From positions 24,992 through 88,991 of the forward strand of contig JAPPEU010000033.1 of assembly GCA_028875245.1 (NCBI GenBank): a stretch of 64,000 bases of DNA, written 5' to 3'. A program made the translations under genes and the position numbers. The notes below the pieces were generated by a model, which saw only the letters and a list, made by a program, of their open reading frames with translations, was not told the DNA's origin and ran no database searches. This document shows, in pieces, positions 1-64,000 of the stretch. Source of the DNA: Chloroflexota bacterium (GTDB lineage Bacteria; Chloroflexota; Anaerolineae; Aggregatilineales; Phototrophicaceae). Each line of letters begins with the position of its first letter. Position 1 is the first letter of the stretch.

Positions 1-155
1 CAATAACAGGCCGAGATTCTCATATCGCGCGCGCTGTTTCTGTTCTCGCTCCATTGTCGCCAGGATTCGGTCGGCGCTCCCAAATTGCACGTCCTCATAA
101 CCGCGCATCATCTCCGGTGGCGGCAGAGGACCCGAATAATAGGCAACATGTTGTT

Positions 156-410
156 CTATTCGGACGAATTCGCGTTCTTGGGATTGGTCGGGCATGTCTT
201 TTCTCTGGGACGTTCTTCGTAGGTCGTAAATGTACGAGCATGCACACCCATCGCATCGTACAAATAGCCGCCAACCGTTTCCCAATCTTCGCGCAGCGCC
301 TCAGCGTCAGCTTCCGCAGCGGTTTCGGCAAAGAGACGCCGGTTCAGCACATCAATCCAACTGAACAAGCCGCCGAAACCACGTATGAACGCATTTGTTC
401 TGGCCGCCAT
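156..410 (-). CDS. small hypothetical protein, tandem paralog A (C-terminal 'EALREDWETVGGYL' motif)
   Basis: ATG at 410 is preceded by GGAG (GGAGCATAACATG). It shares the N-terminal 'MA...N.F' and a C-terminal D-W-E-x-V-G-x-x-L motif with the neighbouring ORF at 463..685. No family recognised. Confidence 0.4.
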   Translation of the reverse strand: MAARTNAFIRGFGGLFSWIDVLNRRLFAETAAEADAEALREDWETVGGYLYDAMGVHARTFTTYEERPREKTCPTNPKNANSSE

Positions 411-462
411 GTTATGCTCCTCGGTTTTGCTCGCCACTTGCACTTGGAGTTCTGCTAACGCC

Positions 463-685
463 TTATGCCTTGCGCCTTTCATGCTCGCCAATGGCAAGCC
501 ATAGATCTGCGCCCACCGCTTCCCAATCGGCGCGCATATCGTCTGCGATTTGAACGAGACAGAATTTCGTCACTGAACTCTTTAGTCTCTGAATGAGTGA
601 AATCCAGCAAGCTGGCAATCCCGCGCAGTATGCTGTATTTTGGAAGACAGAATGAATTCGCGATTTTGTTCTTGTCGAATGCCAT
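463..685 (-). pseudogene. tandem paralog B of the small protein; reading frame broken near 560-570
   Basis: ATG at 685 has a GAGGAAGAT RBS and gives MAFDKNKIANSF... The conserved C-terminal motif (QIADDMRADWEAVGADLWLAI) lies in a different frame (track ORF 463..696). One indel would restore a ~74-aa protein. Confidence 0.35.
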
Positions 686-820
686 ATCTTCCTCACAACT
701 CTGGTCGTAGCATAAGTTCATCATGATTAACAACCATACTGTAGCACATTTTCTATCTATCCCATAGATCGCTTATAGTCAGCGCCGCCCTATTTCAATA
801 AGGTCAAATCCCCTGCTTTA

Positions 821-1075
821 TCAAACGCGCCCATTCATCCGCGAGACAGGCCCATGAAACACCCCATTAACTGCGGCGACAGCCTGGAAATTGCCCCCAA
901 ACAGCAGCCCCGCGCTCGCCTCAAACGCCTGCTCGTCCGGCAGCGATGTCAAATAATGGGACGCCCATCACCCAGCCGATTTAGCTCGGAACGCTCCCAC
1001 CGCGCCAACTCATCCGACGCCGACTTGGCAGATGAAGCCTCTCCTTCCTCATGGCGAAGGGATTTGAGGTGGGGA
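821..1075 (-). pseudogene. decayed 3'-terminal fragment of an HK97-type portal gene
   Basis: Minus-strand translation gives AKSASDELARWERSELNRLGDGRPII. After a frameshift it gives LTSLPDEQAFEASAGLLFGG..., which aligns with the last ~70 aa of the portal at 9970..11382 (VAKSVLDELAQWERFALNRLE...TSLPDELAFEVSAGLLFAR). Nucleotide-level similarity is visible. The first ~400 codons are absent. Confidence 0.55.
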
Positions 1076-1114
1076 CTGAAGTCCTTCTGCAACGGGCGAC
1101 TCACAGATCCGCCC

Positions 1115-2266
1115 CTAGATTCTTGCATTCTGGCGGGTGAAACAATCCTCGATGACCGGCTCCAGCTGTTCCAGTGCTTGCGGCAGGCTTCGCCGTCCCA
1201 AGCCAAGGCGGAAGGTGTTGCCCTCAAAGAGCATGACTTCCGCGGGCAAGACCATGACGCCGGCCTCGCGCAAGGCGGCATCGGCGAAGTCGCTGACCGG
1301 CATATCCGCCGTCAGCTCCGCCAGCGTGATCGTGCCGCATTGAGGATACACGATCCAGAACAGATCGCGATGACGCCCGAAGTATTCGCGGCAGAAGTCG
1401 ATGTTCGCCCTGACGATATCGATGCTGCGCGCACAAAGCGCCTCGCGGTTCTCCAGCGCGATCAACGCCAGGATTTCACTGGGCGCGCTGCCGCAGATAG
1501 TCGTGTAGCTCTTCATCTCTTGCAATTCGTGGCTCAGGCCGGCGTCGCGCGTGACCAGCCAACCGACGCGCAGACCGGGCAGCCCGAAGCATTTTGACAA
1601 TCCGCCAAGCACAATCGCCCGCTCGTAAAGCTCGCAGGCCGATGGCAGGCGCAGGCTCGCGTCATGCTCGGTGAAGCGGTAAATCTCGTCCGAGAAGAGG
1701 ATCAGGTTCTGCCGGCGCGCCAATTCAACCACGCGCTCGAAATCGGCGCGGCTCGGCAGATAGCCGCTGGGATTATGCGGGAAGTTGATGATGAGCATGC
1801 GAGTGTCGGGGCGTATCAGGCCCTCCAGCTCTTCGACGTCAAAATGCCAGCCCGTCTCGGTCCGCCGCTGCTCCCAAAAGGAGAGCTCGCAGCCGGTCGC
1901 GCGCGCAATCTCCCAGAGCGATTGAAAGCTCGGCTGCATCACCACCACGTGATCGCCCGCATTGAGCAGGCTGTTCATGGGCAGGAAGACGCCTTCCTCC
2001 GGCACCACCTCGATGACATCGCGCGCGTCGATGCCGGCGTGCATATCGGCGATATGAGCGCGCAATTCGGGATGCCCCTGCGTCTCGGTATAACCCAGCC
2101 AGAGCGTCTCGAATTGCTGGCGGCGTTCGGGGCTGGCATAGCCCAGCAATTCATCCAGCGTCAGCGGCTCGCTGTCCGATTGGCTGATGCCGTAAGGCGC
2201 GCTGAATTCGTGCTGGCGGAAGAAGTTCTCGATCTTGAAAGGGGCGAATTTCATGCTGTTCACCAT
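1115..2266 (-). CDS. PLP-dependent aminotransferase, class I/II fold
   Basis: 383-aa ORF. It has the 'LGGLSKCFGLPGLRVGW' PLP-lysine region, 'NFPHNPSG', and the typical length and architecture. The start could be 2254 (MKFAPF). Confidence 0.85.
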   Translation of the reverse strand: MVNSMKFAPFKIENFFRQHEFSAPYGISQSDSEPLTLDELLGYASPERRQQFETLWLGYTETQGHPELRAHIADMHAGIDARDVIEVVPEEGVFLPMNSLLNAGDHVVVMQPSFQSLWEIARATGCELSFWEQRRTETGWHFDVEELEGLIRPDTRMLIINFPHNPSGYLPSRADFERVVELARRQNLILFSDEIYRFTEHDASLRLPSACELYERAIVLGGLSKCFGLPGLRVGWLVTRDAGLSHELQEMKSYTTICGSAPSEILALIALENREALCARSIDIVRANIDFCREYFGRHRDLFWIVYPQCGTITLAELTADMPVSDFADAALREAGVMVLPAEVMLFEGNTFRLGLGRRSLPQALEQLEPVIEDCFTRQNARI

Positions 2267-2292
2267 TCAGGCGGCTTGGGTAGATTTGATTT

Positions 2293-2369
2293 AACCACAG
2301 AGGACGCAGAGGGCACAGAGGGATTTCGGCGCTTGCTCGCATAATTAGGGGCGACATAGCATGTCGCCC
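2293..2369. repeat. octamer-repeat module (ACCACAGAGG..CACAGAGGG) plus GC hairpin GGGGCGACATAGCATGTCGCCC
   Basis: Same motifs recur at many intergenic sites in this window. Confidence 0.7.
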
Positions 2370-2385
2370 GCTCGCTATCCTGAAT

Positions 2386-3132
2386 TTATGTTGGAGCGAC
2401 CTCGATGCAGACGCCGTTGTGGTCGCTGAGCCGCGTGCCGTCTTCGGCGAAACGACTTATAAAGCGTATAGATCTCAACACAATATCTTTACTCAACGCG
2501 ATATGGTCGATGAAGCGTTTATCCAAACTGGGATCGGGAGACTCGCCCGCGGTCGGGATATTCCAGTCGGTGAAGGTTGCCGCGCATTTCTGGCTGACAG
2601 CCTTGGTTTGGCCTGAGGTTTTGCCACGCGGGATATGTAGGTTGTAATCGCCAAGCAGAATGGTTCGCTGTCGAAAGCGAACTTGCGGAAGAACCTCGTG
2701 TCTGAGGACGTCCAAGTATATCTCCGCGCCCTGCCACTGACGCATAGTCGTATCGCCCCAATATTTTCTGTTGGCGCGATAGCCGAAGTAGGGAATACAC
2801 ATGCCCGCGAATCGCCATCGCACACCATCAGTAACGGTATTCGCGCTGGCGAAACGGCCCTCAGGCAAATCGGGCGACCCGATAACATCGACATCACCCC
2901 ATTCGTTGCGACTCCAAAGCAATACTTTGCGAGCGCCGTCCGCTTCCGCTTTGATGCGTCCCGATACCTTGCTTTTGATCAGATAACCGCCATCAGGCAA
3001 GCTCTCCGGAAAAGCTTCGGTCAAGCAAATGACATCCGCGTTGCAATCCGCTATCGTTGCGCGTATAAGCTCAAACTTGTCCGATTTGGCGCGCGGGCTA
3101 ACGAATTCCGTATTCCAATTCAGAATCTTCAT
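2386..3132 (-). CDS. endonuclease/exonuclease/phosphatase (EEP) family protein
   Basis: MKILNWNTEF... 'DVICLTE' and C-terminal 'SDHNGV' motifs typical of the EEP fold. ATG at 3132 lies 7 nt after the stop of the upstream gene. Confidence 0.75.
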   Translation of the reverse strand: MKILNWNTEFVSPRAKSDKFELIRATIADCNADVICLTEAFPESLPDGGYLIKSKVSGRIKAEADGARKVLLWSRNEWGDVDVIGSPDLPEGRFASANTVTDGVRWRFAGMCIPYFGYRANRKYWGDTTMRQWQGAEIYLDVLRHEVLPQVRFRQRTILLGDYNLHIPRGKTSGQTKAVSQKCAATFTDWNIPTAGESPDPSLDKRFIDHIALSKDIVLRSIRFISRFAEDGTRLSDHNGVCIEVAPT

Positions 3133-3139
3133 GGTCGCG

Positions 3140-4906
3140 CTACAAGCCCGCTTTGTCGAGTTCATCCTGCAGGGCGGGCAGGCGCGCGAACTCCCGCCGC
3201 AAATCAGCAATGAGCCTTTGCCAGCCTGCGCTTTTGTTCATTTGTCGATACATCTCCCGGACCTCTCTCAATAGTTTTGCCGCCTGCGCATAATCCTTCC
3301 TGCTTCTAAGATCAATCTCGGCGCGGGCGTATTTGATGTAGATCGGGATGGCGAGGGCCGGTCGTACATGGCCTGATTTTTCCGCCACAGTGAAGTCGAG
3401 ACGGTAGATCACCTGCGAGGGATGATGATCCTGTCGCTGAGAAACTTTGCCTAAGGCATCCCAGGCCAAATCCCAATCTTCATCATGCAAATAGGCTTCG
3501 GCGAGTACCGCGTAAACCTCTTTCCGTTTGAGTTCGCTGATAACTTTTGGGCGGGTACTCCCCCAGCCCCCGACCGCTTCGGCCGCAGCGCGCAAACCGA
3601 TATAATGGTTGATATGCGGGTCTCTTCGCATCCGATTTAACTGCCAGCGAAATTCCGCTTTTCCATCACCTTGTTTCCGATACAAGTCGATAAGCCAGTC
3701 CGCAATTCGGCTGTCATAGTCGCTTTCCAACGCCGCTTCCGCCAGTTGAATCGCCCTTTGGTTCTGCCGATGCTCGACGAGCAAATCAAGTCCGCGCTGT
3801 AATTCATACGCGGGATGCAATTTCGCTACAACGCCGGCAGCCTCTTCATAACGTTTCAACTCAAGCAGCGCGCTGGCTTGTGAATAATGCAACTCTTTCG
3901 CTTGAAGCCGTTTGAGTGTTTCTTCAGGATCGGTCGAATCAATCTTGTCTAATGCCATCAAAAAATACTCATAAGCCTCGCCAGTCCAATTGCTGTAATA
4001 TTCTTCTTCGCTTTTACGCTCCTCAGCCAAGCGAATGCGCTCACGGATGCGGGGGGTATCAGCCGGCTGCGCGATTTCCAGGATAATCTCATCCGCTTCA
4101 TCCGCATAGCCAATCCCGCCAAAGTCGATATCCCATATCACTGCGCCCGTCAGCAGATCGAGCAGGCCTTGGCGCAAATCTTCATGTTGATCCATATCAA
4201 GATGAGAAAGGGCTTCTTGCAAGCGGGAGACGGTGTTGTTGATCGCCTCAATGTATTGCCCTTCATCATCCGTTGGATAGGCATTGGCGTTGCATTCTTC
4301 GAGAATGGCGCAATAGATGGCAATGGCATGGACGTAATCGCCGCGCCAGGCATAGCGATCGCCCAGGCTGGCGAGTTCGTAGACCTTGTTTTCGGCGACG
4401 CGATCCATCCATTCTCCGCCAAAGTCTAAAGCCGCCTTTAATTCACGGTGAATGGCTGTTAAGTCAATGAGTTGGTTTGGAAAGCCATCGACTGTCGCGT
4501 GTTCAACAATATCTTCAAGATCAGGGTAGCGTACAATCATCGCTTCAATGATGTCAAGCAAATCCCGTTTCTCGCGCGACATGAGTTCATCCCGCAGAGT
4601 CTTGCGCTTCTCAAAATGTTCTGGCTGGCGCAAATACGCGAGCAGCATGGCGACGATATGCTTGCAGTCCCCGCCCCAATCATATTCGCAGCTGCAACTT
4701 GCGGCGGCAATTTCCGCGTCTATGAATTTTGCCCATACTCGATAGGGTTGAGCATAGGATCCTTGGCAGCGCGCGCTGATCTCATCGCCTCGGCGAACGG
4801 GCGAAGAGATAGCGCCATTCTCATAAAGCGTTTTGCCACGGTCAAAACTTTTGCCAACAGTACGCTCTGTAATCTGCTGAAGGTCTAAGCTGATTTCAAC
4901 GGACAC
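3140..4906 (-). CDS. SWIM zinc-finger protein with long helical-repeat (TPR-like) C-terminal region
   Basis: CxC-x7-CxH signature 'CSCEYDWGGDCKHIVAMLL' follows an N-terminal beta region, then ~450 aa of helical repeats. Confidence 0.75.
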   Translation of the reverse strand: MSVEISLDLQQITERTVGKSFDRGKTLYENGAISSPVRRGDEISARCQGSYAQPYRVWAKFIDAEIAAASCSCEYDWGGDCKHIVAMLLAYLRQPEHFEKRKTLRDELMSREKRDLLDIIEAMIVRYPDLEDIVEHATVDGFPNQLIDLTAIHRELKAALDFGGEWMDRVAENKVYELASLGDRYAWRGDYVHAIAIYCAILEECNANAYPTDDEGQYIEAINNTVSRLQEALSHLDMDQHEDLRQGLLDLLTGAVIWDIDFGGIGYADEADEIILEIAQPADTPRIRERIRLAEERKSEEEYYSNWTGEAYEYFLMALDKIDSTDPEETLKRLQAKELHYSQASALLELKRYEEAAGVVAKLHPAYELQRGLDLLVEHRQNQRAIQLAEAALESDYDSRIADWLIDLYRKQGDGKAEFRWQLNRMRRDPHINHYIGLRAAAEAVGGWGSTRPKVISELKRKEVYAVLAEAYLHDEDWDLAWDALGKVSQRQDHHPSQVIYRLDFTVAEKSGHVRPALAIPIYIKYARAEIDLRSRKDYAQAAKLLREVREMYRQMNKSAGWQRLIADLRREFARLPALQDELDKAGL

Positions 4907-4930
4907 AGCTTCTCTATCCCATTCTTTCTT

Positions 4931-5620
4931 TCACCAGTCCAGCGGCTGCTCATCGCGGAAGAAGCCGCCCGTCGGTCCATCATCGGGCAGAGTCGCCGCC
5001 CAGACGATGCCGGCCGCGCCTTCGGGGATGGGTCGCCCGCCGGGATTGTTCGGGTCTGTCGCCACCCAGCCCGGGCAGACGGCATTGACCAGCGCGCCGT
5101 CCTCTTTCAGTTCAGCCGCCAGCATCCGCGTCAAGGCATTGAGGGCCGCTTTGCTGGCGATGTAGGCCGGCGGACCGGCGCCCAGGCTGCTGAGGGCGGC
5201 CGCGCCGCTGCTGACGTTGACGATGCGCGGACGCTCGCTCTTTTTCAGCAGGGGCGCGAAGGCACTGGTTACGCGCCAGGGTCCGTAGAGGTTGGTTTCG
5301 GCTGCTTCGCGCACGGTGCTAAAGTCTGCCTCCAGCGCCGTCTGCCAGTAATCGTAGTGCCCGCCAGCATTGTTCACCAGCACATCCAGCACGCCATATT
5401 GCCGCGCCACGGCATCGCGGGCTTGTTTGACGCTCGCCTCATCGGTGACGTCAAGCTGCAGCGGGTAGATACGGTCGTGGCCAAGATCATTGACGGCGGC
5501 TTCCGCTTTCTCCCTGTCGCGCGCTGACAGCAGCGTATGGCAGCCGGCTTGCGCCAATTGCAGGCAGACTTCTTTGCCGATGCCTCGGTTGGCGCCCGTG
5601 ACCAGCGCGATCCTGCTCAT
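4931..5620 (-). CDS. short-chain dehydrogenase/reductase (SDR)
   Basis: 'VTGANRGIG' dinucleotide motif, 'NNAG', and catalytic 'YIASKAAL'. Confidence 0.85.
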   Translation of the reverse strand: MSRIALVTGANRGIGKEVCLQLAQAGCHTLLSARDREKAEAAVNDLGHDRIYPLQLDVTDEASVKQARDAVARQYGVLDVLVNNAGGHYDYWQTALEADFSTVREAAETNLYGPWRVTSAFAPLLKKSERPRIVNVSSGAAALSSLGAGPPAYIASKAALNALTRMLAAELKEDGALVNAVCPGWVATDPNNPGGRPIPEGAAGIVWAATLPDDGPTGGFFRDEQPLDW

Positions 5621-5643
5621 GAGTTTCTTCCTCTCAATTGGGC

Positions 5644-6786
5644 TTACAGCCTCTCTCGCAGCATGGCCGCCATGATCGCCGCCCGTTCCGGCAGCGACGA
5701 GATTTCGCCATATTCGTTTATCGCGTGGCCGCCTTCGCCGACCATGCCCATGCCATCGAGCGTGGGCACACCCAGCGCCGCCGTCTTGTTGCCGTCGGAG
5801 CCGCCGCCGGTGCGCCCCTCTTCCAGGACGATGCCCATCTCGGCCGCCAGCGTTTGCGCCCGCTTGAACAGCGCCGCGATCTCGGGGCTGCGCTCCATCG
5901 GCGGGACGCCGACGCCGCCTTCGATTATGATTTCCGCTTCTGGATGAACAGCCCGCAAGTTCATCATTTTCTCGTGAATCGCCTGCTGGTTGACGCGGGT
6001 CCAGGCGCGCACGTTGACCTCAACCATCGCTTCCGCCGGCACGACATTGGCGCGCGTGCCGCCGCTGATGACGCCGACGTTGGCGGTTGTGCCGATGGCA
6101 TAATCCGTCATCGCTTCCACCGCTATCACCTGATGCGCGATTTCTTCAATCGCGTTGACGCCATGCTCATGATCGGCGCCTGAATGCGCGGCGCGCCCCC
6201 TGGCCCGAATCGTGTATTGGCTGACGCCTTTGCGCTGTGTTTTGTAGGCGCCGTCCTGGGGCGGCTCGGTCACGAAGACGACATTGTGCGCGAGCGCCTC
6301 GCTTTCGATTTCCGCGCTGGAATGCTTGCTGCCGGTTTCTTCATCGGAATTGAGCAGGTAGCTGATGGGCTGACGGGGGAAGCGCTCAAGCGCGCGCAGG
6401 GCCCGCAGCGCCCAGAGCGCGATGACGATGCCGCCTTTCATGTCCATGGCGCCGACGCCATACAAGCGATCGCCCTCGATGCGCGTCGGCCGGCCGGCCA
6501 CCGTGCCGACATCCCAGACCGTGTCCATGTGGCTCATGATAAGCAGACCGCCCTCGCCCGGGTTCCAGCGGGCGCGCAGGACATCGCCGACCTCGGTTTT
6601 GGGCAGGACCTCGACCGCGCCGCCCAGCCCGCGCAGTTCCGCCGCCAGCGCCTTGCCCAGCGCATCGACAGCGGCCTTGTTTGTCGTGGGGGATTCCAGC
6701 GCGATGAAGCGCTTCAAATCAGCGACCATGTTTGGGCTATGCTCGCGCAGGTAGGTCAGGATGCGTCGGTTGTCGTCAGCGGTCAT
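5644..6786 (-). CDS. M20 family metallopeptidase (carboxypeptidase G2-like)
   Basis: 'SHMDTVW', 'GAMDMKGG', 'NSDEETGS' and 'GGSDGN' motifs. 380 aa. Confidence 0.85.
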   Translation of the reverse strand: MTADDNRRILTYLREHSPNMVADLKRFIALESPTTNKAAVDALGKALAAELRGLGGAVEVLPKTEVGDVLRARWNPGEGGLLIMSHMDTVWDVGTVAGRPTRIEGDRLYGVGAMDMKGGIVIALWALRALRALERFPRQPISYLLNSDEETGSKHSSAEIESEALAHNVVFVTEPPQDGAYKTQRKGVSQYTIRARGRAAHSGADHEHGVNAIEEIAHQVIAVEAMTDYAIGTTANVGVISGGTRANVVPAEAMVEVNVRAWTRVNQQAIHEKMMNLRAVHPEAEIIIEGGVGVPPMERSPEIAALFKRAQTLAAEMGIVLEEGRTGGGSDGNKTAALGVPTLDGMGMVGEGGHAINEYGEISSLPERAAIMAAMLRERL

Positions 6787-6957
6787 GTGGCTGCTTTCCT
6801 CGTCTGATGAATAGTTGGGGAGAGTATACCACTGCGACTGCCAATCTCGCCCGCCGCCCGGCCCCCCGCCCGCAGATTTATTCGCCGCCCCGGCCGATTC
6901 GCAGCAATTGCGCCTGTTCGAGATATTTTGCGGTTAAGATATAAGCAGGAGGCGCAA

Positions 6958-7482
6958 ATGACGGACAGCACCCGCGTGAAAAGAAAGCTCGTGGCCGGCC
7001 TGGATGAGGGGCGAGCGGCGGCGCGCGCCTTTGTATCGAGGCTGCCGCCGGATTTGCCCGTGCATGAAGACTCTGATTGGACGGCGCGCGATCTCGTCAT
7101 CCATCTGACCGCCCTGGAATCCGATATGGTCAGGGCCGCGCATTGCGCCGTGGCCGGCGAGGCCTTCGCCGTCGAGCTGCGGGGGCAGGCGGATGCGCCC
7201 GCTCTCTACGAGTTGCGCCGGCGAGACATGGACGATCGCAGCTGGCATGACCTGCTGCGCGCCTGGGAGCGCGCGCGTGAGCAGCTGCGCAGCGTCGTCC
7301 TCGCGTTCCCGGGCGAAAAGATGCAAACGCGTTTCCCGACGCCCTTCTTTGAAGATTACGATTTGATCGCGGCGGTCCGCGCTTGTGAAGCGCACGAGCG
7401 GCTGCACCTGGCCGAGATGCGCGCGGCGCTGGCGCGGCATGTGAGCGCTGAGGACAGCGACGATATTGCGGGCGGCGAGTAA
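6958..7482 (+). CDS. DinB-like four-helix-bundle protein
   Basis: AGGAGG RBS before the ATG at 6958. 'WTARDLVIHLTALE' and C-terminal 'HERLHLAEM' His-containing helices are typical of the DinB_2/MDMPI-N fold. Confidence 0.55.
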   Translation: MTDSTRVKRKLVAGLDEGRAAARAFVSRLPPDLPVHEDSDWTARDLVIHLTALESDMVRAAHCAVAGEAFAVELRGQADAPALYELRRRDMDDRSWHDLLRAWERAREQLRSVVLAFPGEKMQTRFPTPFFEDYDLIAAVRACEAHERLHLAEMRAALARHVSAEDSDDIAGGE

Positions 7483-7606
7483 ACCTGTCTATGGAGGCGC
7501 CGTGCATGCGAGTCTGCTGAACCAGCGCCTTCTTCTGTATCGTTGGGACGCCTGGTATGATTTAGGCCTAATCGACACGCCGTCTTGGTCCAGCGCGCTG
7601 AAATCA

Positions 7607-8557
7607 ATGCTTCTGTTTCGTGCTATTACCGCTTTGCTCATCTGTCTCCTCGCGACCGTCGCCTCGGCGCAGGGCGAAATCCCGCCGGCCTTCCAGCCCG
7701 AACCGCGGCCCGTGCCCGCGTCCGTTCATGCGCTGGCGGATATCCGGCTGGAACTTTACTTCTCCTCGCTGAAACAGGGCGGCGTCGGGCTCCTGCGGCT
7801 CGATGGCGGCGGGGTCGCTGGCGCGCAGGCGGAAGTCCGCGGGGAGATCATCCCTTTTTTCCGACAGGATGGCGACGCGTGGTATGCGCTGGTCGCTGTC
7901 GACATGAACACAAGCCCAGGCGCCTATGCGCTGAATGTGCCGGTGCGGCGCGGCTCAGGCGATGTCAGCTTCGCGCTTGAACTGCGCGTCGAATCGGCCG
8001 GCTTCATCGCCCAAACGCTGGACTTGCCCGGCGACCGCGCCTGGCTTGAAGACGCCGAGATTGAGAATCAGGAATACGCTGCCCTCGACGCGCTCGCTTC
8101 GGCGATCAGCCCCGTCCCGCTTTGGGACGAGACCGGCTTTGAACTGCCGCATGCCAGCGAGCTGACCTCGCCCTTCGGCGCCTTCCGCCAATTGAGCAAC
8201 GAGCGGCGGACGCGGCACACCGGTTGGGATCAGAATCTGCCGAGCGGCAGTCCGGTGCGGGCGCTGGCGGCGGGCCTGGCGCGCTTCGCCGGGCAGCTCG
8301 ATATCCGGGGAAATTATGTATTGATCGACCACGGCCTCGGCCTCTACTCCGGTTATGCCCATTTCTCCGAACTGCATGTGGCGGCGGGCCAGCGGATTGA
8401 GGCCGGCGAGATCATTGGCTTTAGCGGCAACAGCGGCCGCAGCAGCGCGCCCCATCTGCATTGGGAGACGCTCCTGCGCGGCCATTGGGTGGACGGCGCC
8501 GCCTTGCTCGATATGTGGCTGCCAACGCCGAGTGCCAGCGTCGACGCGGCGAGTTGA
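7607..8557 (+). CDS. M23 family (LytM-type) peptidase, secreted
   Basis: Signal-like N-terminus MLLFRAITALLICLLATVASA. 'HTGWD' (HxxxD) and 'APHLHWE' (HxH) motifs. Confidence 0.8.
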   Translation: MLLFRAITALLICLLATVASAQGEIPPAFQPEPRPVPASVHALADIRLELYFSSLKQGGVGLLRLDGGGVAGAQAEVRGEIIPFFRQDGDAWYALVAVDMNTSPGAYALNVPVRRGSGDVSFALELRVESAGFIAQTLDLPGDRAWLEDAEIENQEYAALDALASAISPVPLWDETGFELPHASELTSPFGAFRQLSNERRTRHTGWDQNLPSGSPVRALAAGLARFAGQLDIRGNYVLIDHGLGLYSGYAHFSELHVAAGQRIEAGEIIGFSGNSGRSSAPHLHWETLLRGHWVDGAALLDMWLPTPSASVDAAS

Positions 8558-8620
8558 TAAGGTATATTTATGCCAAGCGTCAAACAAGGGTATAATGCTC
8601 AAATGACCGGCGGCGAGTTT

Positions 8621-8629
8621 TGGTATAAT
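8621..8629 (+). promoter_or_regulatory. extended -10 element TGGTATAAT upstream of the FHA gene
   Basis: Perfect TGnTATAAT about 90 nt upstream of the start at 8718. A second GGGTATAAT lies at ~8588. Confidence 0.35.
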
Positions 8630-8717
8630 TAGCTTTCTACGTGCCATGTCGCTCGCTGGGCGGTCCAGGGCGAGCATGACATCGTATTAGCGCCGCTCGC
8701 TGGCTGAGGAGGGCATC

Positions 8718-9530
8718 ATGCAGCAGAATGACAGCTTCCGTCTGGTCGTGCGGCGCGGGCCACAGCCCAACCACGCCTTTGAAATCAGCAAAGATGTCAC
8801 CACGCTGGGGCGCGATATCAGCAACGATATCGTGCTCAACGATCGCGAAACGAGCCGTCATCACCTGCGCCTGATGCTCGCCGGCGATACGCTGACGATT
8901 GAAGATCTCGGCTCGACCAATGGCACCTTCGTCAATGGCAAGCGCGTCTCCGGCGTGACGCCGCTGCAAAATGGCGACATGATCGGCCTGGGCGAGACGG
9001 TGACCCTGGCGCTGGAGAGCGTCAACACGGCGAGCAGCGCGCCGCCGCCCGCCATGGAAGCGCCCGCCCCGCTGCCCGCGCCGCCGGTGGAACCGGCCAT
9101 GCCCGCGCCGGAGCCAAATCTCACGCCGCCGCCCGCCGAATATGGCCTGCAAGGCGCGACGCCCCCACCAGCGGACCCCTATGCGCCAGCCGGCGAAGGT
9201 TTCCCGCCGCAGCAGCCGGCATACCCCGCTTATGCGGAACAGCCGGCCGCGCCAGCGCAGCAGCCCCAATATTATCCGCAGCAGCAAGCGGGTTACCAGA
9301 TGTCGCCGGCGCCGCCGCAAGGTTATCCCGGCTACGATTATGATCCCTACGCCGCGCGCGAGGAAAGCGGCGGCACATCGCCCTGGCTGATTCTCGGCTG
9401 CTTCGTCTTCTTCATTTTGGTCATCGTCTGCTTCGCCGGCATCGCCCTGACCTTGATCGATGTGCTCAATCTCTGGTGCGATCTGCCGGTGGTGCGGGAT
9501 GTCGTGCTGGCGCTCGGGTTTGGTTGTTGA
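8718..9530 (+). CDS. FHA-domain protein with Pro/Gln-rich linker and C-terminal membrane anchor
   Basis: 'TLGRDISNDIVLNDRETSRHHLRL...IEDLGSTNGTFVNGKRV' is a textbook FHA core. It is followed by a PAPxP/QQP low-complexity region and a hydrophobic C-terminus. Confidence 0.85.
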   Translation: MQQNDSFRLVVRRGPQPNHAFEISKDVTTLGRDISNDIVLNDRETSRHHLRLMLAGDTLTIEDLGSTNGTFVNGKRVSGVTPLQNGDMIGLGETVTLALESVNTASSAPPPAMEAPAPLPAPPVEPAMPAPEPNLTPPPAEYGLQGATPPPADPYAPAGEGFPPQQPAYPAYAEQPAAPAQQPQYYPQQQAGYQMSPAPPQGYPGYDYDPYAAREESGGTSPWLILGCFVFFILVIVCFAGIALTLIDVLNLWCDLPVVRDVVLALGFGC

Positions 9531-9600
9531 CAATTCTTGCACCCCCATCCCCGTCAGATTTGGATTTGTAGGGGGGCGCTGAAACGCCCGTTGCGACAGC

Positions 9601-9878
9601 GGTAATGGCGGGTGGGCGAGTCACCGCCTCGCCCCTACGAATTACAATTGTGGCGATAGCGGTAATGGCGGGTGGGCGGGACAAGTCTCGTCCCTACGGA
9701 TTACCAATTGTGGCGAGCGCCGTAATGGCGGGTGGGCGAGACAAGTCTCGTCCCTACGAATTACAATTGTGGCGATAGCGGTAATGGCGGGTGGGCGAGT
9801 CACCGCCTCGCCCCTACGATTACGATTGTGGCGAGCGCCGTAATGGCGGGTGGGCGAGACAAGTCTCGTCCCTACAGA
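9601..9878. repeat. five-unit tandem array of ~60-bp hairpin-containing repeats
   Basis: Units start at 9601, 9661, 9721, 9780 and 9839. Each has GTAATGGCGGGTGGGCGAG-loop-CTCG(C/T)CCCTACGAATTACAATTGTGGCGA. Two loop/tail variants are mixed between units. Confidence 0.85.
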
Positions 9879-9969
9879 TGGTGAAATCGGCCTATATGTA
9901 AACAAATAGTCGCCCTTTGACGCGCGCGGGATGCTAGCCTGCGCGGAGACAAATCGAAGGAGCGACCCA

Positions 9970-11382
9970 ATGTTCAACTGGCTCACCGACTTTTTCCACA
10001 CTCGCCGCGACAAACTGCGCCCGCGCGCGCCCCACATCGAACGGGTGGCGGCGCAAAACCGCTACGCCCTCAATCCGCCGCTCGATATCCACAGCGCCCG
10101 CGTTTACGAAGGCTCGCCCTGGGTCTACGTCGCCATCAACCGCATCGCCGAAGCCGGCGCCCTCGTGCCGCTCAAGGTTTATCGGCTGGCCGGCGAAAAG
10201 CGCATCGGCATTGAGAATCACCCGCTGGAGACGCTGCTGAACGCGCCCAATCCGTTGACCAGCCGTTTCGAGCTTTTCGAGCAGACGATCGGCTCGCTGG
10301 AATTGCAGGGCAACGCTTACTGGTTCCTGGCGGGCGATGAGCGCGGACAGCCGCGCGAGATCTGGCTGCTGCGGCCGGACCGCGTCACGATCGTCCCCCA
10401 TGAGCGGCGCATCGTCGCCGGTTACCTCTATGAGATCAACGGCGAGCGCATCCCGCTGGACGCCCTGGAAGTGCTGCATTTTCGGCGCTGGCATCCGGCG
10501 GACGACTTCTACGGCCTCTCGCCCATCGCGGCGGCGCGCGGCGCAGTGCTCAGCGACCGGCACATGGCCGACTGGAACCGCAACACCTTCGGCCAGGACA
10601 ATGGCGTGCCGGCCGGCATCGTCAATATCAAGGACTTCATCAGCGACACCGACTTCGAGCGGGTCAAGCGCGAATGGCGGGGCAACTATGGCGGCGCGGC
10701 GCGGCGGACCGCTTTCCTGCGCGGCGGCGCCATGGAATGGCAGCACATCGGCTTGAGCCACAGCGATCTCGATTTCCTGCAGGGCCGGCGGGCCCAGCGC
10801 GACGAGATCCTCAACATCTTCGGCATCCCGGTCGGCCTGGTCAGCGAGAACGCCACCGAAGCCAACGCGGTAGTCGCCGAGCGCCAATTCATCGAGCGCA
10901 CGCTCTGGCCCAAGCTGGCGCGCATCGCCCAGAAGATCACGCAGGATTTGCTGCCCTTCTACGGCGCGGACCTGGTCGCCGAATACGATGACATCCGCCC
11001 GACCGACGCCCAAGCGCGCCTGGCAGAGATTCGCACGGCCTACCCGCTGCTGAGCATCAACGAGCTGCGCGCGCAATACTTCCAGCTGCCGCCGGTGGAA
11101 TGGGGCGATGTGGCGGTAAGCCCTCACTCCCCGCTTAACCCCGCTCTAAATCTCCCCCCGACGCATCAGGGGGAGACTTCCGTCGCCAAGTCCGTGCTGG
11201 ACGAGCTGGCGCAGTGGGAGCGGTTCGCGCTGAATCGGCTGGAGCGGGCGGAGCCGGGGAGACCGTTTGAAGTGACGTCGCTGCCGGACGAACTGGCTTT
11301 CGAGGTCAGCGCCGGGCTGCTGTTCGCGCGCGATCGGGAGAGTGTGAAGTCGGTGTTTGCTGGGGTTAGGGCGGGGCTTTAA
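9970..11382 (+). CDS. phage portal protein, HK97 family (orphan)
   Basis: GAAGGAG RBS before the ATG at 9970. The N-terminal 'SPWVYVAINRIAEA...', 'NPLTSRFELFEQTIGSLELQGNAYWF' and 'FGIPVGL' regions are typical of HK97-type portals. Confidence 0.8.
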   Translation: MFNWLTDFFHTRRDKLRPRAPHIERVAAQNRYALNPPLDIHSARVYEGSPWVYVAINRIAEAGALVPLKVYRLAGEKRIGIENHPLETLLNAPNPLTSRFELFEQTIGSLELQGNAYWFLAGDERGQPREIWLLRPDRVTIVPHERRIVAGYLYEINGERIPLDALEVLHFRRWHPADDFYGLSPIAAARGAVLSDRHMADWNRNTFGQDNGVPAGIVNIKDFISDTDFERVKREWRGNYGGAARRTAFLRGGAMEWQHIGLSHSDLDFLQGRRAQRDEILNIFGIPVGLVSENATEANAVVAERQFIERTLWPKLARIAQKITQDLLPFYGADLVAEYDDIRPTDAQARLAEIRTAYPLLSINELRAQYFQLPPVEWGDVAVSPHSPLNPALNLPPTHQGETSVAKSVLDELAQWERFALNRLERAEPGRPFEVTSLPDELAFEVSAGLLFARDRESVKSVFAGVRAGL

Positions 11383-11387
11383 GTTTT

Positions 11388-11433
11388 TTTCACCACAGAG
11401 GACGCTGAGGCAACACAGAGAACACAGAGGGAT
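11388..11433. repeat. octamer-repeat module (TTCACCACAGAGG...CACAGAGGG)
   Basis: Directly follows the portal stop codon. Same family as 15447, 19229, 39942, 43196. Confidence 0.7.
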
Positions 11434-11446
11434 TAAGGTTATGTCG

Positions 11447-11674
11447 TTATGTCTCACATTTGTATTCGCGCTCAATCTGGCGCAGAGCTTCGCGCGCGGG
11501 CATCACATCGCCATTTTTCATCTGAATCAGGCTGACGCGCAAGTCTTCCAGAAACTCGGCTTGCGCTTCGGTAAGCTCCGACGATTCCGACCCGGTCGAC
11601 TCGCGTGTCGTGGGCGCCGATGACCCGTTGGCTCTTATGTGGCGCGGATGCCGGTCTGACTCATTGACTTTCAT
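11447..11674 (-). CDS. small hypothetical protein (75 aa), last gene of the low-GC module
   Basis: ORF begins 12 nt after the XRE-ImmA stop. The C-terminal 'EFLEDLRVSLIQMKNGDVMPAREAL' resembles antitoxin-type helices, but no family could be assigned. Confidence 0.4.
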   Translation of the reverse strand: MKVNESDRHPRHIRANGSSAPTTRESTGSESSELTEAQAEFLEDLRVSLIQMKNGDVMPAREALRQIEREYKCET

Positions 11675-11686
11675 TTCAAGTCTACA

Positions 11687-12793
11687 TCACATCTCTATTG
11701 AAGCGTCTGAGCCACCCCATGTTCCAAACTGAACATCGGCTCCGGGAAACTTGATAACCTTTCGCGGATAATACCACTCGTAGAAATATTTCAGATGCAC
11801 TCTCAACAGCGTTGCCAACTCCTGGTCGCTATAACCAAGTTTTTCCTTGTGAGCGTCGAGTATTCTCTTGACAAGGCTTGGTGTCTCATGCGGTATAGGA
11901 AACGGCTCGTTCTTACGATACCCAAGCCTACTCAACTGCTGAAACAATGACCGATATCTGGTTTCCTTAATGATTTTAAGGTCCTTGGCTCGGAAAATCA
12001 AACATGCCATCGACACCTTCCAATGCGGTTTAAGCTCTAGCATATGCTGCAGCGAAACTGGTGCTAATTCTTCAGAAATGTCGTTCGCCGGCAAAAGGAA
12101 AGCGGAAGCAAACCGGTCAGCTTCTTTTTCCATATTCTTGTAGGGTTCAATGCCACGGTGCATAACCAAATGTCCGAGCGCATGCGCTAGTGAAAACCTT
12201 AGTCGATCTGCCGGACTACTGCTGTTGACAAGGATTATCGGAGGCGCTGGCGGAATCCATTGGACGACCTCATCAATTTTTTCAGTCTCGAAATCCCACT
12301 TGAATACTAGACATGACGCTTGTTCGAGCCAGCCAATTAAGTTGTTTACCGGACCCGTCGGCATTTGCCACAGCGCCCGCACGGTAGAGGCAATCTCTTC
12401 AATATCGTCGAATTCATCAACGGATATGGAGGGTATATACGACGCGGACTCTGGCCTGAATGCCTTTAGTAACTGTTCACTACTAATGCGAAAAAGGTTT
12501 ACCAACCCATCAATTCGTTTGAGATCTCTTGTCCGCACCGTACGACGGCTTCGATGAAATATTTCGCTGGTTCCAGCGCCGTAGCGTGTGCCAACCTGCA
12601 GAAAGAACTCCGGCGGAAATTCCAATACAGCAGCCAAAGATTCAAGGTCGGCCTCGCCAACTTCGGAGACGCCGCCTTCAAATCTGGAAATCTTCGCTTG
12701 TCTAATATCGCTGTTTTCAGCGAGCTTTGACTGTGTCAGCCCTCGGATTTCGCGCGCAAGCGTTATCATCTCTGGGTTGACGCTTTGTCGCAT
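11687..12793 (-). CDS. XRE-family HTH fused to an ImmA/IrrE (M78-like) domain with HEXXH changed to HALGH
   Basis: N-terminal 'LAREIRGLTQSKLAENSDIRQAKISRFEGG' HTH. C-terminal 'FSLAHALGHLVMH' and 'EKEADRFASAFLLP' are characteristic of COG2856/ImmA. Confidence 0.8.
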   Translation of the reverse strand: MRQSVNPEMITLAREIRGLTQSKLAENSDIRQAKISRFEGGVSEVGEADLESLAAVLEFPPEFFLQVGTRYGAGTSEIFHRSRRTVRTRDLKRIDGLVNLFRISSEQLLKAFRPESASYIPSISVDEFDDIEEIASTVRALWQMPTGPVNNLIGWLEQASCLVFKWDFETEKIDEVVQWIPPAPPIILVNSSSPADRLRFSLAHALGHLVMHRGIEPYKNMEKEADRFASAFLLPANDISEELAPVSLQHMLELKPHWKVSMACLIFRAKDLKIIKETRYRSLFQQLSRLGYRKNEPFPIPHETPSLVKRILDAHKEKLGYSDQELATLLRVHLKYFYEWYYPRKVIKFPGADVQFGTWGGSDASIEM

Positions 12794-12805
12794 CGTACGA
12801 CCCTT

Positions 12806-13492
12806 TCAGCTTGAGTCCTTGTAAGAATCCTCCTCAGCATCATTATATGTTGGTTTGATAGGAGGTACAGGGGGAAGTGACTCGAAGTTATCCGTTGCAT
12901 CTGACGCAGGTGGTACTTGCAGAGTTAGCTTCGCAATGATTCGCTGATCGTCTTGTTCAATCAAATGCAAGGCAATTATTAGACCCTCTAATTTCTCGTA
13001 GTACAAGCCATAGTGGCGCTGGTGACTAAGAGGCGGTTCAAGTGAAAAGATTTTCGGCTCAATCTCCGCAATAGACAGTGCAAGTTGTATATGGCTAGCC
13101 GTCTGAGATGGAAAATCGCTAGTGCCTGCTCGTTTTGAGCGTTTTATGGTTTCGGGCGCGGGCAGAGGCGAGTTGTCGCGACCAATTCCCTCTTCCGGAA
13201 AGTGCCTGATATAAAGGCTGATTATATCGTCAAGTATGACGCGCAGGATTTTTCTCGGGCCCGACTTGACTCTCGCGCTGCTGGAAACCGCAAATTGTAT
13301 ACGCAAGCCGTCGGTGAAGAACACTCTGCAATAGTTTCCTTGATGCCACGCGTCTCTGTGGTCATGTGTATTGGGGTCAGCACTGCGGTCTTCAGTGATC
13401 TTCCCATTTGCATATATCGCTGCCAGAATCAAGTCAGGCCCGATCCGCGCGGCGATTAGTTGCATTTCTTTGTTCGGCGGTATTTCTGACAT
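12806..13492 (-). CDS. hypothetical protein (228 aa), no recognisable domain
   Basis: GAGG RBS before the ATG at 13492 (track ORF extends to 13522). It stops 12 nt before the XRE-ImmA start. Low GC. AT-rich promoter-like region upstream. Confidence 0.55.
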   Translation of the reverse strand: MSEIPPNKEMQLIAARIGPDLILAAIYANGKITEDRSADPNTHDHRDAWHQGNYCRVFFTDGLRIQFAVSSSARVKSGPRKILRVILDDIISLYIRHFPEEGIGRDNSPLPAPETIKRSKRAGTSDFPSQTASHIQLALSIAEIEPKIFSLEPPLSHQRHYGLYYEKLEGLIIALHLIEQDDQRIIAKLTLQVPPASDATDNFESLPPVPPIKPTYNDAEEDSYKDSS

Positions 13493-13665
13493 ATCGCTTA
13501 CCTCTGGCCGTCCTAGTTCCAAGAAACTCTATCCGAAATTGTCAATAAATGATAATAAATTACTCACGAGCTTATATTTCCTCGATTATGCTGCAATTTA
13601 TCCTTGAGAGCAAGTGTAACATTCTCTGGCACCTGTGTCAAGCGAAGGGAATCCAGATTACCCCA

Positions 13666-15393
13666 TCAAATCAAATCCCGCTGACTCTCCCCATCCTCAC
13701 TAACGCTACCCCCCTTCCACCTACTTGCCCGCTGATGCGTCCCATGCTGCGGCGGCATCGCCACGCCCGCGCCGTCGAACAGATCCCCAATCGTCAAGAT
13801 CTGGGTGCGCCGATACTTCTTCCCCCAAGTCCGCGACTCGTACCAGCCGGCCGCCAGCGCCTCTTTGATCATCGCCTGCGTCGGCCGCTCCAGCGTGATG
13901 AAGACGCCGATAGCCGCCCCCTCGCGCTCGACCGTGCCTTTCAAGTCGCGGATTTGCCCCGCATTCACTTTACCCGACTTGACCTGCAGGACCACCTTCC
14001 GCGCTTTCTTCACCCCCTTCTCGTCTTCATCGAAGAAGTTGATGACGCCGTCGATGCCTTGGTCCGCGCCTTTCTTGCCTTTGCGCGAGCCCGCCGAGCC
14101 GCCCACCGGTTTCGCTTGCAGCAGCGAAAGCGCCCACCATTCGAATTGGTAGCGGCCTTCGTTGGCGGAATCCCGCGCCAGTTCGCGCGCGCCTTCCACC
14201 GTCGCTGGCTCGCCGATGACCGCGTAATCGACGCCCGAGACCAGCTCGAACATATCGGCCAGGCGATACTTCTGCAGGGCGATGGACAGGTGGGTGATGT
14301 CGATGCCGATCCAGGCCCGTCCCAGCTTGTGCGCCGCGGCGATGGCGGTGCCACAGCCACAGAAGGGATCAAGGACGACATCGTCTTCGTCCGACGAGGC
14401 GCGGATGATGCGCTCGAGCAGGGCTTCGGGTTTCTGCGTCGGGTAGCCGAGGCGCTCTTTGGCGTGTGGCGACAAGCGGTCAATATCGGTCCATAGATTC
14501 TGTACTGGAACGCCGGGCATTTCATGCAGATATTGCTTGAAGTGAGGTACGCTACCCTTTGGAGGCCAATAGATGTAGCCGTTTTCGTCCAGCAAGTCCA
14601 GCCGTTCCGCCACAGACCAAGACAGCGCTTCTTCGCCCCCTAATTGACGGATTATTCGCTTTGGTACACTCCAGCTTCGACCGCTTGTAGTCGGGCTATA
14701 ACCGCGCCATGTGGAACCGGAATCGCCAAGGCTGATTTTAGGTCCTGTCAGAGTTACCGCACGATAGCGTCCACGATCATCCTCGTATCGAAAGAACTTG
14801 CGAATATATTCCTCAGAATACTCTGTGTATTGAGTATTCCACAGGAAATCATCATTTTTGCTGTAGAACAAAATCGTGTCTGTGATTCGCCCATATCGCA
14901 TAGGGTCATTGTGCGCATAAGTACGCTTCCAAATCACCTCGTTGCGGTAATTCGACCCGCCGAAAATCGTGTCCAAAATGATCTTGAGATAATGGCTGGC
15001 GGTCGGATCGCAGTGCAGATACAAGCTCCCGGTCGGCTTCAAGACCCGATACAGCTCGACCAGCCGCGCCGTCATCATCACCAGGTAGGCCATCATCTGG
15101 TTGCGCTCGATCAGGTTCATCAGCGCTTCGATGGCGGTGGCGACCTTGTGCGGCGCGTCCACGATGATGTCGTCATAGGTCGCTTCGGCCGTCTCGCCCC
15201 AATGCCAGGTGTCCTCGAAGGCGGTGATCTGCGCTTCGCTGTCGGCGCCGCTTTCCGATTTGAAAAGCACGTTGTAATTGCGGTTGCTGTTGAAGGGCGG
15301 GTCAAGGTAGATGAGGTCGACGCATTCGTCCGGGAAGTACTCACGGCTGCGCAGGATTTCCAGGTTGTCGCCGTAATAAAGCCGGTTCTTCAT
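13666..15393 (-). CDS. beta-class N6/N4 DNA methyltransferase fused to a C-terminal Mrr-like (PD-(D/E)xK) nuclease-fold domain
   Basis: 'IYLDPPFNSN' (motif IV) is N-terminal and 'VLDPFCGCGTA' (motif I) is later. The C-terminal 'GADQGIDGVI...VVLQVKSGK' resembles the Mrr catalytic core. Confidence 0.85.
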   Translation of the reverse strand: MKNRLYYGDNLEILRSREYFPDECVDLIYLDPPFNSNRNYNVLFKSESGADSEAQITAFEDTWHWGETAEATYDDIIVDAPHKVATAIEALMNLIERNQMMAYLVMMTARLVELYRVLKPTGSLYLHCDPTASHYLKIILDTIFGGSNYRNEVIWKRTYAHNDPMRYGRITDTILFYSKNDDFLWNTQYTEYSEEYIRKFFRYEDDRGRYRAVTLTGPKISLGDSGSTWRGYSPTTSGRSWSVPKRIIRQLGGEEALSWSVAERLDLLDENGYIYWPPKGSVPHFKQYLHEMPGVPVQNLWTDIDRLSPHAKERLGYPTQKPEALLERIIRASSDEDDVVLDPFCGCGTAIAAAHKLGRAWIGIDITHLSIALQKYRLADMFELVSGVDYAVIGEPATVEGARELARDSANEGRYQFEWWALSLLQAKPVGGSAGSRKGKKGADQGIDGVINFFDEDEKGVKKARKVVLQVKSGKVNAGQIRDLKGTVEREGAAIGVFITLERPTQAMIKEALAAGWYESRTWGKKYRRTQILTIGDLFDGAGVAMPPQHGTHQRASRWKGGSVSEDGESQRDLI

Positions 15394-15446
15394 GGGCGTA
15401 TCTCTTTAGCCAAGCCAGTGTCGCCAGTATAGCATAGCGACAGCCC

Positions 15447-15477
15447 CTCTCTGTGCCCTCTGTGCCTCTGTGGTGAA
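15447..15477. repeat. octamer-repeat module CTCTGTGCCCTCTGTGCCTCTGTGGTGAA
   Basis: Identical core to 19229..19259 and 39942..39972. Confidence 0.75.
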
Positions 15478-15586
15478 AAATCAAATCAGATTCCACCCAT
15501 GCGCCCCACACTCTACAGCATCGCCAATTCCGCGACCATCGGTTAGAATCTGCGCGTCCGGCAAGTCATCGTTTACTACGACAAAC

Positions 15587-16435
15587 ATGGATTTAGACAT
15601 GTCCATCAACTACAACCTAAAGCGCCAACATCTCGACCGCGACGGCTTCTGCCTGCTCGAAGGCATCATCGACGAGACCATGCTGGAGCGGCTGCGGCGG
15701 GTCACCGACCGGGCGATTGCGCGGCAGGAGGCGGCTCATTTTGAGCGCAATCGCGCCCAGGGCAGCCTGATTCGCGTCACCGAAGAGCCATACATGGCGC
15801 GGCTCATCGCTTATCCGCCGATGCTGGCGGCGCTGGCGCGGCTCGGTTTCCCCGATCCCAAATGGGGCAGCGGCTTCATCATCAGCAAACCGCCGCATAG
15901 CCCGCCTCTCTTCTGGCATCAGGACGCGCGCTTTTGGAACGACCCCATCAGTTACACCGCGCGCGCGATTCAGTGCTTTCTGATGATCTATCTGGTGGAT
16001 ACGACGCCGCATAACGGCTGTCTGCGGCTGATCCCCGGCTCGCATTTGAAGCGTCACCGGCTGCATGACGCCCTGCCCGACGCGCATGAGGAGACGCTGA
16101 GCCGCGCTGATGATATGGCGCAGTTGGCTTTTCAGCGGGCCGAGGGCGAGGTTGATGTGCCGGTGAAGGCGGGCGATGTGGTCATGGGCAGCGCGCGGCT
16201 GCTGCATGCGGCGCATGGCAACCAGAGCGATCGGCGCCGCAGCAATATCACGCTCTGGTATTATCCCGATTTCGCCAGTCTGCCCGAATCGATACAAGCC
16301 TATCTGGCGGAGGGAGACTGGCCCGCCGAGTGGCAGGCGGGAAATCAGGACTTGCTCGAGCCCCTGCGGCCTGTGTACGCGGGTGATGCCGAGCCGATCA
16401 CGCTTAATCGGAAGCCGGGACCCGAGCTGCGTTAA
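15587..16435 (+). CDS. phytanoyl-CoA dioxygenase (PhyH) family Fe(II)/2-oxoglutarate oxygenase
   Basis: 'FWHQDARFW', 'RLIPGSH' and 'LLHAAHGN' form an H-x-D...H facial-triad pattern. Confidence 0.8.
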   Translation: MDLDMSINYNLKRQHLDRDGFCLLEGIIDETMLERLRRVTDRAIARQEAAHFERNRAQGSLIRVTEEPYMARLIAYPPMLAALARLGFPDPKWGSGFIISKPPHSPPLFWHQDARFWNDPISYTARAIQCFLMIYLVDTTPHNGCLRLIPGSHLKRHRLHDALPDAHEETLSRADDMAQLAFQRAEGEVDVPVKAGDVVMGSARLLHAAHGNQSDRRRSNITLWYYPDFASLPESIQAYLAEGDWPAEWQAGNQDLLEPLRPVYAGDAEPITLNRKPGPELR

Positions 16436-17813
16436 GCGCGTACAATGTCGCCTTCTGAAACTCAAATACTAGCCGCAGCGTTTGGCCGGCGAGCTCGGCC
16501 GGGTCGCGCTCCCGCCAGCGCAATGGACAGCGCGCCCCGCCCTGCTTGATGGCGCGGCAATCGGCCATGCCGAAGCCGCTCACTTCCGCGCCGCCGGCAT
16601 CCATGATCATGGCGCGGATTGAGCCGCCCGGCTTGATGTCCGCGTTGACGCTCAGCCCGTCGCCGCGCAGCAGCAGGGGAGTCGTCTCGAGCCGCGCTGT
16701 TTGCTGCGGGTCGTCGGGAATATAGCCGGCCCAGCGGTCGATGGCCAGCGTCGCCAGGTTGAGCGAGCCTTCACGCCAGTTGTTGTGCAGGCCGTTGCTC
16801 CCGCCGTAGTAGATGAAAATCGCCCCGTCGTGGACGAAGGGCGCGGCGGCATAGACGCAGCCACAATCATGCTCGCCGTCGGGGTAGCTGCCGGCGCCAC
16901 GCGGAATCAGCGGCTGGCCCGGGCAGATGCGCTCCCAGTTGACGCTATCGACGCTGAAAGCCAATTCAGTGTCGACCGTATCCCAATCGGCGGCGCTCTC
17001 GTCGCCCTTGTGGAAAATAGACGGCAGGCCGATGGTCAGGTCGCCATAGCGGCAGATGGGCATGGAATAGATTTGGTCATGAGCGTCAGCGCCGCGCATG
17101 ATCTCGGCCGGCTCTGTCCAGTTGATGAAGTCCTCGCTTTCGCTGCGCAGGACGGTGCGGATGCCGGCCGACCAGCCGCGCGTGATGCAGATGTAGCGCT
17201 CAAGCGCGGGCGACCAGATGGCGTTGTTGTGGCAATCGCCGACGGCGTCATGCGCGCCCCAGAGAACGGGCTGCGACCAGCGGAGGCCATCCGCGGAGAA
17301 GCAGGTCGCCATACGCCGCGCCCGCGCATTGCGATGGATGAATTTGTAGCGCCGGGCCGGGTCGGGCTCGCGCGCGTCTTTGAGGACGCCGCCGGCATGG
17401 AGCCCGTGACTGCGCCGGCGCATGACCAGGTTGTTGGCCGTCGAGCCCTCGAAATCAATGAGCCCGAGCGCCGGTTTCTCCCAGTGGATGCCGTCGGATG
17501 AAATGGCGTAGAGCAGGCCCTCTTCGCGCTCGGATTCGCCGTAGGATTGATGCGGTCGCTGGGGCGGGGCTGTGCGATTGGACAAGCCGTCATAGATGAA
17601 GGCTTTGTACCAGCACTTGAAGAGGCCGTCTTCAGGGTCGTAGATGACGTTGGGGTAGACGTTGTCCAGGCGCGCTTCCCAGGGCTTGGGCGGCTCAGCG
17701 AAGGACTCCTCGACGAAGAGCGGATTGGCTGAGTGCTTCTGGACCGCGCCGAGCTTGAGCTTGGCGTTGGGAGTGGAGGCCACGATGCGCGAGTCAAGCA
17801 GTAGACGCGCCAT
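16404..17813 (-). CDS. beta-propeller glycoside-hydrolase-like protein (GH32/43/130-like fold) with C-terminal beta-sandwich
   Basis: Repeated 'W..P' blade motifs ('DGIHWEKPALG', 'DGLRWSQP', 'INWTEP', 'VNWERI'). The C-terminal 'LRLVFEFQKATLYAL' is typical of the sandwich domain of such hydrolases. The exact family was not determined. Confidence 0.5.
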   Translation of the reverse strand: MARLLLDSRIVASTPNAKLKLGAVQKHSANPLFVEESFAEPPKPWEARLDNVYPNVIYDPEDGLFKCWYKAFIYDGLSNRTAPPQRPHQSYGESEREEGLLYAISSDGIHWEKPALGLIDFEGSTANNLVMRRRSHGLHAGGVLKDAREPDPARRYKFIHRNARARRMATCFSADGLRWSQPVLWGAHDAVGDCHNNAIWSPALERYICITRGWSAGIRTVLRSESEDFINWTEPAEIMRGADAHDQIYSMPICRYGDLTIGLPSIFHKGDESAADWDTVDTELAFSVDSVNWERICPGQPLIPRGAGSYPDGEHDCGCVYAAAPFVHDGAIFIYYGGSNGLHNNWREGSLNLATLAIDRWAGYIPDDPQQTARLETTPLLLRGDGLSVNADIKPGGSIRAMIMDAGGAEVSGFGMADCRAIKQGGARCPLRWRERDPAELAGQTLRLVFEFQKATLYALNAARVPASD

Positions 17814-17835
17814 CGTCATCAGCAATCTCTCGACC

Positions 17836-19134
17836 TCAAGCGTGCACCCGCCGCGCCAGCGCTGTGAAGCGATCGATCATATCGTCAATGGCGAAAGACT
17901 CTTTGCCGATGATGAAAGAATGCGCCTTGTTGTTGAAGTTGCGGGTCCAGTGCTCGGGGATGGCGTCTTTTCCATAAGCGGCGCCGAAGATGCTGCCGGC
18001 GCTGGCGGCGGTGCAGTCATTGTCCAAGCCCATGGCCACCGTCTCGCCGATGACCTTGGTGAAGTTGTCTCCGCCGATGTTCAATCCCCAAATGGTCAGC
18101 GCCACATTGTTGATGGTGTGCACCGGGTGCATGCCGGCGTAGCGCTCCTCGGCGGCGGCGCGCGCGGCGCGATAATCCTTGATGTCGCCGGCGATGTCCA
18201 ATGCCCAGCGCACTTCGCGCGCCAGCACGCAATCAGCAGGTATCTCCGCCAGGCCGGCCTCAAGCGCCTGCAGTGGATCGCCCGTGGCGAAGGCGGCAGC
18301 AATGACGGCGGAGAAATACATAGCGCCGTAGATGCCGTTGCGGCGGCTGGAGACGGTGGCATTGCGCCAGGAGAATTCGGCTGCTTTTTCGGGATAACCG
18401 GGCGCGGCATAGCCCCAGGGGTCGGATTGAATGTCGCCGATGATCCAGAACATGGTAGGGTTGTCGACCGCGGCCGCCTGATTAGCTGGTATGCCCGCTT
18501 GCAGATTGCCGAGCACGGGCGACGCCGGCGAGACGGGCAGGTACTTGACCCAGGCCGCGCCGACATCGTCGGTGCTGAAGTCGATGCCATAATCTTCCAG
18601 GATGAGCATGCCCAGCTGCGTGTAGATGAGGTCGTCATCGGTGGGCACGCCGTCCATTTTTGCCGGCGTGAAGGCGTCGCGCCGGCTGGTCTCATACTTG
18701 TATTCAAAGGGCCGCTCGGCGGCGCTCCAGTAATCGGCGGGCGGAAAGGCTTCGCCGAGGTAAGCCGCCCAAGCCTCCATTTGCTCCGGCGCCCAAAGCT
18801 CGACGATCGAGCCCAAAGTGCAGCCGGCGCAGCGCCCCAGCCAGGCGCCCTCCAGGCGATCGCGGTAGGTCGCCTCGGGCAGCTCGGTCCAGTAGCGGCG
18901 CGTCCCGGCGGGCCGCAAGGCGCGTATCCCGTCCAGGTCATCCGGTTCGGCGGCGCGCAGAGCGGGGTCATCGGGCAGGGCGCGCAGCTCCGTCAGCTTT
19001 TCGGCGAGCAGTGATTTAATCTCCGCCAATTTTTCCGGGATGCCGGCGGCGCCGGTTTCCGTCTTCAGCTGCGCCCAGAGGTTGATCGTTCGGGCGCTGT
19101 CTTGCAGGCCTTCGGGGTAGTTGTAATTGGTCAT
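17836..19134 (-). CDS. ADP-ribosylglycohydrolase-like protein, tandem paralog P1 (most divergent)
   Basis: C-terminal 'AMGLDNDCTAASAGSIFGAAYG' ARH signature and 'VPTDDDLIYT'. About 100-aa N-terminal extension shared with P2-P4. Confidence 0.75.
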   Translation of the reverse strand: MTNYNYPEGLQDSARTINLWAQLKTETGAAGIPEKLAEIKSLLAEKLTELRALPDDPALRAAEPDDLDGIRALRPAGTRRYWTELPEATYRDRLEGAWLGRCAGCTLGSIVELWAPEQMEAWAAYLGEAFPPADYWSAAERPFEYKYETSRRDAFTPAKMDGVPTDDDLIYTQLGMLILEDYGIDFSTDDVGAAWVKYLPVSPASPVLGNLQAGIPANQAAAVDNPTMFWIIGDIQSDPWGYAAPGYPEKAAEFSWRNATVSSRRNGIYGAMYFSAVIAAAFATGDPLQALEAGLAEIPADCVLAREVRWALDIAGDIKDYRAARAAAEERYAGMHPVHTINNVALTIWGLNIGGDNFTKVIGETVAMGLDNDCTAASAGSIFGAAYGKDAIPEHWTRNFNNKAHSFIIGKESFAIDDMIDRFTALARRVHA

Positions 19135-19228
19135 GTATTATTCCTAATGCATTGTACGGTTGGGCGGATCGGCGGGCGACCCCAATGGGTCACTCCTGCA
19201 AGGATTCCAAGAATTGATGGCGCCCCGT

Positions 19229-19259
19229 TTTCTCTGTGCCCTCTGTGCCTCTGTGGTGA
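19229..19259. repeat. octamer-repeat module
   Basis: TTCTCTGTGCCCTCTGTGCCTCTGTGGTGA abuts the stop codon of P2. Confidence 0.75.
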
Positions 19260-19261
19260 GT

Positions 19262-20572
19262 TTATTCACCCGCCAGCGTTGTCTTCGCCAGCGCCGTGTA
19301 GCGCTCGAACATATCATCCAGCGCGAAATGGGGCTGCCCGATGATGTATGAATAGACCGTGTTATTGAAATTTCGCGTCCAGTGTTCAGGGATGGCGTCT
19401 ACCCCGTAAGCGGCGCCGAAGATGCTGCCGGCGGTGGCGGCGGTGCAATCGTTGTCGAGGCCCATGGCCACGGTTTCGCTGATGACTTTGCCGAAATCTT
19501 CACCGCCGATGGTCAGCCCCCAGATAGTCAGCGCGGCATTGTTGATGGTGTGAATGCGGTGCATGCCGGCGAAGCGCTCGTCGACGGCGGCGCGCGCCTC
19601 GCGGTAGTCATTGATGCCGCCGGCGGCTTCCAGCGCCCAGCGTATTTCGCGCGCCAGCAGGCAATCAGCGGGTATCTCCGCCAGGCCGGCTTCCAGCGCC
19701 TGCATTGGATCCCCCAGGGCGAAGGCGGCGGCGATCACAGCGGAGAAGTACATCGCGCCGTAGATGCCGTTTCGCCGATGGCTGATGGTCGCGTCGCGCC
19801 AGGCGAACTCAGCGGCTTTCTCGGGATAACCGGGCGCGGCGTAGCCCCAAGGGTCGGAGCGGATATCGGCGCCGATCCAGAACATGAAGGGATTATCGAC
19901 AGTCGCCGCAGCCATCGGCGGGACGCCGTTGTGCAAATTGCGCAGGGCGACGCCTTCCGCCGTCGCCGCATGGGGCAGGTATTTCATCCAGGCGGCGCCG
20001 ACATCGTCCACGCTGAAGCCGGGCCCATAATCTTCCAGGATGAGCATGCCCAGCTGGGTGTAGATGATGTCGTCATCGGTGGGCACGCCATCCATTTTGG
20101 AGCGGGTGAAGGCCTCGCGCAGGCTTGTCTTGTATTTGAGATCATGCGGCCGTTCCGCCTCGCTCCAATAATCAGTCGGCGGGAAGGCGTCGCCTAAGTA
20201 TTCCGCCCAGCGCTCCATCTTCTCGATCTCCCAGCATTCGACGATCGAGCCCAAAACACAGCCAGCGAAGCGTCCCATGATCGCGCCTTCAATGCGGTCG
20301 AGGTAGGAGTCTTCCGGCAGTTCTGTCCAGTAGCGGCGCGTCCCCGCCGGCCGCAGGGCGCGGATGCCATCCAGGTCGTCCGGTTCCAGCGCTTGCAGCG
20401 CGGGGTCATCGGGCAGGGCGCGCAGCTCGGCCAGCTTCTCGCTTAGCAGGACGTTGATCTCCCCCACTTTCTCGGCGACGCCGGGAGCGCCCGTTTCCGC
20501 CTTCAGCTGGGCCCAGACGTTTATGGACCGGTCGATGTCTTCCAGGGGCTCGGGATAATTATAGTTGGTCAT
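19262..20572 (-). CDS. ADP-ribosylglycohydrolase-like protein, tandem paralog P2
   Basis: Same architecture as P1. Both N-termini begin with the same MTNYNYPE octapeptide. Confidence 0.8.
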   Translation of the reverse strand: MTNYNYPEPLEDIDRSINVWAQLKAETGAPGVAEKVGEINVLLSEKLAELRALPDDPALQALEPDDLDGIRALRPAGTRRYWTELPEDSYLDRIEGAIMGRFAGCVLGSIVECWEIEKMERWAEYLGDAFPPTDYWSEAERPHDLKYKTSLREAFTRSKMDGVPTDDDIIYTQLGMLILEDYGPGFSVDDVGAAWMKYLPHAATAEGVALRNLHNGVPPMAAATVDNPFMFWIGADIRSDPWGYAAPGYPEKAAEFAWRDATISHRRNGIYGAMYFSAVIAAAFALGDPMQALEAGLAEIPADCLLAREIRWALEAAGGINDYREARAAVDERFAGMHRIHTINNAALTIWGLTIGGEDFGKVISETVAMGLDNDCTAATAGSIFGAAYGVDAIPEHWTRNFNNTVYSYIIGQPHFALDDMFERYTALAKTTLAGE

Positions 20573-20628
20573 GGGTTGCTCCTAAATGGTTGCATGCTTG
20601 TTCATATCGTCCTCTCAAGGAGAAACTT

Positions 20629-20742
20629 GTAGGGGCGTCTTGCTGAGACGCCCGCGTTCTGTACATGGGATTTCAGGCGAGCCGCCGTCTCGCCCCTACA
20701 GTTTCGAATGATTGCAGGCGACCCGGTTGGGCAGTCCCTACA
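20629..20742. repeat. cluster of GTAG-type GC-rich hairpins (REP/BIME-like)
   Basis: GTAGGGGCGTCTTGCTGAGACGCCC..., GGCGAGCCGCCGTCTCGCCCCTAC and GCAGGCGACCCGGTTGGGCAGTCCCTAC in alternating orientation. Confidence 0.75.
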
Positions 20743-20758
20743 ATCTCGCGCGCGGCGA

Positions 20759-22066
20759 CTAGCCCGCGGCGTGCGTCTTCTCCGCTTGCGCGACAAAGCG
20801 ATCGATGACGTCATCTATGGCAAATGGCGATTGGTGATAGAGGAAGGTATGCACCTTGTTGTTGAAGTTCTTGTACCAGTGTTTGGGGATGGCGCTTTTG
20901 CCATAGACGGCGCCCCAGATGCTGCCGGCGGTGGCGGCGGTGCAGTCGTTGTCCTTGCCCATGGCGACCGTCTCGCCGATGACCTTGCTGTAGTCCTCGC
21001 CACCAACCGTCAAGCCCCAAACGGTTAGCACGGTGTTGTTGATGGCATGCGCGCCGCCCATGACCGTATAGCGCTCCTCGATGGCGGCGGCGGCATCGCG
21101 ATAGTTCGCGATCTGCGGCGCGACTTCCAGCGCCCAGCGTGTCTCGCGCGCCAGGTAACAGTCGGCCGGTATTTCTTCGAGGCCGATCTTGAGCGCGTCG
21201 ACTGTGTTGTCGACGGCGAAGGCGGCTGAAATGGCGGCGGAGAAGAACATGGCGGCGAAGATGCCATTGCGCCGATGGCTCACGTAGGCGTCGCGATGGG
21301 CGAACTCGGCCGCTTTCTCCGGCCAGCCGGGCGCGGCATAACCCCAGGGGTCGGAGCGGATGTCGGCGCCGATCCAGTTCAGAAAGGGATTATCGACCTC
21401 GGCCGCCTGCAGCGGCGCGACGCCCTTGCGCAGGTTGTCGAGCGCGATGCCTTCGGCGGTGAAGGCGAAGGGCAAATACTTGATCCAGGCCTCGCCCAGC
21501 TCGTCGGTGGTGAAATCGAGCCCGTACTCCTCGAGGATCATCAGGCCGAGCAGCGTGTAGTTGAGGTCGTCATCGGTGGGTACGCCGTCCATCTTCGCCG
21601 GCGTGAAATCTTCGCGCAGGCTGGTCTGATACTTCTGCATGTGCGGCTGTTCGGCGACGCTCCAATAATCCACCAGCGGGTATTCGTCGCCGAGATAAGC
21701 GGCCCAATCTTCCATGCGTTCGACCGTCCAGCCTTCGACGATGGAACCGAGTGTGCAACCGGCGCAGCGCCCGAGCCAGGAGCCTTCGAGGCGCTCGCGA
21801 AAATCGTCGGCGAGCGAGTTCCACATTCGGCGTCCGCCGGCGGGGCGCAGGCGGCGGATCGTCTCCAGGTCGTCGGGTTCCGCTTTTGCCAGGGCGGCGT
21901 CGTTGGGCAGCGCGTCGAGCTCCGCGACTTTCTGCGCGAGCAGGGCTTCGATCTCGGCCACCTTTTCGGCCACGCCCGGCGCGCCAAACTCGACTTTCTG
22001 CTGGGCGTAGGCGTTGATCCTGCGTTCCCAGGCCGCTACCTTGTCCGGATATTCAAATAGACGCAT
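20759..22066 (-). CDS. ADP-ribosylglycohydrolase-like protein, tandem paralog P3
   Basis: GAGGAG RBS before the ATG at 22066 (MRLFEYPD). 'AMGKDNDCTAATAGSIWGAVYG'. Confidence 0.8.
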   Translation of the reverse strand: MRLFEYPDKVAAWERRINAYAQQKVEFGAPGVAEKVAEIEALLAQKVAELDALPNDAALAKAEPDDLETIRRLRPAGGRRMWNSLADDFRERLEGSWLGRCAGCTLGSIVEGWTVERMEDWAAYLGDEYPLVDYWSVAEQPHMQKYQTSLREDFTPAKMDGVPTDDDLNYTLLGLMILEEYGLDFTTDELGEAWIKYLPFAFTAEGIALDNLRKGVAPLQAAEVDNPFLNWIGADIRSDPWGYAAPGWPEKAAEFAHRDAYVSHRRNGIFAAMFFSAAISAAFAVDNTVDALKIGLEEIPADCYLARETRWALEVAPQIANYRDAAAAIEERYTVMGGAHAINNTVLTVWGLTVGGEDYSKVIGETVAMGKDNDCTAATAGSIWGAVYGKSAIPKHWYKNFNNKVHTFLYHQSPFAIDDVIDRFVAQAEKTHAAG

Positions 22067-22255
22067 GATGTTCTCCTCTGTGAAATTTCTTTGCCGACTG
22101 AATAAAGCTTTCTTCGTGGGATTGCTCGACACTATTTCGCCGTCTCTTGCGCCATTAGGCTACCCACTGCCTTTAGACACTCGCTAATGCAAGAATGATT
22201 GCGGTAACATAAAATTGCGTTAGCGTATCTGAACCAGATCGAGATCGGACAATCA

Positions 22256-22468
22256 ATGGAAAGCATTGTGGCAGAGTCGTTGTCGCCCGCGGATAATACT
22301 AGCACGACGCAAGAGTCTATCCGAGAGCGTATGAAAGGCATTGAAAAAGATATTGAGTGGATCAAACGGCTGCTCTTTGTCATGATCGCCGGTATGCTCG
22401 CATTGTTTGTAGTTCTCTATGAGCTGCGAGGGACAGTTGAAGCGATTCAGAATAGCTTGTCAAACTGA
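22256..22468 (+). CDS. small coiled-coil protein with C-terminal transmembrane helix (XhlA-like topology)
   Basis: 70-aa ORF in a low-GC pocket, on the opposite strand to its neighbours. 'IEWIKRLLFVMIAGMLALFVVLY' is a hydrophobic helix. Weak RBS. Confidence 0.45.
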   Translation: MESIVAESLSPADNTSTTQESIRERMKGIEKDIEWIKRLLFVMIAGMLALFVVLYELRGTVEAIQNSLSN

Positions 22469-22584
22469 ACTGTTGTCCGCGCCAAAGCCAGCATTTGATT
22501 TGATGGTTGTGATGCAATGCCATTTCCTAAACTTATCAAAATGTTGACGGGCGACCTCACAGATTCGAAACGAATGCGGTTCGC

Positions 22585-23892
22585 CTAACTCTCCGCCATG
22601 ACCCTTTCGGCCTGGGCGGCGAAGCGATCTACGGTGTCATCAATGGCGAAGGTCCGCTTGCCGTTCAGGTAAGAGTGCATCGTGTTGTTGAAGTTGCGCG
22701 TCCAATGTTCCGGTATCGCGCTCGCCCCATAGACGGCGCCGAAGATGCTGCCCGCGGTGGCGGCCGTGCAGTCGTTATCCTGGCCCATGGCGACGGTCTC
22801 GCCGATGACCTTGGTGTAGTCATCACCGCCGACGGCCAAGCCCCAAACCGTCAGAGCGTTGTTCTGCAGGGAATGCGACTTCCACAAGCCGGGATAGCGT
22901 TCTTCACAGAGCGCGGCGGCGTCTTTGTAACCGGAAATCGACGGCGCCTTATCCAGCGCCCAGCGAATTTCACGCGCCGTAATGGACTCGGCGGGAATCT
23001 CTTCCAGGCCGATTTGCAGCGCTTCCATCGGATCGTCGACGGCGAAGGCGGCCGCGATCGCCGCTGAGAAGTACATGGCGGAATAGATGCCGTTGCGGCG
23101 GTGGCTGATTGTCGCGTCGCGCCAGGCGAATTCGGCCGCTTTTTCCGGCCAGCCGGGCGCGGCGTAGCCCCAGGGGTCGGAGCGGATATCGGCGCCGATG
23201 AAGTTGAGGCAGGGGTTGTTGAGCGCGCCCGCTTGCAACGCCGGCACGCCATTGCGCAGGTTCTCCAGCGCGACGCCCTCGGCGGTGAAGGCGAAGGGCA
23301 GGTATTGCACCCAGGCGGCGCCCACATCTTCGACGGTGAAATCGGGACCGTATTCTTCCAGAATCAGCAGGCCAAGCGCGGTATAGTTGAGGTCGTCATC
23401 GCTGGGCACGCCGTCCATCTTGGCGGGCGTGTAATCGTGGCGGGTGCTGACCTTGAGCCGGGGCTCGTGGGGCTGTTCCGCCTGGCTCCAATAATCCACG
23501 AGCGGGAAGGGGTCGCCGATATAAGCGGCCCAGCGCTCCATGCGGTCGACCTTCCAGCCTTCGACGATAGAGCCGAGCGTGCAGCCGGCGCAGCGCGCCA
23601 GCCAGGCCCCTTCCAGCCGATCGCGGAAGTCGTCGGGGAGCGATGTCAGCATGCGGCGGCGGCCGGCGGGGCGCAAGGCCAGGATGGACGGCAGATCGTC
23701 TGGCTCCGCCTGCTCCAGCGCGGGGTCATTGGGCAGCGCGTCGAGCTCCGCGACTTTCTGCTTGAGCAGCGCTTCAATCTCGGCGACCTTTTCCGCGACG
23801 CCCTGGGCGCCGAATTCGACCTTTTGCTTGGCATAGCGGTTGATGGTCAGCTCCCAGCCTTCCAAATCGTCAACATAATCAAAAAGCTTCAT
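22585..23892 (-). CDS. ADP-ribosylglycohydrolase-like protein, tandem paralog P4
   Basis: ATG at 23892 (MKLFDYVDD). 'AMGQDNDCTAATAGSIFGAVYG'. Confidence 0.8.
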   Translation of the reverse strand: MKLFDYVDDLEGWELTINRYAKQKVEFGAQGVAEKVAEIEALLKQKVAELDALPNDPALEQAEPDDLPSILALRPAGRRRMLTSLPDDFRDRLEGAWLARCAGCTLGSIVEGWKVDRMERWAAYIGDPFPLVDYWSQAEQPHEPRLKVSTRHDYTPAKMDGVPSDDDLNYTALGLLILEEYGPDFTVEDVGAAWVQYLPFAFTAEGVALENLRNGVPALQAGALNNPCLNFIGADIRSDPWGYAAPGWPEKAAEFAWRDATISHRRNGIYSAMYFSAAIAAAFAVDDPMEALQIGLEEIPAESITAREIRWALDKAPSISGYKDAAALCEERYPGLWKSHSLQNNALTVWGLAVGGDDYTKVIGETVAMGQDNDCTAATAGSIFGAVYGASAIPEHWTRNFNNTMHSYLNGKRTFAIDDTVDRFAAQAERVMAES

Positions 23893-24081
23893 AGCATCAT
23901 CCTGTTTCAAAGCATCAATTGGCAGTTCCGCAAGCATAACAATTCAGACAACCCGCGTCAAAAGAATCTCGATTGCTTGAATTACCGAGGCAATACCTGT
24001 CTCGCCACCGTCCAACAGCTTAAAGAAATTTGCGGGCGAGCCGGCGGCAATCGGGCGGATCCGCGCGCTAATGAACGTTTC

Positions 24082-24873
24082 TTATTTGGCGCGCAGAAGC
24101 GACAAAAGCTGCGCGGCATTCTGGCGGGCGGCTTTGCGCCGATCCGGCCATTGGTGCGGTTCAAGGCAATAGTAACCGCCATAGTTCGCCGCCTTCAGCG
24201 CCGCCACTTGCCCTGCCAGGTCAACGACGCCGTCATTGATCGCCACCCAGCCCGCCTCAGCCGTCCAGTTTTTGAAGTGGACATGGGCGATCAGATCGCG
24301 CGCCGCGTCATAACCGGCGGGGTAGGCGGTTTCGCCGGAGGCGGCCGCGTTGGCCGGATCCCACGCGACTTTGACGCCGAGGGTCCGCGCGATCGTCGCC
24401 AGATTGGCGCCGGTATCGGCATAGATGCTGGAGACGTTTTCCAGCAGGACTTCAATGCCTTCGCGCGCGCAGAGGTCAATCGCCCGGCCAAGATGGTCGT
24501 AAATGGCCGCCGGAATCGCTTCAGAGCGGCTCTCGCGCCGGAAGCTGAAGAGGGTCATGCGCCGAATCTCCAGGCGCTGCATCAGGCGAAAGGCCGTTGG
24601 CAGGCGCGTCTCGAAGGTCTCCGCGATATCGGCCGCGTCCAGCGGCCCCTTGAAAAAGCCGGGGCTGACGCCGATCAGCTCCAGGTCGAGATCGGCGGCG
24701 GTATCCGCCACTTCTTGCAGAGCCCGCTCGGTCACATCCGGGAAGCGCCGGCCCGCCAGCGCGCGCAGCTCATAAGCGCGAATGCCCAGCGACCGCCCCA
24801 GCCTCGCCGCCTCGGCGAAGGAGTCGTCAATCTCGTCGCTGACGATGGCGAGTCGGTCCGTCCAGTCGGTCAT
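24082..24873 (-). CDS. sugar phosphate isomerase/epimerase (xylose-isomerase-like TIM barrel)
   Basis: 'LAIVSDEIDDSF', 'ENVSSIYADTG', 'VHFKNW' and 'YCLEPH' pattern typical of the AP-endonuclease-2/TIM family. Confidence 0.75.
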   Translation of the reverse strand: MTDWTDRLAIVSDEIDDSFAEAARLGRSLGIRAYELRALAGRRFPDVTERALQEVADTAADLDLELIGVSPGFFKGPLDAADIAETFETRLPTAFRLMQRLEIRRMTLFSFRRESRSEAIPAAIYDHLGRAIDLCAREGIEVLLENVSSIYADTGANLATIARTLGVKVAWDPANAAASGETAYPAGYDAARDLIAHVHFKNWTAEAGWVAINDGVVDLAGQVAALKAANYGGYYCLEPHQWPDRRKAARQNAAQLLSLLRAK

Positions 24874-24993
24874 TGCTTGCCTTTGTCCTGTCGGTTGTCT
24901 TCGCCTACTTCCGACAATGGTAACGCTTCCCGCGCGCCACTGCACGAAATGCGGGGCGACACTGGCGTCGCTCGCAACACATTAGGATGATTT

Positions 24994-25210
24994 GGGCGTT
25001 TCAGCGCCGCGACATAGGGCGCGTAGACACTGACCGCCGACACTGCGGGTCAAACGCCCCTGCGGGTCTTCAAATTGCAAGATTTTAATTACTTATTTGG
25101 AACTACAGTCCCTCACGAGTGGCAACTCGGCTCACACAAAAATATGAACCCGCAAAATGGAAAGTTTTAGATTGCTTACTTGGAATCACTTCTGTGCCTC
25201 TGTGGCGAAA
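24994..25210. repeat. composite repeat block: GC hairpins, inverted copy of the ~75-bp module (25103..25160), octamer tail
   Basis: 25103..25160 is the reverse complement of the module at 53991..54066 with few mismatches. Confidence 0.7.
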
Positions 25211-25320
25211 AACCGCTGTGCTCTCGCAGGAATTATCCTCTACAATTGCAGTCTAACATCCGCCAAGAAAATGCAGGGGCGAGCCATTGAGTCGCCCGTT
25301 AACCAAGAAGGCTACAGTCT

Positions 25321-26427
25321 ATGAAGATAACGGATATCGAACTGCGCCAATATCGCTGGGAGCGAGGCGCGCCGATTCGCAACGGCATGCACACCTACGT
25401 CTGGACCGGAATTGGTCTCATCCACATTCACACCGACGAGGGCGTCAGTGGTATTGGCTGGGCGCTGGAGCCGCAGCATGCCGGTATCGCGCAGGTGGCC
25501 GCGGGCTTGCTCGAATATTGCAAGCCCCTTCTCATCGGCGAAGATCCCTTCAATTATCGGCGAATCTGGGAGAAGCTCTGGGTACCGAAGCTGGTCGGCC
25601 GGCGCGGCTTGACCACGCGCTTCATCAGCGGGATTGATATCGCGCTCTGGGATTTGATGGGGGTAGCGACCGGCAAGTCGGTGCACAAGCTGCTGGGCGC
25701 GGCGCAAGCGCGCGTGCCGGCCTACATCGCGGGCGGCTATTACGAAGAGGGCAAGGGGCTGGCGGGCCTGGCGGCGGAAATGGAAGCGAACCTGGCCCTG
25801 GGCGCCAAGGCGGTCAAGATGAAGATCGGCGGGGCTTCAATTGCGGAAGATGTCGAGCGCGTCCGCGTCGTGCGCGAGACCATCGGGCCCGATGTCGACT
25901 TGATGGTCGATGCCAACTGCGCCTACAGCGGGCGCGACGCGGTCAAACTTGCGCGCAAAATCGAGCGTTACGACATTTTCTGGTTCGAGGAGCCGCTGCC
26001 GCCGGATGATTATCGCGGGCATGGCCGGTTGGCCGCCGCGACATCCATCCCGATCGCCACCGGCGAGAACGAGTATACGCGCTACGGATTCCGCGATCTC
26101 ATCGCCCATGACGCGGCCGCCATCTTTAATGCCGATGCGCAATTGCTGGGCGGCATCACCGAGTTCATGAATGTCGCCGCCCTGGCCGCGGCCCATGACC
26201 TGCACATCGCGCCTCATGGCGATCAGGAGATTCACCTGCATCTCGTCGGCGCGATTCCCAACGGGCTCATCGTGGAATATTATCGCGACACGATTGACGC
26301 CAACCGCGGGAATCTGTTTGAGGAAAAACTGAGTTTGGATGATGACGGCTGGCTGACGGTTCCCGATCGTCCCGGGCTGGGCTTCACGCCGAATTACGAC
26401 TTTCTCGAGCGGCATCGGCTGGCTTAG
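25321..26427 (+). CDS. enolase-superfamily enzyme (mandelate racemase/muconate lactonizing family, acid-sugar dehydratase-like)
   Basis: 'VKMKIGG', 'LMVDANCAY', 'FWFEEP' and 'IATGENE' metal-ligand pattern. Confidence 0.85.
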   Translation: MKITDIELRQYRWERGAPIRNGMHTYVWTGIGLIHIHTDEGVSGIGWALEPQHAGIAQVAAGLLEYCKPLLIGEDPFNYRRIWEKLWVPKLVGRRGLTTRFISGIDIALWDLMGVATGKSVHKLLGAAQARVPAYIAGGYYEEGKGLAGLAAEMEANLALGAKAVKMKIGGASIAEDVERVRVVRETIGPDVDLMVDANCAYSGRDAVKLARKIERYDIFWFEEPLPPDDYRGHGRLAAATSIPIATGENEYTRYGFRDLIAHDAAAIFNADAQLLGGITEFMNVAALAAAHDLHIAPHGDQEIHLHLVGAIPNGLIVEYYRDTIDANRGNLFEEKLSLDDDGWLTVPDRPGLGFTPNYDFLERHRLA

Positions 26428-26583
26428 ACGCCATCCCGGCGGCGAAGGAGATTTACCAGCGAGTTTTGAAAACAAACAGGGCTGGAATCGCGAGGAAGGA
26501 GTGCTCCAATTCCACTTGAATCGCTTGAACTGTCATGTCATCGTGGTACAATTGCGTTGTGTCTAATCGCTGATAGAGGCTGA

Positions 26584-26883
26584 ATGCTGATGATGAATGA
26601 CGCGCGGTTTCAACGGATGTCTGATGAGTACAAGGCTGTCCGCAATGTTCAGGACAAGATCATGGACGGGCTGGACGAAGTGTTGCCAGCTATGGCGCGC
26701 ACAATTGACGAAAACCGTCAAGCAATAATGGAGAACCGCCAAGCAATAATGGAGAACCGTCAAGCCATTGAGCAGAACCGTCTTGCTATCATGCAGGCTA
26801 ATGCCAAGCTTGATGCGCTCATTGCGCATTTCGATGTGGATTATAAACCCACGGGATTCAATCCTGATACGCCAGAGCAATGA
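26584..26883 (+). CDS. small coiled-coil protein containing four tandem 21-nt (heptad) repeats
   Basis: GAGG RBS and a TACAAT -10-like box upstream. 'ENRQAIM ENRQAIM ENRQAIE QNRLAIM' is encoded by 21-nt units at 26710..26793. Low-GC pocket. Confidence 0.45.
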   Translation: MLMMNDARFQRMSDEYKAVRNVQDKIMDGLDEVLPAMARTIDENRQAIMENRQAIMENRQAIEQNRLAIMQANAKLDALIAHFDVDYKPTGFNPDTPEQ

Positions 26884-26952
26884 CATAAGCGACAAGAACC
26901 GACAGAAGAAGCAAGCCCCGCCTGGCTCATTTAGCGTATAAGTCCCGAGCGA

Positions 26953-28164
26953 ATGTCAAAACCGCTGCGCCTCTGTTATGTGCTCAATCATGGGGACTCG
27001 CTGACGCAATGGAAAGACGCGGGCTTGCTTGATTTGCAGCTCCGGCTCATCCGCGCCTTCCGGCAGCGGGGCGCCGAGATAGACATCGTCAGCCATGGCG
27101 GGCGCGAAGAGCTTGCGCTCCTGCCGCAGTTGAATGGCATGAAGCTGCACTGCAACTGGATGGGCCTGCCGCCGAAGACTTACGCCCGCCGCATCCACCA
27201 ATTGCACGCGCCCCGGCTCATCGGCTCGCAACTCGTGCAGACCTGCGACGCGGCCGCGATCGTGGTGGCGCAGCGCATCGCCTGGGCCTGGCGCATCCCG
27301 CTCGTATACCGTTTCGGCTTCGTATTGTCTGACCAGCGGCGCGCCTCCCCCGAGCGCTTCTCGCCGGCGGATTTGGCGCTGGTGGAGAGCATGGAGCGGC
27401 AAGGGGCGCGGACGGCGCAGCACATCATTTGCCCGACGCGGCAGATTGCGCAGCAATTCGCCGACATTGAACCGCTGGCCCGCGACAAAACGACTGTGAT
27501 CCCCAGCGCGGTGGATTCCGAGAATTTCCGCCCGCTGCCGGAACCCAAGCTATACGACCTTGTCTATCACGGGCGCGCGCTTGAATTCAAGAATCTATGG
27601 GCATTGCTGGAAGCGGTGGAGCGGCTCGACGTAACGATCGCCATGATCGCGGGTCCGCTGCCGCGCGAGATCGGCACGGAAGATGACGAGCTGCCCGCCC
27701 TGAAGAAGCGCTTCGGCGATTTGGACGGCCGCATCCACTGGCTGGGCCGCATCGAGAATACGCAGCTGCCGGCTTATCTCAACCGCGCGCGCGTCTCAAT
27801 CATCACATCTTTCAGCGAGGGAACAGCCCGCAGCCTGTCGGAAGCGATGGCCTGCGGCCTGCCCTGCATCGCCACGCGCGTGCCCGAGCTCAAATATATG
27901 ATTGAGCATGAAATCAATGGCTACCTCTGCGAGACCGATACGGCAAGCATCGAGGACGCAATCAAAACCGTGCTGTCGAAGCCGGATATGATGAAGACAA
28001 TGGGCGAAAACGCCAGGCGCGACGCGCTGGAAGTTTATTCTTTTGAACAGCTGGCGCAGAAAGAATACGACCTGCTGCTGGATATCGCCCGGCGCAACCC
28101 GGTCGAAGGCGCGCCCGCCCGCATCGCGAAGTATCTCTTCAGGCGGAACCCCTCCTGGGCTTGA
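26953..28164 (+). CDS. glycosyltransferase, GT4 (GT-B fold) family
   Basis: 'SFSEGTARSLSEAMACGLPCIATRV' E-x7-E motif region. 403 aa. Confidence 0.8.
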   Translation: MSKPLRLCYVLNHGDSLTQWKDAGLLDLQLRLIRAFRQRGAEIDIVSHGGREELALLPQLNGMKLHCNWMGLPPKTYARRIHQLHAPRLIGSQLVQTCDAAAIVVAQRIAWAWRIPLVYRFGFVLSDQRRASPERFSPADLALVESMERQGARTAQHIICPTRQIAQQFADIEPLARDKTTVIPSAVDSENFRPLPEPKLYDLVYHGRALEFKNLWALLEAVERLDVTIAMIAGPLPREIGTEDDELPALKKRFGDLDGRIHWLGRIENTQLPAYLNRARVSIITSFSEGTARSLSEAMACGLPCIATRVPELKYMIEHEINGYLCETDTASIEDAIKTVLSKPDMMKTMGENARRDALEVYSFEQLAQKEYDLLLDIARRNPVEGAPARIAKYLFRRNPSWA

Positions 28165-28227
28165 CCCGCCATAGCGCAGAATGCAGGCGCGACCGGCCAC
28201 ACCGCCCGAAAACGCATCCGACACCGT

Positions 28228-28398
28228 CTGCCCCCTACAGGCAACATGTATATGAAACGTTGTAGGGGCGAGACTTGTCTCGCCCAAATGCACGGGCGAC
28301 CATAAGCACGGGCGACCAGGGCCTACAGATGCCTATTTTGAGGGTTCGTTAATTTGTGTGCGCCAAGTCACGACCCGCTAGGGCCTGTGGCGAAAAAC
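28228..28398. repeat. REP-like hairpins followed by a copy of the ~75-bp composite module
   Basis: GTAGGGGCGAGACTTGTCTCGCCC, then CCTACAGATGCCTATTTTGAGGGTTCGTTAATTTGTGTGCGCC...GGCCTGTGGCGAA. Confidence 0.7.
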
Positions 28399-28418
28399 GA
28401 AGCGAGCGCCCCTGTCTA

Positions 28419-28609
28419 CCCTCTTCCTATACTTGCAGGCAGTGTATCGAATTCGGTTGAAATTCATTTTCACCACAAAGGAAAGAAGGACACAAAGAAA
28501 TTGCATATAGTCTACGTTTCTCGGTGTCCTCGATTTTCTCGGTGTCCTCGGTGGTAAAGTTTTTTGTTTCCACCGAAAGGGATACACTTCCCCTCTTCCT
28601 ATACTTGCA
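28419..28609. mobile_element. foldback MITE-like element bracketed by 19-bp direct repeats
   Basis: Direct repeat CCCTCTTCCTATACTTGCA at 28419..28437 and 28591..28609. Terminal inverted repeats GTGTATCGAATTCGG (28442..28456) and CCGAAAGGGATACAC (28573..28587). The interior is a long imperfect palindrome built from octamer-type modules. Confidence 0.5.
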
Positions 28610-28644
28610 ATGCCATTTGCAATGCCGCGCGCGATATGTTATGA

Positions 28645-28666
28645 TTATCGAAATCGATTTCGATAA
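28645..28666. promoter_or_regulatory. 22-bp perfect palindrome TTATCGAAATCGATTTCGATAA, candidate LacI-family operator
   Basis: Perfect dyad with a central CG, 31 nt upstream of the LacI-family gene start. It fits the generic LacI operator pattern (half-sites around a central CG). Confidence 0.5.
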
Positions 28667-28696
28667 CGGTCGTCAAGCGACCGGACCCTAGGCAGG

Positions 28697-29728
28697 ATGC
28701 CCATGCCGCTGACCATTGAAGACTTGTCAAATCGATTGGGGATATCTTCCTCGACCGTGTCCAAGGCGCTCAATGACCGCCCGGATGTCGCGCGCGACAC
28801 CAAAGCGCGTGTCTTGCAGGCGGCGCGCGAGCTCGGTTATCAGCCGTCGGCGGCGGCGCGCAACCTCCGCCGTCAGCGCAGCAACAAGATCGGCTTGGTG
28901 GTCACCTACCCTGTTCAGCGGGTATCCGACTTCCTCTCCGAGCTCATCCTGGGCATGGCGACCGTCGCGGAACAGGCCGAATACAACCTGATTCTCTATA
29001 CATCCATGGTCGGCAGCGCGGAGCGCATCAAGAAATTATGCCGTTCGCGCGAGGTCGATGGCATCATCATCGCCTGGCCGCCGCGCCGGCAGGAGACTGT
29101 TGCGCTTTCGCTGCTGCTGGCGGATGAAGACATGCCGCATGTCTTCCTGCCGCGCCGGGTGCCGCATGACGCGATCTCGTATGTAGCCGCCGATCACCGG
29201 GGTGGCGCGCGCCAGTTAACCCGGCACCTGATTGAGCTGGGGCACCGGCGCATCGGTTTTGAACGGCTGCCGGAAGTGTATGAAACCGATTATGACCGCC
29301 ACGCCGGCTATGTCGCGGCGCTGCGTGAAGCGAGCATGGCTTATGACCCTGCCCTGGTCATTTCGGCTGATTCGCAGGCTGCCGATTACGGCTGGCGTTC
29401 ATTTGACGACTTTCACGCGCTGAATGAGCCGCCAAGCGCCATCCTCTTCTTCACCGACCCGCTGGCAATCCGCGCCCTTTCCCACGCCAAGGCGCGCGGC
29501 ATTCACGTACCGCAGGACCTGTCCATCGCCGGCTACGATGGCATTCTTTCCTCCGGCGTGACGGAACCGGCGCTGACGACCGTGCGGCAGCCGACGGCGG
29601 CGATGGGCGAGCTGGCGGTGCAAAGTCTCTTGAAGCTAATTGCGAACGGCAGCGCGAAAGCGGAGCAGCACATCCTGCCGGTGGAATTGATCGCGCGCGG
29701 CTCAACCGGCCCGAAACCGAGGGCATGA
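28697..29728 (+). CDS. LacI-family transcriptional regulator
   Basis: N-terminal 'IEDLSNRLGISSSTVSKALN' HTH plus a periplasmic-binding-protein-like effector domain. Confidence 0.85.
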   Translation: MPMPLTIEDLSNRLGISSSTVSKALNDRPDVARDTKARVLQAARELGYQPSAAARNLRRQRSNKIGLVVTYPVQRVSDFLSELILGMATVAEQAEYNLILYTSMVGSAERIKKLCRSREVDGIIIAWPPRRQETVALSLLLADEDMPHVFLPRRVPHDAISYVAADHRGGARQLTRHLIELGHRRIGFERLPEVYETDYDRHAGYVAALREASMAYDPALVISADSQAADYGWRSFDDFHALNEPPSAILFFTDPLAIRALSHAKARGIHVPQDLSIAGYDGILSSGVTEPALTTVRQPTAAMGELAVQSLLKLIANGSAKAEQHILPVELIARGSTGPKPRA

Positions 29729-29798
29729 CTATGGTCGACTCGCGCCGCTTGGCCAAGTGGCGGTCTTCTGAAAGGCGGGAAGGAAGGGAGAGTTCGCT

Positions 29799-30626
29799 GT
29801 GACTCGTATTTCCGAGGAGCAAATTGAGCAATACCAGCGCGAAGGCTATTTTATTCTGGAATCGGTGATACCCGAGCGGGTCGTCGATGCCCTGCAAGAC
29901 GAGTGTATGCGCATCATCGACATTTATGACAAAGAGATGGAAGCCAAAGGTCTCAAGACATTGCGCATCAATCACTACAAGAAACGCTATTTCGTCGCCA
30001 ACCGCAGCCCCGGCAGCCCCGTCATGACCGAGTTTCTATTCGGCGATCTGATGGCGGATATCTGCCGCGCCACGTTGGGTGATGAGGCCTATCTTTACAA
30101 TGAACAATACGTGGTCAAAGCCGCCGATACCGATACCCGGTTCGCCTGGCATCAAGATTCGGGTTATGTCGGGCATTATCATCGCGCCTTCTTGTCCTGC
30201 TGGTGCGCCCTGGATGATATGAGCCTCGAAAACGGCACGATATACATCTTGCCCTACAGCCGAGACGGCCGCCCGGACATCGACGACATCAGCGACCATC
30301 CGGAGGAAGCGGGCAGCAATGACAAGGTCGGCTATCACGGCGATGACCCCGGCGACCCCGCCATCGTGCCCAAAGGCAGCATCGTGGTCTTCAGCAGCCG
30401 CACCTTCCATCGCAGCGGCGCCAACATGACCGACGCCTATCGCCGCAGCTACCTGGCGCAGTATTCAACCGAGCCAATCATGACAAAGGACGGCAGCCAG
30501 GTCTTGGTGCGCGCCGAACCGCTGCTCAAGAATGGCGTCCGCGTCAATCCCGCCATGGCGGCAGCCGCGTCTTGGGCGCCGCTCATGTCTGGCGGCCGGG
30601 CGGGCAAGGGGCCTGGCGCCGATTAA
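29799..30626 (+). CDS. PhyH-family Fe(II)/2-oxoglutarate dioxygenase (second copy)
   Basis: GTG start. 'FAWHQDSGY' and 'FSSRTFHRSGAN' form an H-x-D...H pattern. Confidence 0.75.
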   Translation: MTRISEEQIEQYQREGYFILESVIPERVVDALQDECMRIIDIYDKEMEAKGLKTLRINHYKKRYFVANRSPGSPVMTEFLFGDLMADICRATLGDEAYLYNEQYVVKAADTDTRFAWHQDSGYVGHYHRAFLSCWCALDDMSLENGTIYILPYSRDGRPDIDDISDHPEEAGSNDKVGYHGDDPGDPAIVPKGSIVVFSSRTFHRSGANMTDAYRRSYLAQYSTEPIMTKDGSQVLVRAEPLLKNGVRVNPAMAAAASWAPLMSGGRAGKGPGAD

Positions 30627-30702
30627 GTTTGGAAAAGGTGGCGGACGCTTGAAAGCAGCGCGCCTTTTTGCAGTGTCGGATTATCAGTTTAAGGAGATAG
30701 AA

Positions 30703-31992
30703 ATGCGCAAGTTAATAATCGTTTTATCGTTGCTGGGGTTGCTCATCGGCATTCCCGCATTCGCCCAGATGGAAGGAACCTGCAATATCGATCCGCCCAT
30801 GGATCCAGTCGATATCAATTTCATCGGCTGGAGCTTCCCCATCGCCGATTTCAACGCCGGCGAGGTCGAGAATTGCGATGACGTCGACAATATAAATGTG
30901 AACATCAGTCTGCTCTCATCCGGCGATGTGCTGGAGCAGGTGCCGCTCGCGCTGTCGGCCGGCGGGGCTTCTCCCTACGAAATCTTGCACGCTTCCAACG
31001 GCCAGGTCGGCGGCTGGGGCGGCAACGGCTGGCTGATGCCGCTCAATGACCTGGTCGAGAAGTACTGGGACGAATACGACCTGGGTGACATTCCGGAGGC
31101 CGTTTGGGATGGCGGACGCTATGGCGATATCATCTATGGCGTTCCGACCAGCGGCAATACGCTGCATCTGATCTATCGCAGCGATGTCCTGGATGAGATG
31201 GGCATGGACGTGCCAACTACCTACCAGGAAATCCTCGAATTCTGCGACGCGGTCGGCCTGGACAACATGGATTGGGACTCGCCCTTCGCGATTGATCTCT
31301 CGCGTCCGCGCGGCTGGGAGCTGGAATTCTTCATGGTCCTGGGCGCTTACGGCGGCGCCTACCTGGGCGAGGGCAACATGCCCGCCTTCCATGGCCCCGA
31401 GGGGCTGGCCGCTGTTGAACTGATGCTGGAGGTTTACCACCGCTGCATGGGCGACGCCGCTACGATGATGACCAACAACGGCATGGAAACGGGCATGCAG
31501 CAAGGCACCTTGCCGATGACCAAGCTCTGGGCAAGCCGCGCTGCCGTCATGACAGCCGAGACTACCGACCTGGTTGATGTGATTGCCTTTGCGCCGGCGC
31601 CGAGCGTCGAAGCGGGCGGTCCGCTGGCCAGCTCGATCTGGAGCGACTTTTACTTCATCCCCGCCACCGTCACCGCTGATCCGGACTTGATCTTCCGCAT
31701 CATCATGGAAGCGCTTGATGTCTCGTCGCAGCAGGAAGCGGCCCAGATCGGCATTCCCGCGCGCGAGTCCGCCGCCGGATTCGGTGGTCCCTATCTGCCC
31801 GCGTCCAACGCGACCGCTGCTGGCGGCGTCGGCAATTACGACAAGAACCCGGCCGTCAACATCGTCATCGCCAAATTGAGCGATTTCCTGCCGCTCACGG
31901 CGACCGGGGAATTGAGCCCGCAGGAGGCGCTGGACGCCGCCGCCGAAGCCTACATCGAAGAAGCGACCGCCCAGGGCTACATCGAGGGTTAG
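30703..31992 (+). CDS. ABC transporter extracellular solute-binding protein (carbohydrate type)
   Basis: AAGGAG RBS. Signal peptide MRKLIIVLSLLGLLIGIPAFA. Size and position upstream of two MalF/MalG-type permeases. Confidence 0.8.
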   Translation: MRKLIIVLSLLGLLIGIPAFAQMEGTCNIDPPMDPVDINFIGWSFPIADFNAGEVENCDDVDNINVNISLLSSGDVLEQVPLALSAGGASPYEILHASNGQVGGWGGNGWLMPLNDLVEKYWDEYDLGDIPEAVWDGGRYGDIIYGVPTSGNTLHLIYRSDVLDEMGMDVPTTYQEILEFCDAVGLDNMDWDSPFAIDLSRPRGWELEFFMVLGAYGGAYLGEGNMPAFHGPEGLAAVELMLEVYHRCMGDAATMMTNNGMETGMQQGTLPMTKLWASRAAVMTAETTDLVDVIAFAPAPSVEAGGPLASSIWSDFYFIPATVTADPDLIFRIIMEALDVSSQQEAAQIGIPARESAAGFGGPYLPASNATAAGGVGNYDKNPAVNIVIAKLSDFLPLTATGELSPQEALDAAAEAYIEEATAQGYIEG

Positions 31993-32030
31993 GCTGACCT
32001 TTACCCGCCCACGGCCTACCCCCCTCGGTC

Positions 32031-32130
32031 CCCCCATCTCAATGGGGGGATGGCGCCTGCGTTGGCGCGATTCGATTCATAGCGGCGCTCCCCTTCCCTA
32101 GCTCGCTGGGGAAGGGGCCGGGGGATGGGG
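32031..32130. repeat. C-rich/G-rich hairpins (CCCCCATCTCAATGGGGGG; CCCCTTCCCTAGCTCGCTGGGGAAGGGG)
   Basis: Second hairpin family. Related copies at 37371..37399 and inside the portal ORF at 11152..11175. Confidence 0.6.
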
Positions 32131-32176
32131 TAGAATATCAGCGGTCGCCCCTACACTCAAACATAGTGGCTACCTG

Positions 32177-33040
32177 ATGAAACGCAATATCTTCCTCGTT
32201 TTCGCCTCGCCCAGCATCCTGGTCATGACCTTGCTGATGGCGCTGCCCCTGGCGATGGCCATTTGGCTGAGCATGCACTTCATGACCTTCACCAATGTCT
32301 TGGAGCCGCAATGGGTGGGCTTGCGCAATTATGTCGATGTGCTCGGGGACGCGCAATTTTGGCAATCTTTCGAGTTCACCGTGGTATATATCGCCGTTGT
32401 CGTCCCCAGTTGGATCGTCATCGGTTTCATTATGGCGCTGCTGCTCGATCAGCAGAGCGGCCTGGCGCGCGGCATCTATTTGTCCATTTACCTGCTGCCC
32501 TTTATCATTGTGCCGATTGTTGGCACGATCATGTTCCGCCAATTGTTTGAGCCTTCGGGCATACTGCGCTGGCTGTACCAGGAGATTTTTAATACGCGCT
32601 TCCGCTATACAGAGCAGACGGTGAAGGCGCTGGTGCTCTTTCATGGCGTTTGGTATGTGACGCCGTTCACGCTGGTGGTGTATTTCGCCGGCTTGCAGAC
32701 GCTGCCGCAAGACCTGCTGGAAGCGGCCGGCATCGATGGCGCCAGCCGCTTGCAGAAGATCCGCTACGTCGTCATCCCCCATGTGCGCTCGCTGACGCTC
32801 TTCATTCTGCTTTTCAGCATCATGGATTCTTACCGCGTGTTCGACAGCGTCTACGTGCTGACCGAGCTCAACCCCATCTACAAGGCGCATACCGTCATGA
32901 CCTACACCTTCCAGACCTCGATGCGCCTGCAGCGCCTGGGCAAAGCCAACGCCATGGCCGTGCTCACCGTCATCGGCATCATGGTTGTGCTCATCCCCAA
33001 TTTGTATTATTCCTGGAAAGAACAGCTTGCGGAGCGCTAA
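32177..33040 (+). CDS. carbohydrate ABC transporter permease (MalF/UgpA-like)
   Basis: Six hydrophobic segments. 'LEAAGIDGASRLQKIRYVVIP' EAA-loop motif. Confidence 0.85.
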   Translation: MKRNIFLVFASPSILVMTLLMALPLAMAIWLSMHFMTFTNVLEPQWVGLRNYVDVLGDAQFWQSFEFTVVYIAVVVPSWIVIGFIMALLLDQQSGLARGIYLSIYLLPFIIVPIVGTIMFRQLFEPSGILRWLYQEIFNTRFRYTEQTVKALVLFHGVWYVTPFTLVVYFAGLQTLPQDLLEAAGIDGASRLQKIRYVVIPHVRSLTLFILLFSIMDSYRVFDSVYVLTELNPIYKAHTVMTYTFQTSMRLQRLGKANAMAVLTVIGIMVVLIPNLYYSWKEQLAER

Positions 33041-33043
33041 AGC

Positions 33044-34048
33044 ATGGACCGGGTGACCAGCCGCTGGGGCCGCATCCTCATTCAAATCATCCTGTTTCTT
33101 TTTGCAATTTACAGCATTGTGCCCTTCGTCTGGACGGCGCTGCAATCCATCAAGACCGTGCGCGATGCCGGTTCGCGCATACCGAAACTCCTCTTCACGC
33201 CGACGATGGAAAATTATGAAGATCTCTGGCTGCGCTCGACGCCGGCGAACCCGGAAGCGCTGGCCTTTTTCCTGCTGCTGGCGCTGGTGCTGCTGGTTGG
33301 GCTTTTGCTCTTCGCGCAATACATCCCCGGCCGCCGCCCCCTAGTTTATGGGCTGGCGGTCGCCGGTTTCACGACATTGCTTTGGGGCATCCCGCAACTG
33401 TTGGATACGGACCGCTTCTACGATTTCTTCATGAATACGCTCATCGTGACTGTGGGCACGATCGTGATCTCCATCAGCATCGGCTGCCTGGCCGGCTACG
33501 CCCTGGCGCGTTACATCGGGCTGCTGGGCGTATTTCTGCTGCTGGCGGCGCTGGCCTTCCGCGCCTTGCCGCGCTTCGCCTTCGTCCTCCCCTATTACTG
33601 GATCGGCAGCGCGCTGCACCTTCTCGATTCCCGCATGCTGGTCATCATCACGCTGGTCGCCGTCAATCAGCCCTTCACGATCTGGATGCTGCGCAGCTTC
33701 TTCATGGAAGTGCCGAAGGATCTGGAAGAATCGGCGATGGTCGATGGCGCCAACCGCCTGACGTCTTTCCTGAACGTCATCGTGCCGGTCGCTTGGCCCG
33801 GCATCATTTCAACCGCGCTATTCACCCTGCTTTTGGCGTATAACGAATTCTTGCTGGTGCGCGTCCTGACGCAGACCAACTGGACGCTGCCGGTGGCCAT
33901 TTCACGCTTCACGGGCGGCGAGGATCCGCGTCATCTGACGCTGGCGGCGGCGGCATCCGTCTCCGCGACCATCCCGATCATCGTGGTCATCCTCCTCTTC
34001 CAGAAGCATCTGGTCAAAGGCTTGGCGGCTGGCGCGGTCAAAGGCTAG
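33044..34048 (+). CDS. carbohydrate ABC transporter permease (MalG/UgpE-like)
   Basis: 'EESAMVDGANRLTSFLNVIVP' EAA-loop motif. Starts 4 nt after the upstream stop. Confidence 0.85.
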   Translation: MDRVTSRWGRILIQIILFLFAIYSIVPFVWTALQSIKTVRDAGSRIPKLLFTPTMENYEDLWLRSTPANPEALAFFLLLALVLLVGLLLFAQYIPGRRPLVYGLAVAGFTTLLWGIPQLLDTDRFYDFFMNTLIVTVGTIVISISIGCLAGYALARYIGLLGVFLLLAALAFRALPRFAFVLPYYWIGSALHLLDSRMLVIITLVAVNQPFTIWMLRSFFMEVPKDLEESAMVDGANRLTSFLNVIVPVAWPGIISTALFTLLLAYNEFLLVRVLTQTNWTLPVAISRFTGGEDPRHLTLAAAASVSATIPIIVVILLFQKHLVKGLAAGAVKG

Positions 34049-34051
34049 CGG

Positions 34052-34135
34052 CGCCCGCCAGAGCGCAAATGCAGGGGCGACTCTGTGAATCGCCCGCCAG
34101 AGCGCAAATGTAGGGGCGAGCCATTGGGTCGCCCG
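34052..34135. repeat. tandem pair of REP-like hairpins
   Basis: CGCCCGCCAGAGCGCAAATG(C/T)AGGGGCGA-loop-TCGCCC occurs twice. Confidence 0.7.
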
Positions 34136-34160
34136 ACGAACAAGAATCAGGAGAACCCAC

Positions 34161-35159
34161 ATGGCAAAGACGCAGGCGCAGCAGAACCGGGAAATCATCA
34201 GCGCATTCTGGGCCGCGATGAACGATGCGGACGGGGGTCAGATAGCGGATATCGTCAAAGCCCATTGTCGCGAAGACATCGTTTGGCACGGTCCGGCGCC
34301 CTACCAGGACATCAAGGGCGCCGACGCGCTCATCGAGCGATTCTGGCAGCCGCTTTTGCATTCATTTCCCGATTTGCGGCGCCGCTGCGATGTGCTGCTG
34401 GCGGGGACTTATCGCGAGCAGGATTGGGTCAGCGCCTCGGGTTATTTTCGCGGCACCTTCCGCGAAGATTGGCAGGGCATCGCCGCCAATGGCGCGGAGA
34501 CCTTGATCCGCTTCGGCGAAGTCATGGCGCTGGAAGCGGGCAAAATCGTCAAGACTTATTTCTTGCTCGACCTCATTGATGTGATGCAGCAGGGCGGCTT
34601 TCAGCTCCCCTGGGACGCGCCGGCTATTGAAGGGCTGCGGCCGCCTGTCAAGCTGGGCAGCGGGGTGCTGGGCAGCGAGCAGGACCCGGCCGAGACGCGC
34701 CAGACCCTGCTGCTGGTCGAGGCGATGTTATTCGGCCTGGTGCGCAAGGACCAGCCGATGTCGCTTTATTGGGACCCGGAAATGGTTTGGAACAGCCCCA
34801 GCGGCGTGGGCAGCGCGCGCTCTCTCGCTGAGTTTCTCGACCGCGTGCATCATGTCTTTCTCAACGGTTTGTCCGGCAGCTGGACCGGCTCGCACAATGC
34901 GCGTTATGCCGAAGGGCGCTTCGCCGTTTCGACCGGCTGGCCCAGCCTGGTCGCCGTGCACGATGGCGTGTTTCTGGGCTTCCCGCCCAGCGGCAATGAG
35001 CTCCACTGGCGCATCATGGACTTCTGGGAGCGCGTCGGCGACAAGCTCATCACCAACTGGGTGCACATCGACATGATCAATATCTTCGGTCAAATCGGTG
35101 TTGACGTCTTCGACTTGTACCAGCAATATCGGCGCGAAAAGAGCTCGCAGGTGAACTAA
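34161..35159 (+). CDS. two-domain SnoaL/NTF2-like (ester-cyclase-like) protein
   Basis: Two repeats of the alpha+beta cone pattern ('REIISAFWAAMN...', 'HWRIMDFWERVGDKLITNWVHIDM'). Assignment by motif resemblance only. Confidence 0.5.
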   Translation: MAKTQAQQNREIISAFWAAMNDADGGQIADIVKAHCREDIVWHGPAPYQDIKGADALIERFWQPLLHSFPDLRRRCDVLLAGTYREQDWVSASGYFRGTFREDWQGIAANGAETLIRFGEVMALEAGKIVKTYFLLDLIDVMQQGGFQLPWDAPAIEGLRPPVKLGSGVLGSEQDPAETRQTLLLVEAMLFGLVRKDQPMSLYWDPEMVWNSPSGVGSARSLAEFLDRVHHVFLNGLSGSWTGSHNARYAEGRFAVSTGWPSLVAVHDGVFLGFPPSGNELHWRIMDFWERVGDKLITNWVHIDMINIFGQIGVDVFDLYQQYRREKSSQVN

Positions 35160-35174
35160 ACATGACGTGTAAGG

Positions 35175-36038
35175 ATGGCCGCGCTGGCGCCGCGCGCTGA
35201 CGACGGTATGCGACCATCCGGCGGCGCCGAGCGCTCGCGCGACAAAGGCTCCCCGTTTCTTTACGGTCGGACGTCCTTCATTGCCTATAGCGCGGATCCT
35301 CGGTTCTCATACTGCTTGTACCTGCCGGATGAGATTCGGCGGATCTGCGTTTACGTGCACGGGACCTACCGCGACGCCGCCTTCTATCGCGATCAACTCA
35401 CGGACTTCGCCGTCCGCAATCAAGCCTTGCTGGTTTGTCCCTTGTTCCCAGCCGGTCTCATTGAGCCGCGCGACGTAGAAAATTACAAGCTGTTGCGCTT
35501 CCACGAGATTCGCTACGATCGGATTCTGCTGGGCATGCTGGATGAGATAAGCCAGCGTTACGCGGTCCCTTGCGAGCGATTCATGTTGGGCGGTTTTTCC
35601 GGCGGCGCGCAGTTCGCCCATCGTTTCGCTTATTTTCACGCGGAGCGCCTTAGCGCGCTCTCGTTGGCAGCGCCGGGCCGGGTTACGCTGCTCGATGAAT
35701 CGCTCGACTGGTGGAGCGGCGTACGAGACGCCGAGCGACTCTTCGGCCGCGCCATTGATATCGCCGCCCTGCGCAGGCTGCCGATACAGCTATTGGTAGG
35801 CGAGAACGATGATGACGATATCACCATTGCGGACGACGATCCCTGGTGGGCGCCCGGCGCCAATCTCGCAGGCGCAACTCGCCGTGAACGTCTCGCATCG
35901 CTGTTCGGGCAATATCAGCGACTGGGCTGTGACGCGACGCTAGAGGTAATAGAAGGCTGCGGGCACGAATGGACGCCGCTGCGAGACGCGACGACTCGCT
36001 TCTTTGAGGTATCATTTACTTCCGCGGACGAGGATTAG
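35175..36038 (+). CDS. alpha/beta-hydrolase (esterase / PHB-depolymerase-like)
   Basis: 'GGFSGGAQFA' nucleophile elbow (GxSxG) and C-terminal 'GCGHEW' His. Confidence 0.65.
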   Translation: MAALAPRADDGMRPSGGAERSRDKGSPFLYGRTSFIAYSADPRFSYCLYLPDEIRRICVYVHGTYRDAAFYRDQLTDFAVRNQALLVCPLFPAGLIEPRDVENYKLLRFHEIRYDRILLGMLDEISQRYAVPCERFMLGGFSGGAQFAHRFAYFHAERLSALSLAAPGRVTLLDESLDWWSGVRDAERLFGRAIDIAALRRLPIQLLVGENDDDDITIADDDPWWAPGANLAGATRRERLASLFGQYQRLGCDATLEVIEGCGHEWTPLRDATTRFFEVSFTSADED

Positions 36039-36051
36039 CCGGGAGCGATTT

Positions 36052-37230
36052 ATGATGGCGCAAAATAGAGAAGTCACCGGCGATTCAGCGACTGTTGGCG
36101 ACCAAAAGCCGCCCGGCAGCGACGCGGCCGAACCGAAAGCGATCGCTCATGGCCTGAGCATCATGCCGCGCGACTTCTCGATTTCGCTGGCGGCCAGCGG
36201 CGGCGCCGACGCATTGCTGCGGGGAGCGGGCGGAGAACGCGGCCAGAGCATGCGCGGCTTTGAAGAGCAATACGCCGACATCATCGACTACATCGTGCGC
36301 ATCACCCATCGCATCTGGGAAGAGAAGGACATCGGTTACATCTACGACACCTACAGCCACAAGGCGCATGTCTATGACGACTACGGCTTGCAATACGGCA
36401 GCGAGAAGATCGTCGCCGACACGGTGCATACCATCAACGCCTTCCCCGATATCCGCCTCTACGCCGATGAAATCATCTGGGCGGGCAACGACGAAATCGG
36501 CTTCCACACTTCGCATCGCACCGTGATCAAAGGGCATAACACCGGCTACTCGCGTTATGGACCGCCGACCGGCAGAAGCGTCTTCCTTTGGTGCATCGCC
36601 AACTGCGTCTCGCTGGAGAACCTCATCTTCGCCGAATGGGTGATTTATGACACCGCCAATATGATTCGGCAGTTGGGCTTCGACCTGCCGACCATGGCGC
36701 GGCAGCTCGGGAATGAGATGGGCGCCGCGATAGAAGACGAGCGCTTCGGCGAAGCGGAACGGCTCCGGGGTCAAAACAAGCCGGCGCTCATGAAGGCGGG
36801 CGATGGGGGCGGCTTCGATGTCGAAGATTTCCTCCGCCGCACTTGGCATAACATCTGGAACCGGCGCAGCCTGCAGCAGGCGCGGCAATCATACCATCCG
36901 TCGCTGTTGGCGCGGGGCGCGACCGGCCGCGTCTTCTACGGCCGCGGCGAATATCAGTCCTTTGTGCTCGGCATCTTGGCCATGTTCCCGGACGCCATGC
37001 TGCAAATCGATGACATCTACTGGATGGGCAACGATGACGATGGCTACCTGGCGTCGGTGCGCTGGCGCCTGGTCGGCACGCATCGCGGGAATGGCATCTA
37101 TGGCGCGCCGACGGGGCGCCGCGTCAATATGTGGGGCATCGCGCAGCAGCAGATCGAAGGCGGGCTGATCACGAAGGAGTGGCTGCTTTTCAATGAATTC
37201 GCCGTCATGCAGCAGATTTATCGGGATTAG
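36052..37230 (+). CDS. two-domain SnoaL-like / predicted ester cyclase
   Basis: GGGAG RBS before ATGATG at 36052. 'IVRITHRIWEEKDIGYIYDTY' and 'LRRTWHNIWNRR' start two NTF2-like halves. Confidence 0.55.
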   Translation: MMAQNREVTGDSATVGDQKPPGSDAAEPKAIAHGLSIMPRDFSISLAASGGADALLRGAGGERGQSMRGFEEQYADIIDYIVRITHRIWEEKDIGYIYDTYSHKAHVYDDYGLQYGSEKIVADTVHTINAFPDIRLYADEIIWAGNDEIGFHTSHRTVIKGHNTGYSRYGPPTGRSVFLWCIANCVSLENLIFAEWVIYDTANMIRQLGFDLPTMARQLGNEMGAAIEDERFGEAERLRGQNKPALMKAGDGGGFDVEDFLRRTWHNIWNRRSLQQARQSYHPSLLARGATGRVFYGRGEYQSFVLGILAMFPDAMLQIDDIYWMGNDDDGYLASVRWRLVGTHRGNGIYGAPTGRRVNMWGIAQQQIEGGLITKEWLLFNEFAVMQQIYRD

Positions 37231-37243
37231 TCCGCGGATCTGT

Positions 37244-37533
37244 CTGTAGCGGCGTTTAGGTTAAACGTCCGTCCATGCGATAGCGCGCGCTTTAGAGCGA
37301 GACAAGGGTCGCGTAGACACTGACCGTCTCTCGCCCCTGTTTACGTTGCGGGCAGTCAACCCCACCCCCGGCCCCTCCCCGACGAGTCAGGGAGGGGAGC
37401 GAAACGCGCCGAGATGCAAAGTGTTTTGCGTGAGCCGCTGCTGTGCAGCGCGTGTGTCTACAGATTCCCATTTTCGGAGTTCGTCAGTTTATAGGAGCCG
37501 AGTCCTGACTTGCGAGGGGCTGTGGTGAAAAAG
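37244..37533. repeat. composite repeat block (reverse-complement copy of the 59648..59740 unit, C/G hairpin, ~75-bp module ending TGTGGTGAA)
   Basis: 37260..37340 reads as the reverse complement of 59650..59735. 37458..37533 is a module copy abutting the hydrolase stop. Confidence 0.7.
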
Positions 37534-37536
37534 GGC

Positions 37537-38481
37537 CTAGGCATTGCGCAGGCGCTCAGCCGCCAGCGCCACCACTTGCTCGCCATCGACGCCGACGCAG
37601 ACATTGACCAGCGGGCGACCTTCCCAGGCCGGCAGCGTTTGACCACCGGTGGCGGGCCAGGTCTTGCCGCGCCCCAAACCCTGCCTGCCGACGCGGATCG
37701 CCCAGCGCCGAACCTGAAAAAGAGCGGGATCAATCAAGTAGGCGATTGCGCTTGAGTCATGCACGAAGATGCCTTCGGCGTCATAATTCGCTTCGAAATA
37801 ATTGCGGTAATGCGGCAGGATGCGGCTGATATGATCCGACATTGGATTGCCATGCGCGGCGTATTCGTCGATATGCTCGGGCCGCATGTGCACGCGCAGG
37901 GTCACATCCAGGCCGACCATTGTCACCTGCCAGTCGGCGCCGAAGACGACATCGGCCGCTTCCGGATCGTTGCGGATATTGGCTTCGCCGGCGGGGCTGG
38001 CGTTGCCCGGCACGAGAGCGTTCCCGCCCATCAGCACGACTTCGTCGACCCAGTCGGCGATGCGCGGCTCCAGCCGCAGGGCGAGCGCGATATTGGTCAG
38101 AGGACCGACGGGGACCAGCGTGATCTCCCCCGGATGGGCGCGCAGCTGTTCGATGATGAATTGGGCGGCGCTGAGGTCGATGGCGGTTCCGGCGGGGTCG
38201 GGGGCGAAAATATCGCCCTGGCCGTCCTCGCCATGCACGAAGGGGACGGGCCCCTCAAAAGGTTGGGCGAGAGCGTCGACGGCGCCTTGCGCGACCGGGA
38301 TCTCGGCGCGGCCGGCGATCTCGAGCAGGCGCAGGGCGTTCTTCGTTGCCAGCTCGGTATGCACGTTGCCGAAGATAGTGGTCAAGCCGATGACATCCAG
38401 CTCGGGCGAGCAGAGGGCGAAGAAGATCGCCATCGAATCGTCAACGCCGGGGTCGGTGTCGATTATGATTTTGCGCGGCAT
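37537..38481 (-). CDS. inosine/uridine-preferring nucleoside hydrolase family protein
   Basis: ATG at 38481 with a GAGGGAAGGG RBS. 'IIIDTDPGVDDSMAI' DxDxxxDD signature. Confidence 0.85.
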   Translation of the reverse strand: MPRKIIIDTDPGVDDSMAIFFALCSPELDVIGLTTIFGNVHTELATKNALRLLEIAGRAEIPVAQGAVDALAQPFEGPVPFVHGEDGQGDIFAPDPAGTAIDLSAAQFIIEQLRAHPGEITLVPVGPLTNIALALRLEPRIADWVDEVVLMGGNALVPGNASPAGEANIRNDPEAADVVFGADWQVTMVGLDVTLRVHMRPEHIDEYAAHGNPMSDHISRILPHYRNYFEANYDAEGIFVHDSSAIAYLIDPALFQVRRWAIRVGRQGLGRGKTWPATGGQTLPAWEGRPLVNVCVGVDGEQVVALAAERLRNA

Positions 38482-38536
38482 AGTGGCTGCCCTTCCCTCT
38501 CTGGCCTCAATAACTTCGGTGACCTCGACGGTAATA

Positions 38537-38944
38537 TCATCCCGCGATGATCTTGACTTGCACCTGCCGGCTGCGCGGGCCATCGAACTCATAGAACAAG
38601 ATGCTCTGCGACCAGCCCACGAGCAGCTCGCCGCCGTCGATCGCCAGTGTGATTGAGTTTCCCACCAGGGTCGCTTTGATGTGGGCGGCGGCGTCGGCGG
38701 GCGTGTCATATTGGTGGACGAAATCGACGCGCGTCGGCACCAGTCGCTTGACATCGGCCAGGATATCGGCCGGCGTCGCCGGGTCCAGCCCCGAATTTAG
38801 CGTGATGGCGGCGGTGGTATGCGGCACGATGAGAACGCAGATGCCCGCTTGGACGCCGCTTTTGGCCACGAGCGCCTTCGCCTGCTCCGTGATATCCACC
38901 AAGGCGTCGCCCGCCGATGTTTCGATTTCAATCTGTTTCAGCAT
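38537..38944 (-). CDS. YjbQ/UPF0047 family protein (secondary thiamine-phosphate synthase-like)
   Basis: 'VPHTTAAITLN', 'AHIKATLVG' and 'GWSQSILFYEFDGPR' are typical family motifs. Confidence 0.8.
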   Translation of the reverse strand: MLKQIEIETSAGDALVDITEQAKALVAKSGVQAGICVLIVPHTTAAITLNSGLDPATPADILADVKRLVPTRVDFVHQYDTPADAAAHIKATLVGNSITLAIDGGELLVGWSQSILFYEFDGPRSRQVQVKIIAG

Positions 38945-39894
38945 GACAAATGGATTCCTGTATTATGGCGGTCGAGAATCGCTTGTGCGTCGGCGCGGGA
39001 TGGCGCATTTCGCCCCGCTCCGGCTCGCGCCACGCTGGCCGCGCCCATCGCATTGGCGATTGTGCCACATTCCCGCCGGGAATACCCGTTCAAATCGGCC
39101 CAGATGTAGGCGGCGGCAAAGGCGTCGCCCGCGCCGACCGTATCCACCACGTCAACTTCAAAGCCCGGGATAAGCGCATCACCCGCGCCCGACATGATGT
39201 GACAGCCGGCCTCCGCCAGCTTCAGGACAATGGTCAGCGATGGCAAGCGGCCCAGCAGCGCGCGGCAGGCAGCGGCGCCCGCCCCGCCCGCGGTCACGAA
39301 GGGGATCTCGTCTTCGGTCAGCAGCAGCACATCAACGACGCTCAGAGTTTGCTCAATTTTTGCTGGCGATAATTGCCCCAGGAAGGGCCCGACATCGAAG
39401 TAGACGCGGGCTTCGGCGCGCTCCAGGCCTTCCAACAGGCCCTTGACCAGGCCAGCCAGCCTGTCTTCCACCAAGGTATAACCGGGGATGAAGACCGCAT
39501 CGGTTCTCGCCAGCAGGTCCCGCGCCGGCTGCGTGATGGGGATATCAGCGCCGACGCCATAATGCCCCAGGAAGACGTGCTCGCCCCGCTCCAGGTCGGT
39601 GAGCGCGAGCACGGTGGTCGTTGTGCTGCCGGGCGGGATGATCAGGGCTGAGACATCGACCGCGGCGTCGCGGAGGATATCCAGCAGCATGCGCCCTTGC
39701 ATGTCATCGCCGACCGCCCCCAGCGCCGCGACGTGCAGGCCCATGCCGCGCGCCGCAAGGATTGTTGTGCAAGCGCCGCCGGCTTCGAATTGCAGGCGCT
39801 CCGCGGTTTGATGGCGGCCGGCCTGTACCGGCAAGCGCGCATCCAGTAGCAGATCAACAACCAGATCGCCGACGGTCACCAATCGCTTAGCCAT
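38938..39894 (-). CDS. PfkB-family carbohydrate/nucleoside kinase
   Basis: 'VVDTVGAGDAFAAAY' catalytic motif and N-terminal 'VGDLVVDL'. Overlaps the yjbQ-like start by 7 nt. Confidence 0.8.
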   Translation of the reverse strand: MAKRLVTVGDLVVDLLLDARLPVQAGRHQTAERLQFEAGGACTTILAARGMGLHVAALGAVGDDMQGRMLLDILRDAAVDVSALIIPPGSTTTTVLALTDLERGEHVFLGHYGVGADIPITQPARDLLARTDAVFIPGYTLVEDRLAGLVKGLLEGLERAEARVYFDVGPFLGQLSPAKIEQTLSVVDVLLLTEDEIPFVTAGGAGAAACRALLGRLPSLTIVLKLAEAGCHIMSGAGDALIPGFEVDVVDTVGAGDAFAAAYIWADLNGYSRRECGTIANAMGAASVARAGAGRNAPSRADAQAILDRHNTGIHLSC

Positions 39895-39941
39895 CAGCTG
39901 GCCACATCAGCGTATGCCCACCGAGGTCCATAGATGCAGTT

Positions 39942-39972
39942 TTCTCTGTGCCCTCTGTGCCTCTGTGGTGAA
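39942..39972. repeat. octamer-repeat module
   Basis: TTCTCTGTGCCCTCTGTGCCTCTGTGGTGAA lies between the ARH stop and the PfkB start. Confidence 0.75.
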
Positions 39973-39994
39973 TCTCAACCATCCAAAACTCAAG

Positions 39995-40990
39995 CTATCG
40001 CGTTTCAATCAGACGCTGCAAGCCCGCCGCAATCTCGCGCACATTGTAGGATTGGAAGACTTCATCGTTTTCCAGGACGGCGACATCGTCGGCGCGCAGC
40101 GCGTCAAAGCCGGCGAAGGCCCCGGCCATGGCGCAGGCGATCGCGCCGATGGTATCGGCATCGCCGGAGAGATTCGCCGCCAGGATCGCCGTCTCTTTGG
40201 GGTCGCCTTGCCCTAGGGCAAGCAGCCCGAAAGCCGCGCCGACGGTCTCCGGCACATTCAGAGTGGCGCCGACTTCGTCGTAAATCCGCCGCAATTTCAA
40301 GCGTTGATCGGCGTCGTCAGAGGCGATTTCAAGCGCTTGCTCAATTTTGAATGGCACCGAACAGCCGAACCAGGGCCGTCCGTGGGCGCGCCCCAGCTCA
40401 GCGCCGCGCAATCCGGCGGCAATCACATCGTCCAGCGAGGCGCCTTCGCCCAGCGCCGCGGCAACGGCAGCCGCCACCGCGGCCGCGCCCGAGACCGCCG
40501 GTCGGGTGAAATGCGTGGGCATGCAAACAGTGACAGCGTCGGCGACGGCGCCCTCGATATCGCCCGGATGCAGGGCGCCGATGGGCGCGATGCGCATGGG
40601 CGCGCCGTTGGTATCACCCCATAGGCCGGTCCGTCGCGGGTCCTCGCCGGCTTTGAGCACATTGATGCCGCGCCGCGTGCTGGGCCCGACGAAGGGACAG
40701 TTATCGCCATCGACGCGGTCGTACCAGGCGACCAGTCCCGTAACCGCCGCGTCGAGGGTGACGCCGCCGGCGTCGATCACCGCTTGGGCGATGGAGAAGG
40801 CTTGTTCGGAATCGTCGGTGATGCGCCCGGCGGGCAGGCCAGCGTGCACCAGGTGATCGGCGGGGGCGGGCTGCCAGCTATCGAGCCAGCCGAAGCAGCG
40901 CTCGGTGTCTCCGGGGTGGACTTGGGCGGGCATGGCGAAGGCGTCGCCGAGGGCCTGGCCGTAGAGGCAGCCGAGGATTTTGTTGAGCAT
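39995..40990 (-). CDS. canonical ADP-ribosylglycohydrolase family protein
   Basis: 'GCLYGQALGDAFAMPAQ', 'ITDDSEQ' and 'SGDADTIGAIACAMAGAFAG' are the classical ARH/DraG motifs. Confidence 0.85.
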   Translation of the reverse strand: MLNKILGCLYGQALGDAFAMPAQVHPGDTERCFGWLDSWQPAPADHLVHAGLPAGRITDDSEQAFSIAQAVIDAGGVTLDAAVTGLVAWYDRVDGDNCPFVGPSTRRGINVLKAGEDPRRTGLWGDTNGAPMRIAPIGALHPGDIEGAVADAVTVCMPTHFTRPAVSGAAAVAAAVAAALGEGASLDDVIAAGLRGAELGRAHGRPWFGCSVPFKIEQALEIASDDADQRLKLRRIYDEVGATLNVPETVGAAFGLLALGQGDPKETAILAANLSGDADTIGAIACAMAGAFAGFDALRADDVAVLENDEVFQSYNVREIAAGLQRLIETR

Positions 40991-41171
40991 GATGTATCGC
41001 TAGCCTCCTGCAAGATATGTTGAAAGCGTAGAGCCACTGGACCGGCCATACACATGCTCTGTGTCCACTGTGCCTGAGTGGATAATTCCCCCGGGTCAAC
41101 ACAATACCTCCGCTCAGTCAGGCGTTGGCGCAGTTATTGTGGTTCATGGCAAACCATACGGGGCAACTGGC

Positions 41172-41507
41172 TTAAAGAGCTTCGCGGCGTTCCTCAAGCT
41201 CGCGGCGGATGGCTTCGAGCAGTTCAACGCTTTTTGCCTGGTAGCTGTTTCCTACTGCTAACCGATCTTCCAGCCGAGCCAGATCCGCCTTTGATTCTTT
41301 GCGCGTGTCATCAATTTTTGCGTCTGCCTTTTCGAAGCGTTCGTCCACTTTCTCGAAGCGCTCATTCATATCGTTTTCCAATTTGTCGAAACGGTCCTCG
41401 ATCCGCTGAATATCGGCTTTGGAGGGCATCCGCCAGACAAATACCACAATAATTGCGAGCACCGAAATAACTTCAAATACGGCGCTAGAGTCAAAGGTCA
41501 GATTCAC
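41172..41507 (-). CDS. small protein with N-terminal transmembrane helix and charged coiled coil
   Basis: GTG start with a GAAGGA RBS. 'VFEVISVLAIIVVFVW', then 'RIEDRFDKLENDMNERFEKVDERFEKADAKIDD'. Low-GC pocket. Confidence 0.5.
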   Translation of the reverse strand: MNLTFDSSAVFEVISVLAIIVVFVWRMPSKADIQRIEDRFDKLENDMNERFEKVDERFEKADAKIDDTRKESKADLARLEDRLAVGNSYQAKSVELLEAIRRELEERREAL

Positions 41508-41598
41508 TTAATCGTCCTTCTGTCGCTTAATAATAGAGTAACAGACAATCAGCTGTCATCCAACTGGCTAATATGAATATGACAGAATGCAGAAGCCC

Positions 41599-42984
41599 TC
41601 AGGCCCCACGCATCAAGACGCGTCCGCCGATCATGAACCAGACGGCGGCGCTCAAGACCAAGCCGATGACCAGCGCCAGCAGCGGCTGGAAGAAGAGCAT
41701 CAAAAACAGCGTCAGATATATGCCCAGCGAGACGATCGTCACCAGCGCGCTCGCCCGCCAGTTCTCCCGGATGCTGAAGATATTGCGGACGAAAGGCAGG
41801 CCGATGAGGAAGAGGATGATGGAGGCCGCGCCGATGATCAAGCCGGCCGGCGCCGCCGCCTCCGCGCCGCCGAAGCCGTTGGGCGCTGAGAGGATTGCCC
41901 CGCTCGTCACCGCGCCGATGACCGCCACCATCATCAGCAGCATGTGCAGGATGCTGATGCGCTGAATCGAGCCCCAGAAGGCGGCGTCGAAGCCGGCGCC
42001 GGAGGCCGTGCGCATTTCGCTGACGCGTTGGGAGATGCGCCGCTGCAGGGCGTAGATGACCAGCGCCAGCACGGTCGCGAAGTAGGGAATCGACTGCGGC
42101 AGCTGCGAGGGGATCTCCAGCGAGCCGATGCGGATGCCGAGCGCGTCGAAGAAGCCGAATATCGATGACGCGATCATGGCGCCGATCGGCGTCCCGCCGC
42201 CCAGCGACGGCGTAACCAGGGCGATGAAACCGCGCCCGTTGGTCATATCGCGCTGGAAGAGCTGCAAATAACCCATGCTGATATGGATGCCGCCCAAGCC
42301 GGCGAAGAAGCCACTGATCAGCAGGGCGTAATAGCGGATGCGCTTGACGTTGATGCCGACGGACGCAGCCGCCTCCGGGTTCTCGCCCACGGCGCGCAGG
42401 TGCATGCCGAAGGGCGTGCGATAGAGCACGATGGAGACGATGAAGACGGCGATAAAGGCGACCCAGGTCATCATGCTTTGATTGTCGAATACATCAAAGA
42501 AGAAGCCGCCGATCAGCGGAATATCGCGGATGAATTCCGGCAGCTGAATGAAGGGCATCTGCAGGCTGGCCAAGGTGCTGGTATTGCCGCGGTCACCGGT
42601 CAGCTCGAACATGATGGCGACGGTGGCGGAGGAGCCGAAGATATTCAGCGCGATGCCGGAGAGGAAGAGGTCCCCCTTCAAATCAAGGTGGAAGAGCGCC
42701 AGCACAAACGAGAGCAGCAGCGAGACGCAGACGCCCAGCAGCAAACCCAGCCAGGGGCCGATAGCGACGCCGGTTTCAAAGCCGAACCAGTCTTGCGAAT
42801 AAGCGCTGACCACGACGCCGGTGAAGGCGGCCGAGAGCATCATGCCTTCCAGGCCGATATTCAGCACGCCGGCCTTTTCCGATATCAGGGCGCCCAGCGA
42901 GGGCAGCAGGATCGGCGTGGTGACGCGCAGGATGGCGGCGACGAAAACTGCGCTGAAAATCCCGTCAATGACATTTTCGAACAT
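41599..42984 (-). CDS. BMP-type (nucleoside) ABC transporter permease with ~150-aa extra C-terminal membrane region
   Basis: ATG at 42984 (MFENVIDGIF). 'ISEKAGVLNIGLEGMM' is a typical permease core, followed by extra hydrophobic helices. Confidence 0.8.
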   Translation of the reverse strand: MFENVIDGIFSAVFVAAILRVTTPILLPSLGALISEKAGVLNIGLEGMMLSAAFTGVVVSAYSQDWFGFETGVAIGPWLGLLLGVCVSLLLSFVLALFHLDLKGDLFLSGIALNIFGSSATVAIMFELTGDRGNTSTLASLQMPFIQLPEFIRDIPLIGGFFFDVFDNQSMMTWVAFIAVFIVSIVLYRTPFGMHLRAVGENPEAAASVGINVKRIRYYALLISGFFAGLGGIHISMGYLQLFQRDMTNGRGFIALVTPSLGGGTPIGAMIASSIFGFFDALGIRIGSLEIPSQLPQSIPYFATVLALVIYALQRRISQRVSEMRTASGAGFDAAFWGSIQRISILHMLLMMVAVIGAVTSGAILSAPNGFGGAEAAAPAGLIIGAASIILFLIGLPFVRNIFSIRENWRASALVTIVSLGIYLTLFLMLFFQPLLALVIGLVLSAAVWFMIGGRVLMRGA

Positions 42985-43007
42985 AGTTATCGCACCTGCC
43001 GATTCCT

Positions 43008-43217
43008 GTAGGGGCGAGCAATTGGGGCGCCCGAATGAAACCTCTGCGTCATCAGTAGCGCAAAGAAAGTAAGGCAATAATACAAGGAGCGTGTAGGGGC
43101 GTCTCGCTGAGACGCCCGCTTACCCAGCCACCCAATTGTCGGGCGTTTCAGCGAAACGCCCCTACGGATTTCATTTGCATAAGTGACTTTCACTGGCCTC
43201 TGTGCCTCTGTGGTGAA
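43008..43217. repeat. REP-like hairpins plus octamer tail
   Basis: GTAGGGGCGAGCAATTGGGGCGCCC, GTAGGGGCGTCTCGCTGAGACGCCC, GGGCGTTTCAGCGAAACGCCCCTAC, ...CTCTGTGCCTCTGTGGTGAA. Confidence 0.75.
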
Positions 43218-43243
43218 TATAAGTCAGTCAATACCCGCCAATT

Positions 43244-44992
43244 TCAATTCATATCCGCGGCCTCCAGCGACTCCACCGTGTGTCCCTCTTCATCGATATC
43301 GGCTCGTTTTTGGCGCGCCTGGAAGAAGGTAACCAGCGCCTCCGCCGTGATGAGCAGGATGATGATGGCCTGGATCATGCGCACGACTTCAAAGCTGACG
43401 TTGGCGTCGCGCTCCATAAATTGGGCGCCGGCCCGCAGGTAAGCGTAGAGCAAGCCGGTGAATGGCACCACCAGTACATTCAAGCGCGCCAGCAGAGCGA
43501 CCACCACCCCCTCAAAGGCGAGAGCGAAGGAGATATTCAGGATTAGCTGGCGGTGGATGCCATTGGCCAGGTGCATGCCCGCCAGGCCGGCGACGATGCC
43601 GCCGATGGCCATCACCAGCATAATTGTGCGCCGCGAGTTGACCCCGCCATAATCGGCGAAGCGCAGGTTGGAGCCGATGATGCGAATTTCATAACCGAGG
43701 GGCGTACGGCGGATCAAGAGCCAGGAGAGGAGCACCACGACAACCAGCAGGAATACGGCGACCGTTACTTGCGTTTTGTCCACGATCACGGGCAGGACGG
43801 CGTTTTCGGTGAATTTAGCCGAGGCGACATAACCGGCGTCCGGCGGTTTCAACTGGAAGTTGAGCACCATCTCGAAGAAGCGCGTCGCCACGACGTTGAG
43901 CATCAGGGTCGAGACGAGTTCATTGGCGCCCAGGTAGGCTTTGAGCGCGCCCGGTATCAGCCCGTAGATGAAGCCGGCTGTGCCTGAAGCCAGGATGATG
44001 AAGGGGATTAAGATGATGCCGGGGATGTTGGGCGAGTTGAGGGCGATGATGCCGCTGACCAGCGCGCCGAAGTAAAGCTGCCCCTCGGCGCCCAGGCTGA
44101 ATTGCTGCGCGCGAAAGACGATGGCGAAGGACATGCCGAGCAGGATGAGCGTGATGGCGTCTTGAATCCAAACGCCCCAGCGATTGACGCGCTCGATCGG
44201 GCCCAGCAGCAGGGCCTCGAAAGCCAGCTGCGATTGGCTCAGCGCCTCCGACAAGACCGTGCCGGTCGCGATCTCTTCCGGGCGCGCGTAGAGCGTATAG
44301 ACCCCGTCGGCGGGCAATTCATAGCCCGCGATGACGGCATCCTTCACGCTCACCAGATCGTCGAAGGTCTCGTCAACTTGGGTCTCGGATGCGGAGGTTG
44401 CGGCTGCCAGGACAGCGCCGGAGGCATCGCGCAGCTCGACCAGCAGGTCGACATCGGAGCGCCGGTTCTTGGCGTAAGCCAGCAGCGAAACGACATCGCC
44501 CCCGCGCCCGGCGAAGGTCCAGGCGATCTCGCTCACCGGGGCGACGACATTGGGCTTGTTGAACTCGCCGCCGCGCCGCTTGTTGAACTGGAGATCGACT
44601 TCGTCATTCTCGGTCGGCTCGGCATCGGAGACGACCTGGACGCGAAATTCGCCGCGCCCGAAGCGATCGGCAGAATCGAGATTGAAGATGAAGGTCACCA
44701 AAAAGCCGAGCAGCAAGGCCACGACCACCGTCAGCAAGACGCGAATCGCGCCCCGTTTCAACTCGACGACAAAGAGAAAAATACAAGCGCCAACCAGCGC
44801 GTTGACCAGCAGGATGTTGGCCCAATCGGTCGTGCCGGTCATTTTTTCCAGCGAGCCGTCGAAGAGCGTGTTCATCATGAAGAGGGTGACGATGATGCCG
44901 GCGGCGCCGCCGACGATCAGCAGCAGATGCTTTCTGAGGAAAGAGACGTCGGGGGCGCTGTCTGGCTGCTCGCCCTTGCGCTTAAACCTCAT
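43244..44992 (-). CDS. BMP-type (nucleoside) ABC transporter permease with ~270-aa N-terminal extracytoplasmic extension
   Basis: The C-terminal ~310 aa are a typical permease ('GAEGQLYFGALV'). The N-terminal region has 2-3 helices plus a soluble beta-rich segment. Confidence 0.8.
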   Translation of the reverse strand: MRFKRKGEQPDSAPDVSFLRKHLLLIVGGAAGIIVTLFMMNTLFDGSLEKMTGTTDWANILLVNALVGACIFLFVVELKRGAIRVLLTVVVALLLGFLVTFIFNLDSADRFGRGEFRVQVVSDAEPTENDEVDLQFNKRRGGEFNKPNVVAPVSEIAWTFAGRGGDVVSLLAYAKNRRSDVDLLVELRDASGAVLAAATSASETQVDETFDDLVSVKDAVIAGYELPADGVYTLYARPEEIATGTVLSEALSQSQLAFEALLLGPIERVNRWGVWIQDAITLILLGMSFAIVFRAQQFSLGAEGQLYFGALVSGIIALNSPNIPGIILIPFIILASGTAGFIYGLIPGALKAYLGANELVSTLMLNVVATRFFEMVLNFQLKPPDAGYVASAKFTENAVLPVIVDKTQVTVAVFLLVVVVLLSWLLIRRTPLGYEIRIIGSNLRFADYGGVNSRRTIMLVMAIGGIVAGLAGMHLANGIHRQLILNISFALAFEGVVVALLARLNVLVVPFTGLLYAYLRAGAQFMERDANVSFEVVRMIQAIIILLITAEALVTFFQARQKRADIDEEGHTVESLEAADMN

Positions 44993-46530
44993 GCGTATTG
45001 CTCCATTTCATCCGCCGGTTGACGTTCGGCGCCCAGCATGTAGTAGCCGATGCGCTCTTCGGTCAGGCTTTCGTCATTGGGGAAGATGCCGACGATTTCG
45101 CCTTCGTACATGACCATGATGCGGTCGGAGAGCTTCATGACTTCTTGCAGGTCGGCCGAGATCAGCAAGATGGCCAGGCCGTTGGTGCGCTGGTCGACGA
45201 GCTCCTGGTGGATGAACTCGATCGCGCCGATATCGACTCCCCGGGTTGGCTGGGCGGCGATCAGCAGCTTGGGCGAAGACGAGAGCTCGCGCGCCACGAC
45301 CACTTTCTGCATATTGCCGCCGGAGAGCGCGTTGACCGGTATCGTCCCGTCCGGCGCGATGATATTGAATTCGCGGATCAGATTCTCCCCGTTGGCGACG
45401 ATGGAGTCGATGTTGAGCAGGCCGCGGCGGGTGAAGGGTTCGCGATAATAGCGATCGATGATGAGATTGTCGTCGATGGTAGACGTCAGGGCGACGCCGT
45501 TGGTCAGGCGGTCTTCCGGGATATGCGCCACCTGATGCTCGCGCACGGAGCGGGGCCCACGCCCGAGAATCTGCTCTTCGCTGATGAAGGCTTCGCCCGT
45601 CGTCGGCGGCCGCAAGCCAGTCAGCACTTCGGCCAGCTCCGTCTGTCCATTGCCCTCGACGCCGGCGATGCCGAGGATTTCATTCTCATAGACGCTGAAG
45701 CTGACGCGCTTGAGCAGCTGGTGGCCGCTGTCATCGGCGTAGGTCAGGTCGTCGACTTGCAAAACCGACGCGCCGCGCCGCACCGCGGGCCGGTCAACCT
45801 GCATGAAGACCTCGCGCCCGACCATCATGCGGGCCAGCTCGCGCTCGCTGGTCTTCGCCGTTTCGACCATGCCGATCTTGCGGGCGTCGCGCATGACGGT
45901 GACGCGATCGGAGATTTCGATGACTTCCTTCAGTTTGTGCGTGATGAAGATGACGGTCTTGCCGCCTTCGACCAGATTGCGGATGGCGGCGAAGAGGTCC
46001 TGCGTTTCGCTCGGTGTCAAGACGGCGGTCGGCTCGTCGAGGATGAGAATCTCCGCGCCGCGATAGAGGGCTTTCAAAATCTCGACCCGCTGGCGCATGC
46101 CCACCGGGATGTCTCCAATTTTGGCGTTGGGATTGACAGCCAGGCCATATTCTTGCGAGAGCGATTCCGTATCGGCGACTGCCTGTTGAAAATCAATCTG
46201 GAAGCCCTGTTTGGTCTCGCGGTTGAGGATGATGTTCTGCGCGACGGTGAAGGAATCCACCAGCATGAAATTCTGATGCACCATGCCGATGCCGCGTTCG
46301 ATGGCGTCTTGCGGATTGCCGATTTCAACTTCCTCGTCGCGGATGAAGACCTGCCCCGATGTTGCGTGCTCCAGGCCGTAGAGGATTTTCATCAAAGTGG
46401 ATTTGCCGGCGCCGTTCTCCCCGACGAGGGCGTGGATCTCGCCCTGTTCGACGGCGAAGTCGATATCGTCGTTGGCGTGCACGCCGTTGGGATAGATTTT
46501 GTGGATGCTGCGCGTTTCGATTATGGGCAT
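44989..46530 (-). CDS. ABC transporter ATP-binding protein, duplicated ATPase (ribose/nucleoside type)
   Basis: Walker A 'GENGAGKST', signature '[13 protein letters not shown]', a second half with '[15 protein letters not shown]'. Probable start MPIIETRS at 46530. Confidence 0.9.
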
Positions 46531-46543
46531 GACTTGGTTCCGT

Positions 46544-47650
46544 TTATTTTCCTGCCGCAATTTGATTCCAGGATTCTTTCAACTCGAATGTTATCGCTGG
46601 ATCATTCTCCAGATGCGATACATATGCGTCAACAAAGGAACGAGTCTCACCGATTAACCGCAAATAGTAAAGTAGGGTGCGGTCAACACCATTCACAATT
46701 AGTTGACAACCGTGAGTACGGGCAACATGATTTATGTCAGGTCTGAATTCGTCGTAGCTCGTATGCGAAAACGTAGTAAGTATGTAGAATACTTTGACGG
46801 GCGTAGTCCGTAATTTTTCGAAGGAGGTTTGAATCAATTCCGAAGTTATCGGTACATTATGTTTTAGTTCGTATCCCTCAAATAATGCGCCATTGCTATC
46901 GACAATATTTATGTCGCCGATGAGTTGCGAGCGTGAGTCCGCAGTCGTATGAGCCTCAAGTGGTAACAATTGGCAGTTTCGGTATCGGTCGGTTTCTCTA
47001 GCAAGGACAGTCAAAATAGCGTGAATGGCTAGCACTGGCAACCTAGCCGCACCCGGTCTCTTCACATCATGATGATGTTGCAGTCTATTTACGAGCTCGG
47101 CAATAGAAAGATTCACCGGGCGCGCAAGGTTTAGACTTGTGTTCTTGTCTCTCGCCTCTATCAAACCTGTGAACAACCTGAGCATTAAGAATTTCGCTTT
47201 ATCCGCGCCGTTTTTCTGTGCGGCATCAACCAAATGCAGAAATGACCTTTTCAACGCTTTCGGTGTAATGTTGCCAGGATAATTGAAGTCAAACGGATGC
47301 GACTGCTCAAAAGACCTGGTCAACCAACCTGACTCACTCATACTTGGGAACTGCTTGGATCGCAGGAAAGGTGTAACAATTTGCGTATCAAGCCTTCTAC
47401 CACTGAAACCACCGTCAAATTCTGTCCGGTGAAATCGTATATCCTGCGCGGGACTTGAGATTTTCTTTAGAAGCAATGTAACGAGTACCGCAACAGCCGC
47501 TTTTCTGTTCTCTTGATTTTTTATGACGGTCGAAAGTTGGCTCTCTTCTTCTTCGGAAATCTCAGATATGGACTCATCATTATTGTATCGATACATAGCC
47601 TCGCGATAAATGTCTTCCAATGCCTCGGCTCGCCAGTCCGGTTCTGTCAC
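46544..47650 (-). CDS. putative type II restriction endonuclease (PD-(D/E)xK-like)
   Basis: 4-nt overlap with the methyltransferase stop. Candidate catalytic 'IGDINIVD...FEGYELKH' (D...ExK). Low GC. No family recognised. Confidence 0.5.
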   Translation of the reverse strand: MTEPDWRAEALEDIYREAMYRYNNDESISEISEEEESQLSTVIKNQENRKAAVAVLVTLLLKKISSPAQDIRFHRTEFDGGFSGRRLDTQIVTPFLRSKQFPSMSESGWLTRSFEQSHPFDFNYPGNITPKALKRSFLHLVDAAQKNGADKAKFLMLRLFTGLIEARDKNTSLNLARPVNLSIAELVNRLQHHHDVKRPGAARLPVLAIHAILTVLARETDRYRNCQLLPLEAHTTADSRSQLIGDINIVDSNGALFEGYELKHNVPITSELIQTSFEKLRTTPVKVFYILTTFSHTSYDEFRPDINHVARTHGCQLIVNGVDRTLLYYLRLIGETRSFVDAYVSHLENDPAITFELKESWNQIAAGK

Positions 47651-48720
47651 AAGAGTCTCTCCATTACAGGCACTGCCGATTCTCCCAAGGCATTCCGCAT
47701 ACGCTCTTGAGCGTCAATACAGTATTCGCGGCTGATGTCAATTCCGATACAGCTTCGGCCTTCTTGCAGAGCCGCCACCATCGTCGAGCCACTGCCAAGA
47801 TATGGGTCCAGCACCAACCCGCCTTCAGGGCAAAGCAGCTGTATCAACTCCCTAACAACTTTCACCGGGAAGATCGCGGGATGGCCGTTTCCAGGCAAAC
47901 TCTCAACAGGATTCTCTATGACATCTCTTTTCAACGGCTCGCCTGAGATGCGAATTATGGTAAAGCCGTATCGCTCAATTCGCATCTTCCGGCCGCCTTC
48001 TTGCCCGCCATAAGCAGGAGCGTGGATGCCACGGATCTTCATCCTGAAACTATGAATCTTACCCTTACGAACATCGTCAATTACTTCGTCTAAAGCCTGA
48101 TGCGCCCCACCCTTCTCACACTGGCTCAAGGTTGAAGATTCTATTAGTTCCCGATACTTAGCGCCGAGTTTTTTTGTTGGCTTTGAACGCGGTCTACGAC
48201 CGGCCCGTTGAAACGCCTTCCGGTCGTAGTAGTAGTTACTACCGAGCGCAAAATGAAAAAACGGTTCGGTACTGGCAATTAGCCGGCGAGAAAACTGATG
48301 TGGCGTCGGATTGGATTTGATCCATGTAATGTCATTAACCAGTCGCAAATTGAAGTCGGACAGCACCTTAAGAGCAAACTGATAGGGTACGAGCATCATG
48401 CTCCCGTCAATGATCTTGTCACCCATATTGTAGACGATGTTTCCCGTCGGCTTCATGACACGCACGACTTTCGCGAAAGTAGTCATAATGCTTTCGAGAT
48501 ACTGTTCGATCGTTTCCTCGTTTCCAAGACCCTCTTCGCCATATTCTCGTTGCTGAAAATAAGGGGGAGAAGTAACCACCAGATCAACCGAGCGCGGCAC
48601 CACCTTTGAAAGTTCCGTATCGCTGTTTCCACAGATGACCTGGTATTCCAAGTCTCTCACTCGGTGGGAGTAGATTACGCCATTATTCATACGAAATACT
48701 TCTCGCCTGCTGACCAACAT
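47647..48720 (-). CDS. beta-class DNA methyltransferase, probably N4-cytosine (TSPPY)
   Basis: 'DLVVTSPPYF' (motif IV) precedes 'VLDPYLGSGSTMVAA' (motif I). The start may be 48690. Confidence 0.85.
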   Translation of the reverse strand: MLVSRREVFRMNNGVIYSHRVRDLEYQVICGNSDTELSKVVPRSVDLVVTSPPYFQQREYGEEGLGNEETIEQYLESIMTTFAKVVRVMKPTGNIVYNMGDKIIDGSMMLVPYQFALKVLSDFNLRLVNDITWIKSNPTPHQFSRRLIASTEPFFHFALGSNYYYDRKAFQRAGRRPRSKPTKKLGAKYRELIESSTLSQCEKGGAHQALDEVIDDVRKGKIHSFRMKIRGIHAPAYGGQEGGRKMRIERYGFTIIRISGEPLKRDVIENPVESLPGNGHPAIFPVKVVRELIQLLCPEGGLVLDPYLGSGSTMVAALQEGRSCIGIDISREYCIDAQERMRNALGESAVPVMERLL

Positions 48721-48794
48721 GAGGGCAGATCATCTCGACACTACTCTGTTGTGAACTGCATTAGCCTTTATCGTGAAGCTGTGCCGTCCAGGAC

Positions 48795-49046
48795 TCACTC
48801 AACCGATACCACATGTGGCGTGTACACGACAATGGTATCGGCATCCGGGTCTTTGCTTATCGGCTGCATTAGCACCGTGCCGTATTCGTGTTCAACATAA
48901 ACTGCGTCAGCCGCATGCCGGTAATCGTCGAAGATTCCGAGGACATTCTTTCCCTTGATCGCCACGAATTTACCGTCATGTTCCCGCGCCAACACCTCCC
49001 GAATCGAGAGGTAGAATTCATATTCTTTCTCCAACGGTTTCGGCAT
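48795..49046 (-). CDS. small protein, DUF5678-like ('GKFVAIKGKNVLG')
   Basis: 83-aa ORF heading the low-GC R-M cassette. The motif pattern resembles DUF5678 proteins. Not an HTH controller. Confidence 0.45.
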   Translation of the reverse strand: MPKPLEKEYEFYLSIREVLAREHDGKFVAIKGKNVLGIFDDYRHAADAVYVEHEYGTVLMQPISKDPDADTIVVYTPHVVSVE

Positions 49047-49094
49047 CAGAGCGCCCCTGCCCTACTCGTTCACCTTGCATTGTAGCATAACGTA

Positions 49095-49207
49095 GCGCGC
49101 CTTTATGAGCGCGCGCAAATCTGGCGTTGCGTGTACGGGCGAGCCGGCGGCCCGCCCGCAAGGTCTGGCGTTTGGCAATTAGGGCGGCACGATGGCTCGT
49201 CCCTACA
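49095..49207. repeat. degenerate REP-like hairpin cluster
   Basis: GGGCGAGCCGGCGGCCCGCCC ... GGGCGGCACGATGGCTCGTCCCTAC. Confidence 0.6.
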
Positions 49208-49230
49208 AACTGACCGAGTGAAGAGATGGC

Positions 49231-50379
49231 CTACATATCGTCCATCATCAGGTCGTCGATGGTCATGCCGGCGGTGGGCATATCGGCGCAAGCGGCGCCG
49301 ACCGAAGCCATCATGTCCTCGCTGGTGAAGACGGTCTGAACTTCGATATCGCCGGCGACCACTGCCTCCTCAGCCGCTTCCACCATGGCCTTGATGTCAT
49401 CGGAGGTGGCCATGTCATAGAACTCGTTCTTGGCCAGGCCGACGCCGCCCTCGGGGATGCCCAGGCTCTCGGCGGAGCCGTAAGGCAGCATGCCCTCGAG
49501 GTGCAGGGTGATGGCGCGGAAGATCGAGTTATCGACATTCTTCAGCATGGATGTCAAGATGCGCTCGGCTTGATCGGGGTCGGTCTCGGCGACGATGATC
49601 GCCTGATCCGAATCGACGCCGATGGCATAGCGCCCCTGTTCCTGCGCCGCTTCAAAGACGCCAACGCCGGTGCCGCCGGCGACCTGGAAAACGATATCGG
49701 CGCCTTGTTCGTACATCGCCAATGTGATCTCCTTGCCGCGCGCCGGGTCATTCCAGCTGCCCGCGTATTGGACGATGCTCTGCGACTCCGGATTGACCAG
49801 GCAAGCGCCTTGCTCGTAGCCGACGATGAAGTCGTCGATGACCGGAATCTGCTGCCCGCCAACTGCGCCGATGATGGGCGCGTCGTTGGTGCCTTCAAGC
49901 ATGCTGGTGGTGATGGCGGCGGCATAAACGCCGGCCAGGAAGGAGCCCTGATTCTGCGCATAGGTCATCGAATAGACATTGGCGCAGGCGTCGACGCAGA
50001 CATCGGCATTGTCATAGGGCATCGGCGCGTCGTAGAACATGAAGTACTTGTCGGGATAGTTGTGCGCGTTGGCCGCCATGAAATCGATCATCTGGAAGGT
50101 GCCGGCAAGCAGGATGTCGTAAGAATCCGTATCCGCCATCACATCCAGCAAGCCCGACTCCCAATTGGCCGGGTCGATGCCCAGCTCGACTGTATCGATC
50201 TCGATGTCGTATTCATCGGCGATGGCGTCCATGCCGCGCTGGGCGCTATCGAAGAAGGATTTGTCGCCCAAGGTGCCGTTGATGACCGATACGACCCTGA
50301 GCGGCTCATCCTGGGCGACGGCTGTGAAAGCCATCAAGAACACAAGCATCAGCGCTAGCGCAATCCGTAGCTTATACAT
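49231..50379 (-). CDS. BMP-family (PnrA/Med-like) ABC substrate-binding lipoprotein, nucleoside type
   Basis: GGAGGAAACTA RBS before the ATG at 50379. Signal peptide MYKLRIALALMLVFLMAFTAVAQ. 'GGTGVGVFEAAQEQGRYAIGVDSDQ'. Confidence 0.85.
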   Translation of the reverse strand: MYKLRIALALMLVFLMAFTAVAQDEPLRVVSVINGTLGDKSFFDSAQRGMDAIADEYDIEIDTVELGIDPANWESGLLDVMADTDSYDILLAGTFQMIDFMAANAHNYPDKYFMFYDAPMPYDNADVCVDACANVYSMTYAQNQGSFLAGVYAAAITTSMLEGTNDAPIIGAVGGQQIPVIDDFIVGYEQGACLVNPESQSIVQYAGSWNDPARGKEITLAMYEQGADIVFQVAGGTGVGVFEAAQEQGRYAIGVDSDQAIIVAETDPDQAERILTSMLKNVDNSIFRAITLHLEGMLPYGSAESLGIPEGGVGLAKNEFYDMATSDDIKAMVEAAEEAVVAGDIEVQTVFTSEDMMASVGAACADMPTAGMTIDDLMMDDM

Positions 50380-50383
50380 TAGT

Positions 50384-50461
50384 TTCCTCCGTTTTATGAT
50401 TGTCGAATCAGATGGAATTCTGATGGCGCTATTATAACCGCGTTTGGCGCGATTCGGCAAA
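50384..50461 (-). promoter_or_regulatory. promoter + 5'UTR module, copy A (TTGCCG-18-TATAAT, dyad ATCAGA-N6-TCTGAT, GGAGG)
   Basis: On the minus strand: -35 at 50455..50460, -10 at 50431..50436, dyad at 50407..50424, RBS at ~50386. 78 nt identical to 51367..51444. Confidence 0.55.
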
Positions 50462-50566
50462 GGGCGCTACGCTGCAAACGCTTGTCGGATGGCAACGCCA
50501 CAAAGACAACAGTGGCCAGACGCTGCGGTACATGCATTATGTTGAGGATTAGACTCGATATTGGCG

Positions 50567-50773
50567 TTAGACCGGTATCTTCTTTCGCCGTGAGCGATAA
50601 TAGACGAACATCGAGAGCGCTCCCAAATAGGGTATTAGCAGCGCGATAACACCCCAGAACATTAGGTCTCTCGCCGGCTTCCTATTAACGTAGAGGTAAA
50701 TCCATGCGAAAAGTAGCAGAATTGGATGCAAAAGCAGAAACACAATGAACAAGGGTTCAGTGTCGTAAAACAT
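50567..50773 (-). CDS. PLD-nuclease-N-terminal-domain-like small membrane protein
   Basis: Two hydrophobic helices and 'FWGVIALLIPYLGALSMFVYYRSRRK', typical of the PLDc_N family. Confidence 0.6.
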   Translation of the reverse strand: MFYDTEPLFIVFLLLHPILLLFAWIYLYVNRKPARDLMFWGVIALLIPYLGALSMFVYYRSRRKKIPV

Positions 50774-50784
50774 GAGGCCTCTCC

Positions 50785-51361
50785 CTAAACCTGGTGATGG
50801 CAGACATGCTGAATAGGCCTGACGTAAACGATCGGCTGCACCTGAACCACGAGATTGAAATTTAACTGCATCCGAAGCGTCTTGCCAGAATTCTGAAAAG
50901 CATTGTTTAACTGTATGTCACGCACATCGTGACCGTAAGGCGCCCCGATAAGTTCGTACCATTGCGCTATGAAACGGTCGAACGTGAACGAGCCGCCTGA
51001 CACGATTATCTCTACGCGCGCCTTTGAAGTAACGGTGGTAAGCGCGCCCCACTTCTGGCACTCGTAAGTCGAAATGACTTTCGAGCCGCTTGCCAACCAA
51101 CCGTAGTCGGAGTCACGTTGAAACACGAAATCCGCCGCCATCGCGTCGCCAGACAATCTCGCCACAACAGCTTGCGCCTCCTCAAGGTTTTCAATGCTGA
51201 AGACATCACCTGATTTCAACAGCGAGCCAGTGGGTACAAAACCATTGCCGCGCAAATATGCGTCTATTTCGGCAAAGTCCTTAGGTTGCCTCTTGCGCCG
51301 CAACGGTGAAAGCCAGCAAGAACGCAAGCATTGCCGCAAGCAACATTCGTAGCTTTTTCAT
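50785..51361 (-). pseudogene. secreted/lipoprotein-like gene of unknown function with a frameshift after the signal peptide
   Basis: ATG at 51361 gives MKKLRMLLAAMLAFLLAFTVAAQEAT, then TAA. The long ORF (50785..51339) continues in another frame from '...KDFAEIDAYLRG'. Confidence 0.45.
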
Positions 51362-51366
51362 TTGCG

Positions 51367-51444
51367 TTCCTCCGTTTTATGATTGTCGAATCAGATGGAA
51401 TTCTGATGGCGCTATTATAACCGCGTTTGGCGCGATTCGGCAAA
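51367..51444 (-). promoter_or_regulatory. promoter + 5'UTR module, copy B
   Basis: 78 nt identical to 50384..50461. Confidence 0.5.
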
Positions 51445-51459
51445 AGAATCGAAAGCCAG

Positions 51460-51626
51460 GTAGGGGCGACATACCATGTCGCCCGCCAAATCACAAACCC
51501 CAGGGCCAACCTGTCACGGCGTCCGAAACCGCATCCTATCGCAACGACGGGCGATTCACAGAAACGCCCCTACGGATTCCCATTTGGGTGCGCCGAGTTG
51601 TGGCTCGCGAGCTGCTGTGGTTACAA
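51460..51626. repeat. REP-like hairpins plus shortened composite module
   Basis: GTAGGGGCGACATACCATGTCGCCC ... GGGCGATTCACAGAAACGCCCCTACGGATTCCCATTTGGGTGCGCCGAGTTGTGGCTCGCGAGCTGCTGTGG. Confidence 0.7.
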
Positions 51627-51669
51627 TAGCCGAAACGCGAATCGCTTCAATATTCAAAGGGCCTCAACA

Positions 51670-52602
51670 ATGAAACTGATCATCGATACCGACGCCGGCG
51701 TCGACGACGCTCAGGCCATCATGCTCGCCCTGGCGCATCCGGGTGTGGAGACGCTGGCCATCACCACCTTGACCGGCAATGTGCATATTCGCCAGGTCAA
51801 CCCGAATGTGCTGACCATCCTCGAGATTATGGGGCGTGATGCGCCGGTTTACGCCGGCATTGACCGGCCCTTGATCTCGGAATGGGAGGACGCGGCCGAA
51901 TTTCACGGGGGCGATGGGCTGGGCAATTTGCGCGAGCGCCCGGCTTTGACGCGCCGCATCGAAGACGAGCATGCGGTTCTGGCGCTTTTGCGGCTGGCGC
52001 GCGAGCATGAGGGCGAGTTGACGCTGATCGCGCTGGGCCCACTGACGAATATCGCCGCCGCCGTGCGCATTGACCCGGCTTTCCCGGGGCGGATCAAGCA
52101 ATTTGTATTCATGGGCGGCACGATCGCGGCGCAGGGGAACACGCCCATCGTCAGCGCCGAATACAATATCTGGACCGACCCGGAAGCGGCCGCCATCACG
52201 CTGGCCGCCTTCGAAGAGGCGACCATGCTCAGCTGGGAGACGACGATGGCCCACGGTTTCCCGTGGGATCAATTCAACGCGCTTTGCGCCATTGATACGG
52301 CCAGGGGGCGCTTCTTCCGCGCGATTTCGCAAGAGACGGCCGAGCGGCTGCGCGGGGTTTATCGGCGGCCGGCCTATCTGCTGCCGGATCCGCTGGCGAT
52401 GGCGATTACGCTGCGGCCGCAGCTGATTCGTCAGAGCGGCAAGTTCTACACCACGGTCGAGCTTAATGGGCGGCATACGCGCGGGCAGACCGTCATCGAT
52501 TACACCGGCATCAGCGGCAATGCGCCCAATGTCAATGTGATTCAAGCACTGGATACCGATGGCGTTTATGAGCTATTCGTCAATGCGCTGTCGCAAGAAT
52601 GA
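51670..52602 (+). CDS. inosine/uridine-preferring nucleoside hydrolase family protein (second copy)
   Basis: 'LIIDTDAGVDDAQAI' DxDxxxDD signature. ATG at 51670. Confidence 0.85.
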   Translation: MKLIIDTDAGVDDAQAIMLALAHPGVETLAITTLTGNVHIRQVNPNVLTILEIMGRDAPVYAGIDRPLISEWEDAAEFHGGDGLGNLRERPALTRRIEDEHAVLALLRLAREHEGELTLIALGPLTNIAAAVRIDPAFPGRIKQFVFMGGTIAAQGNTPIVSAEYNIWTDPEAAAITLAAFEEATMLSWETTMAHGFPWDQFNALCAIDTARGRFFRAISQETAERLRGVYRRPAYLLPDPLAMAITLRPQLIRQSGKFYTTVELNGRHTRGQTVIDYTGISGNAPNVNVIQALDTDGVYELFVNALSQE

Positions 52603-52620
52603 GTAACCCCGCGGCCTGCC

Positions 52621-52694
52621 TTAGGGGCGACCTACCAGGTCGCCCGCTAGCCGGCGCGCGCATGGAAACGGGCGACATGATATGGCGCCCCTAC
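52621..52694. repeat. pair of REP-like hairpins
   Basis: TTAGGGGCGACCTACCAGGTCGCCC ... GGGCGACATGATATGGCGCCCCTAC. Confidence 0.7.
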
Positions 52695-52707
52695 AAGGCT
52701 TAGTACT

Positions 52708-53799
52708 GTGATGACTGCGCAAATCGTGAACTTGCTCAAGAGCATCAGCGCCGATCCAGCCACAACCGCTGACGCCATTTTCGCCATGTTGACGCGCTTG
52801 CTGGAGGCGCCGGCGCCGGCAAACAGCTGCACGCTGCCCGGCACGGTCGGCGAAGTGATTCAGCAGATGGCGGAGGAGCTCGGCTTGGATTGCGCGCCCG
52901 TCGCCGCGACGGGAAACCTGGGCATCGAAATCGGCGAGCCGGCCGCCCCGCTTGACCTGCTGATCAGCGCCCACATGGACCGCCCCTGCTTCCGCGTGCG
53001 GGATCTGGCGGCTGGGACCTTGTATCCGCTCTGCGCCATTCGCGTCCCGGGCGATGGCTATACCTGTGGCGCGATTGGGCTGCGTTATGTGGATGGCCGC
53101 GTGCGCGTCAGCTCGAGCGGCGACATGCGCTTTGAGAGCGCCGGCGGCGACACTCGCATTACTTATCAGCCGGCGGTTGGCGAGCTGGGCGCGGGCGATA
53201 CGCTGATGATGCGGGCGACGCCGCGGCTGCGCGAGGGGCGGATTGTGGGCACGGGGCTGGATAATGCAATCGGCGTGCTGCTGGCGCTGCTGGCGGCTTA
53301 TACGCTGGGCGAACATGCGCCTGATGCTATCGCCGGCCGCCGCGTCCTCTTCGCCTTCACCGACCAGGAAGAGGGCCCGCCCGTTGGCCTCTTCGGGCAA
53401 GGCGCGTCCCGCCTGGCGCAGAGCCTTGCGCCGCCGCGGCTCGGCTTCATCAATATCGATGGGCACAATGTGGATGAAGCGGCCGGGCATGTCCCCGGGG
53501 GCGGCGCGTCGCATGGCTTTGTCTCCGGCGACGGGCGCGGCTCGGTCGTGCCGCTGGATGCGCAAGCGCTGGCGGAGTCGCTGGCTGAACAGGTCAATCG
53601 GGCGCGGCCGGGCACGGTGCGGCTGAACCACAGTTATATCTCGCGCAGCGATGACATGCTGCTGAGCATGTGGGCGCGTCCGCTCGGTTTGAGCGGCGTC
53701 ATCGTGGCGAATGCGCATACGGTGGAGGAGACGGCGGCGCTGAGCGATGTGGTCTCGGCGGCGCATTGGGCGCCGGCTTTCATTAACCAACTTCTGTAG
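52708..53799 (+). CDS. M42-like (FrvX/CelM-type) metallopeptidase-fold protein
   Basis: 'LLISAHMDRPCF', 'GTGLDNAIG', 'FTDQEEGP' and 'ANAHT' follow the order of M42 metal ligands. Assignment by motif order only. Confidence 0.5.
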   Translation: MMTAQIVNLLKSISADPATTADAIFAMLTRLLEAPAPANSCTLPGTVGEVIQQMAEELGLDCAPVAATGNLGIEIGEPAAPLDLLISAHMDRPCFRVRDLAAGTLYPLCAIRVPGDGYTCGAIGLRYVDGRVRVSSSGDMRFESAGGDTRITYQPAVGELGAGDTLMMRATPRLREGRIVGTGLDNAIGVLLALLAAYTLGEHAPDAIAGRRVLFAFTDQEEGPPVGLFGQGASRLAQSLAPPRLGFINIDGHNVDEAAGHVPGGGASHGFVSGDGRGSVVPLDAQALAESLAEQVNRARPGTVRLNHSYISRSDDMLLSMWARPLGLSGVIVANAHTVEETAALSDVVSAAHWAPAFINQLL

Positions 53800-54066
53800 G
53801 GACGGCAGAGCCGCTGTGTCTACGCGCGGTAGCATGTCGCCCGACGCACATTTATGAATTCCGCAACGGCGACCCAATGGCTCGCCCCTACAGAGACTAT
53901 ACTGCGGGCAAACTGGCGTTTCAGCGCCGCGACCCCTGTCTCGCCCTAAACCTCGCGCTATTGCATGGACGGGCGTTTCAGCGAAACGCCCCTACAGATT
54001 CCTATTTTGCGGGTTCGTAATTTTGTGTGAGCCGAGTTGTCACTCGCGAGCGGCTGTGGTGAATCC
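53794..54066. repeat. large composite repeat block ending in the ~75-bp module (53991..54066)
   Basis: Contains several hairpins shared with 59648..59740 and 37244..37340, then CCTACAGATTCCTATTTTGCGGGTTCGTAATTTTGTGTGAGCCGAGTTGTCACTCGCGAGCGGCTGTGGTGAA. Confidence 0.75.
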
Positions 54067-54118
54067 CCTGCGGCAAATCGCACTGTACAGCCCCGCCGGC
54101 AGCGTTTACAGTCAGCGC

Positions 54119-55483
54119 ATGGCGCAAGCGAACTTCAGCAACCGCACCGTCTGGGTGGGCGACAACCTGCATGTGATGCGCGGGATCAACTCGGCCTGCA
54201 TCGACCTCATTTACCTCGACCCGCCCTTCAATTCCAATCAGGATTACGCCGCGCCCATCGGTTCGATCGCCGCCGGCGCCGCTTTCAAAGACACCTGGAC
54301 GCTCTCCGATATTGATGTGCATGAGCATGGCGAGCTGGCCGACCGCAACCCGGCCGCCTACAGCGTCATCGAAGCGGCCCGCAACGCCTCGGGCAAGAGC
54401 ATGATGAGTTATCTGATCATGATGGCGGTGCGGCTGATTGAGATGGAGCGGATTCTCAAACCGACCGGCAGCATTTATCTGCATTGCGACCCGACGGCGA
54501 GCCATTATCTGAAACTGCTGATGGATGCGGTCTTCGGGCGCGAGAATTTCCGCAACGAGATTATCTGGAAACGGACGAATACTAAGGGTGATGCCCGAAA
54601 GAACTTGCCGAAGAATCATGACATTTTGCTGCGCTATTCAAAATCAGAATCATGTACGTGGAATCCAGTTTATGTTCCGCATGACCGAGAATATATTGAT
54701 AAGTTTTATCGATTCGTTGAAGAAGGTACGGGCAGGAGGTATAGACTCGGCGACTTGACCAGTCCGCAAAAGAACCGCCCAAACTTGACCTACGAGTTTC
54801 TCGGTGTGACGCGCGTCTGGCGCTGGACAAGAGAAAGAATGCAAAAGGCTTATGAAAACGGCATCGTTATCCAAACCAAGCCAGGAAATGTGCCGGCCGT
54901 AAAGAGGTATCTTGATGAGCAGAAGGGCACTCAACTGGGAGGAGTTTGGACGGACATCAAGCCAGTACAGTCGCAGGCAAAAGAACGACTAGGCTATCCC
55001 ACTCAAAAGCCTGTAAAGCTGCTTGACCGCATCGTCGAAGCCAGCAGCAACGAAGGCGACATCGTCTTCGATCCCTTCTGCGGCTGCGCGACGACGCTGG
55101 TGGCGGCTGACCGGCTGGAGCGTCAATGGGCGGGCATTGACCTGTCGCCGCTGGCGGTCAAGCTGGTCAACGAGCGCATCCGCGAAGATAGGGGCGCATT
55201 ATGGGGCGGCGCCAACGTGGTCGACACCCTGCCCAAGCGCACCGACCTGGGCGCGCTGCCCAATTATCGCAGTCATCGGCATCGGCTTTATGGCGAGCAG
55301 GAGGGGGTCTGCCGCGGCTGCGATACGCATTTTCCCTTCAAGGTGATGGAGGTGGATCATCTGCTGCCGCGGTCGCGCGGGGGGACGGATCATGTGGAGA
55401 ATTTGCAGCTGCTCTGCAGTCATTGCAACCGGAGCAAGGGAAATCGCACGATGTCGGAGTGGCGGGCGGAGCGGTCGGCTTAG
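54119..55483 (+). CDS. beta-class N6/N4 DNA methyltransferase fused to a C-terminal HNH endonuclease
   Basis: 'IYLDPPFNSN' and 'VFDPFCGCATT'. C-terminal 'CRGCDTHF...EVDHLLPRSRGGTDHVENLQLLCSHCNRSKG'. Homologous over its methyltransferase part to 13666..15393. Confidence 0.85.
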   Translation: MAQANFSNRTVWVGDNLHVMRGINSACIDLIYLDPPFNSNQDYAAPIGSIAAGAAFKDTWTLSDIDVHEHGELADRNPAAYSVIEAARNASGKSMMSYLIMMAVRLIEMERILKPTGSIYLHCDPTASHYLKLLMDAVFGRENFRNEIIWKRTNTKGDARKNLPKNHDILLRYSKSESCTWNPVYVPHDREYIDKFYRFVEEGTGRRYRLGDLTSPQKNRPNLTYEFLGVTRVWRWTRERMQKAYENGIVIQTKPGNVPAVKRYLDEQKGTQLGGVWTDIKPVQSQAKERLGYPTQKPVKLLDRIVEASSNEGDIVFDPFCGCATTLVAADRLERQWAGIDLSPLAVKLVNERIREDRGALWGGANVVDTLPKRTDLGALPNYRSHRHRLYGEQEGVCRGCDTHFPFKVMEVDHLLPRSRGGTDHVENLQLLCSHCNRSKGNRTMSEWRAERSA

Positions 55484-55755
55484 CTTTCTTGCTCCATGTG
55501 TTCTCGGCGGCGATACATGCCAGTAAGCATGGCGGTCAAGTCGATGCCTTCGTCCAGATCATCCCAATAGATATTGAGGCCAAACAACTCGTATTTTTTT
55601 CGCTGCTCGTCGGTGGCGTTCTGCAAACGAGGATAGAATTTCAATGGAAGGCTAATCACTCGACCATCCGCAAGTGACACTCGCGCAAACTTCTTGCTGA
55701 AAGTCACCTTTTTTGCCGCGCACCGGACGGGGTTCACCAGCGGCATCAGATCCAT
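55480..55755 (-). CDS. DUF2442-like small protein
   Basis: GGAGGGGAGG RBS. 'FARVSLADGRVISLPLKFYPRLQNAT..QR..YEL...GLNIYWDDLDEGI' matches the usual DUF2442 pattern. Confidence 0.6.
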   Translation of the reverse strand: MDLMPLVNPVRCAAKKVTFSKKFARVSLADGRVISLPLKFYPRLQNATDEQRKKYELFGLNIYWDDLDEGIDLTAMLTGMYRRREHMEQES

Positions 55756-56008
55756 TGCTTAACCTCCCCTCCTCGTGTCCTTCGCTTTTCGGGATGCCAT
55801 GGTAATCGTCCCATTGTGCCAACAATCTGTCCTTGTGCTTCGTCACTAACTTCCGTATCCGTTTCAGATCTGTCGCTTTGAATCCAGGATTCTCCCCAAA
55901 TTCGATAGGATCCAAAAAGACTCTTATGTCCATATTGTCCTTCCACACGTGGACATGAGGCGGTTCATGATCATCTGGATATACAGCGACATTGTAACCA
56001 TGTTTCGC
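55652..56008 (-). pseudogene. DUF4160-like gene lacking a normal N-terminus/start codon
   Basis: In-frame 'YPDDHEPPHVHVWKDN' (DUF4160 hallmark). There is an in-frame TAA at 56009..56011 and no ATG before the motif. The only starts are the GTG at 55948 and a later ATG. The 3' end overlaps the DUF2442 gene by ~100 nt. Confidence 0.45.
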
Positions 56009-56260
56009 TTAAAAAGTAGTTTAACCAAATTCAATTCCTTGATGCAAGAATACTATGCGGACCACTATACACAACAGGACTGAAAATTACGCTAGAGGCG
56101 CCTTTGATTTTCGAAAGAATCGATATCGCAGTAATTACCTGGCGGAAATCCACATTTCGCCACGGGCCTCTGATTGCTAGCGGCAGCAGGTCTTTCACGC
56201 ATTATTCTATCTGAAATCGCGTATCGCAACATTACTTTGGCGCATCCCCCACAATTGCTT

Positions 56261-56332
56261 TTCTCTCGGTGACCTCGGTAGCAAAAGACCCTCTGCGCCC
56301 TCTGTGTTTCTTCTCTTCCTCATGTGGTGAAA
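56261..56332. repeat. degenerate octamer-repeat module ending ATGTGGTGAAAAA
   Basis: TTCTCTCGGTGACCTCGGTAGC...CCTCTGCGCCCTCTGTGTTTC...TGTGGTGAA. Confidence 0.6.
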
Positions 56333-56408
56333 AAACTAAGCACGTGCGCGCCAATCCCATCTGCGCTACATTAGTACCATCTCCACATCACCCGCAAAGG
56401 ACAAGCCC

Positions 56409-57572
56409 ATGCCCGCACGCAGCCCCATGCACCAGCAGATTGACACCTTGCCCGATCTCGTCCGCGCGATCGTCAAGCCATTTGACGCCTCCGCCCGCCG
56501 GGCTTTCGATTTCGAGACTTGCGCATCGGTCAAGCGCATTTATCTGGTCGGCTGTGGCGACAGCCATCATGCCCCGGTCGGCGCGGAGCTGGCATTTCAT
56601 CAGCTGACTGGTGTGCCGACGCAGGCCATGAGCGCGCTGCCCTTCAGCCGCTACACCGCCGGTTACCTGCCCGACACGGGACCCAAGACCAACCTGGTCA
56701 TCGGCGTTTCGGTCTCGGGCGAGGTCAGCCGCACGATTGAGGCGCTGGATATGGCGCGTTTGGCCGGCGCGACCACCGTCGCCTTGACGGGCAACCCGGC
56801 GGGCCCGCTCAATGGCGTGGCGCAGGCGCTCTTCGAGACGGCGGTGCCGCCGCTGCCGGATGAGCTGGCGGGCATGGTGGTGCCGGGCGTGCGCTCCTAT
56901 TTGGCGTCGCAGATTGCGCTGCTTTTGGCCGCCCTGCGCATCGCCGAGGTGCGTGGCAGCATGAGTACGCGGGCTGCCGATGCCGAGCGCGCCGCCATCG
57001 CTGAGCTGGCTGATGTGATTGAGGAGACGATTCAAGTCTGCGAGCCGATCGTAAATGAGTTGGTGGATGCCTGGGGGAACGCGCCGCTGTTCGAATTCGT
57101 GGGCGCCGGTCCGCTCTATGGCGTCGCCATGTTCAGCGCGGCCAAAGTGTTGGAAGCCAGCGGTGACAGCGCCCTGGCCCAGGAGACGGAGGAATGGTCG
57201 CATTTGCAGTATTTCGTTGAAGCGACGAATATCCCGACGATTCTGCTTTGCGCGAATGGCTTTGACGCCGACCGCATGGCGGAGGTGGCGCGGGCCGCTC
57301 AAAGCATCGGCCGCCCGTTGGCGCTGGTCTCGACCGAAGCGGCGCGGGAAATCCGCGGCTATGTCAAGACGCTGCTGCCGATCCCGCGGGAGGCGCCGGA
57401 GCGCTATGCTTCGGTGGTCTACAGCATCCCGGGCGAGCTCTTCGCGGCGGCGCGGGCGCAGGCGATCGGCGCGCCTTACTTCCGCAATTTCGAAGGCGGC
57501 CGCCGGCCGGATTGGGCGGATGGCGCCAGTCAAATCCGTTCCAGCCACATGATTACGGAGTTGAAGCGCTAG
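56409..57572 (+). CDS. double-SIS-domain sugar-phosphate isomerase/deglycase-like protein
   Basis: 'IYLVGCGDSHHA', 'GVSVSGEVSRTIEAL' and a second SIS half 'FEFVGAGPLYGVAMFSAAKVLE'. Confidence 0.8.
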   Translation: MPARSPMHQQIDTLPDLVRAIVKPFDASARRAFDFETCASVKRIYLVGCGDSHHAPVGAELAFHQLTGVPTQAMSALPFSRYTAGYLPDTGPKTNLVIGVSVSGEVSRTIEALDMARLAGATTVALTGNPAGPLNGVAQALFETAVPPLPDELAGMVVPGVRSYLASQIALLLAALRIAEVRGSMSTRAADAERAAIAELADVIEETIQVCEPIVNELVDAWGNAPLFEFVGAGPLYGVAMFSAAKVLEASGDSALAQETEEWSHLQYFVEATNIPTILLCANGFDADRMAEVARAAQSIGRPLALVSTEAAREIRGYVKTLLPIPREAPERYASVVYSIPGELFAAARAQAIGAPYFRNFEGGRRPDWADGASQIRSSHMITELKR

Positions 57573-57589
57573 CGGCTATAATTGGAAAT

Positions 57590-58609
57590 ATGATGAGCAT
57601 TTGGAAGCCAAATAGACGGCGGCGCTCCAATTCGCGCAACCTGAGGATGTGGATGATCCTCCTGACGCTTGCCGCTTCCGTCGTTTTCGCTGTCTTATCG
57701 CAACCCGAAGATCAGAGGCCTGGCGCAGCCCGGGGCAGCGCGCCCCGCCGCCCGGCCGCCACGCCCATCCGCGCGACGCAAAAGCCGGCCCTTAGCGCAA
57801 CCGTTCAGCGCGCAGAGCCCGAGGCTGAATCGAGGCAAAGGGGCTGCTATCCACACCGCCAGGCTTGGGTCAACGGCAAGATGAATATCCGGGGTCGCCC
57901 GTCCGCTTCCGCCCCGATACTGGGCACAACGCCGCCCGGCGAAGGCTATGCGGTGGTAGCCAGCCATCAAGGCGATGTCTACTGCTGGCTTAATATTGAT
58001 CTCGGCTGGATCGCGGTGACGCAATTCGTCAGCCCGGACAAAGCGCAGGCGCGCGCATCGGGGTCCTCAGCAAGATCGTCAACGGGCACCGCATCGCCTG
58101 TTCCGGCACAACCGGCGATCAATGCCGCCGTCCAGGGGGCGCTCAACAGACTCAAGGCGCTTGTCGTCGCGCGGGAGCATCGCTGTTCGCCCTATGACCG
58201 TGACGACTATTCTTATCCGCAATCGGTCGAGCCGCAGATCGTCAACCGCATGGGCGGCCGCATTTATGGTCCTTACACCGGCGCCCTATTCAGCAGCACA
58301 AAGGAAACAGACATCGAGCATATCGTGGCGGCATCAGAAGCGCATGACAGCGGATTATGCGGCGCCGGAGCGCGGACGCGCAAAGCCTTCGCCCGCGACC
58401 TGCTGAATCTCACGCTGGCCTCGCCCAGTGTCAACCGACATCAGAAGAGCGGCAAGGATTTTGCGGAATGGAGACCCGCGCTGAACAAGTGCTGGTTTGC
58501 GGACCGCGTCATCAAGGTCAAAACGAAGTACAAGCTCACGATCGACAGCGGCGAGAAAGCGGCGCTGCAGCGAACGCTTGCGTCTTGTCCGTCGGTGGAG
58601 ATGCGCTAG
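57590..58609 (+). CDS. membrane-anchored SH3b-domain protein with C-terminal DUF1524/HNH-like nuclease motif
   Basis: N-terminal helix MWMILLTLAASVVFAVL. 'VNGKMNIRGRPSASAPILGTTPPGEGYAVV' is SH3b-like. 'DIEHIVAASEAHD...NLTLASPSVNRHQK' resembles the GmrSD C-terminal/DUF1524 His-Me motif. Confidence 0.55.
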   Translation: MMSIWKPNRRRRSNSRNLRMWMILLTLAASVVFAVLSQPEDQRPGAARGSAPRRPAATPIRATQKPALSATVQRAEPEAESRQRGCYPHRQAWVNGKMNIRGRPSASAPILGTTPPGEGYAVVASHQGDVYCWLNIDLGWIAVTQFVSPDKAQARASGSSARSSTGTASPVPAQPAINAAVQGALNRLKALVVAREHRCSPYDRDDYSYPQSVEPQIVNRMGGRIYGPYTGALFSSTKETDIEHIVAASEAHDSGLCGAGARTRKAFARDLLNLTLASPSVNRHQKSGKDFAEWRPALNKCWFADRVIKVKTKYKLTIDSGEKAALQRTLASCPSVEMR

Positions 58610-58646
58610 GGCGCGACCGTAGTAACCCAGGTGGCGAAATAGACCC

Positions 58647-59564
58647 ATGACTAGGCCTGATTATCTAGCGATCGGCAGCATCATCATCGACGACATCGTC
58701 TATCCCGACGGTCGCACGAGCATGGGCGTGCTGGGCGGCGGCGGCAGTCACGCGGCTTACGGCATCGCCTTCGCTGGCGAGAAGCCGGGGCTGGTCGGTT
58801 TGGTCGGCGAGGACCTGCCGGGCGATATCCGCGCGCGCCTGGAAGCCGATTTCGAGCCTGCCGGTCTCGTCTGGACGCGGCATCCGCAGCTGCGCGGCTG
58901 GCAGATATTCGAGTGGAACGGCGTCCGCAACGAGATCTTCCGCGTCGAGGTCGTTGAGCCATTTATGTATGGTCCGGCCGCCGACAGCGCCGCCGTGCCT
59001 TTCGAGAGCGTGCGCGGTTTCACGCTGCTGCGCGCGCCGGAGCATGTCGCCGGTTGGCGCGCCCGCTACCCGGAGGCGGTGCTGCTCTGGGAACCGGTGC
59101 GCATTTTCATGCTCAGCGCCGAGCGCGAAGCCTTCCTGGAGGGCGTCAAACCGGCCGATATCGTCTCGCCCAACCTGCACGAAGCGGGGACGATGTACGG
59201 CATCGAGGACGAAATCGAGATCATGCGCCGGATGCTGGCCGATGGCGTGAAGGTGGCGGCCCTGCGCATGGGCGAGCTCGGCTCATTGGTGGCGCGGGCG
59301 GGCGATGGGCGCGCCTATTACATCCCCGCCGTCGAAGTGGCTGAGGTGGTCGATCAAACGGGGGCGGGCAATACCTATTGCGGCGGCTTTTTGGTCGGCT
59401 GGTGCCGCGGGGGCGATGTCGTGACGGCGGGCTGTTATGGCGCGGCGGCGGCGTCTTTCACGCTGGAGGCGGTCGGCTGCGCGCGGATGCCGGCGGAGCT
59501 GGCGCTGGAGTGGGCGCGCAGGTTGGATGAAGCGCGGGCCGGGGTGCGGTCCGTAGCGCTCTGA
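58647..59564 (+). CDS. PfkB-family kinase-like protein with GAGN instead of GAGD
   Basis: 'AIGSIIIDDIV' and 'VVDQTGAGNTYCGGF'. The AAT codon is at 59370..59372. Confidence 0.75.
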   Translation: MTRPDYLAIGSIIIDDIVYPDGRTSMGVLGGGGSHAAYGIAFAGEKPGLVGLVGEDLPGDIRARLEADFEPAGLVWTRHPQLRGWQIFEWNGVRNEIFRVEVVEPFMYGPAADSAAVPFESVRGFTLLRAPEHVAGWRARYPEAVLLWEPVRIFMLSAEREAFLEGVKPADIVSPNLHEAGTMYGIEDEIEIMRRMLADGVKVAALRMGELGSLVARAGDGRAYYIPAVEVAEVVDQTGAGNTYCGGFLVGWCRGGDVVTAGCYGAAAASFTLEAVGCARMPAELALEWARRLDEARAGVRSVAL

Positions 59565-59647
59565 GATTCCATCTATGAAGCTCGGGGCCGTCTGTGCCTC
59601 CTTATTGATGAATCTGCAAAGTGCCATCTGCAATCGTAGCGAAATTT

Positions 59648-59821
59648 GTAGGGGCGAGAGACGGTCAGTGTCTACGCGACCCTTGTCTCGCCCTACGAGC
59701 TCGCGATATCGCATGGACGGGCGTTTCAGCGAAACGCCCCTACAGCTTCCTTTTGTCGGGGATCCGTAATTTTGTGTGAGCCACGTCGTGACCTGTGAGG
59801 GGCTGTGCGCAAATCATCCGT
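59648..59821. repeat. composite repeat block plus ~75-bp module, copy 1 of the asnB 3' duplication
   Basis: GTAGGGGCGAGAGACGGTCAGTGTCTACGCGACCCTTGTCTCGCCCTAC..GGGCGTTTCAGCGAAACGCCCCTACAGCTTCC...TGAGCCACGTCGTGACCTGTGAGGGGCTGTGCGCAAATCATCCGT. Confidence 0.75.
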
Positions 59822-59919
59822 ATGTTCCTGGCGCACAGCGTCAACTTGCTGACGTACCCAAACCAGGAACGCCAAAACGCCGCTTGCCACGCCCACCAGA
59901 GCGGCAAGCGAAGTGAGGA

Positions 59920-60072
59920 TTACGAGATCCACGTATGCCCGCTCAGGAGAAGAACGCTCAAAACCGCGAACAATATGGCCAAGTAGAACGACAGGATTAT
60001 GACCAAGGCGAAGAATGCAGTGGGAATCTGTCGGCGACGCCTTTCCAAAGAATTGTCCACATCGCTCATCAT
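59920..60072 (-). CDS. candidate 50-aa single-pass membrane peptide (MMSDVDNSLERRRRQIPTAFFALVIILSFYLAILFAVLSVLLLSGHTWIS)
   Basis: Not in the supplied track because it is under 60 aa. GAGGAC RBS 5 nt before ATGATG at 60072. Basic N-terminus plus one long hydrophobic helix. Lies inside a low-GC cargo flanked by direct repeats. It competes with the 163-aa track ORF in another frame. Confidence 0.3.
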   Translation of the reverse strand: MMSDVDNSLERRRRQIPTAFFALVIILSFYLAILFAVLSVLLLSGHTWIS

Positions 60073-60189
60073 TTGAGTCCTCTACAACTTCAGTTTGATT
60101 ATATCCATTCATGGCGAAGCAATCAAGAATTCCTTCGCTCCACCCTATACTATGAGCCACGTCGTGACCTGCGAGGGCTTGTGGTGAAA

Positions 60190-62070
60190 TCATCCGTCCA
60201 CAAACTGACGATGCCATTCCTCCAGCGTGAGCAGGGCCCAGAGCTGCCGATTGTGATCACGCGCGCCCGCTTCGTGCTCGGCGATTAAACGCTCGACCGC
60301 CGAGATCTCCAGCAAGCCGCGTTCGCGCGCCCGCCGGCTGAGCAAGAGCTCGCGCATTGGCGCCATATCGCGCCGGAGCCAAGCGCCCAGCGGTACGCCA
60401 AAGCCGTGCTTTTTCCGGTCGATGATCTCGGGGGGGAGCAAGCCCTGCGCCGCCTCTTTGAGAATATGCTTGCTGCGCGAGCCTTTGAGCTTGAGGTTGA
60501 ATGGGATGATGGCGGCGGATTCAGCGAGCTCATGATCAAGGAAGGGGGCGCGCGTTTCCAGCGAGGCGGCCATGCTGCAGCGGTCGGCTTTGATCAGCAG
60601 GTCGTCGGGCAGATAAGACCGCATATTCGCTTGCACAAGTTCGGCGACAGGCTGAGTTTGGCCGGGATTCATATAGGCATTCATGGTCGGCTGAGTTGGA
60701 TCGGCCTTGGGGCAGATATCCGCCAGCAGCGTCGCATCGAAAATGCGGACCAGGTCGAAATAAGCATCCGCCAACCCTTGACTCGCCGCCCGCGCGAAAC
60801 GACGGGCGCGCTTGATCGGGTCATAGTAACCGGTTCCCTCTGGCAAGCGCCGGAGCAATTCGGCCGCGCCGCGCAGAAACGGCCCCGGCATGAATTGGAG
60901 CTTTCGCATCAGATCGACGGCGTAGAAGCGCTCATAGCCGGCGAAGAGCTCATCGCCGCCATCGCCGGTCAGCGCGACCGTCACCTGTTCGCGCGTGAGC
61001 TTGCTGACCAGGTAGGTGGGGATGGCGCTGCTATCGGCGAAGGGCTGATCGTGATGCCGGACCAGGTCGGAGAGCAGGCTCAATGCCTCGGGCTCGACGC
61101 GGAACGTGGAGTGCTCGGTCTCGAGATGGCGGGCGACTTTCTCGGCGTAGAGGCTTTCGTCGAAGGTCTCATCGCCCGCGAAGCCGATGCTGAAGGTTTT
61201 GATGGCGCTGTTGCTGCCCCGGCGCATCAGGGCGACGATCAGGCTGCTGTCGAGGCCGCCGCTCAAAAAGGCGCCCAGCGGCACATCGCTGATCAGGCGC
61301 AGTTTCACCGCTTCCGCCAGCTGTTCGCGCAGATCGCCGACATAAGTCGCCGCCTTGGCCGCCGGTTCGGGGGGCGCGAGCGGGGGCAAGTCCCAATAGC
61401 GCTGCTCCCGCGTCGCGCCGGATGGCTCGACATGCAGGGCACTCGCCGGTTGAAGCATGTGTATGCCGGCGAATGCGGTCTGTGGCGCTGGCACATAGCC
61501 GAAACTCAGGTACGCAGCCAGCGCGCGCCGGTCATCTCCCTCGAAGCGGGAGACGCGGGGTATAGCGGGATGCGCCAATAGTGCCTTGATCTCGCTGGCG
61601 AATGCGAAGACCTTGTTGTTCGCATAATAATAGAGCGGCTTCTGGCCGAAGCGGTCGCGCGCCAGGAGCAGGCGCCGCCGCCGCCCGTCCCAAAGCGCCA
61701 GCGCGAACATGCCGCGCAGGTGCTTCAGCGCGTCGGGGCCATGATCCTCGTAGAGATGAGCGATCGTTTCGCCATCGCCATCGGTTTTGAAGCGGTGCCC
61801 GCGCCCCATGAGCTGGCGGCGCAGCGCGCGATAATTGTAGATTTCGCCGTTGAAGATGAGGACAACGGAGCCGTCTTCGCTGCTGAGCGGCTGATCGCTG
61901 CCGGCGATGTCGATGATTTTCAGGCGGCGCATCGCCAGACCGATGTTTCCGTCGCTGAAATAACCAGCGCCGTCGGGACCGCGATGAGCGAGCCGCTCGT
62001 TCATGCCCGTCAGCAGCGCGCGACTGACCGGCTTTCCGTCGAAATGGATGACGCCGCAGATTCCGCACAT
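60190..62070 (-). CDS. asnB: asparagine synthase (glutamine-hydrolysing)
   Basis: N-terminal 'MCGICGV' Ntn-amidotransferase nucleophile. 'SGGLDSS' PP-loop. 626 aa. Confidence 0.9.
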   Translation of the reverse strand: MCGICGVIHFDGKPVSRALLTGMNERLAHRGPDGAGYFSDGNIGLAMRRLKIIDIAGSDQPLSSEDGSVVLIFNGEIYNYRALRRQLMGRGHRFKTDGDGETIAHLYEDHGPDALKHLRGMFALALWDGRRRRLLLARDRFGQKPLYYYANNKVFAFASEIKALLAHPAIPRVSRFEGDDRRALAAYLSFGYVPAPQTAFAGIHMLQPASALHVEPSGATREQRYWDLPPLAPPEPAAKAATYVGDLREQLAEAVKLRLISDVPLGAFLSGGLDSSLIVALMRRGSNSAIKTFSIGFAGDETFDESLYAEKVARHLETEHSTFRVEPEALSLLSDLVRHHDQPFADSSAIPTYLVSKLTREQVTVALTGDGGDELFAGYERFYAVDLMRKLQFMPGPFLRGAAELLRRLPEGTGYYDPIKRARRFARAASQGLADAYFDLVRIFDATLLADICPKADPTQPTMNAYMNPGQTQPVAELVQANMRSYLPDDLLIKADRCSMAASLETRAPFLDHELAESAAIIPFNLKLKGSRSKHILKEAAQGLLPPEIIDRKKHGFGVPLGAWLRRDMAPMRELLLSRRARERGLLEISAVERLIAEHEAGARDHNRQLWALLTLEEWHRQFVDG

Positions 62071-62168
62071 GTCGAGCGGTCCTCGCTTTGAATCAGCCGT
62101 ATGGTATTATGTACTGTAAAGGCTGCGCAAGATCTCATGCGAAGCCACTCTCACCTAGCAAAGTTTTG

Positions 62169-62197
62169 TTGACCAATGGTCAGAACCGCGTTATGCT
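62169..62197 (+). promoter_or_regulatory. sigma-70-like promoter TTGACC-17-TATGCT for the small gene at 62221
   Basis: -35 at 62169..62174, 17-nt spacer, -10 at 62192..62197. GGGAGG RBS at 62210..62215. Confidence 0.45.
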
Positions 62198-62220
62198 GCG
62201 GACAATTATGGGAGGCGCTT

Positions 62221-62469
62221 ATGGTCGCCGAAGCAAAATCCGGTCAAGACGTCGAACGACTGGCAGTTATCGAAACTCGGATGGACTCATTCGTCGCGAA
62301 GGATCAACACGAACGCGACAACGGCGACATTAAGGTTGCCCTCGCCCAACTCCGTGGCGAAGTCAACAATCTGCGAACCGATATCAAGAATCTCACCTGG
62401 CAGATTGCGGTGGTAGTCGCCATCCTGTCCAGCATCATTTCCTTCCTGGTAAGCAGAATCCCCATTTAG
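62221..62469 (+). CDS. small coiled-coil protein with C-terminal transmembrane helix (XhlA-like topology)
   Basis: GGGAGG RBS 5 nt before the ATG at 62221. 'LAQLRGEVNNLRTDIKNLTWQIAVVVAILSSIISFLV'. Lower GC than its flanks. Confidence 0.5.
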   Translation: MVAEAKSGQDVERLAVIETRMDSFVAKDQHERDNGDIKVALAQLRGEVNNLRTDIKNLTWQIAVVVAILSSIISFLVSRIPI

Positions 62470-62490
62470 CCGGCGACGCCAACCGGCGGT

Positions 62491-62529
62491 TTTCCGTCGA
62501 AATGGATGACGCCGCAGATTCCGCACATG
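62491..62529 (-). repeat. orphan duplicate of the asnB start (ATG + 13 codons)
   Basis: 39 nt identical to 62033..62071. It reads MCGICGVIHFDGKPPVGVAG, then stop. Confidence 0.85.
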
Positions 62530-62674
62530 ACTTTAGTCTAGCACCTGGATGGCGTTGCCTATCATACAGCGCGCGCCGCCGGATTACCCAATCTATTGAA
62601 GCGGCAGTGGCGTTAATGTATGGCTCGCTGTCATAGTTTTTGCGTCGGTGTAGTCGCTGGTATGAGGAAGGAAA

Positions 62675-64000
62675 TCAATCCAGCGGCGAGCGCAAATGCC
62701 AATCGGTCGCGCGCTGATAAGCCGCGCCCACTTGCAGGAGGCGCTCCTCCGTGAAGGGCGCGCCCAGGATTTGCAAGCCGATGGGCAAGCCGGCCGCGTC
62801 AAAGCCGCAGGGCAGGCTCAGGCCGGGGATGCCGGCCAGATTGGCCGATATCGTCAGCACATCGGCCAGGATCATACGCAGGGGATCCTCGGTCACCTCG
62901 CCGAATTTGAAGGCGGTGGATGGGGCGACCGGCGCGATCAAGACATCGACCTCGTTGAAGAGCGCGTCGAAGTCCTGCCGGATGAGCGTACGCACCGCCT
63001 GCGCCTTGCCATAGTAGGCGTCGTAATAGCCGGCCGAGAGCGTATAGGTGCCCAGCATGATGCGGCGCTTAACCTCTTCGCCGAAGCCGGCGCCACGCGT
63101 CTTTTTGTAGGTATCGATCAGATCGGCGCCATCGACGCGGGCGCCAAAACGGACGCCGTCGTAGCGGGCCAGGTTGGCGCTCGCCTCCGCCATGGCGATG
63201 ATGTAATAGGCGGGCAGGCAATAATCAGCGTGCTCAAAGCTGACTTCGCGCGCCTCGGCGCCCATGCCCTCCAAAGCAGTCACCGCCGCGCGCACCGCCG
63301 ACTCCACCGCCGGCTGCAAACCCTCGGCGAAGTATTCTTTGGGCAAACCGATTTTCAAGCCGCGGATGTCGCCGCTGAGCGCCGCGGCATAATCAGGCGC
63401 GGGCGTCGGCATGCTGGTCGAATCGAGCGGGTCCTGCCCGGCGATGACCGCCAGGACGCGCGCCAGATCGTCGACTGTGCGGGCGAAGGGGCCGGCCTGG
63501 TCGAAGGAGGAGCCATAAGCGATCAAGCCATAACGCGAGACGCGCCCGTAGCTTGGCTTGATGGCGGATACGCCGCAGAATGAGGCGGGCTGGCGAATGC
63601 TGCCGCCGGTGTCCGTGCCCAGGGTCGCCAGCGCCATGTTCGCCGCCACCGCCGCCGCGCTGCCGCCGCTGCTGCCGCCGGGCACATGATCGAGATTCCA
63701 GGGATTGGCGGTGGGGAAGAAGCCGCTGTTTTCGGTCGACGAGCCCATGGCGAACTCGTCCATATTCAGCTTGCCGAGCATGACGGCGCCGGCGGCATAC
63801 AGGCGGGCGACGGCGGTCGCGTCGAAGAGCGGACGATAACCCCGCAAGATTTTCGAGCCGCAGGTGGTTTCGATGCCTCTGGTCGAGAGCACATCCTTGA
63901 GGGCGATGGGGATGCCCAGCAGCGGGCGCTCGTCGCCGGCCGCGCGCGCCGCGTCAGCCGCCCGGGCCTGTTCGCGGGCAAAATCAGCGCTGACGGTCAA
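62675..64000 (-). CDS. gatA: Asp-tRNA(Asn)/Glu-tRNA(Gln) amidotransferase subunit A (5' end outside window)
   Basis: Amidase signature '[13 protein letters not shown]' and '[18 protein letters not shown]'. The ORF is open to the window edge. Confidence 0.9.

What the first reader, a model, noticed from the sequence alone, without database searches (positions are those of the whole stretch)
11447..15393. Low-GC module beside the orphan portal: small protein, XRE-ImmA pseudo-protease, unknown 228-aa protein, and a methyltransferase fused to an Mrr-like nuclease domain
All four genes are on the minus strand.
- The three downstream genes are separated by only 12 nt each (13492->12806, 12793->11687, 11674->11447). 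They are visibly AT-richer than the surroundings.
- They are preceded by an AT-rich promoter-like spacer (13523..13665).
- The 228-aa protein has no motif I can recognise. It occupies the slot that in XRE/COG2856-linked modules is normally taken by a toxin or effector.
- The upstream methyltransferase carries its own PD-(D/E)xK-like domain ('GIDGVI...LQVKSGK').
- The module lies convergent to a lone phage portal gene.

This looks like a phage-derived or anti-phage island whose effector is undescribed. It is the best candidate in the window for a novel defence or abortive-infection-type system.
Basis: partly seen in the sequence, partly recalled or inferred. Interest (0 to 1): 0.72.

Follow-up and report, generated by a model that had tools for sequence, protein, structure and literature searches.

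The report
RosmerTA-like toxin–antitoxin pair in defence hotspot
The low-GC genes are a two-gene, toxin–antitoxin-type candidate anti-phage module of the known RosmerTA kind, with an undescribed partner protein and a regulator whose protease site is dead, sitting in a variable defence slot that many related Chloroflexota keep between a domesticated phage portal gene and a DNA methyltransferase.

Summary
In detail: four minus-strand genes, 12-nt spacers, GC 0.48 against 0.65 in the flanks, and a near-consensus promoter.

The four genes are not one system.

- **Core pair.** The 228-aa protein (X) lies directly upstream of the 368-aa XRE-HTH/M78 protein. That protein matches PADLOC RmrA at 8e-65. 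X sits directly upstream of such an RmrA in all 17 loci with readable context, usually behind TTGACA-N17-TAnnnT. Two of those loci are in unrelated genomic contexts.
- **X.** It matches no Pfam, PADLOC (which lists RmrA models and would be expected to hold RmrT models), NCBIfam, PHROG or PDB entry. It evolves fast but under purifying selection.
- **RmrA.** It has HALGH in place of HExxH, as do 77 of its 120 closest homologues. This is a clade that has lost the catalytic glutamate.
- **75-aa gene.** It is an orphan antitoxin-like remnant of a neighbouring HigB-2/RelE-type pair.
- **Methyltransferase–Mrr gene and portal.** Both are conserved flanks. A portal-anchored scan found 71 species-level Chloroflexota genomes with the portal (dN/dS about 0.2, host-like GC). 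About 27 also have the methyltransferase. The 0.8–3.5 kb low-GC gap between them carries alternative defence cargo: OLD, FRG, TIR, CapH/CapP-like and GHKL proteins.

Verdict: a new variant of RosmerTA in a lineage-specific defence hotspot. Toxicity and anti-phage activity are inferred, not shown.

The parts
13613..13641 (-). Sigma-70-type promoter of the X-RmrA operon (TTGACA-17-TACACT).
   Evidence: Found in the scan. The same -35/-10 pair is aligned in orthologous loci. TTGACA-like-N16-18-TAnnnT lies 47-150 nt upstream of X in 15 of 16 loci.
12806..13492 (-). X: 228-aa RmrT-like partner, the presumed toxin/effector, from a new fast-evolving family.
   Evidence: - No hit in Pfam, PADLOC, NCBIfam or PHROGs, nor in a PDB profile search or Foldseek.
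- The family is small: 9 clusters at 50% identity among 1.84 billion proteins.
- X is always directly upstream of RmrA.
- dN/dS is 0.09-0.32.
11687..12793 (-). RmrA-like protein: N-terminal XRE HTH plus an M78 (ImmA/IrrE) domain with HALGH instead of HExxH. Presumed antitoxin, autorepressor and sensor.
   Evidence: - PADLOC RmrA 8e-65; Pfam Peptidase_M78 3.9e-17 and HTH_31/HTH_3; phrog_2439 4e-81.
- HALGH is invariant in orthologues and present in 77 of the 120 closest homologues.
- dN/dS is 0.03-0.14.
11447..11674 (-). 75-aa orphan antitoxin-like gene. It is a neighbour, not part of the pair.
   Evidence: - Homologues sit next to the portal in at least 26 species. In at least 16 of them a 110-aa protein follows.
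- A profile of that 110-aa protein matches HigB-2 at 3e-4 in the PDB. The closest relatives match TIGR02385 RelE/StbE at 3.8e-4.
- No such toxin gene remains in the window.
13666..15393 (-). Beta-class N6-adenine-type DNA methyltransferase fused to a C-terminal Mrr-like PD-(D/E)xK domain. It is the conserved right-hand flank of the cargo slot.
   Evidence: - Pfam N6_N4_Mtase 1e-43 and Mrr_cat 2.4e-9.
- DPPF, FCGCGT and D448...Q470-V-K472 are invariant in 25 orthologues.
- It is present in about 27 of 71 portal loci with differing cargo.
- Decayed remnants occur in L001 and L092.
9970..11382 (+). Lone HK97-type portal gene. It is the conserved left-hand flank of the cargo slot.
   Evidence: - Pfam Phage_portal 7.7e-65 and TIGR01537 1.2e-38.
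- 71 species-level genomes carry a homologue at 58-89% identity, most with M23->FHA->portal synteny.
- dN/dS is 0.19-0.25 and GC is 0.63-0.66.

Best explanation
**What it is.** Genes 12806-13492 (X) and 11687-12793 (RmrA-like) form an autonomous, horizontally exchanged, two-gene RosmerTA-type toxin–antitoxin / abortive-infection module. It is transcribed from its own strong promoter.

**Proposed mechanism**
- The HTH of RmrA represses the operon promoter.
- The rest of RmrA holds X inactive by direct binding.
- The catalytic glutamate of HExxH is Ala throughout this clade. The M78 domain therefore cannot act as a protease. It most likely serves as a (still metal-binding) ligand- or protein-binding sensor and neutralising domain.
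- A phage cue, or loss of labile RmrA after host shut-off, releases X. X then arrests or kills the infected cell.

**Setting.** The pair is one of many alternative cargoes in a low-GC variable slot. An order-level group of Chloroflexota keeps this slot between a domesticated portal gene and a methyltransferase–Mrr gene. The 75-aa gene is an unrelated orphan antitoxin remnant.

**Shown.** Gene linkage, promoter conservation, RmrA family membership, loss of the catalytic Glu, purifying selection, hotspot structure.

**Inferred.** Toxicity of X, neutralisation by RmrA, autoregulation, the trigger, anti-phage activity.
For: - **RmrA membership.** PADLOC RmrA 8e-65; 14 RmrA models hit.
- **Published definition.** RosmerTA is an unknown or diverse toxin plus an HTH/Zn-peptidase antitoxin. 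Delta-rmrA was not transformable, and a phage Kita system was validated.
- **Linkage.** X lies directly upstream of RmrA in 17 of 17 loci with context. Two of these (L090, L091) are in unrelated, non-portal contexts.
- **Operon structure.** The X-A gap is -4 to +50 nt, and a promoter is present in 15 of 16 loci.
- **Real genes.** Both are under purifying selection.
- **Exchange.** The pair's dS is saturated while the flanks' dS is 0.6-0.9. Low GC persists in every genome. Both fit exchange of alleles at a hotspot.
- **Alternative cargo is defence-like.** OLD/AriA/GajA-like, FRG/PDC-S15, CapH/CapP-like, TIR-WD40 and GHKL proteins.
- **Phage parallels.** Phage RmrA homologues are each preceded by a 204-251 aa unknown protein.
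- **Dead motif.** HALGH is invariant in orthologues, with the E-x-E-A-D-x-F-A ligand motif kept.
Against: - No experiment exists. X matches no PADLOC model of any kind, so a rule that requires both an RmrA and an RmrT hit would not call this locus.
- X has only two invariant residues (R56, Y165) across 23 sequences and no recognisable fold. Its activity is therefore unknown, and it may not be toxic at all.
- The dead HExxH motif removes the mechanism usually assumed for ImmA-type partners.
- No inverted-repeat operator was found in the promoter region.
- Remote homology of X to phage RmrA partners is unproven (hhalign probability 48%).
Confidence: 0.6

Rival explanations
1. A four-gene (or three-gene) system. 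The methyltransferase–Mrr fusion, X, RmrA and the 75-aa protein would work together. For example, it could be a restriction-modification-like system in which X is the nuclease and RmrA the controller.
For: - The methyltransferase is adjacent to X-RmrA in the window, L013, L020 and L027.
- Methyltransferase remnants lie upstream of X in L001, L092 and L054.
- X starts about 170 nt after the methyltransferase stop codon.
Against: - The same methyltransferase flanks unrelated cargo (FRG, OLD, CapH/CapP-like, TIR and others) in about 20 species.
- X-RmrA occurs without it in L012, L014, L018, L052, L063, L090 and L091. A restriction enzyme without its methylase would be lethal.
- The methyltransferase diverges like the flanks (dS 0.82), whereas the pair's dS is saturated.
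- X has no conserved acidic residues.
- The 75-aa gene tracks the portal and a HigB-2-like toxin, not X-RmrA.
Confidence: 0.08
2. A leftover lysogeny or immunity switch of the decayed prophage that also left the portal. RmrA would be a CI-like repressor fused to its ImmA-type anti-repressor. X would be a regulatory partner, with no toxin or defence role.
For: - Phage homologues sit beside the integrase (Howe gp34-36) or are annotated as cI-like (phiCD418).
- ImmA/ImmR and IrrE/DdrO are regulatory pairs (PMC10440598; PMC6868357).
- The pair lies beside a phage-derived gene.
Against: - No operon remains for it to regulate. The portal is convergent and has host-like GC. In L090 and L091 the called neighbours carry no phage-family Pfam hits.
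- The pair's composition and divergence differ from the portal's.
- The catalytic Glu needed for an ImmA-type switch is lost across the clade.
- The slot holds interchangeable defence genes in sister species.
Confidence: 0.17
3. A plain addiction toxin–antitoxin pair that stabilises the island, or simply persists selfishly, with no anti-phage function.
For: The anatomy is the same as in the best explanation. Many chromosomal toxin–antitoxin pairs show no phage phenotype, and tested RosmerTA homologues can be inactive or very narrow in range.
Against: It sits in a slot enriched for recognised defence genes. Published RosmerTA systems do defend.
Confidence: 0.15

Closest known systems
RosmerTA (RmrT/RmrA; Millman et al. 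2022; Ernits et al. 2023).
   Same: - A two-gene operon in which an unknown-function partner is followed by a fused XRE-HTH/M78 peptidase protein that matches RmrA HMMs strongly.
- Partners are diverse and unrelated between systems.
- It occurs in phages and in defence islands.
   Different: - X matches no PADLOC model.
- The HExxH catalytic Glu is Ala throughout this clade, whereas the three phage homologues translated (Howe, ABMM1, prophiGD44-1) have HELGH and more distant cellular ones have HE[ILV]GH.
- X is soluble with no predicted membrane segment, unlike the membrane-depolarising Kita RmrT.
- Toxicity and defence are untested.
ImmA/ImmR, IrrE/DdrO and CapP/CapH (COG2856 protease plus XRE repressor pairs).
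   Same: The domain pair is the same: XRE HTH and M78. CapP is the best solved-structure relative (7t5t, E 0.003; PADLOC capP 3e-16). A CapH/CapP-like pair is an alternative cargo in the same slot (L026, L050, L070).
   Different: Here the two domains are fused, the catalytic Glu is missing, and a third protein (X) is the obligatory partner.
P2-like prophage defence hotspot between gpA and the portal gpQ (Rousset et al. 2022, PMC9122126).
   Same: A variable slot with interchangeable anti-phage cargo lies directly beside a portal gene.
   Different: No prophage remains here. The portal is a lone, vertically inherited chromosomal gene, and the other flank is a methyltransferase–Mrr gene.
HigB-2/HigA-2 and RelBE type II toxin–antitoxin pairs (for the 75-aa gene).
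   Same: In sister genomes a small antitoxin-like gene overlaps a 110-aa HigB-2/RelE-like gene.
   Different: The toxin gene is deleted in the window. The 75-aa protein itself matches no family model.

Membership tests
RosmerTA | Antitoxin RmrA: a fused N-terminal XRE HTH plus M78 Zn-peptidase domain that matches RmrA profiles. | tested here: met
   PADLOC RmrA 7.9e-65, 14 models, near full length. Pfam HTH_31/HTH_3 and Peptidase_M78.
RosmerTA | The partner matches a described RmrT toxin profile. | tested here: not met
   There is no PADLOC hit of any kind at E <= 0.1-1. This holds for X, for 11 further family members, and for 6 more distant members.
RosmerTA | The two genes are adjacent, co-oriented and co-transcribed, and their linkage is conserved. 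| tested here: met
   17 of 17 loci. The gap is -4 to +50 nt, with a shared upstream promoter.
RosmerTA | The partner is toxic and RmrA neutralises it; the system protects against phage. | not testable with these tools
   This needs expression and phage-challenge experiments.
ImmA/IrrE (M78, COG2856) metalloproteases | HExxH zinc-binding and catalytic motif with the general-base Glu. | tested here: not met
   The motif is H204-A-L-G-H208. It is invariant in orthologues and is HAxxH in 77 of 120 closest homologues. The downstream E-x-E-A-D-x-F-A motif is retained.
ImmA/IrrE (M78, COG2856) metalloproteases | Domain homology to Peptidase_M78. | tested here: met
   PF06114 3.9e-17, covering 2-122 of 123 profile positions.
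Type II restriction-modification system | An active methyltransferase plus a cognate endonuclease that depends on it. | tested here: inconclusive
   Methyltransferase motifs are intact and conserved. No cognate endonuclease was identified. X occurs without any called gene carrying a methyltransferase Pfam hit within 5 kb in L090 and L091, which argues against X being that endonuclease. The role of the fused Mrr-like domain is unknown.
HigBA/RelBE type II toxin–antitoxin pair (75-aa gene) | A cognate RelE-fold toxin gene next to the antitoxin. | tested here: not met
   The toxin is present in at least 16 sister genomes but absent from the window. Only 64 nt separate the 75-aa gene from the portal stop, and tblastn finds nothing.
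Functional phage head module or prophage | The portal is accompanied by terminase, protease and capsid genes. | tested here: not met
   - No TerL or capsid homologue is found anywhere in the 64-kb window.
- The neighbours are host genes.
- A TerL-portal-...-capsid arrangement survives only in distant L079.

The most novel reading that the evidence does not exclude
The lone portal may not be an inert scar. It could be a working part of the locus, kept under purifying selection across an order-level Chloroflexota clade. In that case it would serve as bait, sensor or anchor for whichever defence cargo occupies the adjacent slot.

In parallel, the catalytically dead M78 domain of RmrA could be a pseudo-enzyme receptor that recognises a phage protein instead of cleaving a repressor.

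Either reading would be a new principle: a domesticated virion protein, or a dead protease, used as an immune sensor.
Probability: 0.12. Interest if true: 0.8.

Novelty: new variant of a known kind. Interest (0 to 1): 0.45.

Why it matters
- **A new RosmerTA partner family.** It adds an uncharacterised partner (toxin) family to RosmerTA. Current defence-finding HMM sets cannot see it.
- **A natural experiment on mechanism.** It identifies a large natural clade of RmrA proteins that lack the catalytic glutamate. If these pairs are active, RosmerTA neutralisation and sensing cannot depend on proteolysis. That would constrain the still-unknown mechanism of the whole family.
- **A new place to look for immune genes.** It defines a portal-anchored defence hotspot in Aggregatilineales/Phototrophicaceae-type Chloroflexota. 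This is a practical place to mine new immune genes in a poorly studied phylum.
- **An example of long-term retention.** It is an example of a phage portal gene kept by its host under purifying selection.

Tried and rejected
**Searches that found nothing**
- Pattern scans for X relatives in genome contigs, metagenome contigs and viral contigs, and tblastn of X against phages, all found nothing. Relatives came only from the protein databases and from a local HMM run on portal-anchored loci.
- Inverted-repeat search for an operator in four promoter regions: none.
- Rfam on 9000-16000: nothing.

**Structure and remote homology of X**
- AlphaFold2 on X with 5 sequences was unusable (pLDDT 36.8).
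- With 10 sequences it was mediocre (pLDDT 56.5, pTM 0.58).
- Foldseek against the PDB gave no match below E 0.17. A PDB profile search gave nothing.
- Profile comparison of X with phage RmrA partners: probability 48%, not accepted as homology.
- X as a restriction endonuclease: rejected. It has no conserved acidic residues and occurs without a methyltransferase.

**Other checks**
- RmrA profile against the PDB: only HipB-type HTH hits. The M78 segment alone gave mostly spurious alphaRep matches, plus CapP at 0.003 and IrrE at 0.65.
- The idea that the methyltransferase's C-terminal tail was captured from the inserted module: rejected. The ...GESQRDLI tail is native in 20 of the 25 orthologues and is replaced by a shorter, related ending in the rest.
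- The idea that the 75-aa gene is a split-off YjzC tail of RmrA: rejected. L027 has both a 414-aa RmrA and a separate 75-aa homologue.


Full report
**1.
- Four minus-strand ORFs lie at 13666-15393 (575 aa), 12806-13492 (228 aa), 11687-12793 (368 aa) and 11447-11674 (75 aa). Two 12-nt spacers separate the last three.
- GC falls to 0.46-0.52 across 11400-13800, against 0.62-0.67 on both sides.
- Per gene, X is 0.486 and the 368-aa gene 0.483. The portal is 0.656 and the methyltransferase 0.581.
- The spacer upstream of the 228-aa gene contains TTGACA-17-TACACT at 13641-13613.
- By Pfam, the 368-aa protein is XRE HTH plus Peptidase_M78. The 575-aa protein is N6_N4_Mtase plus Mrr_cat/NA-iREase1. 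The convergent gene is a Phage_portal of the HK97 type. The 228-aa and 75-aa proteins hit nothing in Pfam, PADLOC, NCBIfam or PHROGs.

**2. The 368-aa protein is an RmrA.**
- It matches 14 PADLOC RmrA models. The best is 7.9e-65, over almost its whole length. It also matches phrog_2439 at 4e-81.
- RosmerTA was described as a toxin of unknown function plus an antitoxin with a Zn-peptidase. Delta-rmrA could not be transformed (10.1101/2022.05.11.491447).
- Ernits et al. describe diverse RmrT toxins paired with the ImmA-domain RmrA, often with an N-terminal HTH. They validated a system from Gordonia phage Kita (PMC10440598).

**3. The 228-aa protein (X) is its obligatory partner.**
- X belongs to a very small family. 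There are 5 clusters at 90% identity among 5.8 billion, 9 representatives among 1.84 billion, and 10 clusters with a profile search.
- Every member whose context could be read sits directly upstream of a 361-414 aa RmrA homologue. These are L001-L006, L011-L014 and L092.
- A local HMM found still more divergent X genes upstream of RmrA in all six GTDB species that have an RmrA in the portal locus.
- It also found X upstream of RmrA in two 6-Mb genomes where the pair lies in unrelated contexts without a portal (L090, L091).
- That makes 17 of 17 loci. The X-RmrA gap is -4 to +50 nt. A TTGACA-like-N16-18-TAnnnT promoter lies 47-150 nt upstream of X in 15 of 16 loci (alignment).
- Both genes are under purifying selection: X dN/dS 0.09-0.32 and RmrA 0.03-0.14.

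**4. What X is remains open.**
- None of 12 members hits PADLOC or Pfam at E <= 1, and six further distant members hit nothing in PADLOC.
- A PDB profile search is empty.
- AlphaFold2 with 10 sequences gives a mediocre model (pLDDT 56.5, pTM 0.58). It has two long N-terminal helices, a six-stranded sheet, a disordered insert (98-155) and a disordered Pro-rich/acidic tail (199-228).
- Foldseek against the PDB finds nothing below E 0.17.
- Across 23 sequences only R56 and Y165 are invariant, with N29 nearly so. This does not look like a classical acid-base hydrolase.
- Phage RmrA homologues are each preceded by a 204-251 aa unknown protein. Examples are Howe gp34, ABMM1_31, prophiGD44-1 gp29, Tritos_41, R24.2 and phiCD418.
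- Those partners are mutually diverse and unrecognised by PADLOC. A profile-profile comparison with X gives only 48% probability. I do not accept this as homology.

**5. The 'pseudo-protease' call is right, and it applies to the whole clade.**
- The motif is H204-A-L-G-H208. It is invariant in orthologues at 67% identity.
- Among the 120 closest homologues, 77 have HAxxH and 5 have H[MTLV]xxH. The 32 with canonical HE[ILV]GH are the more distant ones, at or below about 47% identity.
- The three phage homologues I translated (Howe, ABMM1, prophiGD44-1) all have HELGH.
- The two His and the downstream E-x-E-A-D-x-F-A motif are kept, so metal binding may survive. The general base is gone, however.
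- The domain is nevertheless strongly conserved. From this I infer a binding or sensing role rather than proteolysis.

**6. The other two genes are neighbours, not components.**

*75-aa gene*
- Homologues lie right next to the portal in at least 26 species. In at least 16 of them a 110-aa gene follows, overlapping it.
- A profile of that 110-aa gene matches Vibrio HigB-2 (E 3e-4). Its relatives match RelE/StbE (TIGR02385, 3.8e-4).
- The window has no such toxin. The 75-aa gene is therefore an orphan antitoxin-like remnant.
- It is absent after RmrA in L005, where the portal follows directly.

*Methyltransferase–Mrr gene*
- It is intact, with DPPF, FCGCGT and D...QVK invariant in 25 orthologues.
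- It diverges like the flanks: 72% identity and dS 0.82 between the window and L013.
- It lies next to quite different cargo in other species.
- It is missing or decayed in many X-RmrA loci.

**7. The setting is a lineage-specific defence hotspot.**
- A portal-anchored scan of one genome per GTDB species returned 71 Chloroflexota genomes. They are labelled Aggregatilineales, Phototrophicaceae or Anaerolineae MAGs, and carry a portal at 58-89% identity.
- About 58 of these share the M23->FHA->portal synteny seen in the window.
- The portal has host-like GC (0.63-0.66). Its dN/dS is 0.19-0.25, like the adjacent FHA gene. It is therefore vertically inherited and maintained.
- Where the methyltransferase is present (about 27 species), the portal-to-methyltransferase gap is 0.8-3.5 kb at GC 0.42-0.53. 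Its content varies:
  - X-RmrA;
  - FRG/PDC-S15;
  - an OLD/AriA/GajA-like ATPase-TOPRIM protein;
  - CapH/CapP-like HTH plus M78 pairs;
  - TIR-WD40 and TIR-YjzC proteins;
  - a GHKL ATPase;
  - a proteasome-like protein.
- The X-RmrA pair is more diverged between genomes than its flanks. RmrA is 60% identical with saturated dS, while the portal is 75-80% identical with dS 0.6-0.9. This fits allele exchange at a fixed site rather than simple co-descent.
- A published parallel is the P2 hotspot between gpA and the portal gpQ (PMC9122126).
- More distant genomes still have terminase and capsid genes near the portal (L079), and TerL homologues lie near the portal in L083, L074, L075 and L066. 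None occurs in the window. This points to an ancient prophage origin.

**8. Mechanism, with its status.**
- *Shown:* operon anatomy, conserved promoter, RmrA membership, dead catalytic motif, selection, mobility, hotspot.
- *Inferred from the RosmerTA literature and from type II toxin–antitoxin logic:*
  - X is the toxin or effector;
  - RmrA binds and neutralises it and represses the promoter through its HTH;
  - a phage cue sensed by the dead M78 domain, or loss of RmrA, frees X.
- *A hint of physical coupling:* X variants paired with 414-aa, YjzC-extended RmrA lack the Pro-rich/acidic tail.
- I put 0.6 on this model.
- The rivals are a residual lysogeny switch (0.17), a purely selfish toxin–antitoxin pair (0.15) and a four-gene system including the methyltransferase (0.08).

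**9. Verdict.**
It is, however, a variant of a known system, not a new kind, and it has two genes, not four.
- The novel elements are the X family, the RmrA clade that lacks the catalytic glutamate, and the portal-anchored hotspot.
- Interest is 0.45.

Noticed in passing
window 9593-9875: A 60-bp tandem repeat (4.8 copies, 85% matches) lies between the FHA gene and the portal. Each unit carries a GGGCGAGAC-AAG-TCTCGTCCC hairpin. The motif occurs nowhere else in the window, and there is no Rfam match.
   Followed up: partly
window 9970-11382; L016-L086: The 'orphan' portal is conserved in 71 species-level Chloroflexota genomes. It has dN/dS about 0.2 and host-like GC, mostly in M23->FHA->portal synteny. 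It looks like a domesticated phage gene of unknown cellular role.
   Followed up: partly
L079 6413-14621; L083 12021-13238; L074; L075; L066: In more distant relatives the portal still sits with a large terminase and a capsid gene, with a TIR-HEAT gene and a transporter gene inserted between them. TerL homologues survive near the portal in a few other genomes.
   Followed up: partly
P0018, P0023-P0038; L020, L027, L054, L063; L056 10356-11525; L066 10442-11236: About 15 of the listed close RmrA homologues (414-420 aa) carry a Pfam YjzC (PF14168) hit; from the unchanged position of HALGH I infer it is a C-terminal extension. The longer of the two TIR proteins in the same hotspot slot (L056) clustered with these RmrAs, perhaps through a shared YjzC-like part. 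The X partners of YjzC-extended RmrAs lack the Pro-rich/acidic tail.
   Followed up: no
L022 9833-10742; L061 9662-10532; L037 9703-10573: A 185-199 aa protein with a weak SocA/Panacea-like N-terminus ends in a segment resembling the 75-aa protein. It precedes a HigB-2/RelE-like gene. This suggests that the 75-aa-type domain is a portable neutralising module.
   Followed up: no
window 17836-~23900 (minus strand): Four tandem paralogues of an approximately 435-aa ADP-ribosylglycohydrolase-family gene lie a few kb beyond the methyltransferase. A 471-aa unknown gene and a PhyH dioxygenase gene sit in between.
   Followed up: no
L001 7134-7853; L092 ~3990-4300; L031, L033, L039, L047, L054, L055, L065: The methyltransferase–Mrr gene is decaying independently in several lineages, leaving 36-160 aa remnants. 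Its last 31 nt (...GESQRDLI*) persist as a conserved boundary just upstream of the cargo promoter.
   Followed up: partly

Follow-up and report, generated by a model that had tools for sequence, protein, structure and literature searches.

The gene array and its surroundings

The window (the whole stretch of 64,000 nucleotides that was analysed) contains four minus-strand genes, here called P1 to P4, which lie where the original prediction placed them and encode proteins of 432–436 residues (Table 1). The longest open reading frames of P3 and P4 would extend to 22132 and 23937, but the shorter starts originally given appear preferable, as supported by orthologue lengths of 434–436 residues and by AGGA/GGAGA sites. 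The four proteins are paralogues that are 62–75% identical to each other, and they form the two pairs expected, with 75% identity for P1/P2, 71% for P3/P4, and 62–63% between the pairs.

Table 1. Genes of the array and its neighbourhood, with positions in the window.
Feature	Position	Strand	Remarks
PhyH-family Fe(II)/2-oxoglutarate dioxygenase	15470..16435	+	convergent with the array; syntenic in many loci
β-propeller protein, 471 aa	16404..17819	-	five-bladed β-propeller plus β-sandwich; GH130/GH32/GH43 fold, resembling glycoside hydrolases/phosphorylases
P1	17836..19134	-	432 aa; PF03747 E 1.2e-35
P2	19262..20572	-	436 aa; full subfamily motif set
P3	20759..22066	-	435 aa; GGAGA ribosome-binding site ahead of ATG at 22066
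Small ORF, 70 aa	22256..22468	+	single-TM; in the P4/P3 gap, antisense to the array
P4	22585..23892	-	435 aa; SDDD instead of TDDD
Xylose-isomerase-like TIM barrel (AP_endonuc_2)	24082..24945	-	upstream of P4, same strand; syntenic in most loci
Enolase-superfamily (MR_MLE) gene, acid-sugar dehydratase-like	25321..26427	+	near the array
IU-nucleoside hydrolase, PfkB kinase and canonical ARH	37537..40990	-	module in the window
Canonical ARH of this module, 331 aa	39995..40990	-	lacks the N-terminal extension

The small ORF in the gap between P4 and P3 is conserved in 10 related loci, at 41–81% amino acid identity (60–81% in nine of them), and in locus L050 a gene is called at the equivalent position. 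Because this conserved antisense gene stands between P4 and P3, the array is not a single operon: it is divided into two transcription units, with P4 apart from P3. A promoter scan gave a weak promoter-like site upstream of P4, at 23961–23933; Rfam, promoter and terminator scans of the region from 15 to 30 kb of the window gave nothing significant.

The neighbours are as originally described. The β-propeller gene starts 16 bp past the stop codon of P1 and always follows the array. Its product was modelled by AlphaFold2 with a pLDDT of 89, and Foldseek matches the model to GH130 phosphorylases and to GH32/GH43 enzymes with E-values of 2e-11 to 1e-8 and target-normalised TM scores of up to 0.72. 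It shares the five-bladed propeller with the GH130 mannoside phosphorylases and hydrolases and with GH32/GH43, and the C-terminal β-sandwich with GH32/GH43. It differs from all of these in having only 8–18% identity and no family profile match: there was no Pfam match even at E <= 5, no NCBIfam match and no PDB sequence match. For the enolase-superfamily gene, which adjoins the array in seven related loci, the best sub-threshold matches are talarate/galactarate and arabinonate dehydratase.

In dozens of related genomes the propeller, TIM barrel, PhyH and enolase-superfamily dehydratase genes are fixed beside the array. Genes for a nucleoside hydrolase and a PfkB kinase are often found within a few kb of it, and in six relatives the module containing these two genes and the canonical ARH is directly beside it. 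We also note a defence or mobile block (RosmerTA-like, MTase-Mrr, phage portal) at 1–8 kb from the array.

Fold and metal ligands

All four proteins match the full ADP-ribosylglycohydrolase (ARH) profile PF03747 (positions 1–287 of 287), starting at about residue 95, with E-values of 1e-35 to 1e-45 and scores of 124–156 bits against a cut-off of 26.2. Searches of NCBIfam, PADLOC and PDB sequences found no specific family for them. The AlphaFold2 model of P2 has a pLDDT of 88 and a pTM of 0.90, and has the fold of ARH3, DraG and MJ1187 at 15–22% identity. Foldseek matches the all-α ARH fold of the model to ARH3, DraG, MJ1187, TTHA and Tri1 with a probability of 1.00; the matches include Tri1 (6dre/6drh) and a Listeria ART-ARH immunity pair (8za7). 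For ARH3 and ARH1 the target-normalised TM scores are 0.6–0.73, with 15–18% identity. The N-terminal extension is approximately 95 residues long, helical and confidently modelled, with the conserved AEPDDL...LRPAG.RR block that had been noted; it is absent from the canonical ARH of the same window. The C-terminal block MG.DNDCTAA.AGSI.GA.YG and a DDD loop are present in all four proteins, although the TDDD form originally ascribed to all of them does not extend to P4.

The listed metal ligands of ARH1 and ARH3 are E...[T/S]DDT...D[T/S]D[T/S], and the Asp of the GDxxG motif is not among them (PMC6309922, PMC8141533). Alignments to DraG, Tri1, MJ1187 and ARH3 agree that this Asp, equivalent to ARH3 D34, is replaced by Cys in P1–P4. 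The replacement was originally taken to make a non-canonical first metal motif. This is a misassignment, because the D34 equivalent is not a listed ligand and the first ligand, the Glu equivalent to E41, is kept.

To map the ligands, verified human ARH3 was aligned by hhalign. A global run that used a broader profile gave a probability of 98%; with the narrow alignment A2, or with a representative profile in local mode, only the C-terminus was aligned. The mapping pairs E112 with E41, D166/D167 with D77/D78, D373/D375 with D314/D316, and C376 with T317. The Glu, the vicinal Asp pair and both Asp of the DxD are thus present in P1–P4, so that all acidic ligands are kept, and the final hydroxyl ligand is Cys in all four (DxDC rather than DxD(T/S)). 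It is worth adding that this change lies inside a motif quoted in the original prediction, where it was not flagged. The first hydroxyl ligand is Thr or Ser in P1–P4 but varies across the subfamily, and an extra Asp takes the place of the trailing Thr. The adenine-stacking loop region cannot be aligned.

In the pocket, G234, R238 and H265 align with ARH3 G152, R156 and H182, and are kept in P2–P4. The ARH1 counterparts of this Gly and His make contact with the pyrophosphate (PMC6309922). P1 keeps the metal ligands but is altered at pocket residues that are otherwise invariant in the subfamily (T204A, E206P, G234I, R238Q, H265S), and these changes are common to 26 P1 orthologues. The loss of the Arg and His, with the metal ligands kept, suggests that P1 has either changed its specificity or become a non-catalytic partner. 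Its dN/dS is 0.18.

A distinct subfamily

A search at E <= 1e-30 gave 559 clusters (at 50% identity) from Chloroflexota, Clostridia, Planctomycetota, Bathyarchaeia and Halobacteria. Most of the proteins have 430–470 residues and match from query position ~40–60. The subfamily is defined by three features: the helical N-terminal extension of about 95 residues, in which an E-P-x-(D/E)-L..I block is invariant; a first core helix with GC replacing GD; and the ligand set E ... x-D-D-D ... D-x-D-C, as against E ... [T/S]DDT ... D[T/S]D[T/S]. Among 117 representatives, the hallmarks are E63, P64 and I70, with C105 in 100 and C376 in 90 (Ser in 23). The DDD is almost invariant, and the first Asp motif of the wider subfamily is xDDD. 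We considered C105 and C376 as an obligate pair, forming a disulfide or a shared metal site, and rejected this: there are 81 C/C, 16 C/S, 8 non-C/C and 7 non-C/S combinations, a weak association that is confounded by phylogeny.

Clostridia, archaea and others have single copies. Where these more distant members have informative neighbours, they are PfkB kinases, IU-nucleoside hydrolases, Bmp-type nucleoside ABC transporters, sugar ABC or MFS transporters, and glycoside hydrolases. In Clostridia the ARH gene overlaps a PfkB gene or is part of a sugar-ABC/DUF4434/PfkB operon, and in Halobacteriaceae and Anaerolineaceae PfkB, IU-nucleoside hydrolase and Bmp nucleoside ABC transporter genes are near it. 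The module with a nucleoside hydrolase and a PfkB kinase that is seen in the window is also beside subfamily members of other phyla (loci L053 and L054), and in locus L060 the ARH gene directly adjoins an MFS transporter gene whose stop codon ends on the ARH start at position 7001. Five of ten distant neighbourhoods were uninformative or pointed elsewhere (for example pyrimidine biosynthesis, a glycyl-radical enzyme, luciferase-like oxygenases).

One of the two original readings made the array part of an undescribed pathway. This is correct only in the sense that no subfamily member has been characterised; the subfamily is a large group that already bears the annotation "ADP-ribosylglycohydrolase family protein". 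The diverse representatives have only generic cluster names, NCBIfam has no curated model for the extension-bearing subfamily, and a literature search for ARH with sponge/Chloroflexi, DUF4434/DUF4127, PfkB or YegU found nothing relevant.

Age of the array

About 35 loci from Aggregatilineales/Anaerolineae metagenome-assembled genomes share the order P4-P3-P2-P1 with the β-propeller gene after it, each gene being matched by its own orthologue. Each paralogue is 78–95% identical to its own orthologues (85–95% for P3), compared to 62–75% between paralogues, and the conclusion is that the array is old and not a recent duplication. All four are under purifying selection, with dN/dS of 0.10–0.18. 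The synonymous divergence between paralogues (pS 0.46–0.58) is near saturation and is uninformative. About 20 of the arrays are complete, with fixed gene order and co-retention of the four genes, while six loci lack P1, P2 or P4 and keep the rest.

Possible functions

We propose that P1–P4, which belong to a distinct ARH-fold subfamily, act in the cytoplasm as binuclear-metal glycohydrolases with a catabolic role, probably as ribosidases diversified for different substrates. We give this a probability of about 0.6. The assignment of function is made through guilt by association, and the gene context favours catabolism, which was one of the two roles originally suggested. Two rounds of single-gene duplication in the ancestor of this Aggregatilineales/Anaerolineae lineage would have produced P4, P3, P2 and P1, which have been kept side by side ever since, followed by the GH130/GH32-like propeller gene, in a carbohydrate and nucleoside catabolic neighbourhood. 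Each paralogue may hydrolyse an imported small-molecule glycoside, or a 5-phosphate made from it by a kinase, at the anomeric (ribosyl-type) bond, and the released sugar would be passed on to PfkB-type kinases, isomerases and dehydratases. The paralogues would differ in their specificity for the aglycone or the sugar. Possible parallels are the "kinase + glycosidase" nucleoside modules of the E. coli yegTUV and psuK/psuG types, where the gene of a PfkB kinase adjoins those of a glycohydrolase and a transporter or is coupled to them in translation. YegU, a short canonical ARH, has no assigned function, and PsuG has a different fold; unlike P1–P4, neither is known to carry the extension or the Cys changes.

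To our knowledge, ARH-fold enzymes are known almost solely as erasers of ADP-ribosylation, and cleavage at C1'' of ADP-ribose is the sole chemistry known for the fold. P1–P4 could thus be regulators like DraG, ARH1 or ARH3 that strip ADP-ribose from the cell's own proteins, from nucleic acids or from O-acetyl-ADP-ribose, each copy with a different target. They share with ARH3 and ARH1 the all-helical fold, the catalytic Glu, the vicinal Asp pair, the DxD and, in P2–P4, the pocket Gly, Arg and His. Since the residues aligning with the pyrophosphate-contacting Gly and His are kept, P2–P4 may act on genuine ADP-ribose-type substrates. However, P1–P4 differ from ARH3 and ARH1 in the extension, in having GC for GD and Cys for the last Thr/Ser ligand, and in the third Asp after the DD pair; the preceding hydroxyl ligand is not conserved across the subfamily, and the adenine-stacking loop region, as noted, does not align. 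DraG, a Mn-type binuclear ARH, ranks first among the PDB matches by sequence (3g9d, E 4e-8 with the profile), but the sequence alignment covers no more than the C-terminal ~80 residues and the DraG model TIGR02662 scores 27–35 bits against a cut-off of 337. No draT or nif genes are among the annotated neighbours in the window, nor are there sirtuin or ART neighbours; the genes that do recur nearby encode transporters, sugar kinases and glycosidases. A regulatory role would also make it hard to explain four conserved copies beside a glycosidase-like propeller, and we consider it unlikely.

The fixed order and co-retention of the complete arrays, and the persistence of purifying selection on P1 despite its lost pocket residues, could also mean that P1–P4 assemble into one hetero-oligomeric enzyme, in which P1 would be a pseudo-enzyme subunit with altered catalysis. 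This is quite improbable in view of the loci that lack P1, P2 or P4 but keep the others, the single copies in Clostridia, archaea and elsewhere, and the transcriptional separation of P4 from the other three. In addition, the characterised ARHs that we know of are all monomers.

The second role originally suggested was immunity of the Tri1 type. In this case the proteins would reverse the modification made by an ART toxin and also occlude the toxin by means of the N-terminal extension. Tri1, a Serratia ADP-ribosylarginine hydrolase, does have an ARH core with an N-terminal extension, it and the Listeria pair were found by Foldseek, and there is defence-related DNA close to the array. But L050 lacks that block, which is an insertion, and the Tri1 model NF041672 gives only 27–29 bits, from the C-terminal motif, against a cut-off of 490. 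The extension of P1–P4 is not matched by that of Tri1; it is subfamily-wide, being conserved across phyla in metabolic contexts, and archaea and free-living polysaccharide degraders have it too. Neither the neighbours in the window nor about 60 related loci include a gene for an ART toxin, a T6SS or a polymorphic toxin, and PADLOC gave no matches. The four copies also evolve slowly as orthologues, whereas rapid turnover is expected of immunity arrays. We conclude that this role is very improbable.

Finally, it is scarcely credible, given the age of the array, that a local duplication arose recently, was homogenised by gene conversion and left copies that do not differ in function. This idea draws on a 33-nt perfect run between P3 and P4, which is real and is not common to their orthologues (in the closest relative, L001, the two copies differ at 6 sites along it), but P1 and P2 have a similar run of 32 nt, and all orthologues conserve the peptide encoded by the 33-nt stretch. 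Gene conversion is thus rejected as an explanation of the array, and the hint of it in the original prediction is weak, allowing at most a 33-nt micro-tract.

Returning to catabolic glycohydrolases, a more specific proposal can be made, tentatively and with less than even odds by a wide measure. The subfamily could be a new class of metabolic ribosidase with a Cys-containing binuclear centre for softer metals (Mn/Fe/Zn), partnered by PfkB as PsuG is by PsuK: the kinase might make a 5-phosphoribosyl (possibly α-linked) conjugate, which the ARH-like enzyme would convert to ribose-5-phosphate and the aglycone. The array, the GH130-like propeller and the dioxygenase might then degrade a host metabolite, such as an unusual nucleoside or glycoside, specifically in Chloroflexota associated with marine invertebrates, and P1 could be neofunctionalised for non-phosphorylated substrates.

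Nothing is overturned by the finding alone, as the P1–P4 genes are already annotated as ARH-family. Nevertheless, a large and phylogenetically broad subfamily, with no characterised member and located in transporter, kinase and glycosidase clusters, points to a metabolic use of the ARH fold that is yet to be explored. The four paralogues are a natural set of close enzymes, one of them with a remodelled pocket, for mapping the determinants of specificity, and the array may show which glycosides, from the host or from the environment, these Chloroflexota consume.

Four paralogs with an N-terminal extension

P1-P4 are four consecutive minus-strand ORFs, as the original prediction stated, and the proteins are clearly paralogous, with identities in protein alignments of 75% for P1/P2, 71% for P3/P4, and 62-63% for P1 against P3 or P4. 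The start codons proposed for P3 and P4 lie within longer ORFs, and are backed by a GGAGA or AGGA upstream of each and by the lengths of P1-P4, which agree with those of more than 100 database homologues (432-436 aa). The whole PF03747 (ADP_ribosyl_GH) profile matches each of the four proteins (E 1e-35 to 1e-45). The match begins only at residue ~95, and the predicted helical N-terminal extension of ~95 aa is therefore real. The AlphaFold2 model of P2 (pLDDT 88, pTM 0.90) indeed has four confident helices in residues 13-73, before the ARH core, and the canonical ARH of the window has no such extension.

The only low-confidence segment of the P2 model is at residues 138-159 (pLDDT < 50). This loop is conserved in sequence (Y135, W136, E140, P142, R152 and T156), and could, judging by the model, act as a mobile lid that covers the active site.

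Features of the window, with coordinates and strand
Feature	Position	Strand	Remarks
Mobile/defence block	~7466-15393		M23 peptidase, phage portal, RmrA-like pair, DNA methylase-Mrr fusion
Phage portal protein	9931-11382		Part of mobile/defence block
HTH + M78 peptidase protein	11687-12793	-	PADLOC match to RmrA (RosmerTA antitoxin-like component), E ~1e-65
ORF adjoining the RmrA-like gene	12806-13522	-	238 aa; without matches
DNA methylase-Mrr fusion	13666-15393		Part of mobile/defence block
Propeller protein	16404-17819	-	471 aa
P1	17836-19134	-	432 aa; from ORF listing
P2	19262-20572	-	436 aa; from ORF listing
P3	20759-22132	-	435 aa; start taken as 22066
Small ORF	22256-22468	+	70 aa, one predicted TM helix; antisense in the 519-bp P4/P3 gap
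P4	22585-23937	-	435 aa; start taken as 23892
IU-nucleoside hydrolase (IUNH)	37537-38754		Module with canonical ARH
PfkB kinase	38938-39894		Module with canonical ARH
Canonical ARH	39995-40990	-	331 aa
ABC transporter (BPD_transp_2 x2 + ABC ATPase)	41599-46560		Beside IUNH/PfkB/canonical ARH module

Metal ligands and the divergence of P1

The ligand sets of ARH1 and ARH3 are E ... SDDT ... DSDS and E ... [T/S]DDT ... DTDT, respectively (PMC6309922). The ligands in human ARH3 are T76, D77, D78 and D316 for MgA, and D314, D316 and T317 for MgB (PMC8141533). A profile of 121 subfamily sequences was aligned using hhalign in global mode with a canonical profile, made from the canonical ARH of the window and human ARH3 (sequence checked against PDB 6D36), giving a probability of 98%. 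In this alignment P2 residues C105, E112, T165, D166/D167, D168, G234, R238, H265, D373/D375 and C376 correspond to ARH3 D34, E41, T76, D77/D78, T79, G152, R156, H182, D314/D316 and T317, respectively. The register of C105, E112 and the DxDC motif is identical in HMMER alignments to DraG, Tri1 and MJ1187.

The acidic ligands align. The first metal motif had been described as non-canonical: the change from Asp to Cys is genuine, but D34 is not among the listed ligands, and Glu, the first of these, is unchanged. It is the last ligand that is non-canonical, Thr/Ser being replaced by Cys (C376). P2 also has a third Asp (D168) following the DD pair. A thiol replacing a hydroxyl ligand, together with this third Asp, suggests from sequence a preference for a metal softer than Mg. 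In the canonical ARH the corresponding sequence is GDAFAMPAQ: the usual catalytic/ligand Glu (ARH3 E41) is replaced by Gln, and TDD and DADT are kept.

P1 was compared at positions at least 88% conserved across the subfamily. Its orthologues (n=26) carry T204A, A205S, E206P, G234I, A235G, R238Q/R, D260N/D and H265S/C; P2, P3 and P4 keep the consensus at these positions, and every metal ligand is kept in P1. Of the altered positions, R238 and H265 correspond to ARH3 R156 and H182, and pyrophosphate contacts by the equivalent Gly and His are stated to be absolutely conserved in ARH1 and ARH3 (PMC6309922). These changes suggest that P1 probably has a different substrate or a non-catalytic role.

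A widespread subfamily

An exhaustive profile search gave 3343 clusters (50% identity) at E ≤ 1e-3, and 559 at E ≤ 1e-30. Subfamily clusters are mostly 430-470 aa long, with matches that start at query position ~40-60. They are found in Anaerolineae, Clostridia, Armatimonadota, Hydrogenedentota, Victivallales, Sedimentisphaerales, Omnitrophica, Bathyarchaeia and Halobacteriaceae. Among 117 full-length representatives, the hallmarks of the extension are E63 (103/117), P64 (107/117) and I70 (106/117). In the core, C105 is present in 100 and E112 in 115 of the 117, D166, D167 and D168 in 113-116 each, D373 and D375 in 112 each, and C376 in 90, with Ser instead in 23. C105 and C376 mostly co-occur, with exceptions. 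Further hallmarks are G234, A235, I237, R238, D240, H265, N268, G269, H341 and N345; T165 is variable.

Database names for these proteins are solely "ADP-ribosylglycohydrolase family protein" or "hypothetical", and the closest solved structure to the P2 model has 22% identity (Foldseek). There is no subfamily-specific NCBIfam model: the DraG and Tri1 models score P1-P4 at 27-35 bits, below their cut-offs of 337 and 490. This ARH branch is a distinct, widespread and uncharacterised subfamily, which includes a conserved, lineage-specific four-gene expansion. The word "undescribed" in the original prediction holds only in that no subfamily member is characterised; the ARH fold and annotation are already known, and the function of the subfamily is inferential.

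Some distant subfamily members (P0443 and P0444, 524-526 aa; locus L058) have a fused N-terminal HTH_3/HTH_19 DNA-binding domain, and adjoin genes for GH172 and an AraC regulator. The fusion may serve to sense a ligand, or may join enzyme and regulator in one protein.

Conservation and age of the array

A scan of the genome collection gave 49 loci, and tblastn with all of the window genes found the order TIM barrel – P4 – P3 – P2 – P1 – 471-aa gene – PhyH in ~35 loci from Aggregatilineales/Phototrophicaceae/Anaerolineae MAGs, which speaks against a recent local duplication. Many of these MAGs may be from sponge or coral holobionts, judging by the bin-naming conventions. The complete four-gene array is present in ~20 loci. 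Identity is 78-95% between each paralog and its own orthologue but only 62-75% between paralogs, and orthologue dN/dS is low (P1 0.18, P2 0.14, P3 0.10, P4 0.12). It follows that all four copies are maintained, and that the duplications are older than the divergence of these genomes. The nearest outgroups, from Clostridia, are at most 53% identical, which makes the array an expansion specific to this lineage. The resemblance of P4 to P3 and of P2 to P1 shows that single genes were duplicated in succession, and not a two-gene unit as a whole.

P1 is absent from five related loci (L011-L013, L016 and L028) and P2 from one (L034). P1-P4 may form a hetero-oligomer in which P1 is a pseudo-subunit, but this is disfavoured by such genomes lacking individual paralogs, and by homologues elsewhere that occur in single copy. 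P1 is present twice in L010. In L014 its match is broken into two separate pieces, possibly a frameshift or pseudogene, and elsewhere in that genome (L035) P1, propeller and PhyH genes form a separate module.

The 33-nt identical run shared by P3 and P4, proposed as a hint of gene conversion, does exist. No other orthologue has it, and over this stretch the closest relative shows 6 differences between its two copies. However, P1 and P2 share a comparable run of 32 nt, and the encoded peptide, QKVAELDALPN, is kept in all orthologues. The run would at most be a micro-conversion tract.

The small antisense ORF between P4 and P3 is conserved in position in 10 related loci (41-81% amino acid identity, 60-81% in nine), and gene calling in the related locus L050 also places a gene there. 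The ORF probably encodes a genuine small membrane protein and divides the array into two transcription units.

Genomic surroundings and function

The propeller protein gene starts 16 bp past P1. The protein has no sequence-level match in Pfam, NCBIfam or PDB. Its AlphaFold2 model (pLDDT 89) is a five-bladed β-propeller plus a β-sandwich, resembling GH130 mannoside phosphorylases and GH32/GH43 enzymes (Foldseek E 2e-11 to 1e-8). A second propeller paralog, 23-29% identical, lies just upstream of P4 in nine related loci (L007, L010, L014, L017, L023, L027, L031, L033 and L038), and L050 has a BNR_2 sialidase-like gene (4932-6050 in that locus) beside the enolase gene, upstream of P4; neither is present in the window.

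The window neighbours are a PhyH dioxygenase, a xylose-isomerase-like TIM barrel and an enolase-superfamily dehydratase-like gene, together with GT1, LacI, a second PhyH, a sugar ABC transporter and SnoaL proteins. In six relatives (L003, L016, L020, L034, L037 and L050) P4 is directly abutted by the IUNH/PfkB/ARH module or by an enolase/SnoaL/IUNH block. Among distant subfamily members, those of Clostridia include an ARH gene that follows an AraC regulator and overlaps with a PfkB gene (L040), and one that lies beside GH38 and PGM (L042). A Ruthenibacterium operon (L043) encodes an SBP, two permeases, DUF4127, an N-acetyltransferase, PfkB, DUF4434, two ARH genes and a CofE-like gene. In Halobacteriaceae (L053) and Anaerolineaceae (L054) there are PfkB, one or two IU-nucleoside hydrolases and a Bmp/BPD_transp_2 nucleoside-type ABC transporter near the ARH gene, and in L060 the end of an MFS transporter gene coincides exactly with the start of the ARH gene. 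Some distant members are near GH172, SASA or sulfatases; for others the surroundings are uninformative.

The mobile/defence block is flanked by PhyH on one side and SWIM/adh_short/M20 genes on the other. L050 has nothing but an aminotransferase gene and an Exo_endo_phos gene between the same flanks, which marks the block as an insertion. The 238-aa ORF within it could be the toxin partner of the RmrA-like protein.

The evidence supports a metabolic role, as metal-dependent glycohydrolases acting on imported small glycosides, and the kinase, nucleoside hydrolase, transporter and glycosidase surroundings support the catabolic alternative of the original prediction. The substrates are most likely ribosyl-type compounds, given the chemistry known for the ARH fold, the retention of ribose/phosphate-contacting residues, and the recurring PfkB kinases, nucleoside hydrolases and nucleoside transporters alongside. 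Removal of ADP-ribose from proteins, as by DraG/ARH-type enzymes, is a less likely role, which this genomic context argues against: the loci examined (window, relatives and distant) encode no ADP-ribosyltransferase, T6SS or nif/draT. Tri1-type immunity, the other alternative originally offered, is largely refuted by the Tri1 model score, the same lack of ADP-ribosyltransferase and T6SS genes, and the absence of any PADLOC match for P1-P4. As putative metabolic glycohydrolases, members of the subfamily offer a clear and testable way into a non-signalling use of the ARH fold.

Follow-up and report, generated by a model that had tools for sequence, protein, structure and literature searches.

An identical 78-nt promoter/5′UTR repeat flanking a two-gene insert at a Chloroflexota Bmp/PnrA locus: a probable recent recombination tract between two old copies

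The locus and its features

The source genome is that of an uncultured, sponge-associated member of the Chloroflexota, and the window (the whole 64-kb stretch of DNA that was analysed) is a short-read metagenome scaffold. Two copies of a promoter/5′UTR module, hereafter A and B, lie between a gene of the Bmp/PnrA family and a divergent nucleoside hydrolase gene, with the small genes X and Y between them. The features, in order of position, are as follows.

49231–50379, minus strand: Bmp/PnrA-family ABC substrate-binding protein gene (Bmp; Pfam PF02608), 382 aa, ATG at 50379, stop at 49231
50311–50379, minus strand: Bmp signal peptide MYKLRIALALMLVFLMAFTAVAQDEP, codons 1–23, no lipobox Cys
50384–50461, minus strand: module copy A, identical part, the native Bmp promoter/5′UTR (−35 at 50460–50455; −10 at 50436–50431; dyad at 50424–50407; GGAGG at 50390–50386)
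50462–50566, minus strand: spacer J, from the Y stop to module copy A, no terminator detected
50567–50773, minus strand: Y, 68-aa small membrane protein with its own ribosome-binding site GGGAGAGG and a weak PLDc_N-like match
50785–51285, minus strand: X, orphan ORF of 166 codons that encodes the mature part of a once-secreted protein
51281–51361, minus strand: signal-peptide ORF of copy B, 26 codons, MKKLRMLLAAMLAFLLAFTVAAQEAT followed by a stop, 72.5% nucleotide identity to the Bmp signal-peptide codons
51367–51444, minus strand: module copy B, identical part (−35 TTGCCG at 51443–51438; −10 TATAAT at 51419–51414; dyad ATCAGA-N6-TCTGAT at 51407–51390; GGAGG at 51373–51369)
51670–52602, plus strand: inosine-uridine-preferring nucleoside hydrolase gene (Hyd), divergent, the conserved left neighbour that marks the orthologous locus

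The Bmp product matches PF02608 with an E-value of 1.5e-57 (195 bits against a cut-off of 24), and its gene is the first of a nucleoside-type ABC operon, in which an ATPase and two BPD_transp_2 permeases are encoded further downstream. An earlier reading made from the sequence alone (the sequence-only reading) had called this protein a lipoprotein, a label that falls with the absence of a lipobox Cys; no Cys is found in residues 1–30 of either the Bmp or the copy-B peptide, and the Bmp signal peptide looks like an ordinary AxA-cleaved Sec signal. The restriction-modification cassette that follows Bmp in the window was found to have no flanking direct repeats.

Comparison of segments 50384–50461 and 51367–51444 reproduced the direct repeat first seen in that reading, exact at 78/78 nt with a period of 983 nt, with the proviso that short-read assemblers can hide one or two differences in near-identical repeats and that “perfect” might be “nearly perfect.” With up to three mismatches permitted, the 78-mer matches the 64-kb window twice, at copies A and B (expected: 0), and is not a dispersed repeat there. 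Both copies contain TTGCCG-18-TATAAT, a predicted promoter, and the genes driven are on the minus strand. Past the 78 nt the copies are still homologous for about 70 nt, comprising the start-codon spacer and signal peptide, at only 72–74% identity with one indel; the diverged coding start described in the sequence-only reading was thus recovered (72.5–74%). Upstream of the −35 box copies A and B share no similarity. At a background of 74%, the identity of the flanking homology, the probability of an identical run of 78 nt is 6e-11, and a run of 78/78 set within longer homology at 72–74% bears out the suggestion that recombination or conversion lies behind the perfect identity.

Integrity of the assembly

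In a short-read metagenome scaffold such a repeat might arise during assembly, either by the stitching of strain variants or of a circle via the 78-mer (near k+1 for k = 77) or by bubble popping that homogenised the copies. In the Logan data, the insert forms a contig that is circular in the graph and overlaps itself by 30 nt at its ends, and contigs built at k = 31 are broken or overlap precisely 30 nt inside the repeat. However, four further assemblies (L084–L087), made from different samples with different pipelines, have the same arrangement at 99.5% identity. Two samples yielded ENA scaffolds with the tandem order, as did JGI assemblies from three metagenomes; both copies are spanned in two of the latter, and in L086 a SNP is resolved in copy B only. 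The same architecture also occurs in the chromosome-level assembly of another species (L024), and the Y-to-module junction must be present in reads. An artefact is therefore very improbable, and the assembly is sound.

Genes of the insert

The insert has a GC content of 50.7% compared with 59.7% for the window, and the GC3 of X and Y is 58–60 against approximately 80 for neighbouring genes, which is true in all three carriers of X. As had been proposed from the sequence alone, copy B heads a frameshifted gene for a secreted protein: its signal-peptide ORF stops at TAA, out of frame with X. Relative to L024, in which the fusion is in frame, there is a net loss of 2 nt between X and its own signal peptide, and this frameshift is present in all five strain-level assemblies. 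X is probably a recent pseudogene; its dN/dS values of 0.25 and 0.09 indicate that it evolved as a real gene. The junction context, GAGG-CA-ACC-UAA-G, is one in which a +1 shift would rejoin the fusion, and it is conceivable, though unlikely, that a programmed +1 frameshift at this point still gives secreted X. A search of 5.8e9 proteins with X returned two clusters only; no homologues were found in scans of metagenome_contigs or viral_contigs, and there was no match in Pfam or NCBIfam. The AlphaFold2 model of X (pLDDT 43.5) was unusable.

Y found nothing in NCBIfam, and its Pfam match to PLDc_N is below threshold. Y-family genes are located 5′ of Bmp in more than ten other lineages, and Y is likely the functional product still served by promoter copy B. 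Since no minus-strand terminator was found in spacer J, read-through into the Bmp gene is possible.

Direct repeats around a low-GC segment, in a genome rich in REP-like elements and low-GC islands, bring to mind a mobile element (a transposon, integron cassette, or MITE, for instance) that left a target-site duplication or is bounded by terminal repeats. We assign this explanation next to no probability: the insert consists of X and Y only, with neither transposase, integrase, nor terminal inverted repeats; 78–150 nt greatly exceeds the length of ordinary target duplications; the repeated sequence is the promoter already resident at the locus, and its homology runs on into the signal peptide; and the 78-mer occurs nowhere else in the window.

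The module in related genomes

One module copy is found directly 5′ of Bmp in approximately 60 related Chloroflexota MAGs (Phototrophicaceae/Aggregatilineales), a distribution that ties the 78-mer to gene starts and agrees with its earlier description as a promoter/5′UTR module. It appears to be the promoter, as predicted from its −35 and −10 elements, and 5′UTR of the Bmp/PnrA gene of a nucleoside-type ABC transporter. The orthologous modules share 75–95% identity with the 78-mer, most of them 75–87%, and the closest is that of L079 (74/78). The exact 42-nt core of the module gave 0 matches in metagenome_contigs, a collection evidently without this organism.

These relatives bear directly on purifying selection, which the sequence-only reading had offered as a cause of the identity: selection on an operator or 5′ stem-loop would hold the two non-coding copies identical and leave the coding parts free to drift. 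The −35 and −10 boxes, the dyad arms, and GGAGG are conserved in the relatives, as such selection would have it, but the 60 orthologues agree fully at only 9 of the 78 columns; the −35/−10 spacer, the hairpin loop, and the stretch from hairpin to ribosome-binding site vary freely; and copy B of L024 has lost its ribosome-binding site and one dyad position. Because even the best orthologue reaches only 95% and so few columns are invariant, the 78/78 identity points to recombination and not to constraint, and selection as its cause can be given hardly any credence.

The leader dyad

The dyad ATCAGA-N6-TCTGAT begins at about +1 of the predicted transcript, whose start was predicted as TATAAT plus 6–7 nt. 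A search of the window allowing up to two mismatches returned copies A and B only. In the 82 loci compared, the dyad occupies the Bmp leader; L001 has it in copy B as well, and L014 gives one extra match.

Across 60 orthologues the stem is paired in 93% of cells compared with 23–33% for slid controls. A-U is replaced by C-G in six sequences, three pairs show double changes, and the loop measures 5–7 nt; L025, L026, L029, and L040 have different or shifted stems. The local hairpin folds in 59 of the 60 sequences, at −3.5 to −11 kcal/mol. RNAalifold predicted no consensus structure for the 60 leaders, and whole-leader folding was no better than that of shuffled sequences (z = 0.08). The pairing and double changes mark the hairpin as conserved in structure across the relatives. 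Rfam gave 0 matches on both strands of 48500–53500 at E ≤ 1, the leader being only about 50 nt long. An alternative anti-SD pairing in the minimum free energy fold (UUCC.UCUG with CGGAGGAA) was considered and dropped, the loop sequence not being conserved.

Placed at the predicted transcript start, the dyad appears to be conserved for its ability to form a hairpin. It may act as a 5′-terminal mRNA stem-loop involved in stability or translation control, which we favour, or as an operator. For the operator of a dimeric repressor one would expect a palindrome of fixed spacing with a cognate regulator or further regulon sites; the palindrome overlaps the predicted +1, but its spacer varies between 5 and 7 nt, no regulator gene is present in the Bmp operon, and there are no further dyad sites in the 64 kb. 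G-U occupies 19 stem cells and A-C 14, and since this is no clear excess, the dyad may be recognised as RNA or as DNA.

Age of the arrangement and traces of recombination

The long-read assembly of L024 has the order promoter-signal peptide-X (in frame)-Y-promoter-signal peptide-Bmp. Its copies A and B are 74.7% identical upstream and 79.7% in the signal peptide, and have a lineage-specific −35/−10 spacer in common. Between genomes, copy B of the window is 68% and 67% identical to copy B of L024, and the A copies are 64% identical upstream. The copies within a genome are therefore closer to each other (window, 100%; L024, 75%/80%) than to their orthologues. Between the window and L024, dS is 0.81 for X and 0.58 for Bmp. 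L032 retains a remnant of the “AQE”-X (signal-peptide-X) junction, with a score of 17 against a null maximum of 16; a decayed third module copy 5′ of this remnant was not significant. Because L024 has the same architecture, with an X dS of 0.81, and L032 the remnant, the duplication would be older than the identical tract. The module-X-Y-module-Bmp architecture thus appears to be old, and short alignments point to a single origin of the signal-peptide-X junction.

In a neighbour-joining tree the window, L024, and L032 belong to three separate clades, X-free sisters being present in every one, and the nearest relatives of the window, L009 and L079, are also X-free. This distribution of carriers would fit lateral spread and repeated loss equally well. 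L079 has the arrangement Hyd-module-Bmp, with X-Y absent, and its signal-peptide region is a mosaic: from the ribosome-binding site spacer to about +44 it follows copy B (one difference), and from about +50 onward copy A (one difference). Such a mosaic is the scar that loop-out across the repeats should leave, and an empty site of this kind lends substance to the earlier proposal that the repeats mediate homology-driven gain and loss.

The sequence-only reading had also regarded the 905 bp as a possible recent insertion. As a simple foreign insertion this is contradicted by the L024 architecture with its diverged copies, by the L032 remnant, and by the presence of the Y family in more than ten lineages. 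A recent homology-mediated insertion is possible, if unlikely. An X-Y cassette with a module copy would have come from a close donor, as an excised circle or permuted linear fragment, and entered by a single crossover or by “ends-in” gap repair at the Bmp module; the recipient would have templated the promoter while the cassette kept its signal-peptide codons, a route that we rate no higher. The foreign-like composition of X-Y and its patchy distribution are in keeping with this, and an L079-type mosaic is the exact recipient state from which integration of a circle would regenerate the window arrangement. Among strains there are 0–1 SNP in the insert versus 5–7 in Bmp, a contrast that is weak because most of the Bmp SNPs cluster in one 3′ tract. 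Against insertion, the donor promoter must have been identical to that of the recipient, or gap repair must be invoked, which is itself a conversion; the dS of X is of the same order as that of Bmp, which is what long co-residence should produce; the insert is present in each of the five strain-level assemblies, and no empty-site strain was seen (0/5); and no X homologue that might represent an outside donor pool was found in other organisms or in the phage or metagenome scans. The SNP density of the insert relative to Bmp was dropped as a dating tool, the 3′ tract in question being shared.

Proposed history of the locus

We consider, with a probability of roughly 0.6, that the 78 nt are a tract recently exchanged between two old copies by gene conversion, the presumed mechanism, or by crossover. 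A 5′ module of approximately 150 nt (promoter, 5′UTR, ribosome-binding site, and signal-peptide codons) would have become joined to the unrelated orphan gene X before the split of the window, L024, and L032 lineages. With X and then Y in place, the order would have become module-X-Y-module-Bmp, and X would have been co-expressed and exported under Bmp signals. Through non-reciprocal exchange (gene conversion), the two copies in a genome would stay closer to each other than to their orthologues; in the window species the latest tract would begin where homology begins upstream and end shortly beyond the ribosome-binding site, leaving 78/78 identity beside signal-peptide codons at 72–74%. Reciprocal exchange would loop X-Y out or back in, leaving a single mosaic module as in L079. 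Finally, X would have been frameshifted recently, and copy B may now mainly serve Y. Much the same picture would result if an X-Y circle of conspecific origin had re-integrated recently.

It is also conceivable, though distinctly unlikely, that the module is a portable homology “handle,” by which small accessory cassettes like X-Y loop out as circles and re-enter related symbionts through homologous recombination with the 5′ end of an operon that is conserved and highly expressed. Entering cassettes would then gain the operon promoter, leader hairpin, and export signal at once. Possible parallels are the duplicated ABC ATPase 5′ end that flanks inserts in L013 and L012, and the asnB 3′-end repeats; if truly parallel, these would indicate recombinase-free cassette exchange in these genomes.

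Comparison with known systems

In the leaders of E. coli ompA and B. subtilis aprE and ermC, 5′-terminal stem-loops guard the mRNA from decay that depends on the 5′-end. The leader described here resembles these in having a short hairpin that starts no more than about 1 nt from the predicted +1, with a structure that persists through changes in the loop and at some stem bases. It differs in that the hairpin is weak (about −5 kcal/mol), the start is a predicted one, and the symmetric changes would equally fit an operator. Whether hairpin or operator, a conserved leader element would thus be defined for a nucleoside-uptake operon in an uncultured clade of sponge-associated Chloroflexota.

Loop-out deletion between direct repeats and Campbell-type integration are both familiar processes. 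As predicted for loop-out, L079 has a single chimeric repeat with copy B at its 5′ and copy A at its 3′ side, and window-type and L079-type states would be interconvertible by one crossover. Unlike site-specific systems, the locus has no site-specific recombinase or att site, and its homology consists of some 150 nt of unremarkable promoter and signal-peptide sequence.

Genes of the “upstream homology box” (UHB) family of Borrelia burgdorferi reportedly combine a conserved upstream promoter and leader-peptide codons with dissimilar mature parts, and are said to have originated and spread by recombination, giving co-regulation. In contrast to the UHB family, which is multicopy, carried by cp32 prophage plasmids, and associated with antigenic variation, there are here two tandem chromosomal copies at a transporter operon. 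For this family PMC10016077 lists Marconi et al. 1996 (its ref. 29). [quoted passage not shown] The present locus would be a natural example of a bacterial gene that gains expression and export signals via partial duplication of a neighbour's 5′ module.

Gene conversion and concerted evolution in bacteria are exemplified by tufA/tufB in Salmonella and by rRNA operons, and involve non-reciprocal exchange of the RecA type. In those systems, as here, an identical tract is bounded by diverged homology, and copies within a genome are closer than orthologues; here, by contrast, the unit that was presumably converted is the non-coding promoter/5′UTR of two unrelated genes, and the tract measures 78 nt. 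Such a recombination footprint reflects an ordinary process and does not overturn current understanding. It would illustrate how short non-coding repeats can be homogenised by recombination while the same repeats drive gain and loss of the genes between them, and it offers annotators a caution: perfect non-coding identity beside diverged coding sequence signals recombination, not constraint.

The Duplicated Module and the Genes It Heads

Two stretches of the window, 50384-50461 (copy A) and 51367-51444 (copy B), are identical at 78 of 78 nt and lie 983 nt apart; each contains the promoter elements, dyad and GGAGG described in the sequence-only reading. Both head minus-strand genes, and the elements are read in gene orientation. 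The consensus promoter scan matched both predicted promoters at 10 of 12 positions. Since the gap from the -10 to the dyad is 6 nt, the dyad would start at about the predicted +1. The contexts 5′ of the -35 are unrelated, whereas 3′ of the 78-mer homology runs on for about 70 nt (start codon and signal-peptide codons) at 72.5-74% identity with one indel, the diverged coding stretch noted earlier.

Features of the two module copies and their genes
51443-51438 (copy B) and 50460-50455 (copy A), minus: -35, TTGCCG
51419-51414 (copy B) and 50436-50431 (copy A), minus: -10, TATAAT, after an 18-nt spacer
51407-51390 (copy B) and 50424-50407 (copy A), minus: dyad, ATCAGA-N6-TCTGAT
51373-51369 (copy B) and 50390-50386 (copy A), minus: GGAGG
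stop at 51283-51281, minus: copy-B signal-peptide ORF, 26 codons, MKKLRMLLAAMLAFLLAFTVAAQEAT then stop
51285-50785, minus: X, 166-codon ORF in another frame than the signal-peptide ORF
50773-50567, minus: Y, 68-aa membrane protein 3′ of X, weak PLDc_N-like match
after copy A, minus: Bmp/PnrA-family ABC substrate-binding protein, 382 aa (PF02608, E 1.5e-57)

The Bmp protein had been called a lipoprotein; its signal peptide, MYKLRIALALMLVFLMAFTAVAQDEP, lacks a lipobox cysteine and does not support this label. Copy B does head a frameshifted secreted-protein gene, as was claimed, with X continuing in another frame. The frameshift context (51281-51300, minus strand) is GAGG-CA-ACC-UAA-G, a Shine-Dalgarno-like GAGG 2 nt before the last sense codon, followed by the stop. 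A +1 shift here would give ...AAQEAT-KDFAEID..., the intact fusion found in frame in the related genome L024. The likeness to the prfB +1 site is superficial, as tRNA-Thr re-pairing would be poor. Y has its own ribosome-binding site (RBS; GGGAGAGG), and the stretch from Y to copy A yielded no minus-strand terminator. The insert between the copies (905 bp, 50462-51366) has a GC content of 50.7%, and GC3 is 60 for X and 58 for Y versus 78-81 in Bmp, hydrolase and ATPase. The divergent left neighbor is a nucleoside hydrolase gene; on its other side, Bmp is followed by a small DUF5678-like ORF, the restriction-modification pair (low in GC), an ABC ATPase and two permeases.

Assembly Reliability and Strain Variation

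The window comes from a 126-kb short-read metagenome scaffold (ROBB21-1_SAMN13943215 scaffold_345), a setting in which the repeat might be an assembly artefact. This is unlikely. The region occurs at 99.5% identity in four further assemblies, one of them an ENA scaffold of a sister sample and the others from three JGI metagenomes, and the tandem order is reproduced in the three that span both copies; the fourth, L087, starts within X and has copy A only. One of them, L086, carries a SNP private to copy B, so the copies were resolved separately by the assemblers and are not instantly re-homogenized. In Logan k=31 contigs, the breaks or overlaps fall exactly 30 nt (k-1) inside the repeat, the pattern that a true read-level repeat predicts. 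A separate short Logan contig (L088) covers the insert, and the X frameshift is identical in every assembly covering the junction of signal peptide and X. One or two differences between the copies may be hidden by bubble popping in short-read assembly.

The site just 5′ of copy B differs among strains: in L084 a 194-nt insertion with many REP-like hairpins lies directly 5′ of copy B (2124-2317), and L085 and L086 (1-90) have unrelated sequence resembling the end of a coding region. A Logan k=31 contig of 1182 nt carrying Bmp (L002) ends exactly at the Bmp stop codon, which indicates a second graph branch there, from strain heterogeneity or a repeat just downstream, and is consistent with a SNP cluster at 49112-49368.

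The 78-mer as the Native Bmp Promoter

With up to three mismatches allowed, the 64-kb window matches the 78-mer at these two sites only (0 in 100 shuffles). The relatives are Chloroflexota MAGs labeled Anaerolineae, Aggregatilineales or Phototrophicaceae, many of them chromosome-level assemblies; isolate names suggest a sponge or coral origin for several. In about 60 of these genomes a single homologous module lies directly 5′ of the Bmp orthologue, and a common dispersed repeat with no link to gene starts, a possibility raised earlier, was rejected. By orthology, we regard the 78-mer as the native Bmp promoter and 5′UTR.

Selection on a regulatory element, which the sequence-only reading had put forward, was rejected as the cause of the perfect identity. 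Orthologous modules are 75-95% identical to the window 78-mer (the best being L079 at 74/78; L009, 87%), no more than 9 of the 78 alignment columns are free of change, and variation is unrestricted in the -35/-10 spacer, in the loop of the hairpin and between hairpin and RBS; selection therefore cannot give 78/78. Against the adjoining 74% identity, the probability of a 78-nt identical run is 6e-11.

Age of the Layout

The layout recurs in the chromosome-level Phototrophicaceae assembly L024 (OZ253492.1), in the order promoter, signal peptide and X in frame, Y, promoter, signal peptide, Bmp. Its modules are 74.7% (upstream) and 79.7% (signal peptide) identical to each other, and its copy B has lost the RBS and one dyad position. 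The X proteins of window and L024 are 72% identical, and their core is strongly conserved. The dN/dS ratio is 0.25 for residues 1-130 and 0.09 for the C-terminal 36 residues, even past a deletion of 1 nt by which X is truncated in L024; dS is 0.81 for X and 0.58 for Bmp. For most of that divergence X has therefore been under selection as a protein-coding gene, and the breaks, which lie at different sites in window and L024, are recent. X is also an orphan: among 5.8 billion proteins its homologues form two clusters only (window and L024), and metagenome and viral scans gave no matches. In L032, another relative, a remnant of the signal-peptide end and X N-terminus lies beside a Y gene (score 17 vs a null maximum of 16); L032 also carries a complete Bmp paralogue in tandem, which has a module copy of its own. 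Y-family genes precede Bmp in over 10 other lineages. Given this layout, the selection on X, the remnant and the widespread Y, the 905 bp are not a simple fresh foreign insertion.

L024 also has an IS3-family transposase gene (3647-4788; HTH_21 and rve domains) directly upstream of copy B, and no nucleoside hydrolase gene in the 6 kb fetched upstream of Bmp.

Evidence for Recombination Between the Copies

The copies within L024 (75% and 80%) are more alike than the X-linked copies of window and L024 (68% and 67%), and both L024 copies have a common lineage-specific -35/-10 spacer. Together with the 100% identity of the window's promoter part, this amounts to concerted evolution. The tract of identity starts at the upstream edge of the duplicated segment and extends slightly beyond GGAGG, where the match between the copies falls off abruptly, as a conversion or heteroduplex tract would end. 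Comparison with relatives lacking the insert, which had been recommended, yielded an empty site in L079, among the closest (hydrolase 94% and Bmp 92% aa identity), with the layout hydrolase-module-Bmp. Its module matches copy B between the RBS spacer and about +44 and copy A from about +50 on, with one difference in each part. The mosaic is precisely the chimera expected after crossover between the two signal-peptide regions, a loop-out scar, or equivalently the recipient state for a looped-out circle to re-integrate. The conversion or recombination proposed from the sequence thus gains ground.

In an NJ tree of ATPase and Bmp nucleotides the carriers (window, L024, L032) fall in three clades, each with X-free sisters, that of the window being L009. 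GC3 of X-Y is low in all three carriers versus a host-like 71-89 for Y genes of other clades. The pattern is compatible with an X-Y cassette moving laterally between related genomes via the shared module, and equally compatible with a long-resident, weakly constrained segment repeatedly lost by loop-out. In both cases the promoter copies could become identical only through an event equivalent to gene conversion, unless the donor was conspecific. We therefore rank first a recent conversion tract between old copies (probability about 0.6); recent homology-mediated re-insertion of X-Y comes second and is rather improbable.

The Leader Dyad

The dyad occurs in the window in the two copies only and, in 82 fetched loci, in the Bmp leader save for one extra match (L014). 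In 60 non-identical orthologous leaders, 93% of the cells of the six-pair stem are paired, compared with 23-33% when the partner is slid; double changes affect three pairs (A-U becomes C-G in six sequences), and the loop varies from 5 to 7 nt. Shifted or different stems replace it in L025 (GTTCTC/GAGAAC), L026 and L040 (GTCAC/GTGAC) and L029 (TCAGCA/TGCTGA), and all but one of the 60 sequences fold into a local hairpin, with energies from -3.5 to -11 kcal/mol. Stem conservation, double changes, varied loop and alternative stems favor a structural element at the mRNA 5′ end. Other results weigh against an unequivocal RNA reading: the hairpin is weak, RNAalifold reported no structure for the leaders, the leader as a whole folds no more stably than shuffles, and G-U cells do not clearly outnumber A-C cells in the stem. 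Symmetric changes are also expected from a co-evolving dimeric repressor; no regulator gene was found in the operon and no match in Rfam. A 5′-terminal mRNA stem-loop is slightly better than an even bet, an operator is possible but doubtful, and something else is improbable.

Other Variable Sites and Repeats

The Bmp-to-ATPase gap (46544-49046) is a second variable spot. The window has there an 83-aa DUF5678-like ORF and a low-GC methyltransferase/putative endonuclease pair (GC3 45-54); L007, L009, L014, L016, L028, L035, L037-L039, L041 and L053 have the pair, other content or a direct junction. In L013 and L012 the ATPase 5′ end (start codon and about 20-31 codons) is duplicated: L013 has 61-nt copies, 93% identical and 201 nt apart (8433-8493, 8634-8694), and L012 an N-terminal fragment before a methyltransferase cassette (2834-2926). 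As at Bmp, a duplicated gene 5′ end lies beside an insert.

The gap between Hyd and Bmp varies in length, from 0.19 to 4.8 kb. In L003, L004, L010, L011, L013, L014 and L031 it holds a conserved membrane protein of ~590-630 aa (...LYAAPNFEASDTVQHVGMIKFIAE...) with host-like GC3 and no Pfam match, accompanied by small secreted-protein ORFs; the window has neither.

A 45-nt direct repeat (59777-59821, 60153-60197; 87% identity at a spacing of 376 nt) lies at the 3′ end of asnB (60190-62070, minus) and is probably the asnB case of the sequence-only reading. REP-like hairpins (TAGGGGCG-N-CGCCC, GGGCGTTTCAGCGAAACGCCCCTAC) are abundant between genes: 9585-9882 (five tandem ~60-nt units), 20621-20655, 25269-25309, 34067-34146, 43085-43129, 51452-51486, 52622-52692, 53868-54016 and 59700-59764. 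A 33-nt element, CTCTGTGCCCTCTGTGCCTCTGTGGTGA, has five copies (15444-15476, 19227-19259, 39939-39971, 41052-41084, 43184-43216), two of them 100% identical at 20.7 kb apart; all five lie shortly upstream of a minus-strand gene start, and the element may be another shared upstream module. Four tandem paralogues occupy 17836-23937 (1.4-1.8-kb spacing, 68-81% nt identity), with a fifth copy past the ABC permeases (39995-40990); the three of the four that were Pfam-scanned are all ADP-ribosylglycohydrolases (PF03747).

Proposed Working and Comparison with Known Systems

Copy B would transcribe the short signal-peptide ORF, broken X and Y, possibly with read-through into Bmp, and copy A the Bmp operon. 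Because promoter and leader are common to both copies, Y would be co-regulated with nucleoside uptake, as X would have been when it was secreted. The repeats would destabilize the X-Y segment, one crossover sufficing to lose or regain it. Of this account, the anatomy, the orthology of the module and its variation among relatives, the common layout, purifying selection on X and the L079 mosaic are shown, and promoter activity, transcript start, conversion with its timing, and the roles of the hairpin, X and Y are inferred.

Gene conversion between duplicated bacterial sequences, direct-repeat loop-out, Campbell-type integration and 5′-terminal stabilizing stem-loops all provide precedents. Two gene groups are among the closest for the module. 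The Borrelia "upstream homology box" family of Marconi et al. (1996), cited in PMC10016077, reportedly has a promoter and leader-peptide block common to genes with unrelated mature parts. In the S. aureus lpl cluster, each intergenic region forms an evolutionary unit with the 5′ end of the ORF that follows it (PMC2568036). The present case is a new, tidy example of known processes in an uncultured Chloroflexota clade rather than a new kind of system.
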